Positions 1 through 55,528 of a stretch of DNA of 55,528 nt are shown here, one piece after another. This DNA is from Oscillospiraceae bacterium (lineage in GTDB: Bacteria; Bacillota; Clostridia; Oscillospirales; Ruminococcaceae), in NCBI GenBank assembly GCA_036667055.1, contig JAVWUR010000002.1:1-55528 (forward strand), given 5' to 3'. Made by a program: the position numbers and the translations under genes. Positions within the stretch are counted from its first letter, which is position 1. The number at the start of each line of letters is the position of its first letter. The notes below the pieces were generated by a model. The model ran no database searches. It had not been told where the DNA came from and saw only the letters and a list, made by a program, of their open reading frames with translations.

Positions 1-28
1 TAGTATAATTTTATTACCTGTTTGTCAA

Positions 29-57
29 TTGAAAAAAGCAACGGTTTATGCTATGAT
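29..57 (+). promoter_or_regulatory. candidate sigma-70-type promoter for ispE
   Basis: TTGAAA (29-34), a 17-nt spacer, then TATGAT (52-57) preceded by TGc. It lies about 75 nt upstream of the ispE ATG. Confidence 0.4.
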
Positions 58-134
58 TAAAATTAAATCAGTACCGCCTTATGGCGTTTTTAGGGCTTTG
101 AGCCATTTTAATTTATTATAATGGGAGATATATA

Positions 135-1010
135 ATGAAAGAAGTTAATGTAATTGCCCCGGCAAAGCTTAATTTAAGCCTTGATGTTGTGGGAGTTGAC
201 AGTAAAGGATATCATCTTTTGGATATGGTTATGCAGTCCGTCTCTGTATTTGAGCGGCTTACCCTAGTTCAGCAGGACACAATTTCCATAACCAGCAACG
301 CCAAGTTTATCCCCACCGATGAAAAAAACACTGCGGTAAAGGCGGCGATGAATTTCTTCGAGTACACCAAGCTCAAAGGTGGGGTGCATATCCATGTGAG
401 AAAAGCAGTGCCCATAAAGGCAGGCATGGCAGGGGGCAGCGCCGATGCCGCCGGAGTTATTGTGGGGCTTGACCATATGTATGGAACAAAGCTGACTATG
501 GAACAGATGTGCGAAATAGGAATTGTCACCGGCAGCGATGTGCCCTTTATGCTCCGTGGAGGCACTAAGCGTGTTAAGGGCACAGGCGAGATAATACTGC
601 CAGCTCCCCCTATGCCGCCCTGCTATTTTGTAATCTGTATGCCAGCTAAGGGCGTTTCCACCCCCCAAGCCTTTGCAGCTTATGACACCCTAGGCGAAAA
701 AGTAAAGGTGGATACGGACAGCTTAATGGGCGCTATAAAGCACAAAAAGCTTACCGACATTGCAAAATATATGGCAAATGACTTGGAAAAAGCGGCGGGC
801 AGCCCCGACACTCAGCCAATAAAGGAAAAACTTTTAGAGCTAGGCGCACTGGGCAGCCTTATGACGGGCAGCGGCTCGGCGGTTTTTGGGCTATTTGATG
901 ATGAGAAAAAAGCGGAGGCAGCGGTAACATATTTTAGAGGACAGGTAAAAAGTGCTTTCTTGGCAAGACCTGTAAACTTTGGCGCCAGCGTAAGAAAAGA
1001 CAAAAAATAG
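135..1010 (+). CDS. ispE: 4-diphosphocytidyl-2-C-methyl-D-erythritol kinase (MEP pathway)
   Basis: 291 aa. N-terminal APAKLNLSLDV block and GHMP-kinase ATP loop PIKAGMAGGSADAAG. GGGAGA RBS just upstream of the ATG. Confidence 0.9.
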   Translation: MKEVNVIAPAKLNLSLDVVGVDSKGYHLLDMVMQSVSVFERLTLVQQDTISITSNAKFIPTDEKNTAVKAAMNFFEYTKLKGGVHIHVRKAVPIKAGMAGGSADAAGVIVGLDHMYGTKLTMEQMCEIGIVTGSDVPFMLRGGTKRVKGTGEIILPAPPMPPCYFVICMPAKGVSTPQAFAAYDTLGEKVKVDTDSLMGAIKHKKLTDIAKYMANDLEKAAGSPDTQPIKEKLLELGALGSLMTGSGSAVFGLFDDEKKAEAAVTYFRGQVKSAFLARPVNFGASVRKDKK

Positions 1011-1043
1011 CTGTGGTGAAATTATCCTTTTAGGCAGATATTT

Positions 1044-1110
1044 AAAAAAAATACCGACCACTCAAAGTTAGTTTTTAGGGCTAACCTTGGGTGGTCGGTA
1101 CAATCTTTTT
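1044..1110. terminator. bidirectional intrinsic terminator between convergent ispE and the pentapeptide gene
   Basis: Long imperfect hairpin CCGACCACTCAAAGTTAG / CTAACCTTGGGTGGTCGG (about 1053-1100), flanked by an A-run (1044-1051) and a T-run (1106-1110). Confidence 0.7.
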
Positions 1111-1163
1111 ATAGCTGTGGGCTGTTATTATTTTATTTTAAATATTGGGGTATCGCTGAAAAG

Positions 1164-1766
1164 CTAGTAAAAGCATTTTGCCCCAAGCATACTGGCTATG
1201 GTGGCAGCAAGCCCAATGTCTATCTTGGCGCCCTTGATATCGGTGGTTTGCAAATCCATATTATTGAAAATGTTATCACGGATATCCGCATTGCGAAAGG
1301 AGGCGTTTGACAACATACAATCGGTGAAATCACAGCCCGTCACTCGTGCCTTGGAGAAGTTGGCAAAGCGCAGATCAGCGCATTGAAAGTTTATATTCTC
1401 AAGACATTTTCCGGAAAAATCGCAGTGCTGCAAGCCTGTGTAGCTCCAGTTGCCTTGGGCTATGGTGACGGTGCTAAACTCACAGTCGCTAAACACTGTG
1501 CCCGTCATCTTTCCGCTGACAAAGCTGGTGGTAAACATATCGCAAAATTTGCATTTGCAGTTTAAAAATGCGCAGTTTTCAAACTCGGCACCGTTAAATT
1601 TACAGCCGGAAAAGACGCATTTTTCAAAGATACACCCCTGAACTATGGCGCCGGTAAAGGTGCAGGCACGAAAGTCGCAGCCCTTGAAGGTGACGAGCTT
1701 TAGCGTCCCCTCCTCGTACTCTAGCTCCAAAAATTTCTGGTTTTCATATAGTTTTTCCGTAAGCAT
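1164..1766 (-). CDS. pentapeptide-repeat protein (Qnr/MfpA-size right-handed beta-helix), Cys-rich
   Basis: 200 aa made almost entirely of five-residue repeats (GCIFE KCVFS GCKFN GAEFE NCAFL ...). It has 16 Cys, mostly at the i-2 repeat position. It starts 18 nt after the stop of the upstream M24 peptidase gene. Confidence 0.85.
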   Translation of the reverse strand: MLTEKLYENQKFLELEYEEGTLKLVTFKGCDFRACTFTGAIVQGCIFEKCVFSGCKFNGAEFENCAFLNCKCKFCDMFTTSFVSGKMTGTVFSDCEFSTVTIAQGNWSYTGLQHCDFSGKCLENINFQCADLRFANFSKARVTGCDFTDCMLSNASFRNADIRDNIFNNMDLQTTDIKGAKIDIGLAATIASMLGAKCFY

Positions 1767-1784
1767 AGTTACCCACTTCCGCTG

Positions 1785-2873
1785 CTAAATTATTATTAAA
1801 TCTTTCGGTGCACGGGTCAAATTTTCCGTTCCGCTGTCCCCGATGTACAGCAAATCGCAAATTCTTATTCCAAACTGCCCCTTGATATAGATGCCCGGCT
1901 CTAAAGTCACCACATTGCCCACCTGCAAGGTTTCCGTTGAACGCTGGGCGATGACAGGTGCCTCGATAAAATCAAGCCCCACTCCATGGCCGGAGGAATG
2001 GCGAAAGTTTCCGCCGTATCCCATCTGCTCAATATAGCTGCGCACCTCCGTGTCGGCATTTTTACAGCTATTGCCATTATGAATGTATTTTACACCGATA
2101 AGACTGGCGTTTTTTACCACCTCATACGCCTTTGCAAATTCCGATGAGGGCTTGCCGATGGAGATGGTTCGGGTAAGATAGCTTTTATACCCACCGTAAA
2201 TCGCCCCAAAGTCCAACAGGAGACATTCCCCATTGGTTATAACCTTCTCGCTTGCCTGCCCATGGATTAAGCTGGAATTTGCTCCCGACACACAGCAGAT
2301 GTGAAACTTATCAAGGTCAGAGCCGTTTTCAAGCAGGCTCTGCACTAATTTTGCCTGAATTTGACGCTCCGTCATGCCGGGCTTTATAAACTCCAAAATT
2401 TCGTCAAAGGTTTTTTCATTTATCCTTTGAGCGGTTTTGATGTTCTCAACCTCCTCCAAGTCTTTGCTGGTGCGAATTTTGTAAAGCTGGGTTTTAAGGG
2501 GCATGACCTTTGCATACATGGCAGTCTCAAACTCAAGATAGTCCTCGTGGCTTATGCCGCTGCTCTCTAGGAGCATTGACTTTATCTTGTCCGACTGCAC
2601 TATATCATTCATAAAGTCCACGTAATTTAAAGGCGTTAGGATAACCTTGATGATAAAGCCTTGTGGAGCCAATTGTCTTGTGGCAATCTCCTCATACCGC
2701 TCGTCCACTAGCACATAGCAGTTGCCTGCCTTTGTGACTATTACCATGCCCTCGGTGGTGGTAAGCCCCGTCAAATATTTCCGATTTTCTATGCTTTTTA
2801 CAACACAAGCGTCTGTTTTTGTAAGCGCCAACAGTTTCCGTACACGCTCTGCACGTGTTTTAAGTGCGAACAT
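1785..2873 (-). CDS. M24 family Xaa-Pro aminopeptidase/dipeptidase
   Basis: 362 aa. N-terminal creatinase-like domain plus a pita-bread catalytic domain with the metal-ligand blocks LLLDFGAIYGGY, HSSGHGVGLDFIEAP and LEPGIY. Confidence 0.85.
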   Translation of the reverse strand: MFALKTRAERVRKLLALTKTDACVVKSIENRKYLTGLTTTEGMVIVTKAGNCYVLVDERYEEIATRQLAPQGFIIKVILTPLNYVDFMNDIVQSDKIKSMLLESSGISHEDYLEFETAMYAKVMPLKTQLYKIRTSKDLEEVENIKTAQRINEKTFDEILEFIKPGMTERQIQAKLVQSLLENGSDLDKFHICCVSGANSSLIHGQASEKVITNGECLLLDFGAIYGGYKSYLTRTISIGKPSSEFAKAYEVVKNASLIGVKYIHNGNSCKNADTEVRSYIEQMGYGGNFRHSSGHGVGLDFIEAPVIAQRSTETLQVGNVVTLEPGIYIKGQFGIRICDLLYIGDSGTENLTRAPKDLIII

Positions 2874-3044
2874 TCTAATTCCCCCGAAATCAATATATTT
2901 AAGTATACCTTATAAGATATGCTTGCTAAAGCAAATTTTTCAGCCATACAGCACACTATTGGCAGATGCACAACAGCATATTTCATAGTTTGCATAGCTA
3001 TGTTATTATATGATAACTCAAAACTCATTTTTTTACAAGAGTAA

Positions 3045-3090
3045 AAGAAAAAAGATAACGCTAAATCATTTTAAAGCGTTATCTTTTTAT
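3045..3090 (-). terminator. intrinsic terminator downstream of the Pro-rich membrane protein gene
   Basis: Stem AAAGATAACGC (3051-3061) pairs with GCGTTATCTTT (3076-3086). T-runs follow on both strands. Confidence 0.7.
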
Positions 3091-3117
3091 GTGGTTATTG
3101 TTACAAGGCACTCGCCT

Positions 3118-4083
3118 TTACTCGCTATCGGTAAAGGAGGGTTCCTTTATATTTCCGGCGGTATAGGTAAGGTCAACGGCAGCTTTTGGGTCTATGGAGC
3201 CGGAGGTGCGTGGGTGCTCACCGCTAAAATTCCGGTCAGCGTTTCCCCTTGTTGCAGCCGCAGGGTTTGTGTGAATAGGGGCATGATTGCCCTTTCTGCC
3301 AAACTTTAGCCGAGACGTCGCTTGGTTGGAACGCTTAACCTTGGTTTTAATAATTTTCATCTCGTCTTTTTTGCCTATTTTAGGCAAATTTATGTTGGGC
3401 AGTGCTATATGGGGCAGATTTATTTTAGGCAATTTAAGTTTAAACTTTTTCTTGTTGGGGTTGGGTGCTTTTGTTAAATCCCCTCGCAAAAGTAAGATGA
3501 GCAGTACGGCAATTAATAATAGCAGACCAATTGCACCGCCAAGCCATATGTATATGCAAATCCCAAACAGCATATTGCACCGATGGCATAGAGTGCAGCT
3601 TGGGGACGCTTTTGCGGGCGGTGGGGGTGGGGTAGGTATAGGATTGCCCTTTTCGTCCAGCTCGGGGGTGGGTACGGGGTTGCCCTTCTCGTCCACCTCA
3701 GGCGTTGGCTCCGGTGTGGGGGTAGGCTTTGGAGTAGGCGTGGGCTTGGGCGTTTCATCGGGGAAAATTTGTGTCATGCCAAGGTATTCCGCATACATTC
3801 GCCGAGGGCTGGGGGAGGGCTGAGGGGTAGGCTCGGCGGCAGACGGCGGGGCACTGTCGGGCGAAGGGACAGCTTGCAGGGTAGAGTTAGGGTCAGCCGA
3901 TTTAGTGGCAGCTTCCTCAGAAACGACAGCGGTGGGGGGCTGAGTAGCCTGTGCGGTGGCAGCCGTTGGCGCAGCGTCGGGCAAAACCTCCGGCTGTTCA
4001 ATGGCGTAAACTCCCATTGCAGTGATATTCCAAATAAATATCACTGCAATAATAATATTAATTAAATTTCTTGTTGTTTTCAT
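3118..4083 (-). CDS. proline-rich two-TM membrane protein of unknown function
   Basis: 321 aa. Order: N-terminal hydrophobic anchor, low-complexity P/T/A/E region with (TPKP/TPEP) runs and a duplicated PTPE(V/L)DEKGNP(V/I) unit, CTLCHRC immediately before a second TM helix (FGICIYIWLGGAIGLLLLIAVLLILLL), then a basic tail with KINLP/NINLP repeats. Confidence 0.6.
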   Translation of the reverse strand: MKTTRNLINIIIAVIFIWNITAMGVYAIEQPEVLPDAAPTAATAQATQPPTAVVSEEAATKSADPNSTLQAVPSPDSAPPSAAEPTPQPSPSPRRMYAEYLGMTQIFPDETPKPTPTPKPTPTPEPTPEVDEKGNPVPTPELDEKGNPIPTPPPPPAKASPSCTLCHRCNMLFGICIYIWLGGAIGLLLLIAVLLILLLRGDLTKAPNPNKKKFKLKLPKINLPHIALPNINLPKIGKKDEMKIIKTKVKRSNQATSRLKFGRKGNHAPIHTNPAAATRGNADRNFSGEHPRTSGSIDPKAAVDLTYTAGNIKEPSFTDSE

Positions 4084-4221
4084 TTTAAAATCCTGTATAA
4101 TATAGAATTATAGAGTAAGCAATTATCCATTTTGGACAATTTCCCATGGGCTAATTGGGCACTTTATCTTAATTATATATTATACTATTATATTTTTTTT
4201 GCAATAGTTAGAGGTGATATT

Positions 4222-4773
4222 TTGTACAAATTACTTACCGAAAGAATGTATCTTGTCCTCAGCAACAGAAATCTTGCCAAGGCAGTGAGCGCTTTTAATA
4301 TTAAAAATATTGGGGCGCTTGCCGAAACCGAGCCGTCAAGACCCGATGGATATTACACCGTCAGCGGGCAGCGAAAATTCCTCAGCATGGAAAAAAAAGA
4401 GGCGGATAGGTGCGAATCCTTCCGTTTTTGGCTGTACGAAAAGGGGGGCAAGGAGGTTATCGGGACGGTTTGCGTCTCGGGGATTATCTTTGGCAGCGTT
4501 AAAAGCGGCTATCTCTCCTACAAAATCGACAGCGATAAGCAGGGTCAGGGCTTTGCTACCGAGGCGGTGTTAGAGGTCATTGACTTTGTGTTCAATGTGC
4601 TGGAGCTGCACCGAATTGAGACGCTGATTATGCCAAAAAACGAAAAGAGCATCCGCATTATGGAAAAGGCAGGCTTTATGCCCGAGGGCATCTCCAAGCA
4701 GTGTCTGGAGGTGTGCGGCAAGTGGGAGGACCATCTGCGTTTTGCCCTTATAAACGACAGAGTTGCGCCATAA
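4222..4773 (+). CDS. GNAT family N-acetyltransferase (RimJ/RimL-like)
   Basis: Conserved LLTERMYL N-terminus, acetyl-CoA block QGQGFATEAV, C-terminal EGISKQ...DHLRFAL. Start placed at TTG 4222, which follows GAGGTG (4211-4216). ATG 4246 is an alternative. The 4132 extension in the ORF track looks spurious. Confidence 0.8.
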   Translation: MYKLLTERMYLVLSNRNLAKAVSAFNIKNIGALAETEPSRPDGYYTVSGQRKFLSMEKKEADRCESFRFWLYEKGGKEVIGTVCVSGIIFGSVKSGYLSYKIDSDKQGQGFATEAVLEVIDFVFNVLELHRIETLIMPKNEKSIRIMEKAGFMPEGISKQCLEVCGKWEDHLRFALINDRVAP

Positions 4774-4829
4774 AACAGCCATAAAATAAAAACATTTAAC
4801 ATTAACTTATAGGACAGGGTAGAAAAATT

Positions 4830-5465
4830 ATGGAAAAAAAAGATTTAGAGATGTTTATTTCCTCCGTTATGGCGGGGGCGCTTGTGGCTTTTGCGGTGGT
4901 AGTAAACCTTTTGTGCGACAATAAATACTATGGCAGCTTTCTGTTCGCCTTTGGCCTTGTTAATATAATAGCCTTTAAATTGGATTTAATCACAGGGGTT
5001 TTTGGCAAGATAACGGTTATAGGCAACAGGGTGAAAACCTCTGTAATTGTATTTTTTGGGAATTTAGTTGGGACACTAGCCGTGGGCTTTTGCTACCGAT
5101 ATGTGCATACCTATAAAAATATATCGGAAAAGGTCACCGCCTCTTTGGCGCTAAAGACGAGTCAAGGGGCGCTGTCCTTATTTATTATGGGGGTGCTGTG
5201 CGGAGTATTTATCGGCATAGCGGTGTGGATACAGCGGCTTTCCGTGGGTGAAGTTACCAAGCTGTATGTGACGATACTCTCCGTCATATTCTTTATCCTT
5301 ATTGGGGCAGAGCACTGTGTAGCCAACATGACGCTGATACATTTGTCCGGTGACTACAGCCTTGCTAATCTTGGACTTTTGTTGCAAAACACAGTGGGCA
5401 ATCTAGCAGGGGGAATTTTAATCTCTCTTTGCGGCAACTATATTTTAACTAAAAAACATGGGTAA
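4830..5465 (+). CDS. formate/nitrite transporter (FNT) family-like membrane protein, short form
   Basis: 211 aa, polytopic. FFGNLVGTLAVG and GAEHCVANM resemble the two FNT signature blocks (GNxxG, GFEHSIANM). Confidence 0.55.
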   Translation: MEKKDLEMFISSVMAGALVAFAVVVNLLCDNKYYGSFLFAFGLVNIIAFKLDLITGVFGKITVIGNRVKTSVIVFFGNLVGTLAVGFCYRYVHTYKNISEKVTASLALKTSQGALSLFIMGVLCGVFIGIAVWIQRLSVGEVTKLYVTILSVIFFILIGAEHCVANMTLIHLSGDYSLANLGLLLQNTVGNLAGGILISLCGNYILTKKHG

Positions 5466-5482
5466 AATATACCGATAAAAAA

Positions 5483-5568
5483 GGCAGCTACCTTGATAAA
5501 AGTGACTTCCCCCCCAAAAAAAAGCTTGGAATTTTTGGAGCACTTTAAAGGTAGCTGCTATTTTTTTT
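5483..5568. terminator. bidirectional terminator-like hairpin with an unusually long loop
   Basis: 11-bp stem GCAGCTACCTT (5484-5494) pairs with AAGGTAGCTGC (5548-5558). The loop is 53 nt. An A-run lies upstream and T8 (5561-5568) downstream. Confidence 0.5.
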
Positions 5569-5619
5569 GCTGATTTTTACTAGTTATTTACTCGACCCTC
5601 ACGTCATCAACTGACTTGT

Positions 5620-6801
5620 CTACCCCACACTTGCATTGTCAGCTGGCAATTGACCAACGCTTGCGCTGTCAGCTGGCAATTGACCGACACGGGCGCTGTT
5701 ATTGAAAATTTCCGCAATCATATCCGCATCCTTAATGGTGCTTATAATGCTGCGAGTCAAGGCATCACGGTCGTTGGCAAGGTCGATAGTCTGCCCATAT
5801 TTTTCAATGGGAGAGAGCAGCTTTACAACTGGGTTTAAGGGGAAACCGGCATTTGCCGCAACCACGACACCCACATCGCCCTGATCCAGCTCCACCACAA
5901 CTCCGATGGGGTAGGCGGCAATACAGGATAAAAATGTGCTTAAAATTTCCGTGTCAAACTGTGTACCGGCACGGCTCATCATGTAGTTTACCGCCTCGTG
6001 GGGCTCCCACGCTCCACGATAAGTTCTGGGGCTAGTGAGGGCATCATACACATCTGCAATGGAGATAATTCTGGCAAAAACCGGAATGTCCTCCCCTGCC
6101 AAGCTGTATGGATATCCGCTGCCGTCATATTTTTCGTGATGGCAGGCGACGGCGTCCAGCACTACATTGGAGATGCCCGGACACTGGGAAAGCTTTTGGT
6201 AAGCAAAGGCAGGGTGCTTTTTCATCTTGACGAATTCTTCCTCCGTCAGCCGTGACGGCTTGTCCAGTATCTCCTTTGATATTTTCAGCTTGCCCACGTC
6301 ATGAAGCATACCTGCCAAGGCAAGACTTTTAAGGTTTGTCTCGGACAGCTCCATTTTTTTACCTATTATAGTTGCGGTAATTCCCACCTGCATACTGTGA
6401 ACATAGGCGTAGTCATCGTAGTTTTTTATCTCCACTAGGTTTAGCATACAATCCTTATTTTCAAGTATCACGCTTGCCATATAGTCGGCAATTTTATCAA
6501 ACGCCTTAACGCTTGCAAAAATATTTCCCTTGGAGGAATACAGGTTTTTGGTGATGTCCTTTATTTCGCTAGTCAGATGGATTTTTTGCTCAACAGTGAA
6601 AATCTCCTCCGGCTGCTCCGTATCCTCCGTGCCTAACAATTCTATATAAGCACCTGCCACATTTCGCTGGGCAAGATCCTCAATATTTTTTGCTGTAAGT
6701 ATATTTTGAGAGTGAAGCAAGGGTAAAAAAGAGGAGGCTCCCCACACTTCCCTTGCTAGCTTCATCCCGGGCTTTAAATTTGATGTTGCAATATAAATCA
6801 T
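5620..6801 (-). CDS. HD-GYP domain c-di-GMP phosphodiesterase
   Basis: 393 aa. Carries HDVGK and HHEKYDGSGYP motifs. The C-terminal tail has tandem SVGQLPAD(S/N)A repeats. Starts 24 nt after the upstream GT2 gene. Confidence 0.85.
   Translation of the reverse strand: MIYIATSNLKPGMKLAREVWGASSFLPLLHSQNILTAKNIEDLAQRNVAGAYIELLGTEDTEQPEEIFTVEQKIHLTSEIKDITKNLYSSKGNIFASVKAFDKIADYMASVILENKDCMLNLVEIKNYDDYAYVHSMQVGITATIIGKKMELSETNLKSLALAGMLHDVGKLKISKEILDKPSRLTEEEFVKMKKHPAFAYQKLSQCPGISNVVLDAVACHHEKYDGSGYPYSLAGEDIPVFARIISIADVYDALTSPRTYRGAWEPHEAVNYMMSRAGTQFDTEILSTFLSCIAAYPIGVVVELDQGDVGVVVAANAGFPLNPVVKLLSPIEKYGQTIDLANDRDALTRSIISTIKDADMIAEIFNNSARVGQLPADSASVGQLPADNASVG
5623..5700 (-). repeat. in-frame 30-nt tandem repeat (about 2.6 copies) encoding the HD-GYP C-terminal tail
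   Basis: The 19-nt core TGTCAGCTGGCAATTGACC is identical at 5637-5655 and 5667-5685 (period exactly 30). Flanks are diverged. Confidence 0.9.
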
Positions 6802-6825
6802 AAAATACCCCCCTCACGTCAAAGG

Positions 6826-7818
6826 CTACAATATATTAAATAGCCGCTTTAATCGGTAGTCTATATACACAAAGATGTTTTTAAACATTGTCCACTCCAC
6901 CCAAAGGTACGCTTTTAGATGGCGGAAATTAAAGGGCGGCTTTTCCACCCTGCCAAAGGCTTTAATACCCATCACTGTACCCTTTAAAAATGGTTTTCCG
7001 TAGCCACGCACGGTGAACGCTGCGAGCTTTGGCAAAAACCCGAAAAATATAAAGGGAAGATTGAATAGGAACATAAAAAGCGGCTGATTTTTATATAATA
7101 GCAGCAAGGTATTTTTGCCGCTCTGCACCGATTTAAACTCGTTATATCTGCCGCCGGTGGTGGCGCTGCATATGTGGTAGCACACCGCCTTTGGGCAAAA
7201 CATATTTTTGTAACCCCTGTTATTTGCCCGCCAGCCCAAGTCCACGTCCTCGCCATAGGCAAAAAAGCTCACATCAAACAGCCCAATTTCCTCCAGTATG
7301 CTTTTGCGATAGAGGGCGGCGCCACCGCAGGCGGTAAAAATTCTCTGTGGGGTTTGGTATCTATCTTTTGACAGCCCGTCACCACGCTTGCACGTCCAGC
7401 CAAAAAGGGGAACATAATCACCGGCATCATCACAAAGCTCTCGATGGTAGTGCTGAACCATCAAGCTACCCACAGAAAATATATTCTCGTCGGAATCCGC
7501 CATGTCCACCAGCTCCTGCAAAAAATCCTCCTGTGCAAAGGCATCATTATTAAACAGCACAGCATATTCCGCCGTGGAATGATTTATCCCTTGGTTTACG
7601 GCGTAGGAAAAACCGGTGTTATCGTCATTTTGAAGGAACACAAAATTATTAAATTTAGCGGCACACGCCTTTATAATTTCCACGGAATTGTCCTTGGAAC
7701 CGTTGTCTATAACAATGATTTCATAGTCGTATTTAAACCGCTGATTAATACAGCTCTCGATGGAGCTTTGCAGCCAACCTTCGCCATTTAGGTTGGGAAT
7801 TATTATACTAGCTTTCAT
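6826..7818 (-). CDS. family 2 glycosyltransferase with C-terminal membrane helices
   Basis: 330 aa. ASIIIPNLNGEGWL, VIDNGSKDNS, LFNNDA and EDVDLGWR blocks typical of GT-A/GT2. Hydrophobic C-terminal segment LFMFLFNLPFIFFGFLPKL. Confidence 0.85.
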   Translation of the reverse strand: MKASIIIPNLNGEGWLQSSIESCINQRFKYDYEIIVIDNGSKDNSVEIIKACAAKFNNFVFLQNDDNTGFSYAVNQGINHSTAEYAVLFNNDAFAQEDFLQELVDMADSDENIFSVGSLMVQHYHRELCDDAGDYVPLFGWTCKRGDGLSKDRYQTPQRIFTACGGAALYRKSILEEIGLFDVSFFAYGEDVDLGWRANNRGYKNMFCPKAVCYHICSATTGGRYNEFKSVQSGKNTLLLLYKNQPLFMFLFNLPFIFFGFLPKLAAFTVRGYGKPFLKGTVMGIKAFGRVEKPPFNFRHLKAYLWVEWTMFKNIFVYIDYRLKRLFNIL

Positions 7819-8018
7819 GTAAACTCCTACTTTTGTCGCTGTAAATGCATAAGTAACTTAAATATACCATAAATGCGAGGTTATTTGCAATAGCCTGTTA
7901 CCAATAATAATCCTTAACTGGGGAAAATATATGAAAATATGCTCTTTCAAATTGCAAAATATATATTTTTGTGCTATTATACAATAGATTTATTATAGAT
8001 ATTAAAGAGGTTGATTTA

Positions 8019-8246
8019 ATGGAAAATTTTATAGCTCCCATAATTATTGTCCTAGCGCTTTTGGGCGTGTTCGCCTTTACGGTATATCGTGCAAGCAAAT
8101 TTTCTTGTCGATGTACCAAGTGCAAAACACTATTTAAGGCAAACCCTGTTGCGGTGGCGCTAGCGCCTCAATCACAGGGGAAAAAGCACCTTATGTGCCC
8201 CAACTGCCGTTCAAAACAGTTGTGTAACTTGATTTTTAAAGGATAG
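8019..8246 (+). CDS. small membrane-anchored zinc-ribbon protein
   Basis: 75 aa from ATG 8019 (AAAGAGG RBS 8004-8010). One TM helix, then CRCTKC ... CPNC cysteine pairs. Its stop lies 4 nt before the flippase start. Confidence 0.55.
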   Translation: MENFIAPIIIVLALLGVFAFTVYRASKFSCRCTKCKTLFKANPVAVALAPQSQGKKHLMCPNCRSKQLCNLIFKG

Positions 8247-8250
8247 ATTT

Positions 8251-9663
8251 GTGAATAGATACAAATTCTTAGCATCAAATACCTTCTTATTTTTAATAAG
8301 CAACTTTAGCAGTAAATTTTTGGTTTTTCTGCTAATGCCCATCTACACGGCGGTGCTCACCACGGAAGAATTTAGCTCGGTAGATTTGATGATGCAGACG
8401 GCAAATCTGCTTATTCCCTTTGCCAGCTTGGGAATTTCCAATAGTATTATTCGGTTTGGCCTTGACGAAAAGTATTCCAAGAAAGCCGTTTTTACCACCG
8501 GTGCTTTAACTTTAGCCGTTGGTTTTTCGGCGCTATTGTGCTGTTTTCCGCTGCTGAATAGGATACCCTCGGTGCAAAAGTACATTTGGTTTTTGTACCT
8601 TTATCTCTTGATGAGCTGCTCTCGCACTCTAGTGCAGCAGTTTGCACGGGCAAAAGCTTACACACGGCTATATGCATTTGATGGAATTTTCGCCACCATA
8701 GCAACCCTTGTTTTGGTTTATCTGTTTCTATTAAAGCTAAAGCTTGGCGCCATAGGATATATTATGGCAATTATCGGGGCGGATTTTTTAAGCGTAATTT
8801 TTTTGAGCATCATGCTGTCGGTATGGCATTATTTTGACCTTAAAAAGCTGGACAAGGGCGTGGTAAGGGAGATGCTGAAATACTGTCTGCCCCTTATTCC
8901 CGCAAGCATTTTTTGGTGGATAACCAATGTGAGTGACAGGTTTTTGGTGGCGTATATGGTAAGCGATGCCGCCAATGGAATTTATGCAATAAGCTATAAA
9001 ATCCCCTCCATTGTAATGCTTTTTTCAACGGTATTTACCGAGGCATGGCAGATTTCCGCCGTGACAGAGAGCGGAGAAAAACATACGGGACGGTTTTTTG
9101 CCACGGTATTTAAAGCCTATCAAAGCGTGGTGTTTATCGCCGGCGCAGGGCTGATTTTACTGTGCCGACCGCTTATAGCGCTGCTTGCAGATGAAAAGTT
9201 TTTTGCGGCGTGGGAGTTTGTACCGGTGCTTATTTTAGCCACCATATTCTCCTGCTTTGCCAGCTTTTTATCCAGTATCTATATGGTGGAAAAGCGGGGC
9301 GGGCTAAACCTTGTAACCATGATGGCAGGCGCCATTGCCAACATAATTTTAAATTTGCTGCTAATACCAAAATTAGCGACTCAAGGGGCGGCAATTGCCA
9401 CTCTATTAAGCTATCTGTTGGTGTTTGTGCTCCGTGCCATCAACACCAAAAAATTTATCAACATCAACATATCCCCCTTTCAATTGGCGCTTAATGTGGC
9501 GCTTATGTGCGCCATGAGCTATGGCACGGTAATGCAGGTAAAGTATAATGTTCTTATCTCCGTGGGCGTCACCGCCGCCATTATTCTGCTTAACCTACCG
9601 CCATTGCTAGGGTTTTTAAAGCAAATATTAAAGTCAGTTTTAAATAAAAAAAGGAAGGCATAA
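8251..9663 (+). CDS. polysaccharide/oligosaccharide flippase (MOP superfamily, Wzx-like)
   Basis: 470 aa with about 12-14 TM segments. N-terminal NTFLFLISNFSSKFLVFLLMPIYT is typical of Wzx/polysaccharide biosynthesis proteins. GTG start. Confidence 0.8.
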   Translation: MNRYKFLASNTFLFLISNFSSKFLVFLLMPIYTAVLTTEEFSSVDLMMQTANLLIPFASLGISNSIIRFGLDEKYSKKAVFTTGALTLAVGFSALLCCFPLLNRIPSVQKYIWFLYLYLLMSCSRTLVQQFARAKAYTRLYAFDGIFATIATLVLVYLFLLKLKLGAIGYIMAIIGADFLSVIFLSIMLSVWHYFDLKKLDKGVVREMLKYCLPLIPASIFWWITNVSDRFLVAYMVSDAANGIYAISYKIPSIVMLFSTVFTEAWQISAVTESGEKHTGRFFATVFKAYQSVVFIAGAGLILLCRPLIALLADEKFFAAWEFVPVLILATIFSCFASFLSSIYMVEKRGGLNLVTMMAGAIANIILNLLLIPKLATQGAAIATLLSYLLVFVLRAINTKKFININISPFQLALNVALMCAMSYGTVMQVKYNVLISVGVTAAIILLNLPPLLGFLKQILKSVLNKKRKA

Positions 9664-9671
9664 CAACCTCT

Positions 9672-10346
9672 ATGAGAATGAGAAGAAAACCATGGGCACG
9701 TCCCGAGCTGGACGCAAGCGATATATACATTAAAAATCCATATGATTATTTTGGGGCGTGGCAGAGCGCCTTTGCCAAAAATCAGCCGCTGCACATAGAG
9801 CTTGGCTGTGGCAAAGGTGGGTTTATCTCCCAAAAGGCGGCACAAAATCCGGATATAAACTTTCTTGCCTTTGACATTAAAAGTGAAGTGCTTGCCACTG
9901 CCAAAAGGAATATTGAGGCAGAATTTTCTAAAATAGGCAGAGCGCCTGAAAATGTCAAATTGACAGCCTTTGACATTGAAAGAATATTACTGGTGATGGG
10001 GGAAAAGGACAAGGCGCAGAGAATATATATTAATTTTTGCAATCCTTGGCCCAAGGGTCGCCACCAAAAGCGCCGACTCACCCACCCAAGACAGCTAGAG
10101 CACTACAAGGAATTTTTAGCACCACAGGGGGAAGTATATTTTAAGACGGACGATGATGGGCTGTTTGAGGACAGCTTGGAATATTTTGCCCAGAGCGGCT
10201 ACTGCATAAATTTTGTCTCCTATGATTTAGCACAAAATCCATTGCCGGAAAATGTTGTGACAGAGCATGAGCGGATGTTTATGGAAGAGGGCAAAAAAAT
10301 CAAAGGGCTAATCGCTGCCTACACAGAAATTCAAAAGGACATTTAA
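9672..10346 (+). CDS. trmB: tRNA (guanine46-N7)-methyltransferase
   Basis: 224 aa. MRMRRKPWA N-terminus, SAM block ELGCGKGGF, and FCNPWPKGRHQKRRL matching the TrmB FPDPWxKxRHxKRR motif. Confidence 0.9.
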   Translation: MRMRRKPWARPELDASDIYIKNPYDYFGAWQSAFAKNQPLHIELGCGKGGFISQKAAQNPDINFLAFDIKSEVLATAKRNIEAEFSKIGRAPENVKLTAFDIERILLVMGEKDKAQRIYINFCNPWPKGRHQKRRLTHPRQLEHYKEFLAPQGEVYFKTDDDGLFEDSLEYFAQSGYCINFVSYDLAQNPLPENVVTEHERMFMEEGKKIKGLIAAYTEIQKDI

Positions 10347-10349
10347 TAT

Positions 10350-11432
10350 ATGAAAAAAACCTTATCCCTTGTAACGGCACTGGCACTGCTCCTGTCCACC
10401 CTTTGTGGGTGCAAGGCACAGCCAAAGTACGAAAAGTTTTCCGATGCTATCTTTGACAGCTTTGACACGGTTATCTCCGTTGTCTCCTATCAAGAAAATC
10501 AGGCACAGTTTGACGAGCTTATGAGCTATACACGGGAGCGTTTTGCCCAGCTCAACCAATTTTTCGACATCTACAATGACTATGATGGTATAAATAATGT
10601 AAAAACCATCAACGATGAGGCAGGCAAGTCTCCGGTCAAGGTTGATGGTGAAATCATACGGCTTATAGAATTTTCACAGCAGTGGTATGAAAAGTCACAG
10701 GGCAAGGTAAATATAGCCTTGGGCAGCGTTTTGCGGATTTGGCATGACACCCGAGAGGCTGCCGAGGGAGGCAACATTGAAATTCCCTCAATGGAGCGGC
10801 TTAAAAGTGCCAATGAGCATACCGACATCAGCAAAATTGTAATTGACCATGAAAATTCCACGGTGTTTTTGCCGGACAGCGAGATGTCCCTTGATGTGGG
10901 AGCGGTGGCAAAGGGCTATGCCACTGAAATTATCTGTGATGAGCTGTCGGCAAAATATGACAACTTTGCCATCTCCGCCGGTGGAAATGTCAAAACTCAT
11001 GGACACCCAAAGGACGGCAGAACCCGTTGGGGGGTAGGCATACAAAACCCCGAGGTTGATGAAAACTATCAGATGGTAGGGGGCAATATCGACCTTGCCT
11101 TTATCGGAACGGACAGAAGCCTTGTGTGCTCCGGTGGCTATCAGCGCTTTTTTGTCCACGAGGGCAGACGGTACCACCATCTTATCGACCCAGACACCCT
11201 TTTTCCCGAGGAATATTACCAAGGTGTCACCGTCATGTGCGAGGATTCGGGGGTAGCAGACGCTCTGTCCACCGCCATATTTATGATGGAAAGTGACAAG
11301 GCAATAGAGTTTATCGAGAACATTGAGGGCGCCGATTGCCTGCTCATTTTAAAAGACGGAACCATCGTAAAGAGCAAAGGCATGGACGGGGTTTTAAAGA
11401 GCCAGGGGATTGAGTCAGATACACCTTGCTAA
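10350..11432 (+). CDS. apbE: FAD:protein FMN transferase (ApbE family) lipoprotein
   Basis: 360 aa. Signal peptide with lipobox LCGC. Blocks SFDTVISV, AVAKGYA, SAGGN and HHLIDPDT are characteristic of ApbE. Confidence 0.85.
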   Translation: MKKTLSLVTALALLLSTLCGCKAQPKYEKFSDAIFDSFDTVISVVSYQENQAQFDELMSYTRERFAQLNQFFDIYNDYDGINNVKTINDEAGKSPVKVDGEIIRLIEFSQQWYEKSQGKVNIALGSVLRIWHDTREAAEGGNIEIPSMERLKSANEHTDISKIVIDHENSTVFLPDSEMSLDVGAVAKGYATEIICDELSAKYDNFAISAGGNVKTHGHPKDGRTRWGVGIQNPEVDENYQMVGGNIDLAFIGTDRSLVCSGGYQRFFVHEGRRYHHLIDPDTLFPEEYYQGVTVMCEDSGVADALSTAIFMMESDKAIEFIENIEGADCLLILKDGTIVKSKGMDGVLKSQGIESDTPC

Positions 11433-11487
11433 ATCCCATAAAATTTGTTACAATAAGCATAATGACATTAATGAAAAGAGGGAAATT

Positions 11488-12105
11488 ATGGATATCCAAA
11501 CTTTAGTAAGCAGTATTATAATCGCTGTGGTGGGCTTAGTTTTAGTCTATATATTTATGGACGAAGAGCACAAACAGTTGATTTTCAAAAAAAAGCCATC
11601 CCCTAGCGATAACCGAGGCGAGGAAAACCTTTTAAAGGTGCTCAAACGCTTTTCCTCTGTAAAAAACTTTGATGTTTTGCCCAAGACCACCATTGAATTT
11701 GATGGGGTGCAGTTTACCTTTGATGCCATTCTCGTGGGCTTTTTTGGGACAATTGCCATTAGCGGCGTAAACCTTTCAGGGGAAATTTACGGAGAGACAA
11801 ACAGCGACCAATGGGCACAGGTGTTAGAGGGTCGACGTGCAGAATTTGCAAACCCTTTAAAGGAACTGAATGGCAGTGTGCGTTTCTTTAAGGAAATGTA
11901 TAAACAGGAAAAAACAAAGTTTGGAAACGTGGACAGCTTGGTTGTGTTCACCTCAAAAAAAGTAGAGCTATACGCCGGCAAAAAATCTCCGGCTATCGCT
12001 GTAGACCAGCTTTACTCAAAGCTGGATGTGGAAAAATATCTCACCGATAATGGCGCTGATATGGAGGCAATGAAGGCTACCATCGCAAAGTACACGGTAA
12101 AATAA
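11488..12105 (+). CDS. membrane-anchored NERD-like domain protein
   Basis: 205 aa from ATG 11488 (AAGAGGGA RBS). N-terminal TM helix. FDAILVGFFGTIAISGVNLSGEIYG...WAQV...FANPLKEL follows the NERD pattern, but the usual EID/EVK acidic/lysine positions are substituted. Confidence 0.55.
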   Translation: MDIQTLVSSIIIAVVGLVLVYIFMDEEHKQLIFKKKPSPSDNRGEENLLKVLKRFSSVKNFDVLPKTTIEFDGVQFTFDAILVGFFGTIAISGVNLSGEIYGETNSDQWAQVLEGRRAEFANPLKELNGSVRFFKEMYKQEKTKFGNVDSLVVFTSKKVELYAGKKSPAIAVDQLYSKLDVEKYLTDNGADMEAMKATIAKYTVK

Positions 12106-12151
12106 TACTTAATTACGGGCAAATTTTATAGCGCACAGTGCATCATAAATA

Positions 12152-12198
12152 CAAAAAAAGTCTTGGATAAAACTTTTGTTTTACTCAAGACTTTTTTA
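12152..12198. terminator. bidirectional intrinsic terminator
   Basis: Extended hairpin AGTCTTG-GA-TAAAAC tttt GTTTTA-CT-CAAGACT (12159-12192), flanked by A7 upstream and T6 downstream. Confidence 0.75.
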
Positions 12199-12259
12199 TT
12201 TTGGCAAAAGGATTTGCCGCTAAAAAGCTCTTGTCAGCGGCGCCGACACCGCACTAATT

Positions 12260-15200
12260 TTATTCTATATACAGCTTTTCAAAGCTGCCCTCGTCCATAG
12301 GCTTGTTAAAATAATACCCTTGGATATCATCACACCCCATGGCTTGCAAAACCTCAAACTGCTCCTTTGTCTCAACGCCCTCCGCCACCACACGGATATT
12401 TAGATTTTTGCAAATCTCTAACAGCCCGCTGATAACTGTCTGGGCACGAAAATTGGAAAAAATGTTGTTCACAAGGCTTTTATCTAATTTTAAGGTGTCC
12501 CATTTTGTAGCGGAAAGTATGGCAAGGTTGGAATATTTTGAGCCGAAATCATCCAGAGATAGTTTAAACCCACAATCGGTTATCTTGGCGCCAATGCCGG
12601 AAATTGCATCCTGTACTAAATCCCCAAAGCTTTCCGTTATCTCAATTTCAAGCAAATTCTTAGGGATGCTGTACTCCGTGGCAATGCTACAGAATTTAGC
12701 GATTATATCCCCGGAAATAATGGTGGAACGAGACAGATTTAAGGACACGCACACAGGTTTTTTCCCACTGTCAATCCAGCGGCGCAGAGCCTTGCAAGCC
12801 TGCTCCATAATAAAAATATCAATGTGCTTTATCATGCCGTTTTCTTCATATTTCGGCACAAATTTTGCAGGAGATATAATGTTGTCCTTTTCGTCAAGAT
12901 ATCTAACCAATGCCTCTGCTCCCGATATTTCTCCGGTTTTGGAGGAAATTTTCGGCTGCAAAAACATTTGATACCTGCCATTTTCAATGTCTTGGAGCAT
13001 ACACTTTAGCTCCTTGGGGTCATAGCGTTTAGTTTTGCTTTTGCTGCTGCGATAGTATTCCTGCTTTTCCCCCACCATCTTTTCATCAGAATATTTAACA
13101 AGAGAGGTAAGCCTGATGTCCACGTCCGACCATGCGTCCCCTATTGAAACGCTAAAGTCTGCCTGTCTGTTGCAAGCGAGCCTAAGCTCCTTTACCTTTT
13201 CTATAAAAGCAGTTTTGCTTATGTTTTCGCACACCACCAAAAACTCGTCACCGGCAAATCGGTAGCAGCTATAGCCGCTAAAAACTTGACTGATTGCCAC
13301 GGCGATGCTTTTTACCGCTAAATCTCCGTAGTCATGCCCCCGCAGGTTGTTGATTTTTTTAAGCCCATTGATGTCTGCGGAGACTACCCCCATGGAAATT
13401 AAACTTTCCTCCTTGATATTTTCAGCATATTCAATGTATCGGTTGCGGTTTAACAGCCCAGTATCGGCATCGTGGTGGCTTAAAAATTTTTGCTTTTCAT
13501 GGAGATATCGCTTTTCCAGCTCGCTTGTCAAAAATTTACAAACCGTGGTAAAAAAGTCTTTATCCATAGCGTTTCTCTTGGAATTTATCACAAACAGATA
13601 CCCAAGGCTTTCCCCGGCGCTCTTTATTATCGCCACAAAAAGTGATGACACCCCTGCGCTTTTAAGGCTTTGATAGTCCATGGGATAGGCAAACTTCAGC
13701 ATCTCTGTATCATTAAATGTCCCTATTGGGTTCTGCATAAGACAGCTATAAATATATGGAAAGTTCTGCGAAAAATCCCACTGCTCCGTGCCCGTTTCCA
13801 CCTTTACTCCAGCAGGCGACCAGTTGTATATGCAGTTAGGAGAACCATCGCTAGGAGCAGACTCTACAAGAAAAGTTTTTGTGGCGGCATAATATTCGCC
13901 TATCGCCCCCAACACCTCCGTCAGCTTTTGTGCTGTGTCTTTCGGGGCTGCCAGCGCTAAAGCACAGCGCAAAGCCGTCTGGGTAGCCTTTTCCTGCGCA
14001 CCATGCTTTGCCAAGGCGAGGCTTTTCATATCGTTTGAATACACTATGCATTTGTTATAGCCGGTTTTCTTTGCCGTGTCCAGAGCTATCGCCGCATAGC
14101 CATAGGTGCTGTCAAAATCTCGGGTAGCGCCGGTGCTAAAAACCACGCCTGCCGACAGTGTAACCAAGGCGTTATATCGAACAAATCGGGCGTTCAGTCT
14201 CACCCCATCACGAATTTCATTTACCGTGTTGATAACATCATCTCGGTCACTGATGTTTTGCACCAACACAAATATTTGGTTGGAGAAAAAACGGCCTAGC
14301 AGCTGGCGAGAAAACTTGTATCGCACAAGGTCAGCTAGCTCTGCCATAACCGCCTGTGCGGACGCTTCATCGTCCAGTGACATTATCTCACCGTATCTGT
14401 CCACATTAAAATTTATCAGCGCAAAGGGCACTCCGTTGTCATTGTCCTCCTTGATTGCATTGTTGATAAGCTCCCTTGCCGTCTCCTGCTCATAGGCTCC
14501 TGTCAACTCATCCACCACAACACGGCTAGAGAGGGAAAGCTCTTGGCGTTTTTTTATGTCGATGTCACGTATTACCACATACGCAAATATATTTCCGCTT
14601 TGGGCATCCTTTAACATAGACACCGACCGTGACACCCATATTAGCCGACCATCTCTGTCCACAAGCCTAAAATTAAGCCAAATTGGCGTTTTACCTTGGG
14701 AAAACAGCTCAAGCAACATCTCTCTTGTGTAGAAGCTATACTTTTTCCTGTCATTGGGGTTGGGTATATTGACAAGCTCCGCCGCTTGAATATCCTCATA
14801 TCTTTCCACGATATTCCCCGTCACCTGAGGTCTTTCCACATACCTAAACTGCTCTACCTCGTTCTGGGTAAGGTTGGTTATGCTGGTGCAGATTATATCC
14901 GTCTCAAGCACCATGCGCATATCCATTTCGTGTTTATATTCTATCTGAGCCTTTTTTTGATTGGTTATATTTTTTGCGGTGCCGATGGCTATATCGGGGT
15001 TTCCGCACTCATCGGTCATTAAGGAATAGCTTATCAGCGACCAAACTAACTCTCCATTTTTGGGGTTGACGGCGCATATTTCCGCAAAAACCTCCTGTTC
15101 TCCCTGTGATAGCTTTTGGTGAAGCTCTAAAAAAGGCTTGACACTATCAGCGTGGATATACCCTCTTGCCACTAAATCATGAGGAAAATTTTCCGTGCTA

Positions 15201-16654
15201 AACTGACCGACATCTACAGAAGATGAGCAAAGAACACGCTGTATTCTTGCGTTTTTTACATCATAAATCCATACGGTCAGGTTGGCTTTTTCCAGTGCAA
15301 GCTTGTATAAATCCTCACGCTTTTGAGAGTCGTTTGGGGTGCGCCTTGCTCGGGCACGCCCGTCCTTTCTCAAGGAGGCATCTGTCGACAATATCTTTTC
15401 GCTGTAAAAAACGTACTTGTTTTTGCCGGTATTTTTGGCATGGTAAAGGGCAATATCCGCCTTTTCCACCAAAGCAGTATAGCTGGTGGCATCTTGGGGA
15501 TAGAGGGATATTCCCACGCTGCCGGTCAAACTTTTTGGCATTTTCACATCGGAAAATATCCTTTCAAACTGGGCAAGAATATTTTTCGACACTCTATGCA
15601 CGGTATCCATGTTCTGTATGTCCGTCAAAAAAACCGCAAATTCATCCCCGCCAATTCTGCCCACAATGTCGGTATCCCGAAATGCATTTTTTATCCCCAC
15701 GGCAACATCATTAAGCAATCCGTCCCCATAAAGGTGACCTAGAGTGTCATTTACCAGCTTGAAATTGTCAAGGTCTATCACCAGCATCGCCGCCATGTGG
15801 GGGTTGGTTTCAATATATTGCTCCACCAAGCTCTCTGTTGCTTTGCGGTTGTAAAGCTCGGTAAGCGGGTCACACATTGCCCGTCTGGACATCTCCAAAA
15901 ACTGAATTTTCTGTCCATTTATATTGGCGATTTTCCCCATTACCTTAGTTAGCTCGCCATTTTCAAAAACCCCTACCGAGCTGGTGGAGCACCAACAATA
16001 TATGCCGCTTTTGCTGCGCAGCCGATATTCAGCATAGGCACTTTTGGCGCCCTTATCATAGGAATGATAGTTGTCAAGAAATATTTGTGCATCATCAGGG
16101 TGAATATTTCCGCCCTCAACCAGTAAATCCTCCGGAAAAACTTTGATGGTGGGGCGATAATTAAACCGTATATCCTGACCGCCCATCTGGTACATTTCTT
16201 TGGTTTTATAGTCCCATTCAAAAATCATATCCTCAGTGTGGTTTAACACAAACAGGTATCGCTGCTGAACCGTCTTTAGCTCCTCCTGCTCCAGCCGCCG
16301 CTGAGTTACATCGCTGAAAATGCAGTAAAGAGACAGCTCTCCATTGGCATTTTTCACCACCTCAGCATTTATCCACATCCATTTCAATTGGTTTTCTTCC
16401 GCACGCACACAAATATCTTCTGAAAAGCTTTGCTCACAGCTAATTCGCTTTTGAATTCCCTCAAAAAGCTTGTCTATGTCCTTGGGCTGGATTATCTCAA
16501 GCAGGCGATTTCCATGAAAGGTCAGAAAATCTTCTCGAGAAATTCCAATAAACTTATAAAATCCATCATTAGCAAACACAACGGTAAGGTATTTGTCCAC
16601 ATGGCACTGAAATACACCGCCTCCTGCAGCTTTTGTAATTTGTTCGATTTTCAC
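12260..16654 (-). CDS. cytoplasmic multidomain c-di-GMP protein: PAS-PAS-GGDEF-PAS-PAS-degenerate GGDEF-GAF-like-GGDEF(AGDEF)-EAL
   Basis: 1464 aa with no TM segment. First cyclase domain is intact (RDTD I-site followed by GRIGGDEF). The second is degenerate (GRFFSNQIF). The third has FAGDEF. The EAL domain has all catalytic blocks (GAEALVR, NLSRS, EITES, LDDFGS, KLDKS, AEGVET, QGYYF). GTG start 21 nt after the MBOAT stop. Confidence 0.85.
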   Translation of the reverse strand: MKIEQITKAAGGGVFQCHVDKYLTVVFANDGFYKFIGISREDFLTFHGNRLLEIIQPKDIDKLFEGIQKRISCEQSFSEDICVRAEENQLKWMWINAEVVKNANGELSLYCIFSDVTQRRLEQEELKTVQQRYLFVLNHTEDMIFEWDYKTKEMYQMGGQDIRFNYRPTIKVFPEDLLVEGGNIHPDDAQIFLDNYHSYDKGAKSAYAEYRLRSKSGIYCWCSTSSVGVFENGELTKVMGKIANINGQKIQFLEMSRRAMCDPLTELYNRKATESLVEQYIETNPHMAAMLVIDLDNFKLVNDTLGHLYGDGLLNDVAVGIKNAFRDTDIVGRIGGDEFAVFLTDIQNMDTVHRVSKNILAQFERIFSDVKMPKSLTGSVGISLYPQDATSYTALVEKADIALYHAKNTGKNKYVFYSEKILSTDASLRKDGRARARRTPNDSQKREDLYKLALEKANLTVWIYDVKNARIQRVLCSSSVDVGQFSTENFPHDLVARGYIHADSVKPFLELHQKLSQGEQEVFAEICAVNPKNGELVWSLISYSLMTDECGNPDIAIGTAKNITNQKKAQIEYKHEMDMRMVLETDIICTSITNLTQNEVEQFRYVERPQVTGNIVERYEDIQAAELVNIPNPNDRKKYSFYTREMLLELFSQGKTPIWLNFRLVDRDGRLIWVSRSVSMLKDAQSGNIFAYVVIRDIDIKKRQELSLSSRVVVDELTGAYEQETARELINNAIKEDNDNGVPFALINFNVDRYGEIMSLDDEASAQAVMAELADLVRYKFSRQLLGRFFSNQIFVLVQNISDRDDVINTVNEIRDGVRLNARFVRYNALVTLSAGVVFSTGATRDFDSTYGYAAIALDTAKKTGYNKCIVYSNDMKSLALAKHGAQEKATQTALRCALALAAPKDTAQKLTEVLGAIGEYYAATKTFLVESAPSDGSPNCIYNWSPAGVKVETGTEQWDFSQNFPYIYSCLMQNPIGTFNDTEMLKFAYPMDYQSLKSAGVSSLFVAIIKSAGESLGYLFVINSKRNAMDKDFFTTVCKFLTSELEKRYLHEKQKFLSHHDADTGLLNRNRYIEYAENIKEESLISMGVVSADINGLKKINNLRGHDYGDLAVKSIAVAISQVFSGYSCYRFAGDEFLVVCENISKTAFIEKVKELRLACNRQADFSVSIGDAWSDVDIRLTSLVKYSDEKMVGEKQEYYRSSKSKTKRYDPKELKCMLQDIENGRYQMFLQPKISSKTGEISGAEALVRYLDEKDNIISPAKFVPKYEENGMIKHIDIFIMEQACKALRRWIDSGKKPVCVSLNLSRSTIISGDIIAKFCSIATEYSIPKNLLEIEITESFGDLVQDAISGIGAKITDCGFKLSLDDFGSKYSNLAILSATKWDTLKLDKSLVNNIFSNFRAQTVISGLLEICKNLNIRVVAEGVETKEQFEVLQAMGCDDIQGYYFNKPMDEGSFEKLYIE

Positions 16655-16675
16655 AGTCGTATCCTTTCAGAGCGG

Positions 16676-18220
16676 TTAAAAATTTGCATATATAAAGCTT
16701 GCGGAGGAACCATAGCCTCCATTTTGCATGATAAAACCCGCCATGATAAAACCTATCAACAGATAGTAGCATAGAATTCGGTAAGGTTGTTTCATAGTTA
16801 AAAATGCCGTGGTCAAGCACTTGCCTTTAAGTTTAAAGTATCTAAAAAAGTCTAGCCCCACAACAATCGCCACCGCCGCAAGGCAGTAGGCAAGGTAAGC
16901 GTAAATCAAAATAGGGGTCTTGTCAAATCCGGCGGCAACACTGCGGTATAGCTGGGCAAAAAAATCTGTAAGGGATAGGCTCGAGAACAGATGGGTAACG
17001 TAATAAAAGGCCTCTCCCACGCTTTCGGCACGGAAAAATATCTGGCTAAAGGTGACAAGGGAGAATACCCATCCAACCTTGCCCCAAAACTTCAAGGGCT
17101 TTGGGTGCTTGTCCGGCTTTTTATAGTACTTGCGCATCAAATCCTCGCCTGTGCGGAAAAGAGCGTGGAGCGCCCCCCATATGACAAAGGTCCACGCACT
17201 GCCATGCCACAGACCGCTAGTTAAAAACACTAACCAAATGGCAAGAATAATGGGCGGCTTTTCAAAGGATTTTCCAAACTTTTTAAGCGGGTTAGTCCAT
17301 ACGAAGGGGGTGAATATATAGTCTTGAAACCAAGAGGAGAGGGAGATGTGCCAGCGTGTCCAAAACTGCGAAAAGGAGGTGGAGAGATAGGGGGTGTTAA
17401 AGTTGTCAATGATGTCAAAGCCCAGTAGCTTTGCAGTGCCACGGGCGATGTTGGAGTAACCGGAAAAATCGCAGTAGAGCTGAATGGAGTAGATGAAAGC
17501 GGTAAATATCAGCATTAAACCGGAGTACTGACGCAAATCTTTATGGACAGCACCTATGAACATTCCCAGCACGTCCCCCACCGCTATCTTTTGGAAAAAT
17601 CCCAGCGCCATTAGCTGCAAGCCCCCAACTACCCCTGAGTAATCAAAGGTATGCTCCTTGTGAAATTGCGGGATAAGCTTGTCGGCACGAGAGATGGGGC
17701 CTGCTAAAATGTGTGGGAAAAAACCGATAAACAGTGCATATACCAGCAAATCCTTTTCCGCTTTTACTTTTTTCAAGTACACGTCACAGACATACCCAAT
17801 GCTTTGAAAGGTGAAAAAGCTTATGCCGGCGACAAACCAAATATTAGCTTTTTTAAAGGTGAGTGACAAGCCAAAAACATTTGCCACAGCGATGATATTC
17901 TCGGCAAAAAAATTAAAATACTTGAAAAAAATCAACATTCCCACATTGATTAAAAGGGCTGCCAAAAGAGCTGCTTTTCTTTTTTTATCCTCACTTTTTT
18001 CAATTGCCAACCCTGCAAAATAGCTCACCAGTGTTGCGGCAATCAGAAAAGGTATGGTTCTTACATCGAACAAACAGGGCAGCGCCGTTGCGTCAAAAGC
18101 CATGTAAAAGCCATAGCTAACCCCCAGTAGATAGATGTTTTTAAATCTTTTTGGGACGGCGTAATATGCCAGCACTGCCACCGGCAAAAAAATCATATAA
18201 TTAACAGTGTTAAAAAACAT
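16676..18220 (-). CDS. MBOAT family membrane O-acyltransferase (AlgI/DltB/PatA-like)
   Basis: 514 aa, polytopic. Conserved MBOAT blocks FWTRWHISLSSWFQDYIF and SGLWHG (catalytic His region). Confidence 0.85.
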   Translation of the reverse strand: MFFNTVNYMIFLPVAVLAYYAVPKRFKNIYLLGVSYGFYMAFDATALPCLFDVRTIPFLIAATLVSYFAGLAIEKSEDKKRKAALLAALLINVGMLIFFKYFNFFAENIIAVANVFGLSLTFKKANIWFVAGISFFTFQSIGYVCDVYLKKVKAEKDLLVYALFIGFFPHILAGPISRADKLIPQFHKEHTFDYSGVVGGLQLMALGFFQKIAVGDVLGMFIGAVHKDLRQYSGLMLIFTAFIYSIQLYCDFSGYSNIARGTAKLLGFDIIDNFNTPYLSTSFSQFWTRWHISLSSWFQDYIFTPFVWTNPLKKFGKSFEKPPIILAIWLVFLTSGLWHGSAWTFVIWGALHALFRTGEDLMRKYYKKPDKHPKPLKFWGKVGWVFSLVTFSQIFFRAESVGEAFYYVTHLFSSLSLTDFFAQLYRSVAAGFDKTPILIYAYLAYCLAAVAIVVGLDFFRYFKLKGKCLTTAFLTMKQPYRILCYYLLIGFIMAGFIMQNGGYGSSASFIYANF

Positions 18221-18258
18221 AAATACCTCGTAATAATAATAATTTGCACAACATTACT

Positions 18259-18330
18259 GTAACCCGCAATTTTTTACCCATTGCAGAGGGGTTACGCCTC
18301 TAATTTTAACACAAATAATATAAAAAACAA
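18259..18330 (-). promoter_or_regulatory. candidate MBOAT-operon promoter plus 5'-terminal stem-loop
   Basis: On the minus strand: TTGTTT (18330-18325), 16-nt spacer, TGtTAAAAT (-10 at 18308-18303). The predicted transcript begins at the hairpin GTAACCC-GCAAT...ATTGC-GGGGTTAC (18259-18295). Confidence 0.4.
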
Positions 18331-18362
18331 TAACAAGACTTTATTAATAAGCAAATTTACAC

Positions 18363-18391
18363 TTTATTAATAGGTCAATTTATGGTATACT
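18363..18391 (+). promoter_or_regulatory. candidate extended -10 promoter driving the GT-C leader
   Basis: TTTATT (18363-18368), 17-nt spacer, TGg-TATACT (18383-18391). It sits back-to-back with the MBOAT promoter. Confidence 0.45.
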
Positions 18392-18394
18392 AGC

Positions 18395-18546
18395 CTCACG
18401 GACGGCGTGGTAGCCGCTACGGCACTGGGAACAGTGCCTAGAAAAGCTAGCGCTTTTCCCCGTGAGAACATTTGACCGGCAAATTGCCCCACTGCGGTGT
18501 GGCAGCGGCACTGCCGCCATCACTAATCTGCGATTAGTGAATTTTG
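18395..18546 (+). promoter_or_regulatory. structured 5' leader (riboswitch-like, class unassigned) ending in a terminator-like hairpin
   Basis: Closing helix CTCACGG (18395-18401) pairs with CCGTGAG (18460-18466). It encloses GTAG-ccg-CTAC, GGCACTG-GGAA-CAGTGCC (GNRA loop) and CTAG-aaaag-CTAG. GC-rich hairpins follow at 18478-18517. Then TCACTAATC-tgc-GATTAGTGA is followed by ATTTT (18520-18545). The start codon is about 105 nt further on. Confidence 0.4.
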
Positions 18547-18651
18547 GGTATGATAATACATATTTCAATGAAAAAATGAAAAACAGACCATTGTTATGGC
18601 AAGGAATATTCCAGTTCACGGCAAAAATATTAAAGTAGGTAATGACACGAT

Positions 18652-21600
18652 ATGTTAACTCAACTGCTGATTTTAAGCGCATACACCGGTGTATGCATTT
18701 TGTTTTTAAGGCGAGGGATTTTTCAAGGCGGGGCAGACTTTAAATTCCCGAGAGCGCTATTTGCAGCCGCCATTATTGCAGCGTTTGCTATACGGATTTT
18801 TTTTGCGCTGTCACCACTTAACTTTTCCTACGATATAAACTGCTTTAAGGCGTGGAGCGGCTATGCCACCTCCCTTGGCTTTGGGCAGCTTTACGGTCAA
18901 GACTTTTTTCTTGATTATCCGCCGGGATATATGTACGTCCTCTTTGTGCTAAGAAGCATCGGGGATTTTTTCAAGCTCAATATTGACGGAATAATCTACA
19001 CCATGATGATTAAGCTGCCCTCCATAATAGCAGATTTTGGGTGTGGCTACCTTGTGTACAAAGTGGGACGAGAGACGCTAAATGACGGGCAGTCCAAGCT
19101 TTTGACATTGATTTTTCTGTTTTGCCCCGCCATTATTCACAACAGTAGTGTATGGGGACAGATAGACAGCTTTTACATATTTTTTGTAGCGCTCGCTATC
19201 TATTTTGCATATAAAAATAGGACGGTGCCTGCCGCTATAGCTTTCGCCTACGGCATTTTGGTAAAGCCACAGGCAATCTTTTTTGGGCCGATTTTCCTTT
19301 TCTATATTATTGAACGTCGCAGTGTAAAGGAATTTTTCAAGGCGGCAATTGCAGGGCTTGGTACCTTGTACCTTTTGGTTTTGCCATTTAGCCCCAATCC
19401 CTTTGACCTATCTTGGATAGTCACTTTATATAAGGATACCATGGGTGGGCTGCAATATTTTACGGTAAACGCATACAATTTATATGCCATTTTAGGGCTA
19501 AATTGGGTGGAATTAGACGCCGTCCGCAGCTCTTGGATGATAAATGTTGCCGTTATTTCCTCCTTGGTGGCTTTTGTCGGGTTTGCATTTTTAAAGCTAA
19601 AAGACAAGGCTAAGTTTTTTTATCTTTCGGGTTTTATAATACTGGTTGTCTTTTGCTTTACCACCATGATGCACGAAAGATATCTTTTCCCCGCCATCAT
19701 ATTTTTCCTCTTAGCTTTTTTACTAACAAAAAGGAAGAGCTTATTTTATATTTTTCTGGGGATAAGCGGCTTAAACTATATAAATTGTGTTGCGGTTATG
19801 CGCAGCTTTTTTAGCGACAGTCAGCTGTCACAATTTTTAATTACGCTGTTGTCACTGGCAGTTATCGCTTGCTTTGCGCTGTGTATTTATATGATTATCA
19901 AGCAGTTACACAAGACTAACTCACTCGATTTTTCTCTTGGCGCCAAGCACGGTATCGCCATTTTTGCACTCACCTGTGTTTATGGCGTTTTTGCATTATT
20001 TGACCTTGGCAGCTTTGATGCCCCACAAAGTTATTTTCTGTCCGGCGCCGACAATGTAAGCTTTGATGTGATATTTGACGAGCCGACAAACATTGCTTCC
20101 ATCTACTCTTTTAGCGGTGTAGGGGATGAATTTAGCGGTGACTTAGTGAAAAAAGCAACTTGTGATTTTGATATATACTATACACAGGACAACCAAAGCT
20201 TTCAACATCTTTTAACACTGGAGAAAAAAGATGTGTTTAAATGGGGGCAAGATGTATGCGATGTAGCCGCCTCCGGCATCAGGGTAGTTGCGGCTAACCC
20301 AGGGCAGGTGCTAGGGGAAATTTTGTTTCTTCGCCCTGATGGCTCCGTCATTAGTGGGCGGCTGGAAAACTATAATGTTAGTGCCGACTACCCAGCGGAA
20401 AATGCGCTGGATGAAAGCGAATGTCTCCCCGATGATTTAAGCTACTACAACAGCTCGTATTTTGACGAGATATACCATGCTCGAACGGCATATGAACAGC
20501 TACACGGATATTCTATCTACGAAACGACCCACCCTCCCCTTGGTAAAATTCTAATCAGCATAGGCATAAAAATATTTGGTATGACACCATTTGGATGGCG
20601 CATAGTGGGCGCTGTGTGCGGTATTGCCATGCTGCCAATATTCTACCTGTTAGCTCGTGGAATTTTCAAAAGCTTTTTTGCCGCCTTTGCCGCTACCTGC
20701 CTGTTGGCACTGGACTTTATGCATATAACCCAGACACGGATTGCAACGGTAGACACCTATGTAGTGTTTTTTACCATACTAACCTTCCTATTTATGCTCT
20801 ACTATCACAAAACAAAATTTACCGACAGTTTAAATAAACAGTTTCTATACTTAACGTTGAGCGGAATATTTATGGCGTGTGCAGTGGCGACAAAGTGGAA
20901 CGGCGCTTACTCAATGGTGGGTCTTGCCCTCTTCTTTTTTATAAGCCTATATGAAAAATATAAAAGCAGCGCTCGGGACAAGCTGTGCCGTGCCCGAGTG
21001 GCGAAAACAATTCTATTTTGCTTTGTGGCATTTGTTGGAATTCCGGTGGTTATCTATATTTTAACCTTTATACCGGTGGTTCACACAACCGGCATTTTTA
21101 ACTATCTAAAGGAAGTTTGGCGCTGTCAGGTGAATATGTTCAACTACCACTCAACCTTGGTGGCAGAGCACTTTTTCTCATCGCTGTGGTACACATGGCC
21201 CTTTACAGTAAAGCCAATATGGTACTCTATTACCATGCTGCCACAGGGCATGGCAAGCTCCATATCCGCCTTTGGCAACCCCTTAATTTGGTGGCTCACC
21301 CCCTTTGCAACGGTAGCCGCCGGTGTGCTTGCATACCGGAAAAAGGACAGCCGCCTGTGGCTTATCGTGCTGGGCTTTGTGTTTTCCTTGCTGCCATGGG
21401 TCTTTGTGACACGGCTAAGCTTTATCTACCATTATTTCCCCAGTGCAATTTTTGGAATACTTGCTATCGCCGCAGTGATAGATTGGATGGTTTCACGATA
21501 TCCAAAAAGTAAAAAGTATGGGGTGGTGTACCTGTTAGCCTGTCTTGCACTTTTCTTGGCGTTTGTGCCCATAACCACGGGGATAGCCGCACCTAATGGA

Positions 21601-21654
21601 TATCTTGAGTCACTGGAGTGGTTCCCCTCTTGGCATTTCATCAACACCAATTAA
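18652..21654 (+). CDS. fused double GT-C-fold membrane glycosyltransferase (N-terminal polytopic module, central soluble beta-rich domain, C-terminal GT39/PMT-like module)
   Basis: 1000 aa with more than 20 predicted TM segments. The second module carries the GT39 signature YFDEIYHARTAYE...THPPLGK (DNA 20458 onward). The first module has FSYDINCFKAW...LDYPPGYMY in its first loop. Residues about 450-600 are hydrophilic. Confidence 0.7.
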   Translation: MLTQLLILSAYTGVCILFLRRGIFQGGADFKFPRALFAAAIIAAFAIRIFFALSPLNFSYDINCFKAWSGYATSLGFGQLYGQDFFLDYPPGYMYVLFVLRSIGDFFKLNIDGIIYTMMIKLPSIIADFGCGYLVYKVGRETLNDGQSKLLTLIFLFCPAIIHNSSVWGQIDSFYIFFVALAIYFAYKNRTVPAAIAFAYGILVKPQAIFFGPIFLFYIIERRSVKEFFKAAIAGLGTLYLLVLPFSPNPFDLSWIVTLYKDTMGGLQYFTVNAYNLYAILGLNWVELDAVRSSWMINVAVISSLVAFVGFAFLKLKDKAKFFYLSGFIILVVFCFTTMMHERYLFPAIIFFLLAFLLTKRKSLFYIFLGISGLNYINCVAVMRSFFSDSQLSQFLITLLSLAVIACFALCIYMIIKQLHKTNSLDFSLGAKHGIAIFALTCVYGVFALFDLGSFDAPQSYFLSGADNVSFDVIFDEPTNIASIYSFSGVGDEFSGDLVKKATCDFDIYYTQDNQSFQHLLTLEKKDVFKWGQDVCDVAASGIRVVAANPGQVLGEILFLRPDGSVISGRLENYNVSADYPAENALDESECLPDDLSYYNSSYFDEIYHARTAYEQLHGYSIYETTHPPLGKILISIGIKIFGMTPFGWRIVGAVCGIAMLPIFYLLARGIFKSFFAAFAATCLLALDFMHITQTRIATVDTYVVFFTILTFLFMLYYHKTKFTDSLNKQFLYLTLSGIFMACAVATKWNGAYSMVGLALFFFISLYEKYKSSARDKLCRARVAKTILFCFVAFVGIPVVIYILTFIPVVHTTGIFNYLKEVWRCQVNMFNYHSTLVAEHFFSSLWYTWPFTVKPIWYSITMLPQGMASSISAFGNPLIWWLTPFATVAAGVLAYRKKDSRLWLIVLGFVFSLLPWVFVTRLSFIYHYFPSAIFGILAIAAVIDWMVSRYPKSKKYGVVYLLACLALFLAFVPITTGIAAPNGYLESLEWFPSWHFINTN

Positions 21655-21760
21655 TTGATAGTTAACACTAACGAAGCTTTCAAAGCTCACTCACCGTGAG
21701 TTAGACGATACTAACTAAACAACTAAAAGGTTAGCCACAATAGGTTAACGTATACTAACT

Positions 21761-21815
21761 AAATAAAAGCCCTCCCCCTTAAAGCAATTAAAAGGGGGAG
21801 GGCTTTGTGCTTTTT
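21761..21815. terminator. strong bidirectional intrinsic terminator between the GT-C gene and the hybrid kinase operon
   Basis: 12-bp GC-rich stem GCCCTCCCCCTT (21769-21780) pairs with AAGGGGGAGGGC (21792-21803). AAATAAAA lies upstream and TTTGTGCTTTTT downstream. Confidence 0.85.
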
Positions 21816-21942
21816 CAGCGGATATCTTTTCAGATTTTCGGCTTTTCAACTTTCGAATTTTCAGTTCTTCAGCTTTACAGCTTTACAGCTTTTCAGTTTT
21901 CGAATTTTCAGTTTTTCGACTTTTCAACTTTACAGCTTTTAG
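21811..21942. repeat. degenerate 7-9-nt tandem array, about 15 units, consensus CTTTTCAG (minus strand CTGAAAAG)
   Basis: Units read in order: tttttcag, (cggatat)cttttcag, attttcgg, cttttcaa, ctttcgaa, ttttcag, ttcttcag, ctttacag, ctttacag, cttttcag, ttttcgaa, ttttcag, tttttcgac, ttttcaa, ctttacag, cttttag. Confidence 0.85.
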
Positions 21943-21961
21943 TTGGTGCGGTCTGTTATGG

Positions 21962-24900
21962 CTACTGCTTTTGCAAAACTCTGGCTATAACATCATACAT
22001 GATGCCGGTGTCTATTGGCTTTGATATATGCCCATTCATTCCCGCAGACAGTGCAAGGGCAACATCTTCGGTAAAGGCGTTTGCTGTCATTGCAAATATT
22101 GGTATTGTTTTGGCTTGTGGGTGGTTGCCTGCCCTTATGGCTCGGGTGCTTGCATGGCCGTCCATAATGGGCATCTGAATATCCATAAGCACTATGTCAT
22201 AGTAGCCCTCGGGAGAGCGTTCAAACTTATCAAAAGCTATTTTTCCGTTTTCAGCTGGGTCTACATCAATGCCCGTCACTTTCAAAAGCTCGGTGGCAAT
22301 CTCCATATTTAGGGCGTTATCCTCCACTAAAAGCACCCGATGACCCTTAAAATCGTATTCGTCTCCAGACTTGTCTCCCTCAATATATTTGCCGCCGCTA
22401 AGGGAGGTAAGCATATTGAATACCGTGGACTGAAACACCGGCTTTGTTACAAACAGATTAGCACCGGCGTCCACCGCCTCACTTTCAACCTCGCTTAAAT
22501 CGTATGCGGATACAATTATAATAATGGTGTCATTGTCAAACTCTGCCCTTATTTTTTTGGTAAGAGTTATGCCGTCCATCTCGGGCATACGCCAGTCGAT
22601 AAAGCACAGGTCATACCCCTTACCTACGGTGTAGCTGTTGCGTATCTTGGTGAGCGCCTCCTCACCGCTAGTGGCGTACTCGTGGGGAACATTTAGCCGG
22701 CTGAGCACAATGGAGGTATACTCACAAGTCTCCTGATCATCATCCACTATAAGGGCGTTCAAATCTTCGAATTTTTTGCTTATATACTCCTGTCGCTTTT
22801 CTGGTATGCCAAAGGGCAAATCCACCGAAAAGGTAGTTCCTACTCCTTTTTCGCTCTCCACGGCAATTGCTCCATGCATCAAATCCACCAGATTTTTGGT
22901 GATGGACATTCCCAGCCCTGAACCGCCGTAGCGCTGCGCCGTGGAGGCAGTCTCCTGCTCAAAAGGATTAAAGACACGGGACATCATCTCCGTGGTCATT
23001 CCACAGCCGGTGTCGCTAACTACAAACCGTATAAAGGTTTGGGACTTGTTGTGGGGCGTTTGGGTGACAGATACTGTGATTTTGCCACCGCTCGGTGTGA
23101 ATTTCACAGCGTTGGACAGCAGGTTAAGCAATATTTGATGAACACGCAAGCTATCCCCAATCAGCACCTCATCGGTAATAGTGTTTATTTTGGCGGAAAA
23201 CTCTATATTTTTCTGCCTGCACTGACCGTAGTACATCAGTGTTATCGACTGCATAAGCTGCTTAAAATCAAAGGGTGCTGCCGCAATTTTCAGCTTGGAA
23301 TTTTCAATGGCAGACATATCCAAAACGTCATTTATAAGATTTAAAAGAATTTTTGAGGCGGTGGAAATCTTGTCCATGTTTTCCATCACTTGCTCGGGGC
23401 TGTTAACGTGCTGCTTTGTTATTGTGGTAAGCCCCACAATGGCGTTCATGGGGGTTCTAATCTCGTGACTCATACGTGCAAGAAATTGGCTTTTTGCACT
23501 GCTCGCCTGCTCTGCCTGAGCGATAGCCTTGACTAACTCGGTGTTTTTAAGGTTAATTTGCTTTAAGCTTTTCTGCTTGATTATTGCTGTTAAGGCAAGC
23601 AGACCTATGCAGACACACACCAGTATAGCAATAAGAGTTAGTAGTAACTTATATTTAAAAATCACATCACTCAAGGTCATTTTATAGGGCTTACCGAGAG
23701 TGTTATCTGTGACTAACTGGCTGAGCACATCATCCGACAAGGTTGCAATGGACTTGTCTATAATGGAGATTAGCCGTGGGTCGACATCAGACAGTGTGGC
23801 AAATCCGGTGTTTTCTTCCAAGTAGTAGGCAGGCACAATTTCCAGCCCATCATAGTGTGGGTTTTGCAGCAGATAGTTAAGGACATACACGTTTTGCAGC
23901 ATTATATCTGCCTCACCGTCCATGACCGCCTGCAAACATTGGTCATCGTTGGATTTATACACAATGTTATAATTTGGGTGAGTTTTACTTATGTAGTCCT
24001 GCATGGCTTGAAAAGATACCTTGGTAGTGACGTTTTGCGCTCGGTTTGGGTCGTAAACCGACCCATGTCGTGTGGCAATTGCAATGTTCGAGGTTAAAAA
24101 CGGCGTGGAGAGCCTAAGGGAGGAATCGTGCAAAAAGGTATCATTAATCACAATTCCGGCAACCATGTCAAACTTGCCCTCTCGCAGCAAATCCATAGGC
24201 TTTTTATCTACGGGCATAGGGCTTACATCAAAGTTAAGTCCACTGACTTCACCAATTTTCTTGACGATATCTACCGTTATTCCCTCTAGCTCCTTTGTGG
24301 ATTTATTGACACTGGACAGAGGATATCTGTTTGGCAAGCTGCCCACGGTTATAACGTCACAGCTGTCGATGTAGCTTACCTCCTCCCGTGTAAAGGCGGG
24401 GGTGCTTTCCGCTTTTGTTGCGGAGTAATATTTATGGTTGAGCTGTGCCTCAAAATCCTTGTTGTTCAGCTTGATTTTACCGACTGCCAAGTTCATTTCC
24501 TTCATAAAATCATTGCCGTCATAGCTCATAAGATAAAATGGCTCGCTGCCATATTTTCCAATTAGCTTTAAGTCATCATGAAGGGACATATGCTCGGTGG
24601 CGATGGCGGATATTTCTTTAGAAACAAGAGCCTTTTTCATCTCATCTTCTGTGGCGTAATACTTTTCCGTGAATACAAAATTATTGTTTTCCGCATAGTC
24701 TCGGAATGCCTCAATGGTGAGGTTGCCCTTCAAAAAGCCGATAGCTGCTCCGTTAAGACCGATAAAATCATCGTAATAAAGGGAGGAATTTTCCGGCAGC
24801 GTGTACAAAACCCCCTGCTCGGTGCCTATGGGGAATTTTGAATATTCAAACTTTTCATCTCGCTGTGGGGTATATTTAGCGGTGCACACTAGGTCAATCT

Positions 24901-25171
24901 CTTTATTTTCCAGCCGTGTCAAACACTCTTGCCAGGTGCCATATACATATTCGTACTCGAAATCAGCATATTTAGCCACCTCGCTTAGGTAGTCCACCCC
25001 ATACCCAGAATATGTCCCATCAGGGGCTTTGTCAATAAAAGATTGGTAGTCGATATAGCCTACTTTCAAGGTTTTAGCAGCCGGCTTTGCCCCAAAGACT
25101 GAAATTCCGGAAAAAATTGCTATCAAGACCGAGATTGCAAAGCAAGTAAGTTTTTTTGAAGTAGTTTTCAT
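21962..25171 (-). CDS. hybrid sensor histidine kinase: signal peptide, two SBP_bac_3-like periplasmic domains, TM, HisKA-HATPase, two receiver domains
   Basis: Start placed at ATG 25171 (MKTTSKK...), which overlaps the upstream stop as ATGA. H-box MSHEIRTPMNAI, G-box GGSGLGMSI, receivers with FIDWRMPEMDG and LMDIQMPIMDG. No HPt domain. Confidence 0.85.
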   Translation of the reverse strand: MKTTSKKLTCFAISVLIAIFSGISVFGAKPAAKTLKVGYIDYQSFIDKAPDGTYSGYGVDYLSEVAKYADFEYEYVYGTWQECLTRLENKEIDLVCTAKYTPQRDEKFEYSKFPIGTEQGVLYTLPENSSLYYDDFIGLNGAAIGFLKGNLTIEAFRDYAENNNFVFTEKYYATEDEMKKALVSKEISAIATEHMSLHDDLKLIGKYGSEPFYLMSYDGNDFMKEMNLAVGKIKLNNKDFEAQLNHKYYSATKAESTPAFTREEVSYIDSCDVITVGSLPNRYPLSSVNKSTKELEGITVDIVKKIGEVSGLNFDVSPMPVDKKPMDLLREGKFDMVAGIVINDTFLHDSSLRLSTPFLTSNIAIATRHGSVYDPNRAQNVTTKVSFQAMQDYISKTHPNYNIVYKSNDDQCLQAVMDGEADIMLQNVYVLNYLLQNPHYDGLEIVPAYYLEENTGFATLSDVDPRLISIIDKSIATLSDDVLSQLVTDNTLGKPYKMTLSDVIFKYKLLLTLIAILVCVCIGLLALTAIIKQKSLKQINLKNTELVKAIAQAEQASSAKSQFLARMSHEIRTPMNAIVGLTTITKQHVNSPEQVMENMDKISTASKILLNLINDVLDMSAIENSKLKIAAAPFDFKQLMQSITLMYYGQCRQKNIEFSAKINTITDEVLIGDSLRVHQILLNLLSNAVKFTPSGGKITVSVTQTPHNKSQTFIRFVVSDTGCGMTTEMMSRVFNPFEQETASTAQRYGGSGLGMSITKNLVDLMHGAIAVESEKGVGTTFSVDLPFGIPEKRQEYISKKFEDLNALIVDDDQETCEYTSIVLSRLNVPHEYATSGEEALTKIRNSYTVGKGYDLCFIDWRMPEMDGITLTKKIRAEFDNDTIIIIVSAYDLSEVESEAVDAGANLFVTKPVFQSTVFNMLTSLSGGKYIEGDKSGDEYDFKGHRVLLVEDNALNMEIATELLKVTGIDVDPAENGKIAFDKFERSPEGYYDIVLMDIQMPIMDGHASTRAIRAGNHPQAKTIPIFAMTANAFTEDVALALSAGMNGHISKPIDTGIMYDVIARVLQKQ

Positions 25172-28100
25172 TTCTTCTCCTCTTTTTTTTGCCCATAGAG
25201 ATAGCACTGGTTTTTGCCCAATTCCTTGGCTTTATAAAGAGCACTGTCTGCATTTTTATACAATTCATCATAACTAATATCAGTTCCGTCTGTGAGAGAA
25301 ATTCCAATGGAGCAGGTGACAGTTACATTGGCATTTTCCTTTAGCAGCTTTGCAATTCTTTTGCACAACACCTTGGCAAGATTTACCGCTAGCGCTTCAC
25401 TTGGCAAATCCTTAAGGAAAATTGCAAATTCATCCCCACCAAGCCTTGAAATTATATCACTGGTTCGCAAGGTAACGGTAAGTATCTCGCTGACTATCTT
25501 TAAAACCTCGTCACCTTTTTGGTGTCCAAAGGTGTCATTTATATATTTAAAATTGTCAATATCCAATATCAAAAAAGCACCTTGAAAAACCATGTCGGAA
25601 GAGATAAAAGCCTTTACCTCCCCTTCAAATACTCTGCGGTTATACAGCCCTGTCAAGGGGTCCTTTGTGGCTTTTTGGTTAAGGCTATCCAGCTTAGCTC
25701 GGGTTCTTGTTATGTCGATAAAGACACATTGGTATATCTTTTCCCCACCGGGGGTAACCACTAGCTGCACAGAAGCCTGTACCCATATAATGTCACGTTG
25801 CTTGGTAGCTATCTGGAATTCCACAGTGGTGGGCGTGCCGAGGGGCTGTTTGCTAAGGAACGCCACCTTTTCCTTAATAGCCGGAATAAATTTAGGCACT
25901 ATTATAGTTAATGGGTCACACTCGCCGTTCCAAAACTCATCTTTCGAGCTATAGCCTAAGATTTTAACCATCTCAAGATTGAGGTTTTTAATGGAAAAAT
26001 AACGGCTGCCGGAATGAAACTGGACTATGCCACAGGGGATGCTGTCATAGACATGCTCAAAAAAATCCTGCTGCTCCAAAAACTCGCTGCTGGCACGCTG
26101 TACCATTTCTTCCATATTTTTTTGGGCGGTTATATCGTTTACCTCTACCAGTAAAATTGCTCTTTCCCCATCGTTAAATATAATATTTATCTTGCATTTA
26201 AGCCATATTTCCTCCGCTTCATCCCTCAAACTCAACCATCTGTTTTCCGTCTCAATGTAACTGTTATCTTTACAGGTCTTGCAGATTAAATCGTAAAATT
26301 TTGGCTGTTCGTCCGGGGTCAGCCACGTCATAACATTGCTGTTGAGCTGGCTCATCCCACGATCGGTAAAGAAACCTATACTCCGTCCCAAGCTGTCGTT
26401 TCCACGGAGAAAGGACAGCTTGCCGTCTGCAAATTCCCACAGCGCAAGGGGCGCTGCGAACATTTTAAAGACGATGTTAAATTGGGAGGTGGGGTTCCAT
26501 ATTTCACTGTAGTCAAGCAGTTCCGAAAGGACGGCGTGGGTGGTTGCACCAACAGATACACCCTGATTTTCCATGGCTAATTTTTCATAGTCCTCTTGGG
26601 GCATGGGTCTTGCAAAATAATACCCCTGTCCCACACTGTAGCCGATACTGCGCAAAAAGCTTACCTGCTCTAGGGTTTCCACGCCCTCTGCCACCGTTTG
26701 AATGTCCAGCCATTTTGCTAAGGACACAATGAAATTCAAAATGTTTCGTTGACCGGAAAATGCATTCTTGCTCTGCAAAAAGCGCATATCCAGCTTGATG
26801 ACATCCACAGGCACGTCACTTAGCATATTCAAGGAGGAGTACCCCGAGCCAAAATCGTCCATCTCAATGGTAAAGCCCATCTTCTTTAAATCATTTATCG
26901 TCTTTATCAGTTCCTCGGCGTTGTCAATGTAAGAGTTTTCCGTTATCTCCAGCTCCAAAAATCTTGGCTCTATTCGGTATTTGTTTATTAGCTCCTGCAA
27001 AAAGCTGCAAAGCTGAGGGTTGTAAACATCCACTCTCGACACGTTTACCGATATGGGCAGCGGCACCTTTCCCTGGTCTAAAACCTTGCGCAGATGCTGA
27101 CATACACATTCCCATATGTGGAAATCCACAGCGGAAATAAAGCCGTTTTTTTCAAAAAGCTCAATAAATCTTTGGGGCGGTATAATGCCCTTTGTGGGGT
27201 GAATCCAGCGAATAAGCGCCTCGGCACCCACAATTTCACCGGTAATAAGGTTGTATTTAGGCTGATAATAGGGTATAAACTGCCCTTGGGTCAGTGCGCT
27301 GCGCATCTGGCTTATTATCTCCTGCTCCTCAATAAGACGTTTGCGATGGCTGTCATCATACAGGGCAACTGTAGCGTCAAACTTCCCTTTTATCGACTGA
27401 ATTGCAAGCTTTGAGCGGTCACACATACCGCTGATGGGAAGGGTAATATCGTCCACCACATAGATGCCGAATTTAAAATTCAACTTTAAATTGATAGAAT
27501 ATCGGTGGATAAATTTTTCCACCGTGTCGGTGAGCACAGTGCCTATCTTCGGATAATAGGGCATACACAGACCAAAAATATCTCCGCTTATCCGTGCGCA
27601 GATGGAGATGTCCGGTGTGGTTATTGTACATAGCTCCCGAGCTATCGCCTTTAAAAGCTGATCCCCCTCCGCAGTGCCCCACAGCTCGTTTACCAGCTTA
27701 AAATGTTCTATATCCATGCAGATTATGGCATATTGCGTTGTGCTATTACTCTCCATAAGCTCATGAGACTTTACAAAAAAAGTTTCTTGGTTGTATATTC
27801 CCGTCAGCGCATCTCGCTCCACCGTGTTGCGCAAAACCGAATTTTCCTTTAGATGCAGGATGTTTTCAAGGCGCTTTAAAATAACCCGTGGGCGGTACGG
27901 CTTTGCAATAAAGTCAGTCGCCCCTAGGGATAACGCCTCTAGCTCCGTATCTTCACAATCATTTTGAGTGGTGACAATCACAGGGATATTATAGTGCAGC
28001 AGCAAATCCTTTGCCAGCTCCATAAACGTAAAGCCATCCATCACAGGCATAGCAAGGTCTAGCAAAATGGCGCTGATACTATTTGCCTCTTGTTTTAACA

Positions 28101-28224
28101 ATTCCAGCGCCTCGCTGCCATTTTCCGCCTGTAAAATATTGTAGTCTCCTGACAATATCTTTTCCAGCAAGCAGCGATTTACCATATTGTCATCGACTAT
28201 CAATATGTTGGGCTTGTTCGTCAT
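25168..28224 (-). CDS. response regulator with c-di-GMP output: REC, degenerate GGDEF, EAL, PAS-PAS, GGDEF
   Basis: 1018 aa. REC (ILIVDD ... LLDLAMPVMDG ... FIAKP). First cyclase-like domain has SGDIF in place of GGDEF. EAL is intact (GAEALIRW, NVSRV, EITEN, MDDFGSGYSS, KLDMR, AEGVET, GQGYYF). C-terminal domain has RTSD followed by SRLGGDEF. Confidence 0.85.
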   Translation of the reverse strand: MTNKPNILIVDDNMVNRCLLEKILSGDYNILQAENGSEALELLKQEANSISAILLDLAMPVMDGFTFMELAKDLLLHYNIPVIVTTQNDCEDTELEALSLGATDFIAKPYRPRVILKRLENILHLKENSVLRNTVERDALTGIYNQETFFVKSHELMESNSTTQYAIICMDIEHFKLVNELWGTAEGDQLLKAIARELCTITTPDISICARISGDIFGLCMPYYPKIGTVLTDTVEKFIHRYSINLKLNFKFGIYVVDDITLPISGMCDRSKLAIQSIKGKFDATVALYDDSHRKRLIEEQEIISQMRSALTQGQFIPYYQPKYNLITGEIVGAEALIRWIHPTKGIIPPQRFIELFEKNGFISAVDFHIWECVCQHLRKVLDQGKVPLPISVNVSRVDVYNPQLCSFLQELINKYRIEPRFLELEITENSYIDNAEELIKTINDLKKMGFTIEMDDFGSGYSSLNMLSDVPVDVIKLDMRFLQSKNAFSGQRNILNFIVSLAKWLDIQTVAEGVETLEQVSFLRSIGYSVGQGYYFARPMPQEDYEKLAMENQGVSVGATTHAVLSELLDYSEIWNPTSQFNIVFKMFAAPLALWEFADGKLSFLRGNDSLGRSIGFFTDRGMSQLNSNVMTWLTPDEQPKFYDLICKTCKDNSYIETENRWLSLRDEAEEIWLKCKINIIFNDGERAILLVEVNDITAQKNMEEMVQRASSEFLEQQDFFEHVYDSIPCGIVQFHSGSRYFSIKNLNLEMVKILGYSSKDEFWNGECDPLTIIVPKFIPAIKEKVAFLSKQPLGTPTTVEFQIATKQRDIIWVQASVQLVVTPGGEKIYQCVFIDITRTRAKLDSLNQKATKDPLTGLYNRRVFEGEVKAFISSDMVFQGAFLILDIDNFKYINDTFGHQKGDEVLKIVSEILTVTLRTSDIISRLGGDEFAIFLKDLPSEALAVNLAKVLCKRIAKLLKENANVTVTCSIGISLTDGTDISYDELYKNADSALYKAKELGKNQCYLYGQKKEEKK

Positions 28225-28371
28225 CTTACACTCCTTTAAACTCTACAGCTATGTAATGTCGGCTGAATAAAGCGAAAACGCAGTTATATCAATCACTTTC
28301 ACCTGCGTTTGCTCTTTGGGCAGATGTGCCTTGAAAAGTGCATTTGTTCAGTAGATATTATATAATATATA

Positions 28372-28400
28372 ATTTTACATCTTTTAAGTAGAAAATACAA
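28372..28400 (-). promoter_or_regulatory. candidate promoter of the REC/kinase operon
   Basis: On the minus strand: TTGTAT (28400-28395), 17-nt spacer, TAAAAT (28377-28372). This predicts a leader of about 140 nt containing the hairpin AAACGCAG (28276-28283) / CTGCGTTT (28303-28310). Confidence 0.35.
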
Positions 28401-28485
28401 CATATTATTACCTATCCCGGCTATCAAAATGTCTGCCCTTTGGCGGCTATACTTTAACGCACATTGTGACGGCAATAATATACTG

Positions 28486-28514
28486 TTGATTTTTCTAAAG
28501 ACAGATGGTATAAT
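28486..28514 (+). promoter_or_regulatory. near-consensus promoter of the ABC exporter operon
   Basis: TTGATT (28486-28491), 17-nt spacer ending in TGG, TATAAT (28509-28514). Confidence 0.65.
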
Positions 28515-28516
28515 GC

Positions 28517-28538
28517 TATTTAGACACATATCTAAATA
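28517..28538. promoter_or_regulatory. perfect 8-bp inverted repeat (candidate operator) at the predicted transcription start
   Basis: TATTTAGA (28517-28524), spacer cacata, TCTAAATA (28531-28538). It begins 3 nt after the -10 hexamer. Confidence 0.4.
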
Positions 28539-28559
28539 AATATTAAAAGGAATAATACA

Positions 28560-29261
28560 ATGATAAAAATTGAAGGCTTGACAAAATGTTATGGCAATAA
28601 AAACGCAGTAGAAAATCTGTCATTACAGGTAAATGCCGGGGAGCTGTTTGGCTTTATCGGGCCTAACGGAGCCGGCAAAACCACCACTCTAAAGGCAATC
28701 AGCGGAATTTTAGATTTTGATGGGGGCGATATCTTTATAATGGGCTGCTCCATAAAAACCGAACCTATAAAAGCAAAGCGAAACATCGCCTACATTCCCG
28801 ACAATCCGGATATTTACAGCTACATGAAGGGTATTGACTACCTTAATTTCATAGCGGATATATACGGCACCGACATGGAAAAGCGTGGGGAGCTAATAGG
28901 GGATTATGCCGCACAATTTGAAATTTTAGATGTTTTAAATATGCCAATCGGCGGATATTCTCATGGAATGAAACAGAAGCTTGCTATAATTTCTGCCCTT
29001 ATTCACAGCCCTAAGGTGCTGATTTTGGACGAGCCTTTCGTGGGGCTTGACCCCAAAGCCAGCCACACTTTAAAACAGCTAATGCGAAAGCTTTGCGACG
29101 AGGGGGGCTGCATATTTTTCTCCACCCACGTTTTGGAGGTCGCCCAAAGTATCTGTGATAAAATTGCAATAATAAAACAGGGCAAGCTGGTGGTTCAGGG
29201 CGATACCCACAGCGTTTGCAGCGAAAAAAGCCTTGAAGAAATATTTATGGAGCTGGTGTAG
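28560..29261 (+). CDS. ABC transporter ATP-binding protein
   Basis: 233 aa. Walker A GPNGAGKTT, signature YSHGMKQKL, Walker B LILDEPFVGLD, H-loop STH. Confidence 0.9.
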   Translation: MIKIEGLTKCYGNKNAVENLSLQVNAGELFGFIGPNGAGKTTTLKAISGILDFDGGDIFIMGCSIKTEPIKAKRNIAYIPDNPDIYSYMKGIDYLNFIADIYGTDMEKRGELIGDYAAQFEILDVLNMPIGGYSHGMKQKLAIISALIHSPKVLILDEPFVGLDPKASHTLKQLMRKLCDEGGCIFFSTHVLEVAQSICDKIAIIKQGKLVVQGDTHSVCSEKSLEEIFMELV

Positions 29262-29263
29262 CT

Positions 29264-30868
29264 ATGCAAATATTGAAAAAATTGCTTAAAAATGAACTTT
29301 ACAGTCTTTTGAACATGAATAATATGTTTGATACTACAAAGGGCAGAATGAAAAGCCCCGTGCTTGTGACCATAGGCGCACTGCTGTTTGGCGGTCTGTT
29401 GATGGTGCTCAGCGGAATGTACAGCTATCTTTTTGCACTCAGCCTTATCCCCATAGGCGCTATGCACATTCTGCCGGTGGTGATGTTTGCGGCGGGCAGC
29501 TTGGTGGTGTTTTTCTACGGTGCTCTGCGCAGCAGCGGAGCGCTGTTTAACTCAAACGACTACGATTTGCTTATGAGCCTGCCTATACCCCACTCCACCA
29601 TCATATTGGCAAAGCTTATAGCCCTGTATCTTTCCGACCTTGTATTCTCATCGCTTTTCATGCTGCCCTGCCTTGGGGTGTGGTGGTATTTTCAGCGTCC
29701 GGACTTTATTAGCCTTGCGCTGGCGCTTTTGTGCCTGCCATTTATACCTGCCATCCCCATAATTTTAGCCACCATCATCGGAACTACAGTGGCATTTTTA
29801 GCGGGGCGCTCTCGCCACAAAGCACTGGTGAGCATACTGGCAAATTTAGCACTGGTGTTCGGCGCCATGGGGCTTGTTATGATGTTGGAAAAATCTGCCA
29901 ACCCCGAGATGGTAATTGGCGGATATACTATGGCTATGCAGGAGCTGGTTCTCGCCCAATACCCACCGGCACGGCTGTTTTTCAGCGCTAGTCAAGGGAA
30001 CGTTATGGGCTTTATCGCCTTTGCCCTCATATCCATGGCGGTGCTTGCGGTATTTACATTTTTGGTGGCAAGGGTATTTAAATCCATCCATTCAAAGCTC
30101 GCAAGTGTCACCATGAAAGCCTCCACAGCAAAGCTTGCGTATTCAAAAAGTGGCAGCTTTGCCGCTCTTTTAAAGCGAGAGCTTCGCCGCTTTTTGTCCT
30201 CAAGCGTCTACTTTATCAACTGCGGTATCGGCGCTTTAATGGGGCTTGGAGGGCTTATCTATGTTGTGCTTTTTGGGGGAGAATATATCGAGCTAATCAA
30301 CGCCACCCCCATGATTTACCCCACTGTTTTGGCTATCCTTCCAACCGTTGCCGGAATTTTCTCCTCCATTAGCTGCACTAGCGCCGTGAGCGTATCCCTA
30401 GAGGGGCAAAGCCTGTGGGTGATAAAGCAGCTGCCAGTCAGCGGCTACAGCGTATTTATCTCTAAAATTATATTCAATTTATTTTTGACGGTGCCCGTCA
30501 GCCTGTCCATCTCGATAGCAGGGATTTTTATGCTGAATATCCGTGGATTTTACGCTTTAATTGTATTGATATATCCTCTTATAGTGTGCGTATTTATGGC
30601 ATATGCAGGTCTGGTGGTCAACTTAAAGTTCCCCAGTTTTAACTGGACAAGTGAAACTAAGGTTGTAAAGCAAAGCGCCTCAATGGGCATTGTCACCGTC
30701 TGTGGAATGGCGCTTGCAGGAGTGACCTTTTCCCTTGTAACCTTTGTTTTTTCACAGGAAAATGCATACATAGCCTATCTTATAGCCGCCATTACAATGT
30801 CGGCGGCGGTGTTTGTGTGGAACGGTTACCTGAAAAAGAATAGCGAGAGGATATTGCTGAGATTTTAA
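29264..30868 (+). CDS. polytopic ABC exporter permease (putative ABC-exporter / ABC-2-like family)
   Basis: 534 aa with about 12 TM segments. Starts 2 nt after the ATPase stop. No recognisable substrate-specific motif. Confidence 0.6.
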   Translation: MQILKKLLKNELYSLLNMNNMFDTTKGRMKSPVLVTIGALLFGGLLMVLSGMYSYLFALSLIPIGAMHILPVVMFAAGSLVVFFYGALRSSGALFNSNDYDLLMSLPIPHSTIILAKLIALYLSDLVFSSLFMLPCLGVWWYFQRPDFISLALALLCLPFIPAIPIILATIIGTTVAFLAGRSRHKALVSILANLALVFGAMGLVMMLEKSANPEMVIGGYTMAMQELVLAQYPPARLFFSASQGNVMGFIAFALISMAVLAVFTFLVARVFKSIHSKLASVTMKASTAKLAYSKSGSFAALLKRELRRFLSSSVYFINCGIGALMGLGGLIYVVLFGGEYIELINATPMIYPTVLAILPTVAGIFSSISCTSAVSVSLEGQSLWVIKQLPVSGYSVFISKIIFNLFLTVPVSLSISIAGIFMLNIRGFYALIVLIYPLIVCVFMAYAGLVVNLKFPSFNWTSETKVVKQSASMGIVTVCGMALAGVTFSLVTFVFSQENAYIAYLIAAITMSAAVFVWNGYLKKNSERILLRF

Positions 30869-30933
30869 GGGGCAAGAAAAAAGGGCACAAGACGATTTTT
30901 CTCTTTCGTCTCATTCCCCCACATAAGTAGGTA

Positions 30934-30973
30934 AAATAGCCCAAGCTTTCAATTGCGAAAGCTTGGGCTATTT
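30934..30973. terminator. bidirectional intrinsic terminator between the ABC operon and the cyclase gene
   Basis: Perfect 17-bp stem AAATAGCCCAAGCTTTC (30934-30950) pairs with GAAAGCTTGGGCTATTT (30957-30973). Loop AATTGC. Confidence 0.85.
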
Positions 30974-30974
30974 G

Positions 30975-31042
30975 TATATCTATGCATTTATTTGCGCATT
31001 TATCCATGCATTTATCTATGCATCTATTTGTGTATGTATCCT
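30975..31042. repeat. 12-nt degenerate tandem array, about 5 units (GCATTTAT core)
   Basis: GCATTTA at 30984, 30996 and 31008, GCATCTA at 31020, GTATGTA at 31032. The period is exactly 12 nt. Confidence 0.85.
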
Positions 31043-31058
31043 GTACAGTGTAAAAAAA

Positions 31059-33554
31059 TCATATGGCAAATTGATTTTTACCGTTATTCTTTGCCCGATA
31101 CAAAGCTTGGTCAGCATTTTTATACAAAGGGATGAAACCATCTCCGTCCTTGGGGTAAAAAGCAATTCCGGCGGATATGGATAGGCTCATGGCGCTACAT
31201 TCTATAAGCGAGACTTTATCCACTATGGTTTGGGCACGCCTGCGTATTGGCTCTTCGTCCCATACGCCGGGCATATATACGATAAACTCGTCGCCCCCAA
31301 GCCTTGCAACAATGTCTTTATCTCGAAACAGCGCCGACAGAGCATCTGCCACGCTTATGAGCATATCATCTCCGGCACTGTGTCCCATCGTGTCATTGAT
31401 GGACTTAAAATCGTCAATATCTATAATGAATAAAGCGCCTGTAGGGACGTCTGCCATAAGATTTTGGATTAAAGCTTCGGCGGTTCTCCGATTGTAAAGA
31501 CCCGTTAAAGTGTCTTTTTTAGCAAGATTTTCAATTTCCAGCAGCTTGTTTTTCTCACTGTTAATGTCGGATAAAACTCCAATTACAGTGATTATTTTTC
31601 CATTTTCATCCACCACAGCGGAGGAGCGGCTGCGGCACCAAAAGTAAGCGTCCTCACGGTTTTTTAAACGATATTCCCCCACAGCGCACAGTGCGCCCTT
31701 ATCATAGCTTCGATATAATTCCAGATAGGTGTCCACATCGTCGGGATGAATGTTGCAAACTACCTTAGGGTTTACGGGGAAATCTTCCCCTACGGCGGTG
31801 CGCTGGAGATACAATTCAAAGTTTTTTGAATATTCAATTTCCTTTGTCTGATAGTTCCACTCAAAGATAATATCCTTTGTTTGAGACATAACCAGTTCAT
31901 AGCGTTTTTGCTGTAAGGAGAGCTGGTCATTGATTTTTTTAAGGCTGAGGGCGCTCTTTTTTCGCCCGTCAGAGATCTTTATCACTAGGAAAAAGCATAA
32001 CGCCACAATAAAAGCCAATAGGAGCGTTTCTACCCCATATTGGTACAGCGTGTCGGAAGCGTTGGGCACATAGCTTGCATTGGCAATTTGAGCGATAACA
32101 ATGTCCTCCACCGTCTCCTTTGGGAGCACAGAGATGGACTTATTTATAACGGACATCAAGGTGGGGTCGTCACCATTAAGCCCCACTATTACCTCCGGCT
32201 CTACAATGGAGTATCCGGAAAACGCCTTTAGCTTGGAAAACGCCGGCTTTTGCAGATAGTAGGAGGCAAGGTATTCATCGCACATGATAACGTCTGCGTC
32301 CCCTCTAAAAACCGAGTAAAAACCCTCCAAAATAGAGTCTACCGGCACAGGGACAAGATTGGGGTACTCTTTTGACAGATAATAATTTGTAGCCTTTGCG
32401 GTTTTTGGGGCGGCAACTCGCAGTGCATTTTCCGTGTCAAGCAGAGGGTTTGACCTGCCTACAAACACCATTTTGCTGGTGAAATAAGGGGTAGATATTC
32501 TGAAATTGCTATTTTTAAAATAATCGCCTAAATCGGGCGGGCCACACACAATGCGAGTTTCTCCGCTTAAAAGAGTGTCCGTCAAGGCGATATTTTGGGT
32601 TATCGGCACATACTCAAAAGTCAGTCCGGAAATTTTTCCAAGCTCATTTAAAAGGCTGTAATTTATACCCGATGGCTCTCCGGTTTTAGAGTTTACAAAG
32701 GATATGGGAATTCTGTCCGACCATATCGCCACCTTTACAGGGGCGCATTTTTGAATAAAATCGTGCTCTTGACGGGTGAACATGGGCTGGGTTGCCGCAA
32801 GGCTGTTGCTATAATATTTCTTATATAATGCGCCGTCAAATTCCGGTGTGTCCGACTTGATGGCACTCAGCGCCCGAACCAAGGAGGGGTATAGCCCCGA
32901 ATTGTTAGCCGTCAAAATATATATGGGGTTGGAGCCATGCTTGGCAATTAATTTCAAGTTGTCATAGGGGGCAAGATGGACGGTGGAAATAATATCCACC
33001 TCGCCATCATACAGCGCCTTTTCCATGGCATCATCGCTTGTAAAATATATGGGGGTAAAGCTAAACCCGTTTCGCTGAGAATATTCCTTTAGGAAATGGC
33101 TGTTGGCACTGCCCTCAATAACCCCGATGAGCTTGCCGTCAAAGCCCTCAAAATCATCAAAATACAAATCCGTTTCGGGCAGGCAGTACAGTACAAACTG
33201 TTCGATGCCGATAGAGTATTGTGAAAGAGAAAAATCTTCCTTAACACGGCGGCTTTGGGTGGCGTTGCACATCAAATCCACCTCGCCCGACTGAAGCTTG
33301 TCCAGCACCGAGCCCCACTCACAGTAAACATATTCATAGTTCCAGTTGGTATAACGGGCAATCTCCTGTAGGTAGTCAACCCCATAGCCGGAAAATTCTC
33401 CGCTCTCTGTCTTTTGAATAAAATTGTAATAATCGGTATATCCTACCCGCACCTTGCGTGGCGTATAATCGTCCCCTTGAAGGGCATAGGCAGGCAGCGA
33501 CAACGCCAAACAAAAAAACAGCATCGCTGCGAAAATATTTACAAGCTGTTTCAT
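31059..33554 (-). CDS. diguanylate cyclase with dual SBP_bac_3-like periplasmic sensor, TM, PAS and GGDEF
   Basis: 831 aa. Signal peptide. The sensor region is paralogous to that of the hybrid kinase (shared SGYGVDYL, YEYVY, LKLI, KYYS blocks). PAS domain has IIFEWNYQTKE...IHPDD...YDKGA. RDKD I-site followed by ARLGGDEF. Confidence 0.85.
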   Translation of the reverse strand: MKQLVNIFAAMLFFCLALSLPAYALQGDDYTPRKVRVGYTDYYNFIQKTESGEFSGYGVDYLQEIARYTNWNYEYVYCEWGSVLDKLQSGEVDLMCNATQSRRVKEDFSLSQYSIGIEQFVLYCLPETDLYFDDFEGFDGKLIGVIEGSANSHFLKEYSQRNGFSFTPIYFTSDDAMEKALYDGEVDIISTVHLAPYDNLKLIAKHGSNPIYILTANNSGLYPSLVRALSAIKSDTPEFDGALYKKYYSNSLAATQPMFTRQEHDFIQKCAPVKVAIWSDRIPISFVNSKTGEPSGINYSLLNELGKISGLTFEYVPITQNIALTDTLLSGETRIVCGPPDLGDYFKNSNFRISTPYFTSKMVFVGRSNPLLDTENALRVAAPKTAKATNYYLSKEYPNLVPVPVDSILEGFYSVFRGDADVIMCDEYLASYYLQKPAFSKLKAFSGYSIVEPEVIVGLNGDDPTLMSVINKSISVLPKETVEDIVIAQIANASYVPNASDTLYQYGVETLLLAFIVALCFFLVIKISDGRKKSALSLKKINDQLSLQQKRYELVMSQTKDIIFEWNYQTKEIEYSKNFELYLQRTAVGEDFPVNPKVVCNIHPDDVDTYLELYRSYDKGALCAVGEYRLKNREDAYFWCRSRSSAVVDENGKIITVIGVLSDINSEKNKLLEIENLAKKDTLTGLYNRRTAEALIQNLMADVPTGALFIIDIDDFKSINDTMGHSAGDDMLISVADALSALFRDKDIVARLGGDEFIVYMPGVWDEEPIRRRAQTIVDKVSLIECSAMSLSISAGIAFYPKDGDGFIPLYKNADQALYRAKNNGKNQFAI

Positions 33555-33738
33555 TCTCTGTGCCCTCCTGTCTTTTTTTTAAAGTAAAGCATACCACTTA
33601 AAGCTAGAATAATCAATGGTTTACAGCGATTTTCAAAGCAAAAATGGGATATATGCCAAAACGGACATTTCCGAATTGAATTTTGAGCAGCGTGGCAATA
33701 AAAACCTAAAACACATAGCAATATAAGCTTTAGCTATG

Positions 33739-34767
33739 CTAGAAATAAAATTTATATGCCGTTTTATGGTGGTACTTCTCCCCTTTTTTCAGCAGCATAG
33801 AGGGCAGGTGAGAAAATTCCAGTGAGCTTGGGGGCTGGTGAGTCTCGATACAAATTCCACTGTTTTCGTAAAGTTCGACAGATTTTGCCACCATGGTGGG
33901 TATATAATTACCTGTGTAAATCTGCGCCCCCGCTTGGTCGGTAAAGATATCCATTTTTAAGCTGTCATCGGCGGCGCAAAGAGTGCCAAAGCGGCGGTAC
34001 TCCGTTATGCCGTTGTCGCAGAAGAAATAATGGTCGATACCCTTTATTGTAGGGCGCTTTTCCTTTTGCGAGGATATCCGCTGCCCCAGCATTGTGGGAG
34101 CCGAAAAATCAAAATCCGTGTCTATGGTGGGCAAAACTCTGCCATTTGCAACGCCCTTATCATCAATTTCCATGTAAAATTTTGAATTTAATTGCAGGCG
34201 GCAGGATTTTATATCCCCCTTACCCTCAAGATTAAAATAGGAATGATTGGTGATGGAAACAGGGCAGGTCTTGGTGGTGGCGGCGGAATACTCTATAAGC
34301 AGCAGCCCACGGGAAAAAGTGTACCTGACGCTCAGCCCGAGACACCCGGGAAAGCCCTCCTGTCCGTCATCGCTAAGATAGGAGAACACCATATAGTTGT
34401 CCCCGGCGTCCGTCAAGTCAAAAAACTGTTTGTCAAAGCCGTCTGCACCCCCATGGAGACAGTTGCCCTTGTCATTTTGGGCTAGGGAATATTCCACAGC
34501 ATCCACAAAAAAGTGTCCGCCCTTTATACGGTTGGCAACTCTGCCGCACACCGCCCCAAAGTAGGTTCGCCCCTCCTCCTTTTCATATTGAGAAAGGTTG
34601 TCAAAGCCCAACACAACGTCCACCAATTTGCCCTGTTTGTTTTTAACTTTAAGGCTTTGTATTGTAGCACCATAGTTTAAAACGCTAAGGGAATTGTCAC
34701 CGTCCGCTATTGTGTAACGGAAAATTTCATTCCCATTTTTATCTTTTCCAAAGCGAGCTTTCTCCAT
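33739..34767 (-). CDS. galM: aldose 1-epimerase (galactose mutarotase)
   Basis: 342 aa. Blocks FGAVCGRVANRI, LHGG, ITNHSYFNLEG and ICIETHQPP are typical of mutarotases. Confidence 0.85.
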   Translation of the reverse strand: MEKARFGKDKNGNEIFRYTIADGDNSLSVLNYGATIQSLKVKNKQGKLVDVVLGFDNLSQYEKEEGRTYFGAVCGRVANRIKGGHFFVDAVEYSLAQNDKGNCLHGGADGFDKQFFDLTDAGDNYMVFSYLSDDGQEGFPGCLGLSVRYTFSRGLLLIEYSAATTKTCPVSITNHSYFNLEGKGDIKSCRLQLNSKFYMEIDDKGVANGRVLPTIDTDFDFSAPTMLGQRISSQKEKRPTIKGIDHYFFCDNGITEYRRFGTLCAADDSLKMDIFTDQAGAQIYTGNYIPTMVAKSVELYENSGICIETHQPPSSLEFSHLPSMLLKKGEKYHHKTAYKFYF

Positions 34768-34970
34768 AATAAAACCTCCATAAAATGTCCATATTTTATA
34801 TACATATTGCCATTGTAATATCTATATAATACCAATATAATCTTTATATGGCAATGGAAAATTGAAATTAAGTGAAAAATGCGTGTTTTATTATTTTGTC
34901 CTGCGAATATGCTTGAAATTAGTTGGGATTTATTATATAATTAGTACCTTAGAGAAAGGGGTGTGATATA

Positions 34971-35930
34971 TTGGCAAAGTACATGTCACCCGAAGCAAAA
35001 ATTAAAAGAGCAAGGCGCCGTCGAGCAAAGCGCTTGGCAATGGTTATGTCACTTGCGGCATTTGTGCTCATAACGGCATATGGAATAGTTTTGTTAGTGG
35101 AACATTTCAGCACCAGCGAAAAGGATCCACCGCTTATAAATCCATCCCAGACAATGCAGCCCAATGGAGATCTTGAAAACCAAGGGGCGTGGGCGACACA
35201 TCAAGGGCCGGTTCAGCAAACGATAAACAACTTTGAAGTCATATCTCCCGACCATCGTATGATACAACTGCCGGAAAATGGCAGCGTGGATATAAGTTAT
35301 TTTGACAACGCAACCTTCGTGGGGGACTCTCTCACCGAGGGGCTGAGAATTTACCCGAACATTTCAAACTCCGTGGTGGGACACGCACAGTTTGTCTCCA
35401 CAAAAAGCTTAAGCCCCAAAAGCTTTATTGATGGGGTAATCACCTTTGAGGGCAACTACCGCCCCGAGCAAAATGGCATTGACGCCATCTGCGAAACCTA
35501 TCCCGGCAAACTGTATATCACCCTTGGCACCAATGCCTTGGTGTCTATGACGGACGAGCAGTTTATGTACTACTACAACCAAATGCTGGATATATTGAAG
35601 GAGCGACTGCCCGGCGCCTTGATTTATGTGTGTAGCATCACCCCGACCACCGCTGAATACGCCGCAAAAAAGCCCAACTTTTCTTGGGATAGAGTATACG
35701 GCGTGAACAGTCAAATCGCCAAAATGTGCAATGAAAAAGGGATGTATTACATCAATCTTCACGAGGCATTGGCGGATGAAAGCGGATTTTTGCGGGCGGA
35801 TATTGCGGCAGGAGACGGTATTCACCTAAAGCCGGAGGGCTACACCATGTGGGTGGAATATCTTATGAAGCACACTATACATCGTCCGGACAACCCATAT
35901 TTCCCCGGCTCACCCTATTATAAAGGCTAA
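34971..35930 (+). CDS. membrane-anchored SGNH/GDSL hydrolase family protein
   Basis: 319 aa. N-terminal basic segment plus TM helix. Block I FVGDSLTEG, block III LGTN, block V GDGIHLKPEGY. TTG start after GGGGTG; ATG 34983 is an alternative. Confidence 0.8.
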   Translation: MAKYMSPEAKIKRARRRRAKRLAMVMSLAAFVLITAYGIVLLVEHFSTSEKDPPLINPSQTMQPNGDLENQGAWATHQGPVQQTINNFEVISPDHRMIQLPENGSVDISYFDNATFVGDSLTEGLRIYPNISNSVVGHAQFVSTKSLSPKSFIDGVITFEGNYRPEQNGIDAICETYPGKLYITLGTNALVSMTDEQFMYYYNQMLDILKERLPGALIYVCSITPTTAEYAAKKPNFSWDRVYGVNSQIAKMCNEKGMYYINLHEALADESGFLRADIAAGDGIHLKPEGYTMWVEYLMKHTIHRPDNPYFPGSPYYKG

Positions 35931-35936
35931 AAAAAC

Positions 35937-35978
35937 TCTCGGCGGCAGCCTTGGCTTGCCACCGAGACACTTTTTTTT
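35937..35978 (+). terminator. intrinsic terminator after the SGNH gene
   Basis: Stem CTCTCGGCGGCAGCC / GGCTTGCCACCGAGAC with one mismatch, followed by T8 (35971-35978). Confidence 0.75.
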
Positions 35979-36133
35979 AAAGGTAAGGGCAAGAGAATGT
36001 TGGTTTACCCTTTATTTTAAAGGGGATATATGGTAGAATAATAGATAATAACTGAAAAATGGCATAATAAGTAGCAGTTAACCGATTGATGGTTTAATAG
36101 AGAAAAATGAGTATATAAAGGAGTTTGCCGATT

Positions 36134-37243
36134 ATGAAATATTGCAAAAAGTGCACCATGCCCGACACACGGCCGGGGATAGTTTTTGACGAGGAGGGCG
36201 TATGCAGTGCCTGCCGTCACTATGAAAAACGCAAAACAATAGATTGGGACAAACGCTGGAAAGAGTTAGAGGCACTGTGTGATAAATACCGTGGGTGCAA
36301 CGGCGAGGGTCAGTACGATTGTGCCATTGCAGCGTCCGGCGGCAAGGACAGCCATTTCCAAGTGTATATAATGAAAGAGGTTATGAAAATGACCCCTATA
36401 TTGTTCTCTGCGGAGGACAATTTCCCCATGACCGAGGCAGGTAAGCACAACTTGAAAAACATAAGCGAGGAGTTCGGCTGCCCTATAATAAGCTGCAAGC
36501 CCGACATCAAGACCCAGAAAATTTTGATGCGTGCCTGCTTTGAAAAGTATGGCAAGCCCACTTGGTACCTTGACCGCCACATCTACACCTTCCCCTTGCA
36601 CATGGCACTGAAATTTAACACCATGCTGCTTGTGTATGGTGAAAACGTGAGCTATGAATACGGCGGCAGCAGTGACGAGGAAACCTACAGTGCACGAGGA
36701 CAGGTGGAAAATGGAGTGGCAAGCGGAATGGACGAAAAAGAGCTGCTATCCTTTGGGATAGAGCCGTCCGCACTGGCACTGACAAGAGCGCCATCACCGG
36801 AGGATTTAGCACGGCTTGACCCGATGTATCTAAGCTATTTTATGCCGTGGAACAGCTATAAAAACTATCAATTGGCAAAGTCTCGTGGCTTTCACGATTT
36901 GACCCATGAATGGGACAGAACCCACCACGCAGAAAATTTTGACCAGATTGATTCAAGGGCGTACCTTGTTCATTCATGGCTTAAATATCCAAAATTCGGC
37001 CACGCCGCCGCAACGGATTATACCGCACGATACATCAGATACGGTATGCTCACACGCAGCGAGGCGGTGAAGATTATAAGGGAAAAGGACGGTGCTCTTG
37101 ACCCACTTTGCGTTCGGGATTTCTGCGAGTTTTGCGGCTATACGGAAAAGGAATTTTGGGCGATTATCGACAAATTTTACAACAGGGACATCTTTAGAAA
37201 AGACGAGATGGGTCGCTGGGTGTTAAAACAGCCTATAGAATAG
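36134..37243 (+). CDS. N-acetyl sugar amidotransferase (WbuX/WbpG/PseA family, PP-loop ATPase)
   Basis: 369 aa from ATG 36134 (AAAGGAG RBS). N-terminal zinc ribbon CKKCTMPDTRPGIVFDEEGVCSAC, PP-loop SGGKDS, conserved C-terminal FGHAAATDY block. Confidence 0.75.
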   Translation: MKYCKKCTMPDTRPGIVFDEEGVCSACRHYEKRKTIDWDKRWKELEALCDKYRGCNGEGQYDCAIAASGGKDSHFQVYIMKEVMKMTPILFSAEDNFPMTEAGKHNLKNISEEFGCPIISCKPDIKTQKILMRACFEKYGKPTWYLDRHIYTFPLHMALKFNTMLLVYGENVSYEYGGSSDEETYSARGQVENGVASGMDEKELLSFGIEPSALALTRAPSPEDLARLDPMYLSYFMPWNSYKNYQLAKSRGFHDLTHEWDRTHHAENFDQIDSRAYLVHSWLKYPKFGHAAATDYTARYIRYGMLTRSEAVKIIREKDGALDPLCVRDFCEFCGYTEKEFWAIIDKFYNRDIFRKDEMGRWVLKQPIE

Positions 37244-37336
37244 ACAGCGGATAATATAGTATATACAAGCCTATAAAACGTAACAGTAGCACAGCTTAGT
37301 TAGGCAAAAAGCTACTAGAAAATAGAGAGATGGTTT

Positions 37337-38293
37337 ATGAAAAATAAAAGCGTAAAAACTTGGGCGCTTGTCGCCGCCGCAGGGTTTGCTATGGTGTGTG
37401 TGTTCGCTATGGCAACCTCACTTGGCTCTGCGGTGTTTTCCACAGGGGAAATAGCAGCTTCGCCACCACCGGAGGAAAGCTATGCCATCATCAAAATTTA
37501 TGGCACTATTCAGGACAATACCACGGGCACAGCACGTCAGGGCTATGACCACAATGCTTTGATAGAATATATTGACGAGCTTATAGAGGACGAGGGCAAC
37601 AAGGGGATTTTGCTGGATGTGGACAGCCCTGGCGGCACGGTTTATCATTCGGACGAGATGTATCTAAAGCTTATGGAATACAAAGAGAAAACCAAGCGGC
37701 CAATACACGCATACTTTCGCAGCGTTGCCGCAAGCGGTGGGTACTATATCGCAGGGGGCACGGCGGATTATGTTTCGGCAAACCGCAACTGCTGGACAGG
37801 CAGCATTGGGGTTATCATCACCGCCACCAATCTAAAAGGGCTGTACGATAAGCTTGGCATACAAGAGGTGCTAATCACCAGCGGTGCAAACAAGGGCATG
37901 GGCTCACAGGGCTCACAGCTTACCGACGAGCAGCGTGCAATCTATCAAGGCTTAGTGGACGAAAGCTACAACACCTTTGTGGACATTGTGGCAAAGGCGA
38001 GAAATCTTCCCATAGAAAAGGTGAAAACCATTGCAGACGGCAGGGTTTACACCGCCACTCAAGCGGTGGAAAATGGGCTGGTGGACGCCGTGGGCACCTA
38101 CCAAGAGGCACAGGACAAAATGAAGGAGCTTACAGGGGTTGAGGGCTATGAAAAGACCATGTATGTCCCCACTGCTTTTGAAAAATACTTTGCAAAGCTG
38201 CAAGAGATGATGCCAAAGAGCGATGTGCAGGCACTGAGCGACAGCTTGTCGGGGGAGATTTGCGGCGTTCCGCTGTATCTCTACCAAGGATAG
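37337..38293 (+). CDS. sppA: signal peptide peptidase SppA, 36K type (S49 family)
   Basis: 318 aa. N-terminal TM anchor. Blocks LLDVDSPGGTVY, AASGGYYIA and GSIGVI are typical of SppA. Confidence 0.85.
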   Translation: MKNKSVKTWALVAAAGFAMVCVFAMATSLGSAVFSTGEIAASPPPEESYAIIKIYGTIQDNTTGTARQGYDHNALIEYIDELIEDEGNKGILLDVDSPGGTVYHSDEMYLKLMEYKEKTKRPIHAYFRSVAASGGYYIAGGTADYVSANRNCWTGSIGVIITATNLKGLYDKLGIQEVLITSGANKGMGSQGSQLTDEQRAIYQGLVDESYNTFVDIVAKARNLPIEKVKTIADGRVYTATQAVENGLVDAVGTYQEAQDKMKELTGVEGYEKTMYVPTAFEKYFAKLQEMMPKSDVQALSDSLSGEICGVPLYLYQG

Positions 38294-38398
38294 CACAGAA
38301 AAAGGCTGACTATAAAAATAACCAAGGATAGCACAGAAAAAGGCTGACTATAAAAAATAACCAAGGAAAGCACAGAAAAAGGCAGTTATACAAAAATA
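38283..38398 (+). repeat. 38/39-nt tandem repeat, 3 full copies plus a partial fourth that forms the terminator
   Basis: Unit ACCAAGGATAGCACAGAAAAAGGCTGACTATAAAAATA at 38283-38320, 38321-38359 (one extra A) and 38360-38398 (diverged). The first copy includes the last codons and the TAG stop of sppA. Confidence 0.9.
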
Positions 38399-38401
38399 AC
38401 C

Positions 38402-38441
38402 AAGGAAAGCGAAACAGACCCGTCGCTTTCCTTGCTTTTTT
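38402..38441 (+). terminator. intrinsic terminator of sppA, built from the fourth repeat copy
   Basis: Stem AAGGAAAGCG (38402-38411) pairs with CGCTTTCCTT (38424-38433), then GC + T6. Confidence 0.8.
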
Positions 38442-38507
38442 GTTGGAAAACTGATAATATATTAATGTATGTAATATAAATATATTATCATGTATAGGAA
38501 GGCGCAT

Positions 38508-39782
38508 ATGAAAAGGTTTTTAATATTGGTTGCGGTGCTTGCTGTGGTTGCCGGCGTGACGGCAGGGGCGTGCTATTACAGCGCCGATAAAGTTGAAATT
38601 CCCACAAGGATAAAGATAAATATTAATGAAACAGAGCTAGAACCGTCGGGTGTAGATTGGCACATTTCTGTACTGGACGATTTCAAGCTTTTGGGCGGCA
38701 AGATAATTATGCCCAAAAGCCTAAAGGATGGGTGGTCTGTGTCAAAAAGTGTGGCGATAGACCGAGATATCCCCTGTATAAAACCCGAGAGCACCACGGT
38801 CACCACGAAAATTCCCTACCCACATAATATAGTTATAACTGATTCTGAGGGCAAGGAAATTTACCAAGGTGATGCAGACAATATAAACTTTGAACAAAAG
38901 GGCAGGTACAATGGGCGGATAACCATGGATGTGCCTGACGGAGTTTTAGCTAGGGGCAGCGGAGTTGCGGTGTACGATTTTACACTGGATATAAACCCCG
39001 AGATGAAGATTGTTTTTGACCAAAGCAACATAAAACAGGGGGATTTAATTCGGGTAGATGTGGAAAATCTCTTTAAAGAGGACAGTTTGGAGGTCAAGAG
39101 CGACTTTAAAATCTCCGAGATTTCAAGAGAGGGGAACAGGGCGTTTTTCTACCTGCCAATAACCTACTATGCTCCGCCACAGCGGTATAATTTAGATATA
39201 ATAGTAAATGGCGAAAGCTTTTTAAACCGATACGAGGTAAAGAGTGCGCAGTTTACCGAGCTGCATTTTAATGTGGAGGAGGAGGTAACCTCCTCAACGG
39301 TAAATTCGGCGGCGGCAAACCAAGAATACCGAGAGAAGATACACCCACTTTATCACACTCGCAGCGAGGAAAAATATTGGAGCGGTGCTTTTATAAAGCC
39401 GGTGCAGGAGACGAGAATAACCTCCACCTTCGGTCAAAAAAGGTTTGTGAACAACAGCAAAAACCCCGAGCGGCACAGCGGAATAGACTATGCAGCCCCA
39501 AAGGGCACGGAGATTTTTGCCCCAGCGGCAGGCAAGGTGGAATTTGCAGGGTTTTTGCAGCTTTCCGGCAACACCATAGTGCTAGAGCACGGCTTGGGGC
39601 TGAAAAGCTACTTTTTTCATATGAACGATGTGTTTGTCGCAGCAGGGGACATGGTGGCACAGGGGGATAAAATTGGGGAAGTTGGCACAACAGGGTATTC
39701 CACAGGGCCACATTTACACTACCAAGTGAGCATAGAAAATCAGCCGGTAAATCCGGAATGTTTATATAACTTTAGTGAATAG
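38508..39782 (+). CDS. M23 family metallopeptidase with N-terminal membrane anchor
   Basis: Start at ATG 38508 (AGGAAGG RBS). C-terminal LytM/M23 blocks HSGIDYAAPKGTEIFAPAAGKV and GPHLHYQV. Confidence 0.85.
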   Translation: MKRFLILVAVLAVVAGVTAGACYYSADKVEIPTRIKININETELEPSGVDWHISVLDDFKLLGGKIIMPKSLKDGWSVSKSVAIDRDIPCIKPESTTVTTKIPYPHNIVITDSEGKEIYQGDADNINFEQKGRYNGRITMDVPDGVLARGSGVAVYDFTLDINPEMKIVFDQSNIKQGDLIRVDVENLFKEDSLEVKSDFKISEISREGNRAFFYLPITYYAPPQRYNLDIIVNGESFLNRYEVKSAQFTELHFNVEEEVTSSTVNSAAANQEYREKIHPLYHTRSEEKYWSGAFIKPVQETRITSTFGQKRFVNNSKNPERHSGIDYAAPKGTEIFAPAAGKVEFAGFLQLSGNTIVLEHGLGLKSYFFHMNDVFVAAGDMVAQGDKIGEVGTTGYSTGPHLHYQVSIENQPVNPECLYNFSE

Positions 39783-39861
39783 CATAAAATGCCGTATCAT
39801 AGCGGCGATATAAAATACACAATCTCAAGCTATTGGGGTTGACAACAGGGGGAAAAGAAAA

Positions 39862-41076
39862 ATGACACAGACAGAAAAATTAGTATTACAGCAGGGTGAG
39901 AGGCACAACTGTTTCTACCTTTACGATGAAAAGATTATGCTGGAGCGTGCCGAGAATTTAAAGCACAGCTTTGCTGGGGCGCAGCTTTTGTATTCCATAA
40001 AAACCAACCCTCATCCGGACGTTACCAAGGCGCTGTTTAACGAGGGGTTTGGGCTTGATGCCGCAAGCCTTGCAGAGGTTATGATTGGCACTAACAACGG
40101 TCTGCCAAAACAGAAAATTTACTATTCAGCACCGGGCAAAACACGCCGTGACATCGAGGTGGCAATGGACAAAGCTATCATTATAGCCGACAGCCTAAAC
40201 GAGGTTTTTTTGCTCAACACCATTGCAAAGGAGCTTGGGGCGCACCCGAAAATCGGAATAAGAATAAACCCAAATTTCTCCTTCTACACCGACTGTGGGG
40301 CGGCTAACAAGTTTGGCATCGACCAAGACCTGCTGTTTGATAATGTGGAAAGAATAAAAAATCTTTCCAACGTAGAATTTGTTGGAATACACGTTCACTC
40401 AAAAAGCCAAGAGCTTGACCCAGAGAGACTAAAACACTACTATGACAATATGTTTCACCTTGCGGTCACCGTTCAAGAAAAGTTCAAAATGAGCTTGGAG
40501 TTTATAAATTTCGGCGGCGGCTTGGGCATAGATTTCTCCGAAAGTGATATACCACTTGACGTTGAGATGGTGGGAAAAGAGATGCAAAGGTTGATGGCAC
40601 AGTTTAAAGAAAAGCTGCCAAACACACAAATTTTAGTGGAGACAGGGAGATATACTGTGGGTAAAGCCGGAATTTACGCCACAAAGGTACTGGATAAAAA
40701 AGTCTCTCACGGCAAGACTTACATAATATTGGCTAACACTTTAAATGGCTTTGTTCGCCCGGCGATGATAACCATGATAGAGCACTATGTGGGCAAGAGT
40801 GAGGATTCCTTTGAGCCTATGTTCACCAAGAGCGGCGCCTTTCAAATCAAGGTGCTGACAGACAAAACCGAGACGGAAACTGTCACCTTGTGCGGCAACC
40901 TCTGCGCCGGAACGGACGTTATTGCAACGGATATAACCCTGCCACTTATAGAAGTGGGCGACATTTTAACGATAAACAATGCAGGCGCCTATGCGGCGGT
41001 TATGACCCCAATGCAGTTCGCTTCACTCACCCCTCCTGTTCAGCTGTTTTTAACTAAAGGCGGAATAGTGAGATAG
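39862..41076 (+). CDS. PLP-dependent decarboxylase, Orn/DAP/Arg decarboxylase family 2 (substrate not assignable)
   Basis: 404 aa. PLP-lysine block LYSIKTNPHPDV, plus HVHSKSQ, FGGGLGIDF, ETGRYTVG and CGNLCAGTD. Confidence 0.7.
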   Translation: MTQTEKLVLQQGERHNCFYLYDEKIMLERAENLKHSFAGAQLLYSIKTNPHPDVTKALFNEGFGLDAASLAEVMIGTNNGLPKQKIYYSAPGKTRRDIEVAMDKAIIIADSLNEVFLLNTIAKELGAHPKIGIRINPNFSFYTDCGAANKFGIDQDLLFDNVERIKNLSNVEFVGIHVHSKSQELDPERLKHYYDNMFHLAVTVQEKFKMSLEFINFGGGLGIDFSESDIPLDVEMVGKEMQRLMAQFKEKLPNTQILVETGRYTVGKAGIYATKVLDKKVSHGKTYIILANTLNGFVRPAMITMIEHYVGKSEDSFEPMFTKSGAFQIKVLTDKTETETVTLCGNLCAGTDVIATDITLPLIEVGDILTINNAGAYAAVMTPMQFASLTPPVQLFLTKGGIVR

Positions 41077-41233
41077 TTAATGATCAAATTTTGGCGATAG
41101 AGCCATAAAAAACGGCTTGGGCTTTGCAAAAAACAATATAAAAATACGGCTGCCCCAAGGCGAGGGAAAGTGCAGTGCACCGCTTAAAAACTTTCGAGAG
41201 CGACGCTAATTTAAAATTATAAAGGTAAAGTAA

Positions 41234-42313
41234 ATGGATAAAAAGAAGATATTTGCGATAGTGCTGGTTCTGGCACTGGGGTTGTTTTTGGTTTTTGAAA
41301 ACTTTAATTCTCGAAAGGTCGAAAAGGCTCCTCCCGAAACAGGCACGGAGATAGGCACCGCCACTCCAGCCTACCCAAATGGACAAAATGTCACCCTTGT
41401 AGTGCCATGGGCGGCAGGGGGCGTTACCGACATTGCGGCGAGAGGTTTTGCGCAATGCCTTAGCAAGGAGATTGGCACGGCGGTGACGGTGGTGAACACT
41501 CCCGGAGCATCGGGCTATGTTGGCACACAGCAGGCACTGGAAAATAAACCCGATGGCTTGACGCTGATTTTTTCGGCGGAGACACCGGCAACCTTTCGTG
41601 TCATGGGCACAGGAGAAATCAGCTATGAAAAGGATTTGTCGGTAATTCAGCTTATGGTCAGCGATGCCAAGGTGGTGGTGGTGGACAAAACCTCCCCCTA
41701 CAACACCATGGAGGAGCTGGTGGCAGGGATAAGGGAAAACCCCGGCAAAATCACCATGTCCTACACAGGCCCCGGAGCATCCGGACATATACAGGGGCTG
41801 CTGTACAAGCTTGCAGGCCTTGAGATAAATGATGTTCCCCTTGGCAGCGGCAGTGCGGCATTGACGGCGCTTTTCAGCGGCACGGTGGATTTTACCAACG
41901 CAAACCTTGCAACGGTTATCGAGCATATAAAAAGCGGTCAGGTCAAGGTGTTGTCGGTGTTTTCCGATAAGGGCATAGAGGGAGAGTATGGCAGTATTCC
42001 CCCCTTGACAAAAGCCTTGCCGGAGCTAAGCGGCTATATGCCCTTCTATTTTCCCAACTGCATTGCAGTGGATAAGGATGTGCCCCAAGAGACAAAGCAA
42101 GAGATTTTAAACGCCTGTCAACGGGCGACAAACAGCCCTGAATGGAAAGAATTTGCACAGCAAAACGGATATCTATTATTGACGGATGTGACAATGGACA
42201 AGGCGGATAAGTACTGGCAGGAGTGGCAAAGCGTAGTGTCCTACCTGCTATATGACAACGGAGCGGCAAAGGTTAACCCCCAAGAGCTGGGCATAGAAAG
42301 AATATCAAAGTAG
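41234..42313 (+). CDS. tctC: tripartite tricarboxylate transporter substrate-binding protein
   Basis: 359 aa. N-terminal anchor, then VVPWAAGGVTDIAARGFAQ and NTPGASGYVG, typical of the Bug/TctC family. Confidence 0.8.
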   Translation: MDKKKIFAIVLVLALGLFLVFENFNSRKVEKAPPETGTEIGTATPAYPNGQNVTLVVPWAAGGVTDIAARGFAQCLSKEIGTAVTVVNTPGASGYVGTQQALENKPDGLTLIFSAETPATFRVMGTGEISYEKDLSVIQLMVSDAKVVVVDKTSPYNTMEELVAGIRENPGKITMSYTGPGASGHIQGLLYKLAGLEINDVPLGSGSAALTALFSGTVDFTNANLATVIEHIKSGQVKVLSVFSDKGIEGEYGSIPPLTKALPELSGYMPFYFPNCIAVDKDVPQETKQEILNACQRATNSPEWKEFAQQNGYLLLTDVTMDKADKYWQEWQSVVSYLLYDNGAAKVNPQELGIERISK

Positions 42314-42423
42314 TTAATAGTTAGGGGCGGCTGGCAGTTAAATGTCAGCAGTCGGCGGCTATTAATTATTGACGGTTGGCGTTAAAAAGATAATAGCTAT
42401 AGGTTATAGGTAGGGGACGTTAT

Positions 42424-42837
42424 ATGAAAAAAGCTATTAAGGCAAGCCCATTTGTGGCAGCCTGTGGGGCGCTGCTTTTGGCGTACTCTTTTTTATATCT
42501 CAAGGGCGATGAAAGCTGGGGGCAATCCCCGGCTTTGTTTTGCGTAGTTTGCGGCGGAGCACTGTTAGTGCTGTCTATGGTGGTAAGGGATAAAAAAGCT
42601 GTCCCTGTAAAGTTCGAAAAGCTGGAAAAGCACAAGCTGTTGGTGCTGGTGGCGGCAACCATAGGCTACTGCGCTCTGTTAGGTCGGGTGCATTTTGTCA
42701 TAATAACAGCGGCGTTTTTATTTATATTAAGCTGTCTAATGGAAAAAAAGGGGATTACAGACAGCGTTATCTATGCAATATTTATCTCGTTTTTAGTCTA
42801 CTTTGTCTTTAGCATGGGCTTTGGGATAGGGTTGTAG
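42424..42837 (+). CDS. tctB: tripartite tricarboxylate transporter small membrane subunit
   Basis: 137 aa, 4 TM segments. Assigned by its position between tctC and tctA. Confidence 0.65.
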   Translation: MKKAIKASPFVAACGALLLAYSFLYLKGDESWGQSPALFCVVCGGALLVLSMVVRDKKAVPVKFEKLEKHKLLVLVAATIGYCALLGRVHFVIITAAFLFILSCLMEKKGITDSVIYAIFISFLVYFVFSMGFGIGL

Positions 42838-42916
42838 ATAAGGGCGCTGTTATATATTAATTGTATAGGGCGGCAGATTTTAGTTTATTTTAAAAATTAT
42901 TTTAGAGAGGGAAAAG

Positions 42917-44374
42917 ATGGACATAGCTTTTGTGCTGCTGGTGGTGGCAGGGTCATTTTTAGGTCTGGTTGTGGGAGCACTTCCGGGGCTTTCTGTGACC
43001 ATGGCAACCGCAATTTTAGTTAGTTTAACCTACACTTGGCAGACGAAAAATGCCATTGCGTTGATAATGGGGGTCTATGTGGTGGGGGTGTTTTCCGGAG
43101 CGGTGAGCGCCATACTCATAAATATCCCCGGAGCGCCTAGCAGCGTAGCCACGGTTTTAGACGGCTACCCTATGGCTAAAAACGGACGGGCGGCGCTTGC
43201 GCTTAACACCGCTACCATCTACAGCTTTATTGGCACCATCATAGGCTTTGGGGCGCTGTGGCTCTTTGCAAAGCCCATAAGCGCCTTGGCGGTAAAGTTT
43301 TCGGTGCTGGACTATCTTTTGCTTGGGGTACTGGGATTACTTTCCGCCACCGCTGTGGGAAGCGAAAACAAGGCGAAGGGGCTAGTTAGCGGCATTTTAG
43401 GCTTGGTGCTCAGCTGTGTTGGAATGGACGGAATTTTTGGCACACAGCGGCTCACCTTTAACCTGTCAATGCTAAAGGGCGGCATCTCTACCGTCACAGC
43501 GCTGATAGGTCTGTTCGGTCTGTCGGAGGTGCTATGGCAGGTGGCATTTAAAAGCGGCGGCGGGGTCATGCAGCAGGCGAAGGAGGAAAAATTTTCTCTC
43601 AAAGAGATACTGTCCCATTACAAATTGGGGATAGTCAGCAGCCTTATAGGGGTTGTGGTGGGTGCACTGCCCGGTGCAGGAGGGCCTGTCGCTTCTTTAA
43701 TAGCGTACAGCCATGCAAAAAATGGCATCAAGAAAAATTCCGTGCCCTTTGGGCAGGGCGCAGTAGAGGGAATTGTGGCGAGCGAAAGCGCCAACAACGC
43801 CTGTATTGGCGGAGCGCTTATACCCATGCTCACCTTGGGAATACCGGGAGACGCTGTTACAGCCGTGGTACTAAGCGTTTTAATTCTTCATGGGGTAAAG
43901 CCGGGGCCCTTTATGATAAGCCAAAACCCACAGCTATTTTCCGGAATAATCGCAGGCGGATTGATAGGTGCAGTTGCGGTGCTAGTCATGGGGCTGCTGT
44001 TCAATAGACCTTTGGCAGGGCTTTTAAAGCTGGACAGAGGGCTTATGCTGCCCATAATTACCCTATTGTGCATAGTGGGAGCTTACAGCGTGTCGGGGAA
44101 TATAAACGATGTGTGGCTGATGTTGATTTTCGGGTGCATGGGCTTTGGAATGAAACTGTATAAATATCCAATTGCCCCGTTAGTGCTAGGGCTGGTTTTA
44201 GGGCAGATGTGCGACTTAAATCTCCGCCGAACGGTGACGATATGGTCGGCGCAGGGTGGGATAGTTGGGCTGGTTTTAAAAAGACCAATAACCATGGTGC
44301 TGTTTGGGCTGATTTTTATAAGCTTATATTTTATCCTAAAGTCTAGCATCACCTCAAGGGGTGAAAAAAGATGA
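42917..44374 (+). CDS. tctA: tripartite tricarboxylate transporter large permease
   Basis: 485 aa, polytopic. GALPGLSVTMATAIL and LGIPGDAVTAVVL blocks typical of TctA. Confidence 0.85.
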   Translation: MDIAFVLLVVAGSFLGLVVGALPGLSVTMATAILVSLTYTWQTKNAIALIMGVYVVGVFSGAVSAILINIPGAPSSVATVLDGYPMAKNGRAALALNTATIYSFIGTIIGFGALWLFAKPISALAVKFSVLDYLLLGVLGLLSATAVGSENKAKGLVSGILGLVLSCVGMDGIFGTQRLTFNLSMLKGGISTVTALIGLFGLSEVLWQVAFKSGGGVMQQAKEEKFSLKEILSHYKLGIVSSLIGVVVGALPGAGGPVASLIAYSHAKNGIKKNSVPFGQGAVEGIVASESANNACIGGALIPMLTLGIPGDAVTAVVLSVLILHGVKPGPFMISQNPQLFSGIIAGGLIGAVAVLVMGLLFNRPLAGLLKLDRGLMLPIITLLCIVGAYSVSGNINDVWLMLIFGCMGFGMKLYKYPIAPLVLGLVLGQMCDLNLRRTVTIWSAQGGIVGLVLKRPITMVLFGLIFISLYFILKSSITSRGEKR

Positions 44375-45576
44375 AGGAACGCAAGATACTCCACTGTGAC
44401 TGCAATAGCTTTTTTGCCTCGGTGGAGCTGCTCGCCTACCCCGAAATAAAGGACAAGCCGGTGGCGGTTGGGGGCAGCGAGGAGACACGCCATGGGATAG
44501 TTTTAGCAAAAAATGAGGCGGCAAAAAAGCTGGGAATAAAAACCGCAGAGCCGATATCGAGAGCCAGAGAAAAGTGTCATGACTTGATAGTGCTCCCCCC
44601 TCACCATGATAAATATGAGCATTACAGCCGTATAATAAATGAAATTTACGGCAGCTACACCGACTTAGTAGAGCCTTTTGGCATCGATGAAAGCTGGCTG
44701 GATGTGACAAATTCCTACCAACTTTTCGCCCAAAGCGCCGCCGAGCTAGCGGACATGATACGCAAGCGTGTCTACTATGAGACGGGTCTTACATTGTCTA
44801 TAGGCGTAAGCTTCAACAAAATTTTTGCAAAGCTTGGCAGCGACTACAAAAAGCCCGATGCCACAACGGTCATCTCTCCCGAAAACTATAAGGATATAGT
44901 GTACCCGTTGCCGGTAGAGTCCTTAATCTATGTTGGAAAAACCACCCAGACGGCGCTAAATGCCATGGGGATCTTCACAATAGGACAGCTTGGGGCAAAA
45001 TCTCGAGAGTTTTTAGAGGATAGGCTGGGAAAACATGGGGGAGAGCTGTATCTTTTTGCAAATGGTCTTGAAGAAAGCGCAGTTTTGCCGTATAATGCAA
45101 AAAGAGAGTATAAATCTGTGGGCAGCGGAAACACTTTTTTCCGTGACCTTTGCGGGCAGGAGGATATAAAACCGGCGCTGATGGTGCTTAGCGAGGATGT
45201 TGGTATGCGCCTTAGACGCTATGGTCTGTTCGCAAATGGGGTGCAGATAACTATAAAAACTCCGGAATTTACCAGCTTTACACGGCAGTGCAGAATACCC
45301 TCGTCAAATGTCACCACCACAATTTACCATATGGCGCTAAAGCTCTTTTTGGATAATTGGAATATAAAAAAAGAGGTGCGTGCCTTGACGGTGACCGCCA
45401 TTGATTTGACTAAAGAAAAGCTTGCAAAGCAGACAAGTATGTTTGAAACGCCCATGGCAGACGGCAGCGAAAAAGCGGAAAATCTCCAAGCAGCTATAGA
45501 CAAAATAAGGGGAAAATTTGGGGATGGGGCGGTGACTAACGCCGCCATAATCAAGACGGATATATTTAAAACTTAG
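44371..45576 (+). CDS. dinB: DNA polymerase IV (Y-family translesion polymerase)
   Basis: 401 aa. Blocks ILHCDCNSFFASVE, VAVGG and GIDESWLDVT. The ATG overlaps the tctA stop (ATGA at 44371-44374). Confidence 0.9.
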   Translation: MKERKILHCDCNSFFASVELLAYPEIKDKPVAVGGSEETRHGIVLAKNEAAKKLGIKTAEPISRAREKCHDLIVLPPHHDKYEHYSRIINEIYGSYTDLVEPFGIDESWLDVTNSYQLFAQSAAELADMIRKRVYYETGLTLSIGVSFNKIFAKLGSDYKKPDATTVISPENYKDIVYPLPVESLIYVGKTTQTALNAMGIFTIGQLGAKSREFLEDRLGKHGGELYLFANGLEESAVLPYNAKREYKSVGSGNTFFRDLCGQEDIKPALMVLSEDVGMRLRRYGLFANGVQITIKTPEFTSFTRQCRIPSSNVTTTIYHMALKLFLDNWNIKKEVRALTVTAIDLTKEKLAKQTSMFETPMADGSEKAENLQAAIDKIRGKFGDGAVTNAAIIKTDIFKT

Positions 45577-45595
45577 AGAAGTAGGGTGGTACATT

Positions 45596-46276
45596 ATGCC
45601 GGAAATGCAGGAGAAAATAAAGGAAAAGCTTTTTTCTCTAGGGGTGAGTGACCTAGGGTTTTGTACCGTTTGTGACGGTTTATCAGGGCTTAAAAATGCG
45701 GTGAGCATAGTGGTACGTCTGTCCGACGCCATTGTGGACGAGATAGGGGACAAGCCCACCCACACCTATTTTAACCACTATCGCACTGTGAATTCTTACA
45801 TTGATGCCTGCCTACTACAAACCGGTATTTTATTACAGCAAAACGGATATAAATACATAACTGTAGCCGCAAGCCAAAGCATAAATGATGAAGGCTGGAG
45901 CTATCGTGGTCGGTATTCCCACAAAAAGGCGGCGGTGCTGGCGGGGCTTGGCACTATAGGGAAATCTTGCTTGTTCCTCCATAAGGATTTTGGGGCGAGG
46001 GTACGCCTTGGCACCATTTTTACCGACTGCCCCTTTGAGGGCAACACAAAGTTGGCGCTGTCCCCTTGCGCAAGCTGCGACATCTGCAAAAAGCTTTGTC
46101 CAAGCGGCGCTATATCGGGAAAAAATTGGTCAGAGGAGATGGAGAGAGAGGACTTTTTTAAAGCTAATCTGTGCAGTGAATATATGAAAAGAGAGTTTAA
46201 GGGGATTGGCAGAGGAGCTGTGTGCGGAATTTGCATAGCCCACTGCCCTTATGGGGGAGGAAAATATGGGTTATGA
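45596..46276 (+). CDS. QueG-like 4Fe-4S double-cluster protein (short epoxyqueuosine-reductase-related form)
   Basis: 226 aa. Two ferredoxin-type motifs, CASCDICKKLCP and CGICIAHCP. GLGTIGKSCLFLH resembles the QueG core. It is shorter than canonical QueG. Confidence 0.55.
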   Translation: MPEMQEKIKEKLFSLGVSDLGFCTVCDGLSGLKNAVSIVVRLSDAIVDEIGDKPTHTYFNHYRTVNSYIDACLLQTGILLQQNGYKYITVAASQSINDEGWSYRGRYSHKKAAVLAGLGTIGKSCLFLHKDFGARVRLGTIFTDCPFEGNTKLALSPCASCDICKKLCPSGAISGKNWSEEMEREDFFKANLCSEYMKREFKGIGRGAVCGICIAHCPYGGGKYGL

Positions 46277-46544
46277 CCTGCACATCTCAGACAAAATACG
46301 CAACATTGGCAAGGACGCTAAGCCCCCTAAACGGTTAGTGGGAATTAGAATGACCGCAATGTGCTTTATGCTAACCATTGCAGCGTACTTTTTTGTCAGC
46401 GCCCAATTACCCGATGGTGCGGCGAAAATCATGCCTAAAATTCAAATAAAATCCCCTATGCTAGTGGTGATTGCAGTGCTTTTATTGGTGCTGTGTGTGC
46501 TGCTTGCCATCTTAATAAAGGTTATAAAAGACAAAAAGCAATAG
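46266..46544 (+). CDS. small two-TM membrane protein, unknown function
   Basis: 92 aa from ATG 46266, preceded by GGGGGAGG (46252-46259). Overlaps the end of the upstream gene. Confidence 0.5.
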   Translation: MGYDLHISDKIRNIGKDAKPPKRLVGIRMTAMCFMLTIAAYFFVSAQLPDGAAKIMPKIQIKSPMLVVIAVLLLVLCVLLAILIKVIKDKKQ

Positions 46545-46590
46545 TACATGGCAGAGAAAATCCAATAAAAGGCTTGCAAGCAAAACAAGA

Positions 46591-46696
46591 TAAAGCAATC
46601 CACAATAGAGCAATCCATAATAGAGCAATCCACACTAAAGCAAGCCACACTAAAGCAAGCACAATAAAGAAATCCATAATAAAGCAACCTATAAGT
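46591..46696. repeat. 15-nt tandem array, 7 units, consensus TARAGCAAKCCAYAM
   Basis: Units start at 46591, 46606, 46621, 46636, 46651 (14 nt), 46665 and 46680. For example: TAAAGCAATCCACAA, TAGAGCAATCCATAA, TAGAGCAATCCACAC, TAAAGCAAGCCACAC. Confidence 0.9.
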
Positions 46697-46762
46697 TAGG
46701 CTACTTTAATAAACCACAGTGCAGATGCAGTGTCTGCCTACAAAATTAACAAAGGGGTTAAT

Positions 46763-47914
46763 ATGAAAGAAAAAAAAGCGGTATCACTTGAAACTTACCT
46801 TATGCTGGCGGCATTTATCGGCGTTTTCGGGTTTCTAGGCTCTCAAATGGGCATGGGAAATCTGTTCAACACTATTATGAACACCGCTCATGACCTGTTA
46901 CTCAACACAGTGTTCTTTATTATGGCGATATCCGTTGTCACCGGGGCGCTGTCCACTCTGCTGGCAGAATTTGGGGGAATAGCCCTTTTAAACAAGCTTA
47001 TATCCCCTTTAATGCGCCCCTTGTACGGTCTGCCCGGTGCGGCATCGCTGGGGGTTGTGTCCACATTCGTTTCCGACAATCCGGCAATTTTAGCGCTTAC
47101 AAAAAATGATAAATTTATTAAATACTTTAAAGAGTATCAAATTCCGGCGCTGTGCAATCTTGGCACTAGCTTTGGAATGGGCATGATACTAGTTACATAT
47201 ATGATGGGTCTGCCCTTGGAGGGCGTGATGTTCGCTGCGCCCATCGGAGTGCTAGGGGCGTGTATCGGCAGCGTTGTGTCGGTGCGTCTTATGCTGGACA
47301 AAACAAAAAAGCACTATGGCATCACAAGGGAAGAATCTAAAAAAGACCACTCACTAAAATCCGACGTAAAGATGGGGGAGGAAACCCGCACCGTTCACGG
47401 CTCGGTGATGGAGAGAATACTCAACGCTATCTTGGAGGGTGGCAAAACCGGTGTGGATTTAGGATTTGCCATCATTCCGGGGGTGCTGTGCATCTGTACC
47501 TTTGTCATGATACTCACCTTTGGCCCATCGGAAACAGGATTTACAGGTGCTGCCTATGAAGGAATTGCACTGCTGCCAAAATTCGGCGCTGTAATCGAGC
47601 CGATAACACGGGTTTTGTTTGGCTTTAAAGACCCAAGCAACATCGCTTTTCCAATAACAAGCCTTGGGGCAACTGGGGCGGCAATGGCGCTAGTGCCGAA
47701 AATGATTCAGACCGGAGCGGCTGGGCTAAACGAAATTGCAGTGTTCACAGCCATGGGTATGTGCTGGTCGGGATATCTTTCCACACATATTTCCATGATG
47801 GATGCTTTGGATAAAAGACAGTTTATAAAGGACGCCATTCTATCCCACACGGTGGGAGGGCTATGTGCCGGAGTTGCGGCGCACTATATATTTGTGCTGG
47901 TGAGTATGCTGTAA
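46763..47914 (+). CDS. polytopic membrane protein with nucleoside-recognition (Gate)-like domains
   Basis: 383 aa from ATG 46763 (AAAGGGG RBS). LISPLMRPLYGLPGAASLGVVSTFVSDNPAI resembles the Gate-domain motif. Confidence 0.45.
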   Translation: MKEKKAVSLETYLMLAAFIGVFGFLGSQMGMGNLFNTIMNTAHDLLLNTVFFIMAISVVTGALSTLLAEFGGIALLNKLISPLMRPLYGLPGAASLGVVSTFVSDNPAILALTKNDKFIKYFKEYQIPALCNLGTSFGMGMILVTYMMGLPLEGVMFAAPIGVLGACIGSVVSVRLMLDKTKKHYGITREESKKDHSLKSDVKMGEETRTVHGSVMERILNAILEGGKTGVDLGFAIIPGVLCICTFVMILTFGPSETGFTGAAYEGIALLPKFGAVIEPITRVLFGFKDPSNIAFPITSLGATGAAMALVPKMIQTGAAGLNEIAVFTAMGMCWSGYLSTHISMMDALDKRQFIKDAILSHTVGGLCAGVAAHYIFVLVSML

Positions 47915-47937
47915 ACCATTGAATAGGAGATGTGAGT

Positions 47938-48696
47938 ATGGATCGGAATATTCAAAAATCCATCGTTAAATTAGACAAAATTCAAGATAAACTTTTAAAC
48001 AAGGTGGAAAAAGAAAGCCAATTAAAGGGCAAAATTTACGAAAAAGTTCCCATGAAATTGTGCGATACTCTAGAAACTGCATTTGCAAAGGCCTTTGAGC
48101 TGGTCTTTTTACACGGCACAGGAGTGATAGAAAAGACCTTTGATAAGGTTGTCTTAGCTTCAGAATTTAATAAAAATGATTATATTGCCGACATTAAAGG
48201 GAACAAAAAAAGTCTTAATGGGGTGGATAAGCCAGCCGCAAAAAGCAACGCTGCAAACAGCCTTATCGCCACATTTTCGGGGCTAGGGCTTGGCGCACTA
48301 GGCATAGGCGTGCCGGACATTCCAATTTTTGTGGGAACAATTTTAAAGGGCGTGTACCAAATTGCAGTAAGCTATGGCTTTTCCTATGACACAGATATAG
48401 AAAAAATTTACATATTGCGCCTTATCCGCACGGCGGTGTCAACGGGTGATAAAAAGCTAAGATACAACACCCAGCTTGAAAATATCACAGGGCAGACAGC
48501 ACAGCTAAAGGAAGAAATTGCCATAACCGCTAAGGTGCTTTCTGATGCCATGCTGGTGGAGAAATTTGTTCAAGGACTACCTATAGTAGGGGTAGTTGGT
48601 GGATATTTTAACCATCAGGTGTACAAAAAGATTGCAAAGCTTGGGGTGATAAAGTATAAAAAGCGATATCTGCGGCAAAAACTCGGGGAAAATTAG
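47938..48696 (+). CDS. EcsC family protein
   Basis: 252 aa. Blocks GLGLGALGIGVPDIPIFVGTILKGVYQIAVSYGF and QGLPIVGVVGGYFNHQVYKKI...YKKRYLRQKL parallel the conserved blocks of B. subtilis EcsC. ATG 47938 has better RBS spacing than GTG 47932. Confidence 0.7.
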   Translation: MDRNIQKSIVKLDKIQDKLLNKVEKESQLKGKIYEKVPMKLCDTLETAFAKAFELVFLHGTGVIEKTFDKVVLASEFNKNDYIADIKGNKKSLNGVDKPAAKSNAANSLIATFSGLGLGALGIGVPDIPIFVGTILKGVYQIAVSYGFSYDTDIEKIYILRLIRTAVSTGDKKLRYNTQLENITGQTAQLKEEIAITAKVLSDAMLVEKFVQGLPIVGVVGGYFNHQVYKKIAKLGVIKYKKRYLRQKLGEN

Positions 48697-48778
48697 CTGA
48701 ATAACATACAGTATAAATGTGGTAAAAAATAACAAAAGTAAGGGGCGGCGGTGGTTAGGACATACGCAACGTATTACA

Positions 48779-49477
48779 ATGAGTATAAAATATGACCTGC
48801 ATATACATTCCTGCCTCTCCCCTTGCGGAGATGATGAGATGACCCCTGCCAGCATTGCCGGAATGGCACATCTGACAGGTTTAAAGCTTATTGCCCTAAC
48901 TGACCACAATACCGCCGCCAATCTACCGGCTATTTCTGCGGCGTGTGAGGAGTACGGTATTGGGGTTTTATATGGGCTAGAGGTATGTACTAGTGAGGAA
49001 ATTCACATTTTATGTTATTTTAACCGCCTTGAAAGTGCCATGTCCTTCGGGGATTATATCGAAAGCAATATGCCGAAAATAAAAAACAAGCCGGAGGTTT
49101 ATGGCAATCAAATTGTAATGGACAGCCAAGACAATATTATACGCACTGTAGAAAATCTTTTAATATTGGGCTGTGCCCTTTCCTGCTATGAAATTGTTGA
49201 ACACTGCCATGAAATGGGCGGCGTTTGCTACTGGGCGCACATCGACCGAGACAGCTTTTCCGTTATAAGCGTGCTAGGCACTGTGCCCCTTGACATCAAA
49301 GCAGATGGGGTGGAGATATACGATTTGGCTTGCCGCACTCAGCTGATAGCGCAGGGGCACATCACAAAGGACACCCCCTATCTTTCCAGCTCCGATGCTC
49401 ATTATCTGTGGCTTATTGGGGAAAATAACCAAGTTATGGAGGAAAATCACCCTCTATATCCCTTTATTTTAGGATAA
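48779..49477 (+). CDS. PHP (polymerase/histidinol phosphatase) domain metal-dependent phosphoesterase
   Basis: 232 aa from ATG 48779. Blocks YDLHIHSCLSPCGD, ALTDHN and WAHIDRD. Confidence 0.75.
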   Translation: MSIKYDLHIHSCLSPCGDDEMTPASIAGMAHLTGLKLIALTDHNTAANLPAISAACEEYGIGVLYGLEVCTSEEIHILCYFNRLESAMSFGDYIESNMPKIKNKPEVYGNQIVMDSQDNIIRTVENLLILGCALSCYEIVEHCHEMGGVCYWAHIDRDSFSVISVLGTVPLDIKADGVEIYDLACRTQLIAQGHITKDTPYLSSSDAHYLWLIGENNQVMEENHPLYPFILG

Positions 49478-49624
49478 GCTGTGAGGATAAACTTTTATTT
49501 TCACCTTTTTGCCATTTACTTTATGGGGAAAATGTAGTAGAATAATATATCAATAAGGAATTTATAATTTATTTTGGCACAGTCCAAAACAAAGATTAAT
49601 GGGCAGCCAAAGGAATGGTGAAAT

Positions 49625-49903
49625 ATGTACGGTATGACAAATTTTTTTAGTAGCGGTTTATTTGTGATGGGGTTTACCACACGCTTTATCATCGCTCTTG
49701 TAATTTTAAGCTATCTTTACTCAAAAAACAAATCGGATAAAAATCTCAAACGAGGGATGACCGTTTTGGTGGTATTTGGAGTAGTTGTCTTTATACTAAG
49801 CATCCTTTTTGTACTCATGCTAGTTTCCATAGGCGGAGTCGGTGCGCTTTTAGGGGGCTTATTTGGAAATTTTAACGGTATTGGCTACTACCTGCACCAC
49901 TGA
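49625..49903 (+). CDS. small membrane protein, unknown function
   Basis: 92 aa. Two to three hydrophobic helices and a Gly-rich C-terminus. Confidence 0.45.
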   Translation: MYGMTNFFSSGLFVMGFTTRFIIALVILSYLYSKNKSDKNLKRGMTVLVVFGVVVFILSILFVLMLVSIGGVGALLGGLFGNFNGIGYYLHH

Positions 49904-49930
49904 TTACCAAAGCAATAACAAACAAAACCT

Positions 49931-49968
49931 ATCTGCACCTTGTTTTGCATAGGTGCAGATTTTCATTT
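49931..49968 (+). terminator. intrinsic terminator-like hairpin directly upstream of the next gene's RBS
   Basis: Perfect 10-bp stem ATCTGCACCT (49931-49940) pairs with AGGTGCAGAT (49951-49960), followed by TTTCATTT. Confidence 0.6.
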
Positions 49969-49983
49969 GAAAAAGAGGTCTTT

Positions 49984-50712
49984 ATGGCACAGGCAACCTT
50001 TAGCTACTCTCTATGTGTAGAGGGCAACGATATTGACGCAAAAAATGCCCAGCGTGTTCAGGTGGGGGAGGCTCTTACCCTGAAACGGATGGAGGATGAA
50101 TTTGACACCTTTGAGCTAGTGGTGTGCACATTGGGGGGCAAGGAATTGGATATGCTGTCCTACCCTGAGAGTGTGGGCATTGCCCCGTTTTTAGACGATG
50201 GCACGGTACAGCTTGTGGCGAGCTCCGTGACTAGCGCAACCATGATTCCGGGCAAAACCCGCAGCAAGGACAGGACACGGCTAACCTTTAACTTTACCTT
50301 TCAGTATGACGAAAAAGCTGTGACGGAGTTCTTGGGCGGCGCTAATGTCCATGGGTTTATGCCCACACAGGACGTGTTTTTTGCCCTGTGCTTATATCGC
50401 TGTCTTGATTATGACGAGCAAATAATTTCCCAGACCCATAAAAACCGCTATGAGTTTGAGGTGGACTTGGATGATGATACCAAGCCATTTTTTGAAGTTC
50501 CCTTTGGTGAGGGCGATTATTTTTACGTGGTAGAGGCGCTTTTTAACGAGGAGTTCACCCAGTGTAAAATGAGCGGAAAAATCTATTCGGACAGTGAACA
50601 ATACCCTATTGAGCTGCTTGAAAATGACTGTGACCGAATGTTACTTTTAATAAATCATTACCGCATTTTTGGGGATGAAGACCCAATAAAAGCTTGCGAA
50701 ATAGTATTTTAG
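49984..50712 (+). CDS. hypothetical protein with N-terminal HIRAN-like domain
   Basis: 242 aa from ATG 49984 (AAGAGG RBS). VQVGEALTLKRMEDEFDTFELVVCTLGGKELDMLSYPESVGIAPFLDDG follows the HIRAN pattern. The C-terminal half is unassigned. Confidence 0.4.
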   Translation: MAQATFSYSLCVEGNDIDAKNAQRVQVGEALTLKRMEDEFDTFELVVCTLGGKELDMLSYPESVGIAPFLDDGTVQLVASSVTSATMIPGKTRSKDRTRLTFNFTFQYDEKAVTEFLGGANVHGFMPTQDVFFALCLYRCLDYDEQIISQTHKNRYEFEVDLDDDTKPFFEVPFGEGDYFYVVEALFNEEFTQCKMSGKIYSDSEQYPIELLENDCDRMLLLINHYRIFGDEDPIKACEIVF

Positions 50713-50730
50713 CAAAGGAGAGTTGCCCTT

Positions 50731-51879
50731 ATGTCAACGGAAAAGCTTTACTACGAAAATTCATATCTTGCCGATTTTTCTGGGGTTGTCACCGGATGTA
50801 CACAGGAAAAAGGTCGGTTTGCAATAACCCTTGACCGCACAGCCTTCTACCCTGAAGGGGGCGGACAGCCCTGTGATATAGGTTATATTTTAGTGGGCGA
50901 AAATAGAGTGGACATTGTGGAGGTGCGGGAAAAGCAGGGGGAAATTTACCACTATTCGGACAGCCCTGTGCCCATTGGAAACGCCATTTTAGGGTTTATA
51001 GATTTTGACCGACGGTTTGATTTAATGCAGCAGCACACGGGGGAGCACATTTTATCCGGCCTAGTAAAGCAGGAATATGGCTTTGACAATGTTGGCTTTC
51101 ATCTCACACCCAAGGATATGTCGGTGGATTTTAGCGGAGCGCTCACCCCAAGGGACATTGAAGGGCTAATGGAAAAGGCAAATGCTATAGTGCTCAAAAA
51201 CCAGTCCGTGACCGCCGAATTTCCAAAAAATGTTGAAACCCTTAGCTATCGCAGCAAAAAAGAACTGTCGGGGGCTATACGTATCGTCACAGCAGGCACA
51301 GCGGATATCTGCGCTTGCTGCGGCACTCACACCGCCACCACAGGGGAAGTTACCTGTATCGCCGCCCTTGACAGCATGAGCTACAAAGGGGGCACAAGAA
51401 TTTTCATGGCGTGCGGCAAGCGAGCTTTTAAGGACTATATGGAAAAAAATCAGCGCTGTTATGGGATAAGTCACCTGCTCTCCAGTAAAGTTGAGGAGAT
51501 TGTTCCGGCTGTTGAGGGGAAAATGGCAGAGGTTGAGCGGCTAAAGCAGGAGCTTTACGCCATGAAAAACCAACTGTTTTCCTTGTGGATAAAGGATATA
51601 CCAAGTGGTAAGCTTGGGTATTTTGAGACAGAGGGGCTGACACCGGGAGAGCTGCAAAAGCTAGCGCAGCTCATAAACGAAAAGTGCGCCATCGCCTGTG
51701 CGGTTGCAAGGCAGGGGGATGGCAGCCGCAAGGTTTGCATAATAAGCACCGAGTTTGACACCAATATTTTAGGGCGCAGTGTCTGCGAGGCGCTATCGGG
51801 CAAGGGCGGCGGCAAACTCGGAATTTTTCAATGCACCGTGGTAAAGGAAGGCAGCATAGAAAATATAGTTAATATATAA
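50731..51879 (+). CDS. alaX: alanyl-tRNA editing protein (AlaX-L-like, AlaRS second-additional-domain family)
   Basis: 382 aa. Zinc/editing motifs HTGEHILSG and CCGTH. N-terminal TAFYPEGGGQPCD block. Confidence 0.8.
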   Translation: MSTEKLYYENSYLADFSGVVTGCTQEKGRFAITLDRTAFYPEGGGQPCDIGYILVGENRVDIVEVREKQGEIYHYSDSPVPIGNAILGFIDFDRRFDLMQQHTGEHILSGLVKQEYGFDNVGFHLTPKDMSVDFSGALTPRDIEGLMEKANAIVLKNQSVTAEFPKNVETLSYRSKKELSGAIRIVTAGTADICACCGTHTATTGEVTCIAALDSMSYKGGTRIFMACGKRAFKDYMEKNQRCYGISHLLSSKVEEIVPAVEGKMAEVERLKQELYAMKNQLFSLWIKDIPSGKLGYFETEGLTPGELQKLAQLINEKCAIACAVARQGDGSRKVCIISTEFDTNILGRSVCEALSGKGGGKLGIFQCTVVKEGSIENIVNI

Positions 51880-51973
51880 AAGCAAACAGTCATATAATGT
51901 TATTTTATATTGGCAGGTTGACGCTCTTTTAATAGCAAACGGAAATTTGGCAGGAATGTTTTGTGGAGGAGTT

Positions 51974-52195
51974 ATGGATTTTTTAAGTGGCATCAAAAGC
52001 TCTGTGGAGACACGGAATGTTTCATATGTGCATCATTTCTCCATAAAGCAGATAGGCAGTAAATTTTATTTATACGCTCACTTTACCTCAAAGGGCGGGG
52101 TAAAATCCACCATTGGACGGTACAACAGCTACACTTTGGCTAAAAAAGCTGTGGACAATATTTTAGATTTGAGGCTTGAAAGCTATGGCTCATAG
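51974..52195 (+). CDS. small hypothetical protein
   Basis: 73 aa from ATG 51974 after GGAGGAG, although the spacing is short. Overlaps the rsmE start. No recognisable motif. Confidence 0.3.
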   Translation: MDFLSGIKSSVETRNVSYVHHFSIKQIGSKFYLYAHFTSKGGVKSTIGRYNSYTLAKKAVDNILDLRLESYGS

Positions 52196-52910
52196 ATATT
52201 TTTTAAGCGAGATAAACGGCACTACCGCTAAGGTTTTAGGGGAAGAAGCGGTTCACCTTTGCCGTGTTATGAGAATAAAACCCGGTGACGAACTCATATT
52301 ATGTGACAGAGTAGGCTTTGACTATGAATGTCGTGCTGTCAGCGTGACGCAAAGCGAGATAATTTTTGACATTCTAGGACAAAAAATAAATGAAGCAGAG
52401 CCAAAAGCGAACCTCACGGTTTACATGGCGCTGCCCAAAAGCGACAAGCTGGAATTTATCGTTCAGAAGATGTGTGAGCTTGGAGTAAAGAAAATTGTCC
52501 CCTTTGTAAGCGAATTTTGTGTGGCGCAAAAGAGCAAAAAAGAGGGCAACAAGCAGGAGCGGCTACAGAGGATTTCCGATGAAGCGTGTAAGCAGTCGGG
52601 GCGCAGCAGTGCCGCCGAGGTGTGCGAAACACTCACCTTTAAACAGCTTTTGACGGCTATAAAAAACGAGGATAAAGCCCTGTTGTTTTACGAAAACAGT
52701 GGGGATAAATTATGCGATATCAATCTTGACAACACCCAAAAAGTAGGAATTATCATTGGCAGTGAGGGCGGATTTTCTCAAAGAGAAGCGGATATTTTAG
52801 CGGAAAACGGAGCCATCCCCATAGGTCTTGGCAAGCGGATTTTACGGTGTGAAACGGCGGCGGTAGTAGCGGCGGGCATAGTTATGTATCGCCTTGGTGA
52901 ATTGGAGTAG
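52185..52910 (+). CDS. rsmE: 16S rRNA (uracil1498-N3)-methyltransferase
   Basis: 241 aa from ATG 52185 (GAGG 10 nt upstream). MAHRYFL N-terminus, SPOUT knot blocks IIGSEGGFSQRE and LGKRILRCETA. Confidence 0.85.
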   Translation: MAHRYFLSEINGTTAKVLGEEAVHLCRVMRIKPGDELILCDRVGFDYECRAVSVTQSEIIFDILGQKINEAEPKANLTVYMALPKSDKLEFIVQKMCELGVKKIVPFVSEFCVAQKSKKEGNKQERLQRISDEACKQSGRSSAAEVCETLTFKQLLTAIKNEDKALLFYENSGDKLCDINLDNTQKVGIIIGSEGGFSQREADILAENGAIPIGLGKRILRCETAAVVAAGIVMYRLGELE

Positions 52911-52915
52911 ATTTT

Positions 52916-53764
52916 ATGACACGGGAACAGGCAGAAAAACAAAAAAAACGGAAAAAGCGGCTGTTGAAGCGGCGAATATGGGCGGCGGCAACAATTATTT
53001 CTATAGTTGTGCTTATAGCATTTGCGGTGTGGCTGGCTTTGCCCATGGTAAAAGAGTTTATGAGCAAGCCCTCAGCGGAAAGCCCTCCTCTGTCCTCACC
53101 GGAAATTTCCGAGCCGCCTGTGGAGCCTACGGCGCAGCCGGTTGAAACCCCACAGCCAACACCCGAGCCGATAGTGGAGCTGCCAAAGCCACCGGCAAGC
53201 TGGGAAACTACACTTGTCAACCAATCAAACCCACTGCCTGCTGATTTTACAGTGGAGGTGCGCACAATAAAGGGCACAGAAAAAAACTATGATGTGCGAG
53301 CCGCCGACAGCCTTGAAGCCATGCTGTCCGATGCGGAAAAAGCTGGGTTTAAAATGTATCTTGTGTCCACCTATCGCACGGTAGCCTATCAGCAGGGGCT
53401 TTTTAATCGCAAGATAAATGAGTATAAAAGCGCCGGATACGATGATGCTACCGCAAAGGAAGAAGCGGCAAAATGGGTGGCAGTTCCGGGCTACAGCGAG
53501 CACAATCTAGGCCTTGCCGCCGACATAGTGTCCAGCACTTGGTACAACAATAACAGTGATTTAACCGCCGATTTCGAAAACACCGACCACTTTAATTGGC
53601 TTGTGAACAACTGTACAAAATATGGATTTATACTGCGCTACCCCAAGGGCAAGGAGGCTGTCACAGGGATAACCTACGAGCCATGGCACTATCGCTATGT
53701 AGGGGTGGAGGCAGCAAAATATATAACGGAAAAAGGCATCACATTGGAAGAATTCCACGAATAG
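52916..53764 (+). CDS. D-alanyl-D-alanine carboxypeptidase family protein (VanY/M15B)
   Basis: 282 aa. TM anchor, Pro-rich linker, then the zinc ligand blocks GYSEHNLGLAADI and EPWHYRYVG. Confidence 0.85.
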   Translation: MTREQAEKQKKRKKRLLKRRIWAAATIISIVVLIAFAVWLALPMVKEFMSKPSAESPPLSSPEISEPPVEPTAQPVETPQPTPEPIVELPKPPASWETTLVNQSNPLPADFTVEVRTIKGTEKNYDVRAADSLEAMLSDAEKAGFKMYLVSTYRTVAYQQGLFNRKINEYKSAGYDDATAKEEAAKWVAVPGYSEHNLGLAADIVSSTWYNNNSDLTADFENTDHFNWLVNNCTKYGFILRYPKGKEAVTGITYEPWHYRYVGVEAAKYITEKGITLEEFHE

Positions 53765-53780
53765 AAAGTAGGTTTTAAGC

Positions 53781-54041
53781 ATGGACGAATTACAACAATT
53801 ACGACAGGACATCGACGGCATAGACAGGGAGCTTTTGCGCCTGTTTGAGCAGAGGATGGAGCTTACCAAGAGGGTAGGCGAGATAAAAACGTCGCTGTCA
53901 AAGCCCATTTATGACCGAAAAAGAGAGGAAGAAATTATGCAGAAGGTGTCGGAAAATTCTTCCCCCCATCTGTGCAGCTACTGCTTGGCATTTTTCAGAA
54001 CAATGATGGATTTAAGCAAGGATTACCAAAACGAAAAGTGA
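53781..54041 (+). CDS. monofunctional chorismate mutase (AroQ class)
   Basis: 86 aa. LRQDIDGIDRELLRLFEQRMELTKRVGEIK...PIYDRKREEEI matches the AroQ helix pattern. Confidence 0.8.
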   Translation: MDELQQLRQDIDGIDRELLRLFEQRMELTKRVGEIKTSLSKPIYDRKREEEIMQKVSENSSPHLCSYCLAFFRTMMDLSKDYQNEK

Positions 54042-54136
54042 TGAGAGAGTTCATAGCCCCAAAAAGATACAGGCGCTTTGCCTTGTAGCGGTAAATACAC
54101 AAAAAAGGCACAGGGAAAACTATTGTAAAACAATTT

Positions 54137-54181
54137 AAAGGGGTCAAGACGAAGGAAAAATCGTCTTGACCCCTTTTTTTA
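54137..54181. terminator. strong bidirectional intrinsic terminator
   Basis: 16-bp stem AAAGGGGTCAAGACGA (54137-54152) pairs with TCGTCTTGACCCCTTT (54161-54176), followed by a T-run to 54181. Confidence 0.85.
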
Positions 54182-54313
54182 TTGTCCATTAAATTTCTGC
54201 ACACTGCTATAAATGTTAGATAACCAAGGGGCACAGTGGATATCATTTAAGCCCCCTAGCTATGCTTTTCAAGCCATAATGCCGCAGCTATAGAAAATAC
54301 AGCGGCTAAAGCA

Positions 54314-55309
54314 TTACAAATCTATCAATTCATCCTCGCCAAAATCCCGCTTTGCCGTGGTGCCGATTACATCGTACCAGCGCATAGGGCTTATGCCGGT
54401 GCCGGGGCGCTTTACCGTCAAATTACAGGCGGTTAATGTCTCCCCTTTTTTTATTGCCACCCTTGCCACGATACTTTTTCTTGCCACATCCTTGTTTTTT
54501 GCCTCCGACTGAGACACAGTTTTAATGCCGCTACCCAAAACCAGCTCCGTCTCCCGTATAGCTTTTACCAGTTGGCACAGCTCTTGAGGGTTCATGGAGG
54601 CTGCGTGATCGGGGCCTTCCATATTTTTATCCAAGGTGAAGTGCTTTTCTATGATGGTAGCTCCAAGGCTCACCGCCGCAAGAGGTGCAGCTAAGCCCAG
54701 TGTGTGGTCGGAATATCCAATTTTAGTGCCAAAATTACGCTGTAAATCAAGCATAGCACGAACATTTGCATCCTTTAAAGGGGTGGGATATTCTGTGTTG
54801 CAGTGGAGAATAGTCACATCGTCAGCGCCGTTTTTATACAGAACCTCCAGTGCCTCCTTAACCTCAAAAATCTCGCACATACCAGTGGACATAAGCAGGG
54901 GCTTTTTAAGCTGGGCTACCCTTTCAAGATAGGGCAAATTGGTGGTTTCCCCCGAGGGTATCTTCCACACAGGCATATCCAAGCTCTTTAAAAACTCGAT
55001 AGAGTCCATATCAAAGGGGGTGGAGAGATACATTATCCCAATTTTATCGCAGTATTCCTTTAGTTCTTTATGGGCGGCAAAGCCAAAATGAATTTTCTTT
55101 ACCATCTCAAGCTGACTTTCTCCGCCGCCGGTTGCCTCCTTTTGGTACTCTGCTTTGGGGGCAAAACGGCTTATGACAAGCTCCGGCACGGCAGTTTGAT
55201 ATTTAACAATATCCGCCCCTGCCTCCTTTGCCACATCCGCCATTTTTTTTGCAAGCTCCAACGAACCGTTATGGTTGACCCCTGCCTCCGCAATTATTAA
55301 AACTGACAT
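54314..55309 (-). CDS. nonulosonic acid synthase, NeuB family (sialic / legionaminic / pseudaminic acid synthase; specificity not resolved)
   Basis: 331 aa. VLIIAEAGVNHNGSLELAKKM N-terminus, SDHT block, C-terminal SAF domain (LTVKRPGTGISP). Confidence 0.85.
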   Translation of the reverse strand: MSVLIIAEAGVNHNGSLELAKKMADVAKEAGADIVKYQTAVPELVISRFAPKAEYQKEATGGGESQLEMVKKIHFGFAAHKELKEYCDKIGIMYLSTPFDMDSIEFLKSLDMPVWKIPSGETTNLPYLERVAQLKKPLLMSTGMCEIFEVKEALEVLYKNGADDVTILHCNTEYPTPLKDANVRAMLDLQRNFGTKIGYSDHTLGLAAPLAAVSLGATIIEKHFTLDKNMEGPDHAASMNPQELCQLVKAIRETELVLGSGIKTVSQSEAKNKDVARKSIVARVAIKKGETLTACNLTVKRPGTGISPMRWYDVIGTTAKRDFGEDELIDL

Positions 55310-55362
55310 ATATTTTACCTCTATCCACTATTCTGTGTTTATTTTTTCCATTCACTATTAGG

Positions 55363-55528
55363 TTATTTCTGTTCCAAGCGCCGCCGCATAGCTTCCAATT
55401 CCTCTAGCTGTCCCATGTCCATCCAGCTATTTTCGCTCACTGGGTAGACCCCAACCTTTTCGCCCTTGGCACGGCAGAGGTCGATAATCTCAGGAAAAGA
55501 GATAACCTTGTCCTCCTCTAAATCCTCA
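55363..55528 (-). CDS. 3' end of a gene truncated by the window edge; probable sugar-phosphate nucleotidyltransferase C-terminus
   Basis: Open frame to the window edge, reading ...EDLEEDKVISFPEIIDLCRAKGEKVGVYPVSENSWMDMGQLEELEAMRRRLEQK, with stop at 55363-55365. The VYPV..SWxDxG block resembles nucleotidyltransferase C-termini. Lies 53 nt upstream of the NeuB-family gene. Confidence 0.45.
   Translation of the reverse strand, partial: EDLEEDKVISFPEIIDLCRAKGEKVGVYPVSENSWMDMGQLEELEAMRRRLEQK

Follow-up and report, generated by a model that had tools for sequence, protein, structure and literature searches.

The window analysed, a stretch of 55,528 nucleotides from an uncultured, gut-type Oscillospiraceae bacterium, encodes a hybrid sensor histidine kinase, a response regulator, an ABC exporter and a membrane diguanylate cyclase within 12 kb of one another. 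All genes of the locus are located on the minus strand, with the exception of the ABC pair. Genes of c-di-GMP turnover and signalling are densely represented in this genome, with three in the 55-kb window, so that adjacency alone constitutes weak evidence.

The kinase gene (21962-25171, minus strand, read from 25171 to 21962) codes for a protein of 1069 aa, counted from its ATG, consisting of a signal peptide, two flytrap domains (VFT1 and VFT2), a transmembrane (TM) helix at about residues 507-531, a helical linker, HisKA, HATPase_c and two receivers (REC1 and REC2). Pfam places two SBP_bac_3 stretches in its N-terminal half, HisKA at 559-624, HATPase_c at 672-787 and Response_reg domains at about 800-917 and 946-1058. 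The residues required for a phosphorelay are present in HisKA (H569), REC1 (D859, K910) and REC2 (D997, K1051), with H569 and the receiver residues invariant among the 24 homologs compared. No Pfam match to a PAS domain was found between the TM helix and HisKA, and none to an HPt domain in the protein, which ends in its two Response_reg domains. Among solved structures, the kinase sensor profile matches the periplasmic moiety of BvgS best (4q0c, E 2.6e-42) and EvgS next (9ilw, E 2.3e-24). The BvgS family comprises more than 11,000 members, about 30% of which lack a PAS domain and contain a coiled-coil linker X instead (PMC5829827). The window kinase resembles BvgS and EvgS in its signal peptide, tandem periplasmic SBP_bac_3/VFT pair, single TM helix, DHp-CA core with its His and receiver, and resembles the PAS-less subgroup in the helical linker leading straight into DHp-CA. 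It differs in that BvgS and EvgS end in REC-HPt rather than REC-REC, in its Firmicute origin and in having no adjacent DNA-binding partner like BvgA or EvgA.

The regulator gene (25168-28224, minus strand, read from 28224 to 25168) codes for a 1018 aa protein of REC-GGDEF*-EAL-PAS-like-GGDEF architecture. The receiver (7-119) contains D11/D12, D56 and K108, the first GGDEF domain (GGDEF*) is degenerate (SGDIF at 213), and the EAL domain (306-540) retains all of its motifs (EAL335, N394, EITE, DDFG, KLD and EGVE). The C-terminal GGDEF domain (853-1006) is intact and has an I-site (RTSD-x5-GGDEF). A PAS candidate at 748-839 scores 26.9 bits, just below the Pfam cut-off of 27, and a second at about 600-700 has an E-value of 0.015. 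The Pfam search thus bore out the architectures which a sequence-only reading of this DNA had assigned to the kinase, regulator and cyclase, with the two PAS domains proposed for the regulator supported weakly. The REC-GGDEF-EAL arrangement is common to thousands of Clostridia homologs of the regulator.

The stop codon of the regulator gene overlaps the start codon of the kinase gene in an ATGA at 25168-25171 (...GAAGAAATGAAAACT), preceded by AGGAG. The translational coupling claimed for this pair is thus upheld, with the order reversed: the regulator is the first gene of a two-gene operon and lies upstream, not downstream, of the kinase gene. The overlap and the good ribosome-binding site imply co-expression at a fixed ratio.

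Between this operon and the divergent ABC genes lies an intergenic region (28225-28559) homologous to that separating the ABC and kinase genes in A and B, the two nearest relatives. Within it are a promoter-like site for the ABC genes with an extended -10 (TTGATT-17-TGgTATAAT) and presumably also the promoter of the regulator-kinase operon. Directly 3' of the extended -10 and before the ABC start codon is an operator-like palindrome, TTTAGA-N6-TCTAAA (TTTAGACACATATCTAAA; 28519-28536, plus strand). It occurs once in the window, a count reached by 32 of 100 shuffles and hence statistically not unusual, and its support derives from its conservation in two relatives (L004 and L006). The palindrome probably controls the ABC operon and not the signalling genes. 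The exporter itself (28560-30868, plus strand) consists of a DrrA-like ATPase of 233 aa (28560-29261) and a 12-TM permease of 534 aa (29264-30868). An exporter with its own operator-like promoter does, as proposed, sit between the two sensor genes, and it adjoins the kinase gene in relatives A and B (ATPases 82-84% identical), a position kept in close relatives only. Nothing links the exporter to signalling, and we regard it as lying outside the signalling device.

The cyclase gene (31059-33554, minus strand, read from 33554 to 31059) codes for an 831 aa protein with a signal peptide, VFT1, VFT2, TM helix, PAS and GGDEF, for which Pfam reports two SBP_bac_3 stretches, PAS_3 and GGDEF. The GGDEF motif is intact at 753, with an I-site five residues upstream (RDKD-x5-GGDEF), and conserved neighbours coding for an aldose epimerase and a GDSL lipase are found on the upstream side of the gene. 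In CdgH of Vibrio cholerae, a tandem pair of N-terminal periplasmic substrate-binding (PBPb) domains is followed by a TM helix and a cytoplasmic GGDEF domain (PMC5431781), and the sensor profile matches the CdgH periplasmic structure (5gzs) at E 6.8e-8. The window cyclase is predicted to share this layout, with an intact motif in its GGDEF domain. It differs from CdgH in the PAS domain between its TM helix and GGDEF, in a VFT1 without the canonical Arg and in a sensor that is much closer to those of BvgS-type kinases than to that of CdgH.

The sensor regions of kinase and cyclase are indeed paralogous, as had been claimed from shared blocks (SGYGVDYL, YEYVY, LKLI..GS and KYYS). A pairwise BLASTP alignment containing these blocks extends over 534 aa, from the signal peptide to past the TM helix, with 34% identity and 55% positives (E 7e-100). 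Identity to other dual-SBP sensors is 23-26%, and both are members of a single, specific subfamily of such sensors. The two are, however, not each other's closest family members, the cyclase sensor reaching up to 37% identity with kinases of other genomes. Being as close to foreign kinases as to its own neighbour, it stems from an old duplication, the paralogs having split before the kinase family diversified. In addition, at least 90% of kinase homologs retain the canonical SBP_bac_3 ligand-binding Arg of VFT1 (R104), whereas the cyclase clade has V or N at this position. The old split and the restriction of this Arg to the kinase clade speak against the proposal that both sensors perceive the same extracellular cue, and the ligand of the cyclase probably differs from that of the kinase.

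Gene order in the relatives bears on whether the four genes form one integrated system, in which a single cue would feed c-di-GMP both through the cyclase and through a kinase-regulator phosphorelay, with the ABC exporter included. In relatives A and B, a GlmS–PAS-GGDEF-EAL–MBOAT–PMT–kinase–ABC block is colinear with the window (50-84% protein identity), the kinase orthologs being 63% and 59% identical. The cyclase ortholog is instead located beside NfeD/Band_7 in relatives A, B and C, and never beside the ABC or kinase genes. The kinase and cyclase blocks are thus joined only in this species, at a synteny breakpoint (30869-31058), and given the location of the cyclase orthologs elsewhere in three relatives, the proximity of cyclase and kinase is the product of a rearrangement. 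The proposal of a four-gene system had named conservation of the neighbourhood among its own tests, and none of relatives A, B and C has the kinase/regulator/ABC/cyclase neighbourhood. Membership of the two sensors in the same specific subfamily, retention of both paralogs in all three relatives where a search was possible and the location of the genes within 12 kb would accord with an integrated system. Against the lost neighbourhood, the equal closeness of the cyclase sensor to foreign kinases, the divergent VFT1 position and the conserved promoter region of the ABC genes' own, we consider such a system very unlikely. The region is better read as two separate c-di-GMP input devices that are chance neighbours in this species, for which we see about an even chance.

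The colinear block also raises the question of whether the conserved partners of the kinase are the ABC exporter, PMT-like glycosyltransferase, MBOAT acyltransferase and 1464-aa PAS-GGDEF-EAL protein, in which case the kinase would govern cell-envelope or exopolysaccharide modification and the regulator would be a late add-on. Colinearity was, however, observed among close relatives only and may thus simply reflect common descent, the kinase homologs of L090, L091 and L092, about 50% identical, occur without any of these neighbours, and no DNA-binding regulator is present that connects the kinase to the block genes. This possibility is accordingly regarded as quite unlikely. The regulator gene was not found between the ABC and kinase genes of relatives A or B, so that the kinase must have another partner there, and the window kinase may also have one besides the regulator.

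For the pairing of a dual-SBP kinase with a c-di-GMP regulator there are precedents in the Proteobacteria, and the suggestion that the wiring is of an undescribed kind does not hold. RocS1 and ArrS are kinases with two periplasmic SBP/PBP2 domains that control a REC-EAL phosphodiesterase, and hence c-di-GMP (PMC12051241, PMC11841396). The arrS and arrR genes are co-transcribed, and ArrS phosphorylates ArrR, inhibiting its phosphodiesterase activity (PMC11841396), while VieSAB is described as a sensor kinase and a REC-EAL regulator sharing one operon (PMC4352251). Like RocS1/RocR and ArrS/ArrR, the window combines a dual-SBP kinase with a REC-EAL regulator, here with intact EAL motifs; as in Roc/Arr/Vie-type systems generally, kinase and regulator are encoded together, and CdgH provides the precedent for the cyclase. 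RocS1 and ArrS, which are of the unorthodox type, each contain a cytoplasmic PAS domain and a fused HPt, and their regulators RocR and ArrR consist of REC and EAL only (PMC12051241, PMC11841396). In contrast, the window kinase has neither PAS nor HPt but two receivers, and the window regulator has an additional degenerate GGDEF, PAS-like regions and an intact GGDEF alongside its EAL. The regulator gene, furthermore, comes first, and the nearest relatives lack the pairing. Every part of the locus is thus genuine but belongs to a known kind, and no other species was seen to have the four-gene layout.

For the proposed phosphorelay from kinase to regulator, the coupled gene pair is confirmed, but the HPt step of a His-Asp-His-Asp relay to the regulator receiver was not found in cis. 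A profile built from six Hpt proteins of kinase-linked loci, which recovered an untrained Hpt in L125 at 4e-18, gave a best E-value of 6.6 in any frame of the 55-kb window, and no stand-alone Hpt gene was found near the kinase in the window or in relatives A and B. With HPt missing from the kinase and from the remainder of the 55 kb, the relay would lack this component in cis. Elsewhere, in unrelated contigs, dual-SBP hybrid kinases adjoin REC-GGDEF*-EAL or REC-GGDEF regulators, usually together with a stand-alone Hpt. The order is kinase, REC-GGDEF, Hpt in L090; kinase, REC-GGDEF*-EAL, Hpt in L128; and Hpt, Hpt, GGDEF, REC-GGDEF*-EAL-REC, kinase, kinase, PAS-GGDEF, Hpt in L100. In L092 the kinase is followed by an Hpt, and in L140 a REC-GGDEF*-EAL gene by a dual-SBP gene. 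Compared with the window, the L090, L100 and L128 clusters contain kinases of the same family (22-50% sensor identity) and regulators of the same REC-GGDEF*-EAL family (36-44% identity) encoded by adjacent or overlapping genes, the window regulator sharing 44% identity across its three N-terminal domains with its kinase-linked counterpart in L100. They differ in carrying one to three stand-alone Hpt genes, which are missing from the vicinity of the kinase in the window and in relatives A and B. Of some 25 kinase-type loci in a metagenome sample searched with domain probes, only about five showed a c-di-GMP or Hpt neighbour, counted by eye and without de-replication.

The adjacency of regulator and kinase could also have arisen by insertion of the regulator gene behind the kinase promoter in this lineage, the kinase then using an unlinked Hpt and regulator, and the regulator another kinase. 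The absence of the regulator at the homologous position in relatives A and B, where the intergenic region is homologous, the lack of a nearby Hpt and the absence of such a kinase alongside the closest regulator homologs with known context (49%, 42% and 40% identity) are consistent with this. The fixed-ratio co-expression implied by the gene overlap, however, argues for partnership, and a likely regulator ortholog in relative C (63% identity) indicates that the regulator gene is not a very recent arrival. Because like pairing recurs, having arisen or persisted in distant lineages (L090, L100, L128 and L140), a functional link between the two is plausible, and we hold the non-partner explanation to be somewhat unlikely.

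Taking the two devices as separate, the following course of signalling can be proposed, each step of which is inferred, as are the ligands and the sign of regulation. In the first device, the regulator-kinase operon, a periplasmic ligand would close or open the flytrap lobes of the PAS-less BvgS-type kinase, as in the BvgS family, and the TM helix and coiled-coil linker would relay this change to the DHp, shifting the kinase/phosphatase balance at H569. The kinase's own receivers would take up phosphate (at D859 and/or D997), from which it may pass to D56 of the regulator by way of a stand-alone Hpt protein encoded elsewhere in the genome, unless D56 is phosphorylated straight from H569. The phosphorylated receiver would then shift the balance between the EAL phosphodiesterase and the C-terminal GGDEF cyclase, raising or lowering c-di-GMP. 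The second device, the cyclase, would function as a one-component receptor of the CdgH type, in which the flytrap pair controls GGDEF dimerisation and activity and the I-site confers product inhibition. A broader and more speculative possibility, unlikely in our estimate, is that a widespread class of c-di-GMP phosphorelays exists in the Clostridia, in which PAS-less BvgS-type twin-receiver kinases without HPt signal via small stand-alone Hpt proteins to REC-GGDEF*-EAL(-PAS-GGDEF) regulators, the regulator gene here being coupled to that of the kinase and the paralogous flytrap cyclase sensing a chemically related ligand. In that case, both of the related cues would feed into c-di-GMP in this bacterium.

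Five long ORFs make up the region, three on the minus strand and two on the plus strand between them. The minus-strand genes encode the cyclase (33554 to 31059, 831 aa), the regulator (28224 to 25168, 1018 aa) and the kinase (25171 to 21962, 1069 aa counted from its ATG), while the plus-strand genes, located between the regulator and cyclase genes, code for an ABC ATPase (28560-29261) and a 12-TM ABC permease (29264-30868). Pfam searches identified two SBP_bac_3 stretches, HisKA, HATPase_c and two Response_reg domains in the kinase, two SBP_bac_3 stretches, PAS_3 and GGDEF in the cyclase, and Response_reg, two GGDEF stretches, EAL and weak PAS matches in the regulator. Together with motif inspection, these bear out the domain content proposed in the sequence-only reading, except for the second PAS domain of the regulator, which is a sub-threshold match (E 0.015). 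The kinase residues H569, D859/K910 and D997/K1051 are invariant or nearly so among 24 homologs, and the regulator REC domain retains D11/D12, D56 and K108. The first GGDEF domain of the regulator is degenerate (SGDIF; GGDEF*), its EAL motif set is complete (EAL335, N394, EITE, DDFG, KLD and EGVE) and its last domain carries RTSD-x5-GGDEF, while RDKD-x5-GGDEF is found in the cyclase. The regulator gene is the first of its operon, and its stop codon is joined to the kinase start in an ATGA overlap with AGGAG upstream, in agreement with the translational coupling proposed earlier; an alternative upstream GTG start of the kinase at 25207 would fall within the regulator gene. No equivalog-level name was assigned to any of the five proteins by NCBIfam, where the permease had no match at all, and an exact-sequence look-up of the regulator returned no record. 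The cyclase is identical to MEG3028858.1, a protein of an Oscillospiraceae MAG. A 372-aa ORF at 36125-37243 has no Pfam match at E 0.001.

An extended -10 promoter-like site (TGgTATAAT, 28506-28514) precedes the ABC genes, and directly after it, 24 nt before the ABC start codon, lies the perfect palindrome TTTAGACACATATCTAAA (28519-28536), which is conserved in loci L004 and L006 of two relatives. The exporter thus retains the operator-bearing promoter ascribed to it. Promoter and terminator scans gave no excess over shuffled sequence (25 vs 25.3; 12 vs 13.5), and among the scanned promoter sites only that of the ABC genes is used here, because it is supported by conservation. No regulator gene adjoins the palindrome. 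From these sequence features, the ABC genes look like an ordinary repressor-controlled efflux operon. The idea that the exporter and the kinase form a Bce-like sensing pair was rejected on the grounds that the two are linked in close relatives only and that the exporter has its own operator.

The N-terminal regions of the kinase and cyclase can be aligned along their entire length (34% identity over 534 aa, E 7e-100), well above generic SBP_bac_3 domains, and their proposed paralogy is upheld. The best solved structure for a profile of ten sensors is the periplasmic moiety of BvgS (4q0c, E 2.6e-42), followed by EvgS (9ilw) and the tandem SBDs of GlnPQ, and more weakly by CdgH (5gzs). In a neighbour-joining tree of 57 sensor regions, the cyclase clade, comprising the window protein and three orthologs, nests inside the kinase-sensor radiation, and the same sensor occurs on GGDEF-EAL proteins of several other branches, indicating repeated exchange of the output domain within the family. 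The window cyclase sensor shares 34% identity with the window kinase sensor as against 35-37% with kinases from foreign genomes, which places the duplication before the kinase family spread and means that the two sensors do not form a recent pair. A recent within-genome duplication was rejected on the evidence of the tree and the identity matrix, and the sequence paralogy is real but old. In the first Venus-flytrap domain (VFT1) of the kinase, the motif TPQR aligns with TDER of the GlnPQ SBDs, and its R104 is retained by 90% or more of the kinase homologs. We take this arginine to be the ligand-carboxylate contact, as it is in HisJ/LAO and other amino-acid-binding SBPs. V or N occupies this column in the cyclase clade, a substitution which, with the age of the duplication, makes less likely a ligand common to both sensors and thus the single extracellular cue envisaged for them.

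The claim of one undescribed sensory system comprising kinase, regulator, ABC exporter and cyclase is not borne out by synteny in three related genomes, relatives A (samples ERR14026134 and ERR13998532), B (SRR29713734, SRR29713747 and SRR29713748) and C (assembly GCA_036654635.1), among which this neighbourhood is not conserved. Relatives A and B, with kinase orthologs of 63% and 59% identity, respectively, share a GlmS–PAS-GGDEF-EAL (1466 aa)–MBOAT–PMT–kinase–ABC block which is colinear with window positions 12260-30868 (50-84% protein identity). No regulator gene is present in this block, where the kinase lies immediately behind the ABC-divergent intergenic region. The window ABC–regulator spacer is homologous to this stretch, and the parts in common include a palindrome beside the ABC start codon and a promoter-like, AT-rich segment. 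Cyclase orthologs (~50-62% identity over the full length) are present in all three relatives, always followed by NfeD and Band_7, and are preceded in A and B by the epimerase and GDSL lipase also found in the window. In L006, the sequence up to 7 kb past the ABC genes encodes hydrogenase subunits and no cyclase. The placement of the orthologs identifies the junction 30868/31059 as a breakpoint specific to the window species, and the apparent system arose from a species-specific rearrangement. Only in the window species does the ABC block meet the cyclase-epimerase-GDSL block across 30869-31058, and NfeD and Band_7 are absent at this junction. In relative B, a 425-aa REC-PAS-GGDEF regulator (L094, 8453-9730) is encoded ~1.7 kb past the cyclase ortholog, beyond NfeD/Band_7.

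In the window, the part of the block at 12260-21654, colinear in relatives A and B along with the kinase and ABC genes, encodes a 1464-aa PAS-GGDEF...EAL protein (12260-16654, minus strand), an MBOAT acyltransferase (16676-18220, minus) and a 1000-aa PMT/GT87-like glycosyltransferase (18652-21654, plus), which may hint at c-di-GMP control of envelope or exopolysaccharide modification.

A probable regulator ortholog, P0255, occurs in or near relative C on a 2.3-kb fragment (63% identity, residues 157-917), and both kinase and regulator are represented in this relative, the closest to the window, by fragments of 1.8-2.3 kb only. P0255 (MEG2082757.1) overlaps a second regulator fragment, P0266 (MEG2082814.1), the two being 63% and 97.7% identical to the window regulator with accessions in one range; the bin containing them holds either two paralogs or a mixture of two related species. 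The closest regulator homologs with genomic context (49%, 42% and 40% identity) have no such kinase adjoining them, and the gene following the closest full-length homolog (locus L009, 49%) is not a kinase of the dual-SBP family. Two further REC-GGDEF-EAL homologs, P0031 and P0058, are fused to HisKA and HATPase_c in single polypeptides of 1368-1486 aa.

Among three kinase homologs of ~50% identity, the kinase gene is followed by REC-GGDEF and a stand-alone phosphotransfer protein (Hpt) in L090 and by an Hpt in L092, while no partner gene was found in L091. A metagenome scan seeded with sensor motifs yielded 53 loci, annotated with window domain probes and in some cases checked with Pfam. Locus L100 carries two Hpt genes, a GGDEF protein and a REC-GGDEF*-EAL-REC regulator whose gene overlaps that of the first of two tandem dual-SBP hybrid kinases; a PAS-GGDEF protein and one more Hpt, the third, come after these. 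This cluster (positions 1-13200 of the 715-kb JGI contig Ga0208436_1004), where a hybrid-kinase end also precedes the Hpt genes, is a more complete form of the arrangement in the window. A kinase, REC-GGDEF*-EAL-PAS and Hpt follow one another in L128, REC-GGDEF*-EAL precedes a dual-SBP gene in L140, and an Hpt and a REC protein lie upstream of the kinase in L125. The first three domains of the window regulator share 44% and 36% identity with the L100 and L128 regulators, respectively. Loci of the L090, L100, L128 and L140 type show that this kinase family is recurrently linked to REC-c-di-GMP enzymes and that the usual third component is a small Hpt, although the domain probes found no such neighbour in the majority of sampled kinase loci. 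A representative-genome scan using the full-length kinase alignment contributed little to the synteny analysis, since its patterns derived from the kinase core (MSHEIRTP, NDVLDMS) and returned generic hybrid kinases of many phyla; the sensor was also matched in only four of its loci (L023-L026, 28-31% identity). No Hpt was detected in the window using phmmer with two Hpt proteins and then a six-sequence profile, filters off, nor by the profile in the loci of relatives A, B and C. As a control, the profile recovered the L125 Hpt from outside its training set (4e-18) and the fused HPt domains in L023 and L025.

The wiring of kinase to regulator, earlier taken as undescribed, has published counterparts: RocS1, stated explicitly to be a dual-SBP_bac_3 kinase, controls the REC-EAL regulator RocR (PMC12051241), and ArrS, with two periplasmic SBP domains, is paired with the REC-EAL regulator ArrR (PMC11841396). 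VieS/VieA supplies a further precedent for a kinase with a REC-EAL regulator (PMC4352251). The window pair is set apart by its Firmicute origin, its regulator-first gene order, a kinase ending in REC-REC with no HPt, and a composite regulator combining a degenerate GGDEF, EAL, a PAS-like region and a predicted active GGDEF. It is not an undescribed system but belongs to known kinds, arguably as a minor variant. In the BvgS family, which has >11,000 members, ~30% of them without PAS (PMC5829827), flytrap closure acts through the TM helix on a coiled-coil linker that sets kinase or phosphatase mode (PMC5829827, PMC4352136), and we infer similar signalling for the window kinase as a PAS-less BvgS-type sensor. 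H569 would hand phosphate to the kinase's own receivers, from which it would reach D56 of the co-translated regulator either directly or via an unlinked Hpt; the REC domain of the regulator may then set the balance between EAL and C-terminal GGDEF activity; in ArrS/ArrR, phosphorylation has been shown experimentally to inhibit the PDE (PMC11841396). The cyclase would be an independent one-component receptor of the kind exemplified by CdgH (PMC5431781).

The main value of these findings lies in the annotation of three proteins: the kinase qualifies as a PAS-less BvgS-family hybrid kinase and, judged by their domains and motifs, the other two as a putative REC-controlled bifunctional c-di-GMP enzyme and a putative CdgH-like receptor cyclase. 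Where GGDEF/EAL genes are dense, adjacency is weak evidence for a system. To our knowledge, very little work has been devoted to c-di-GMP signalling in uncultured Oscillospiraceae of the gut and rumen, and the L090, L100 and L128 clusters offer a better experimental entry point than the window because the whole relay is present there in cis.
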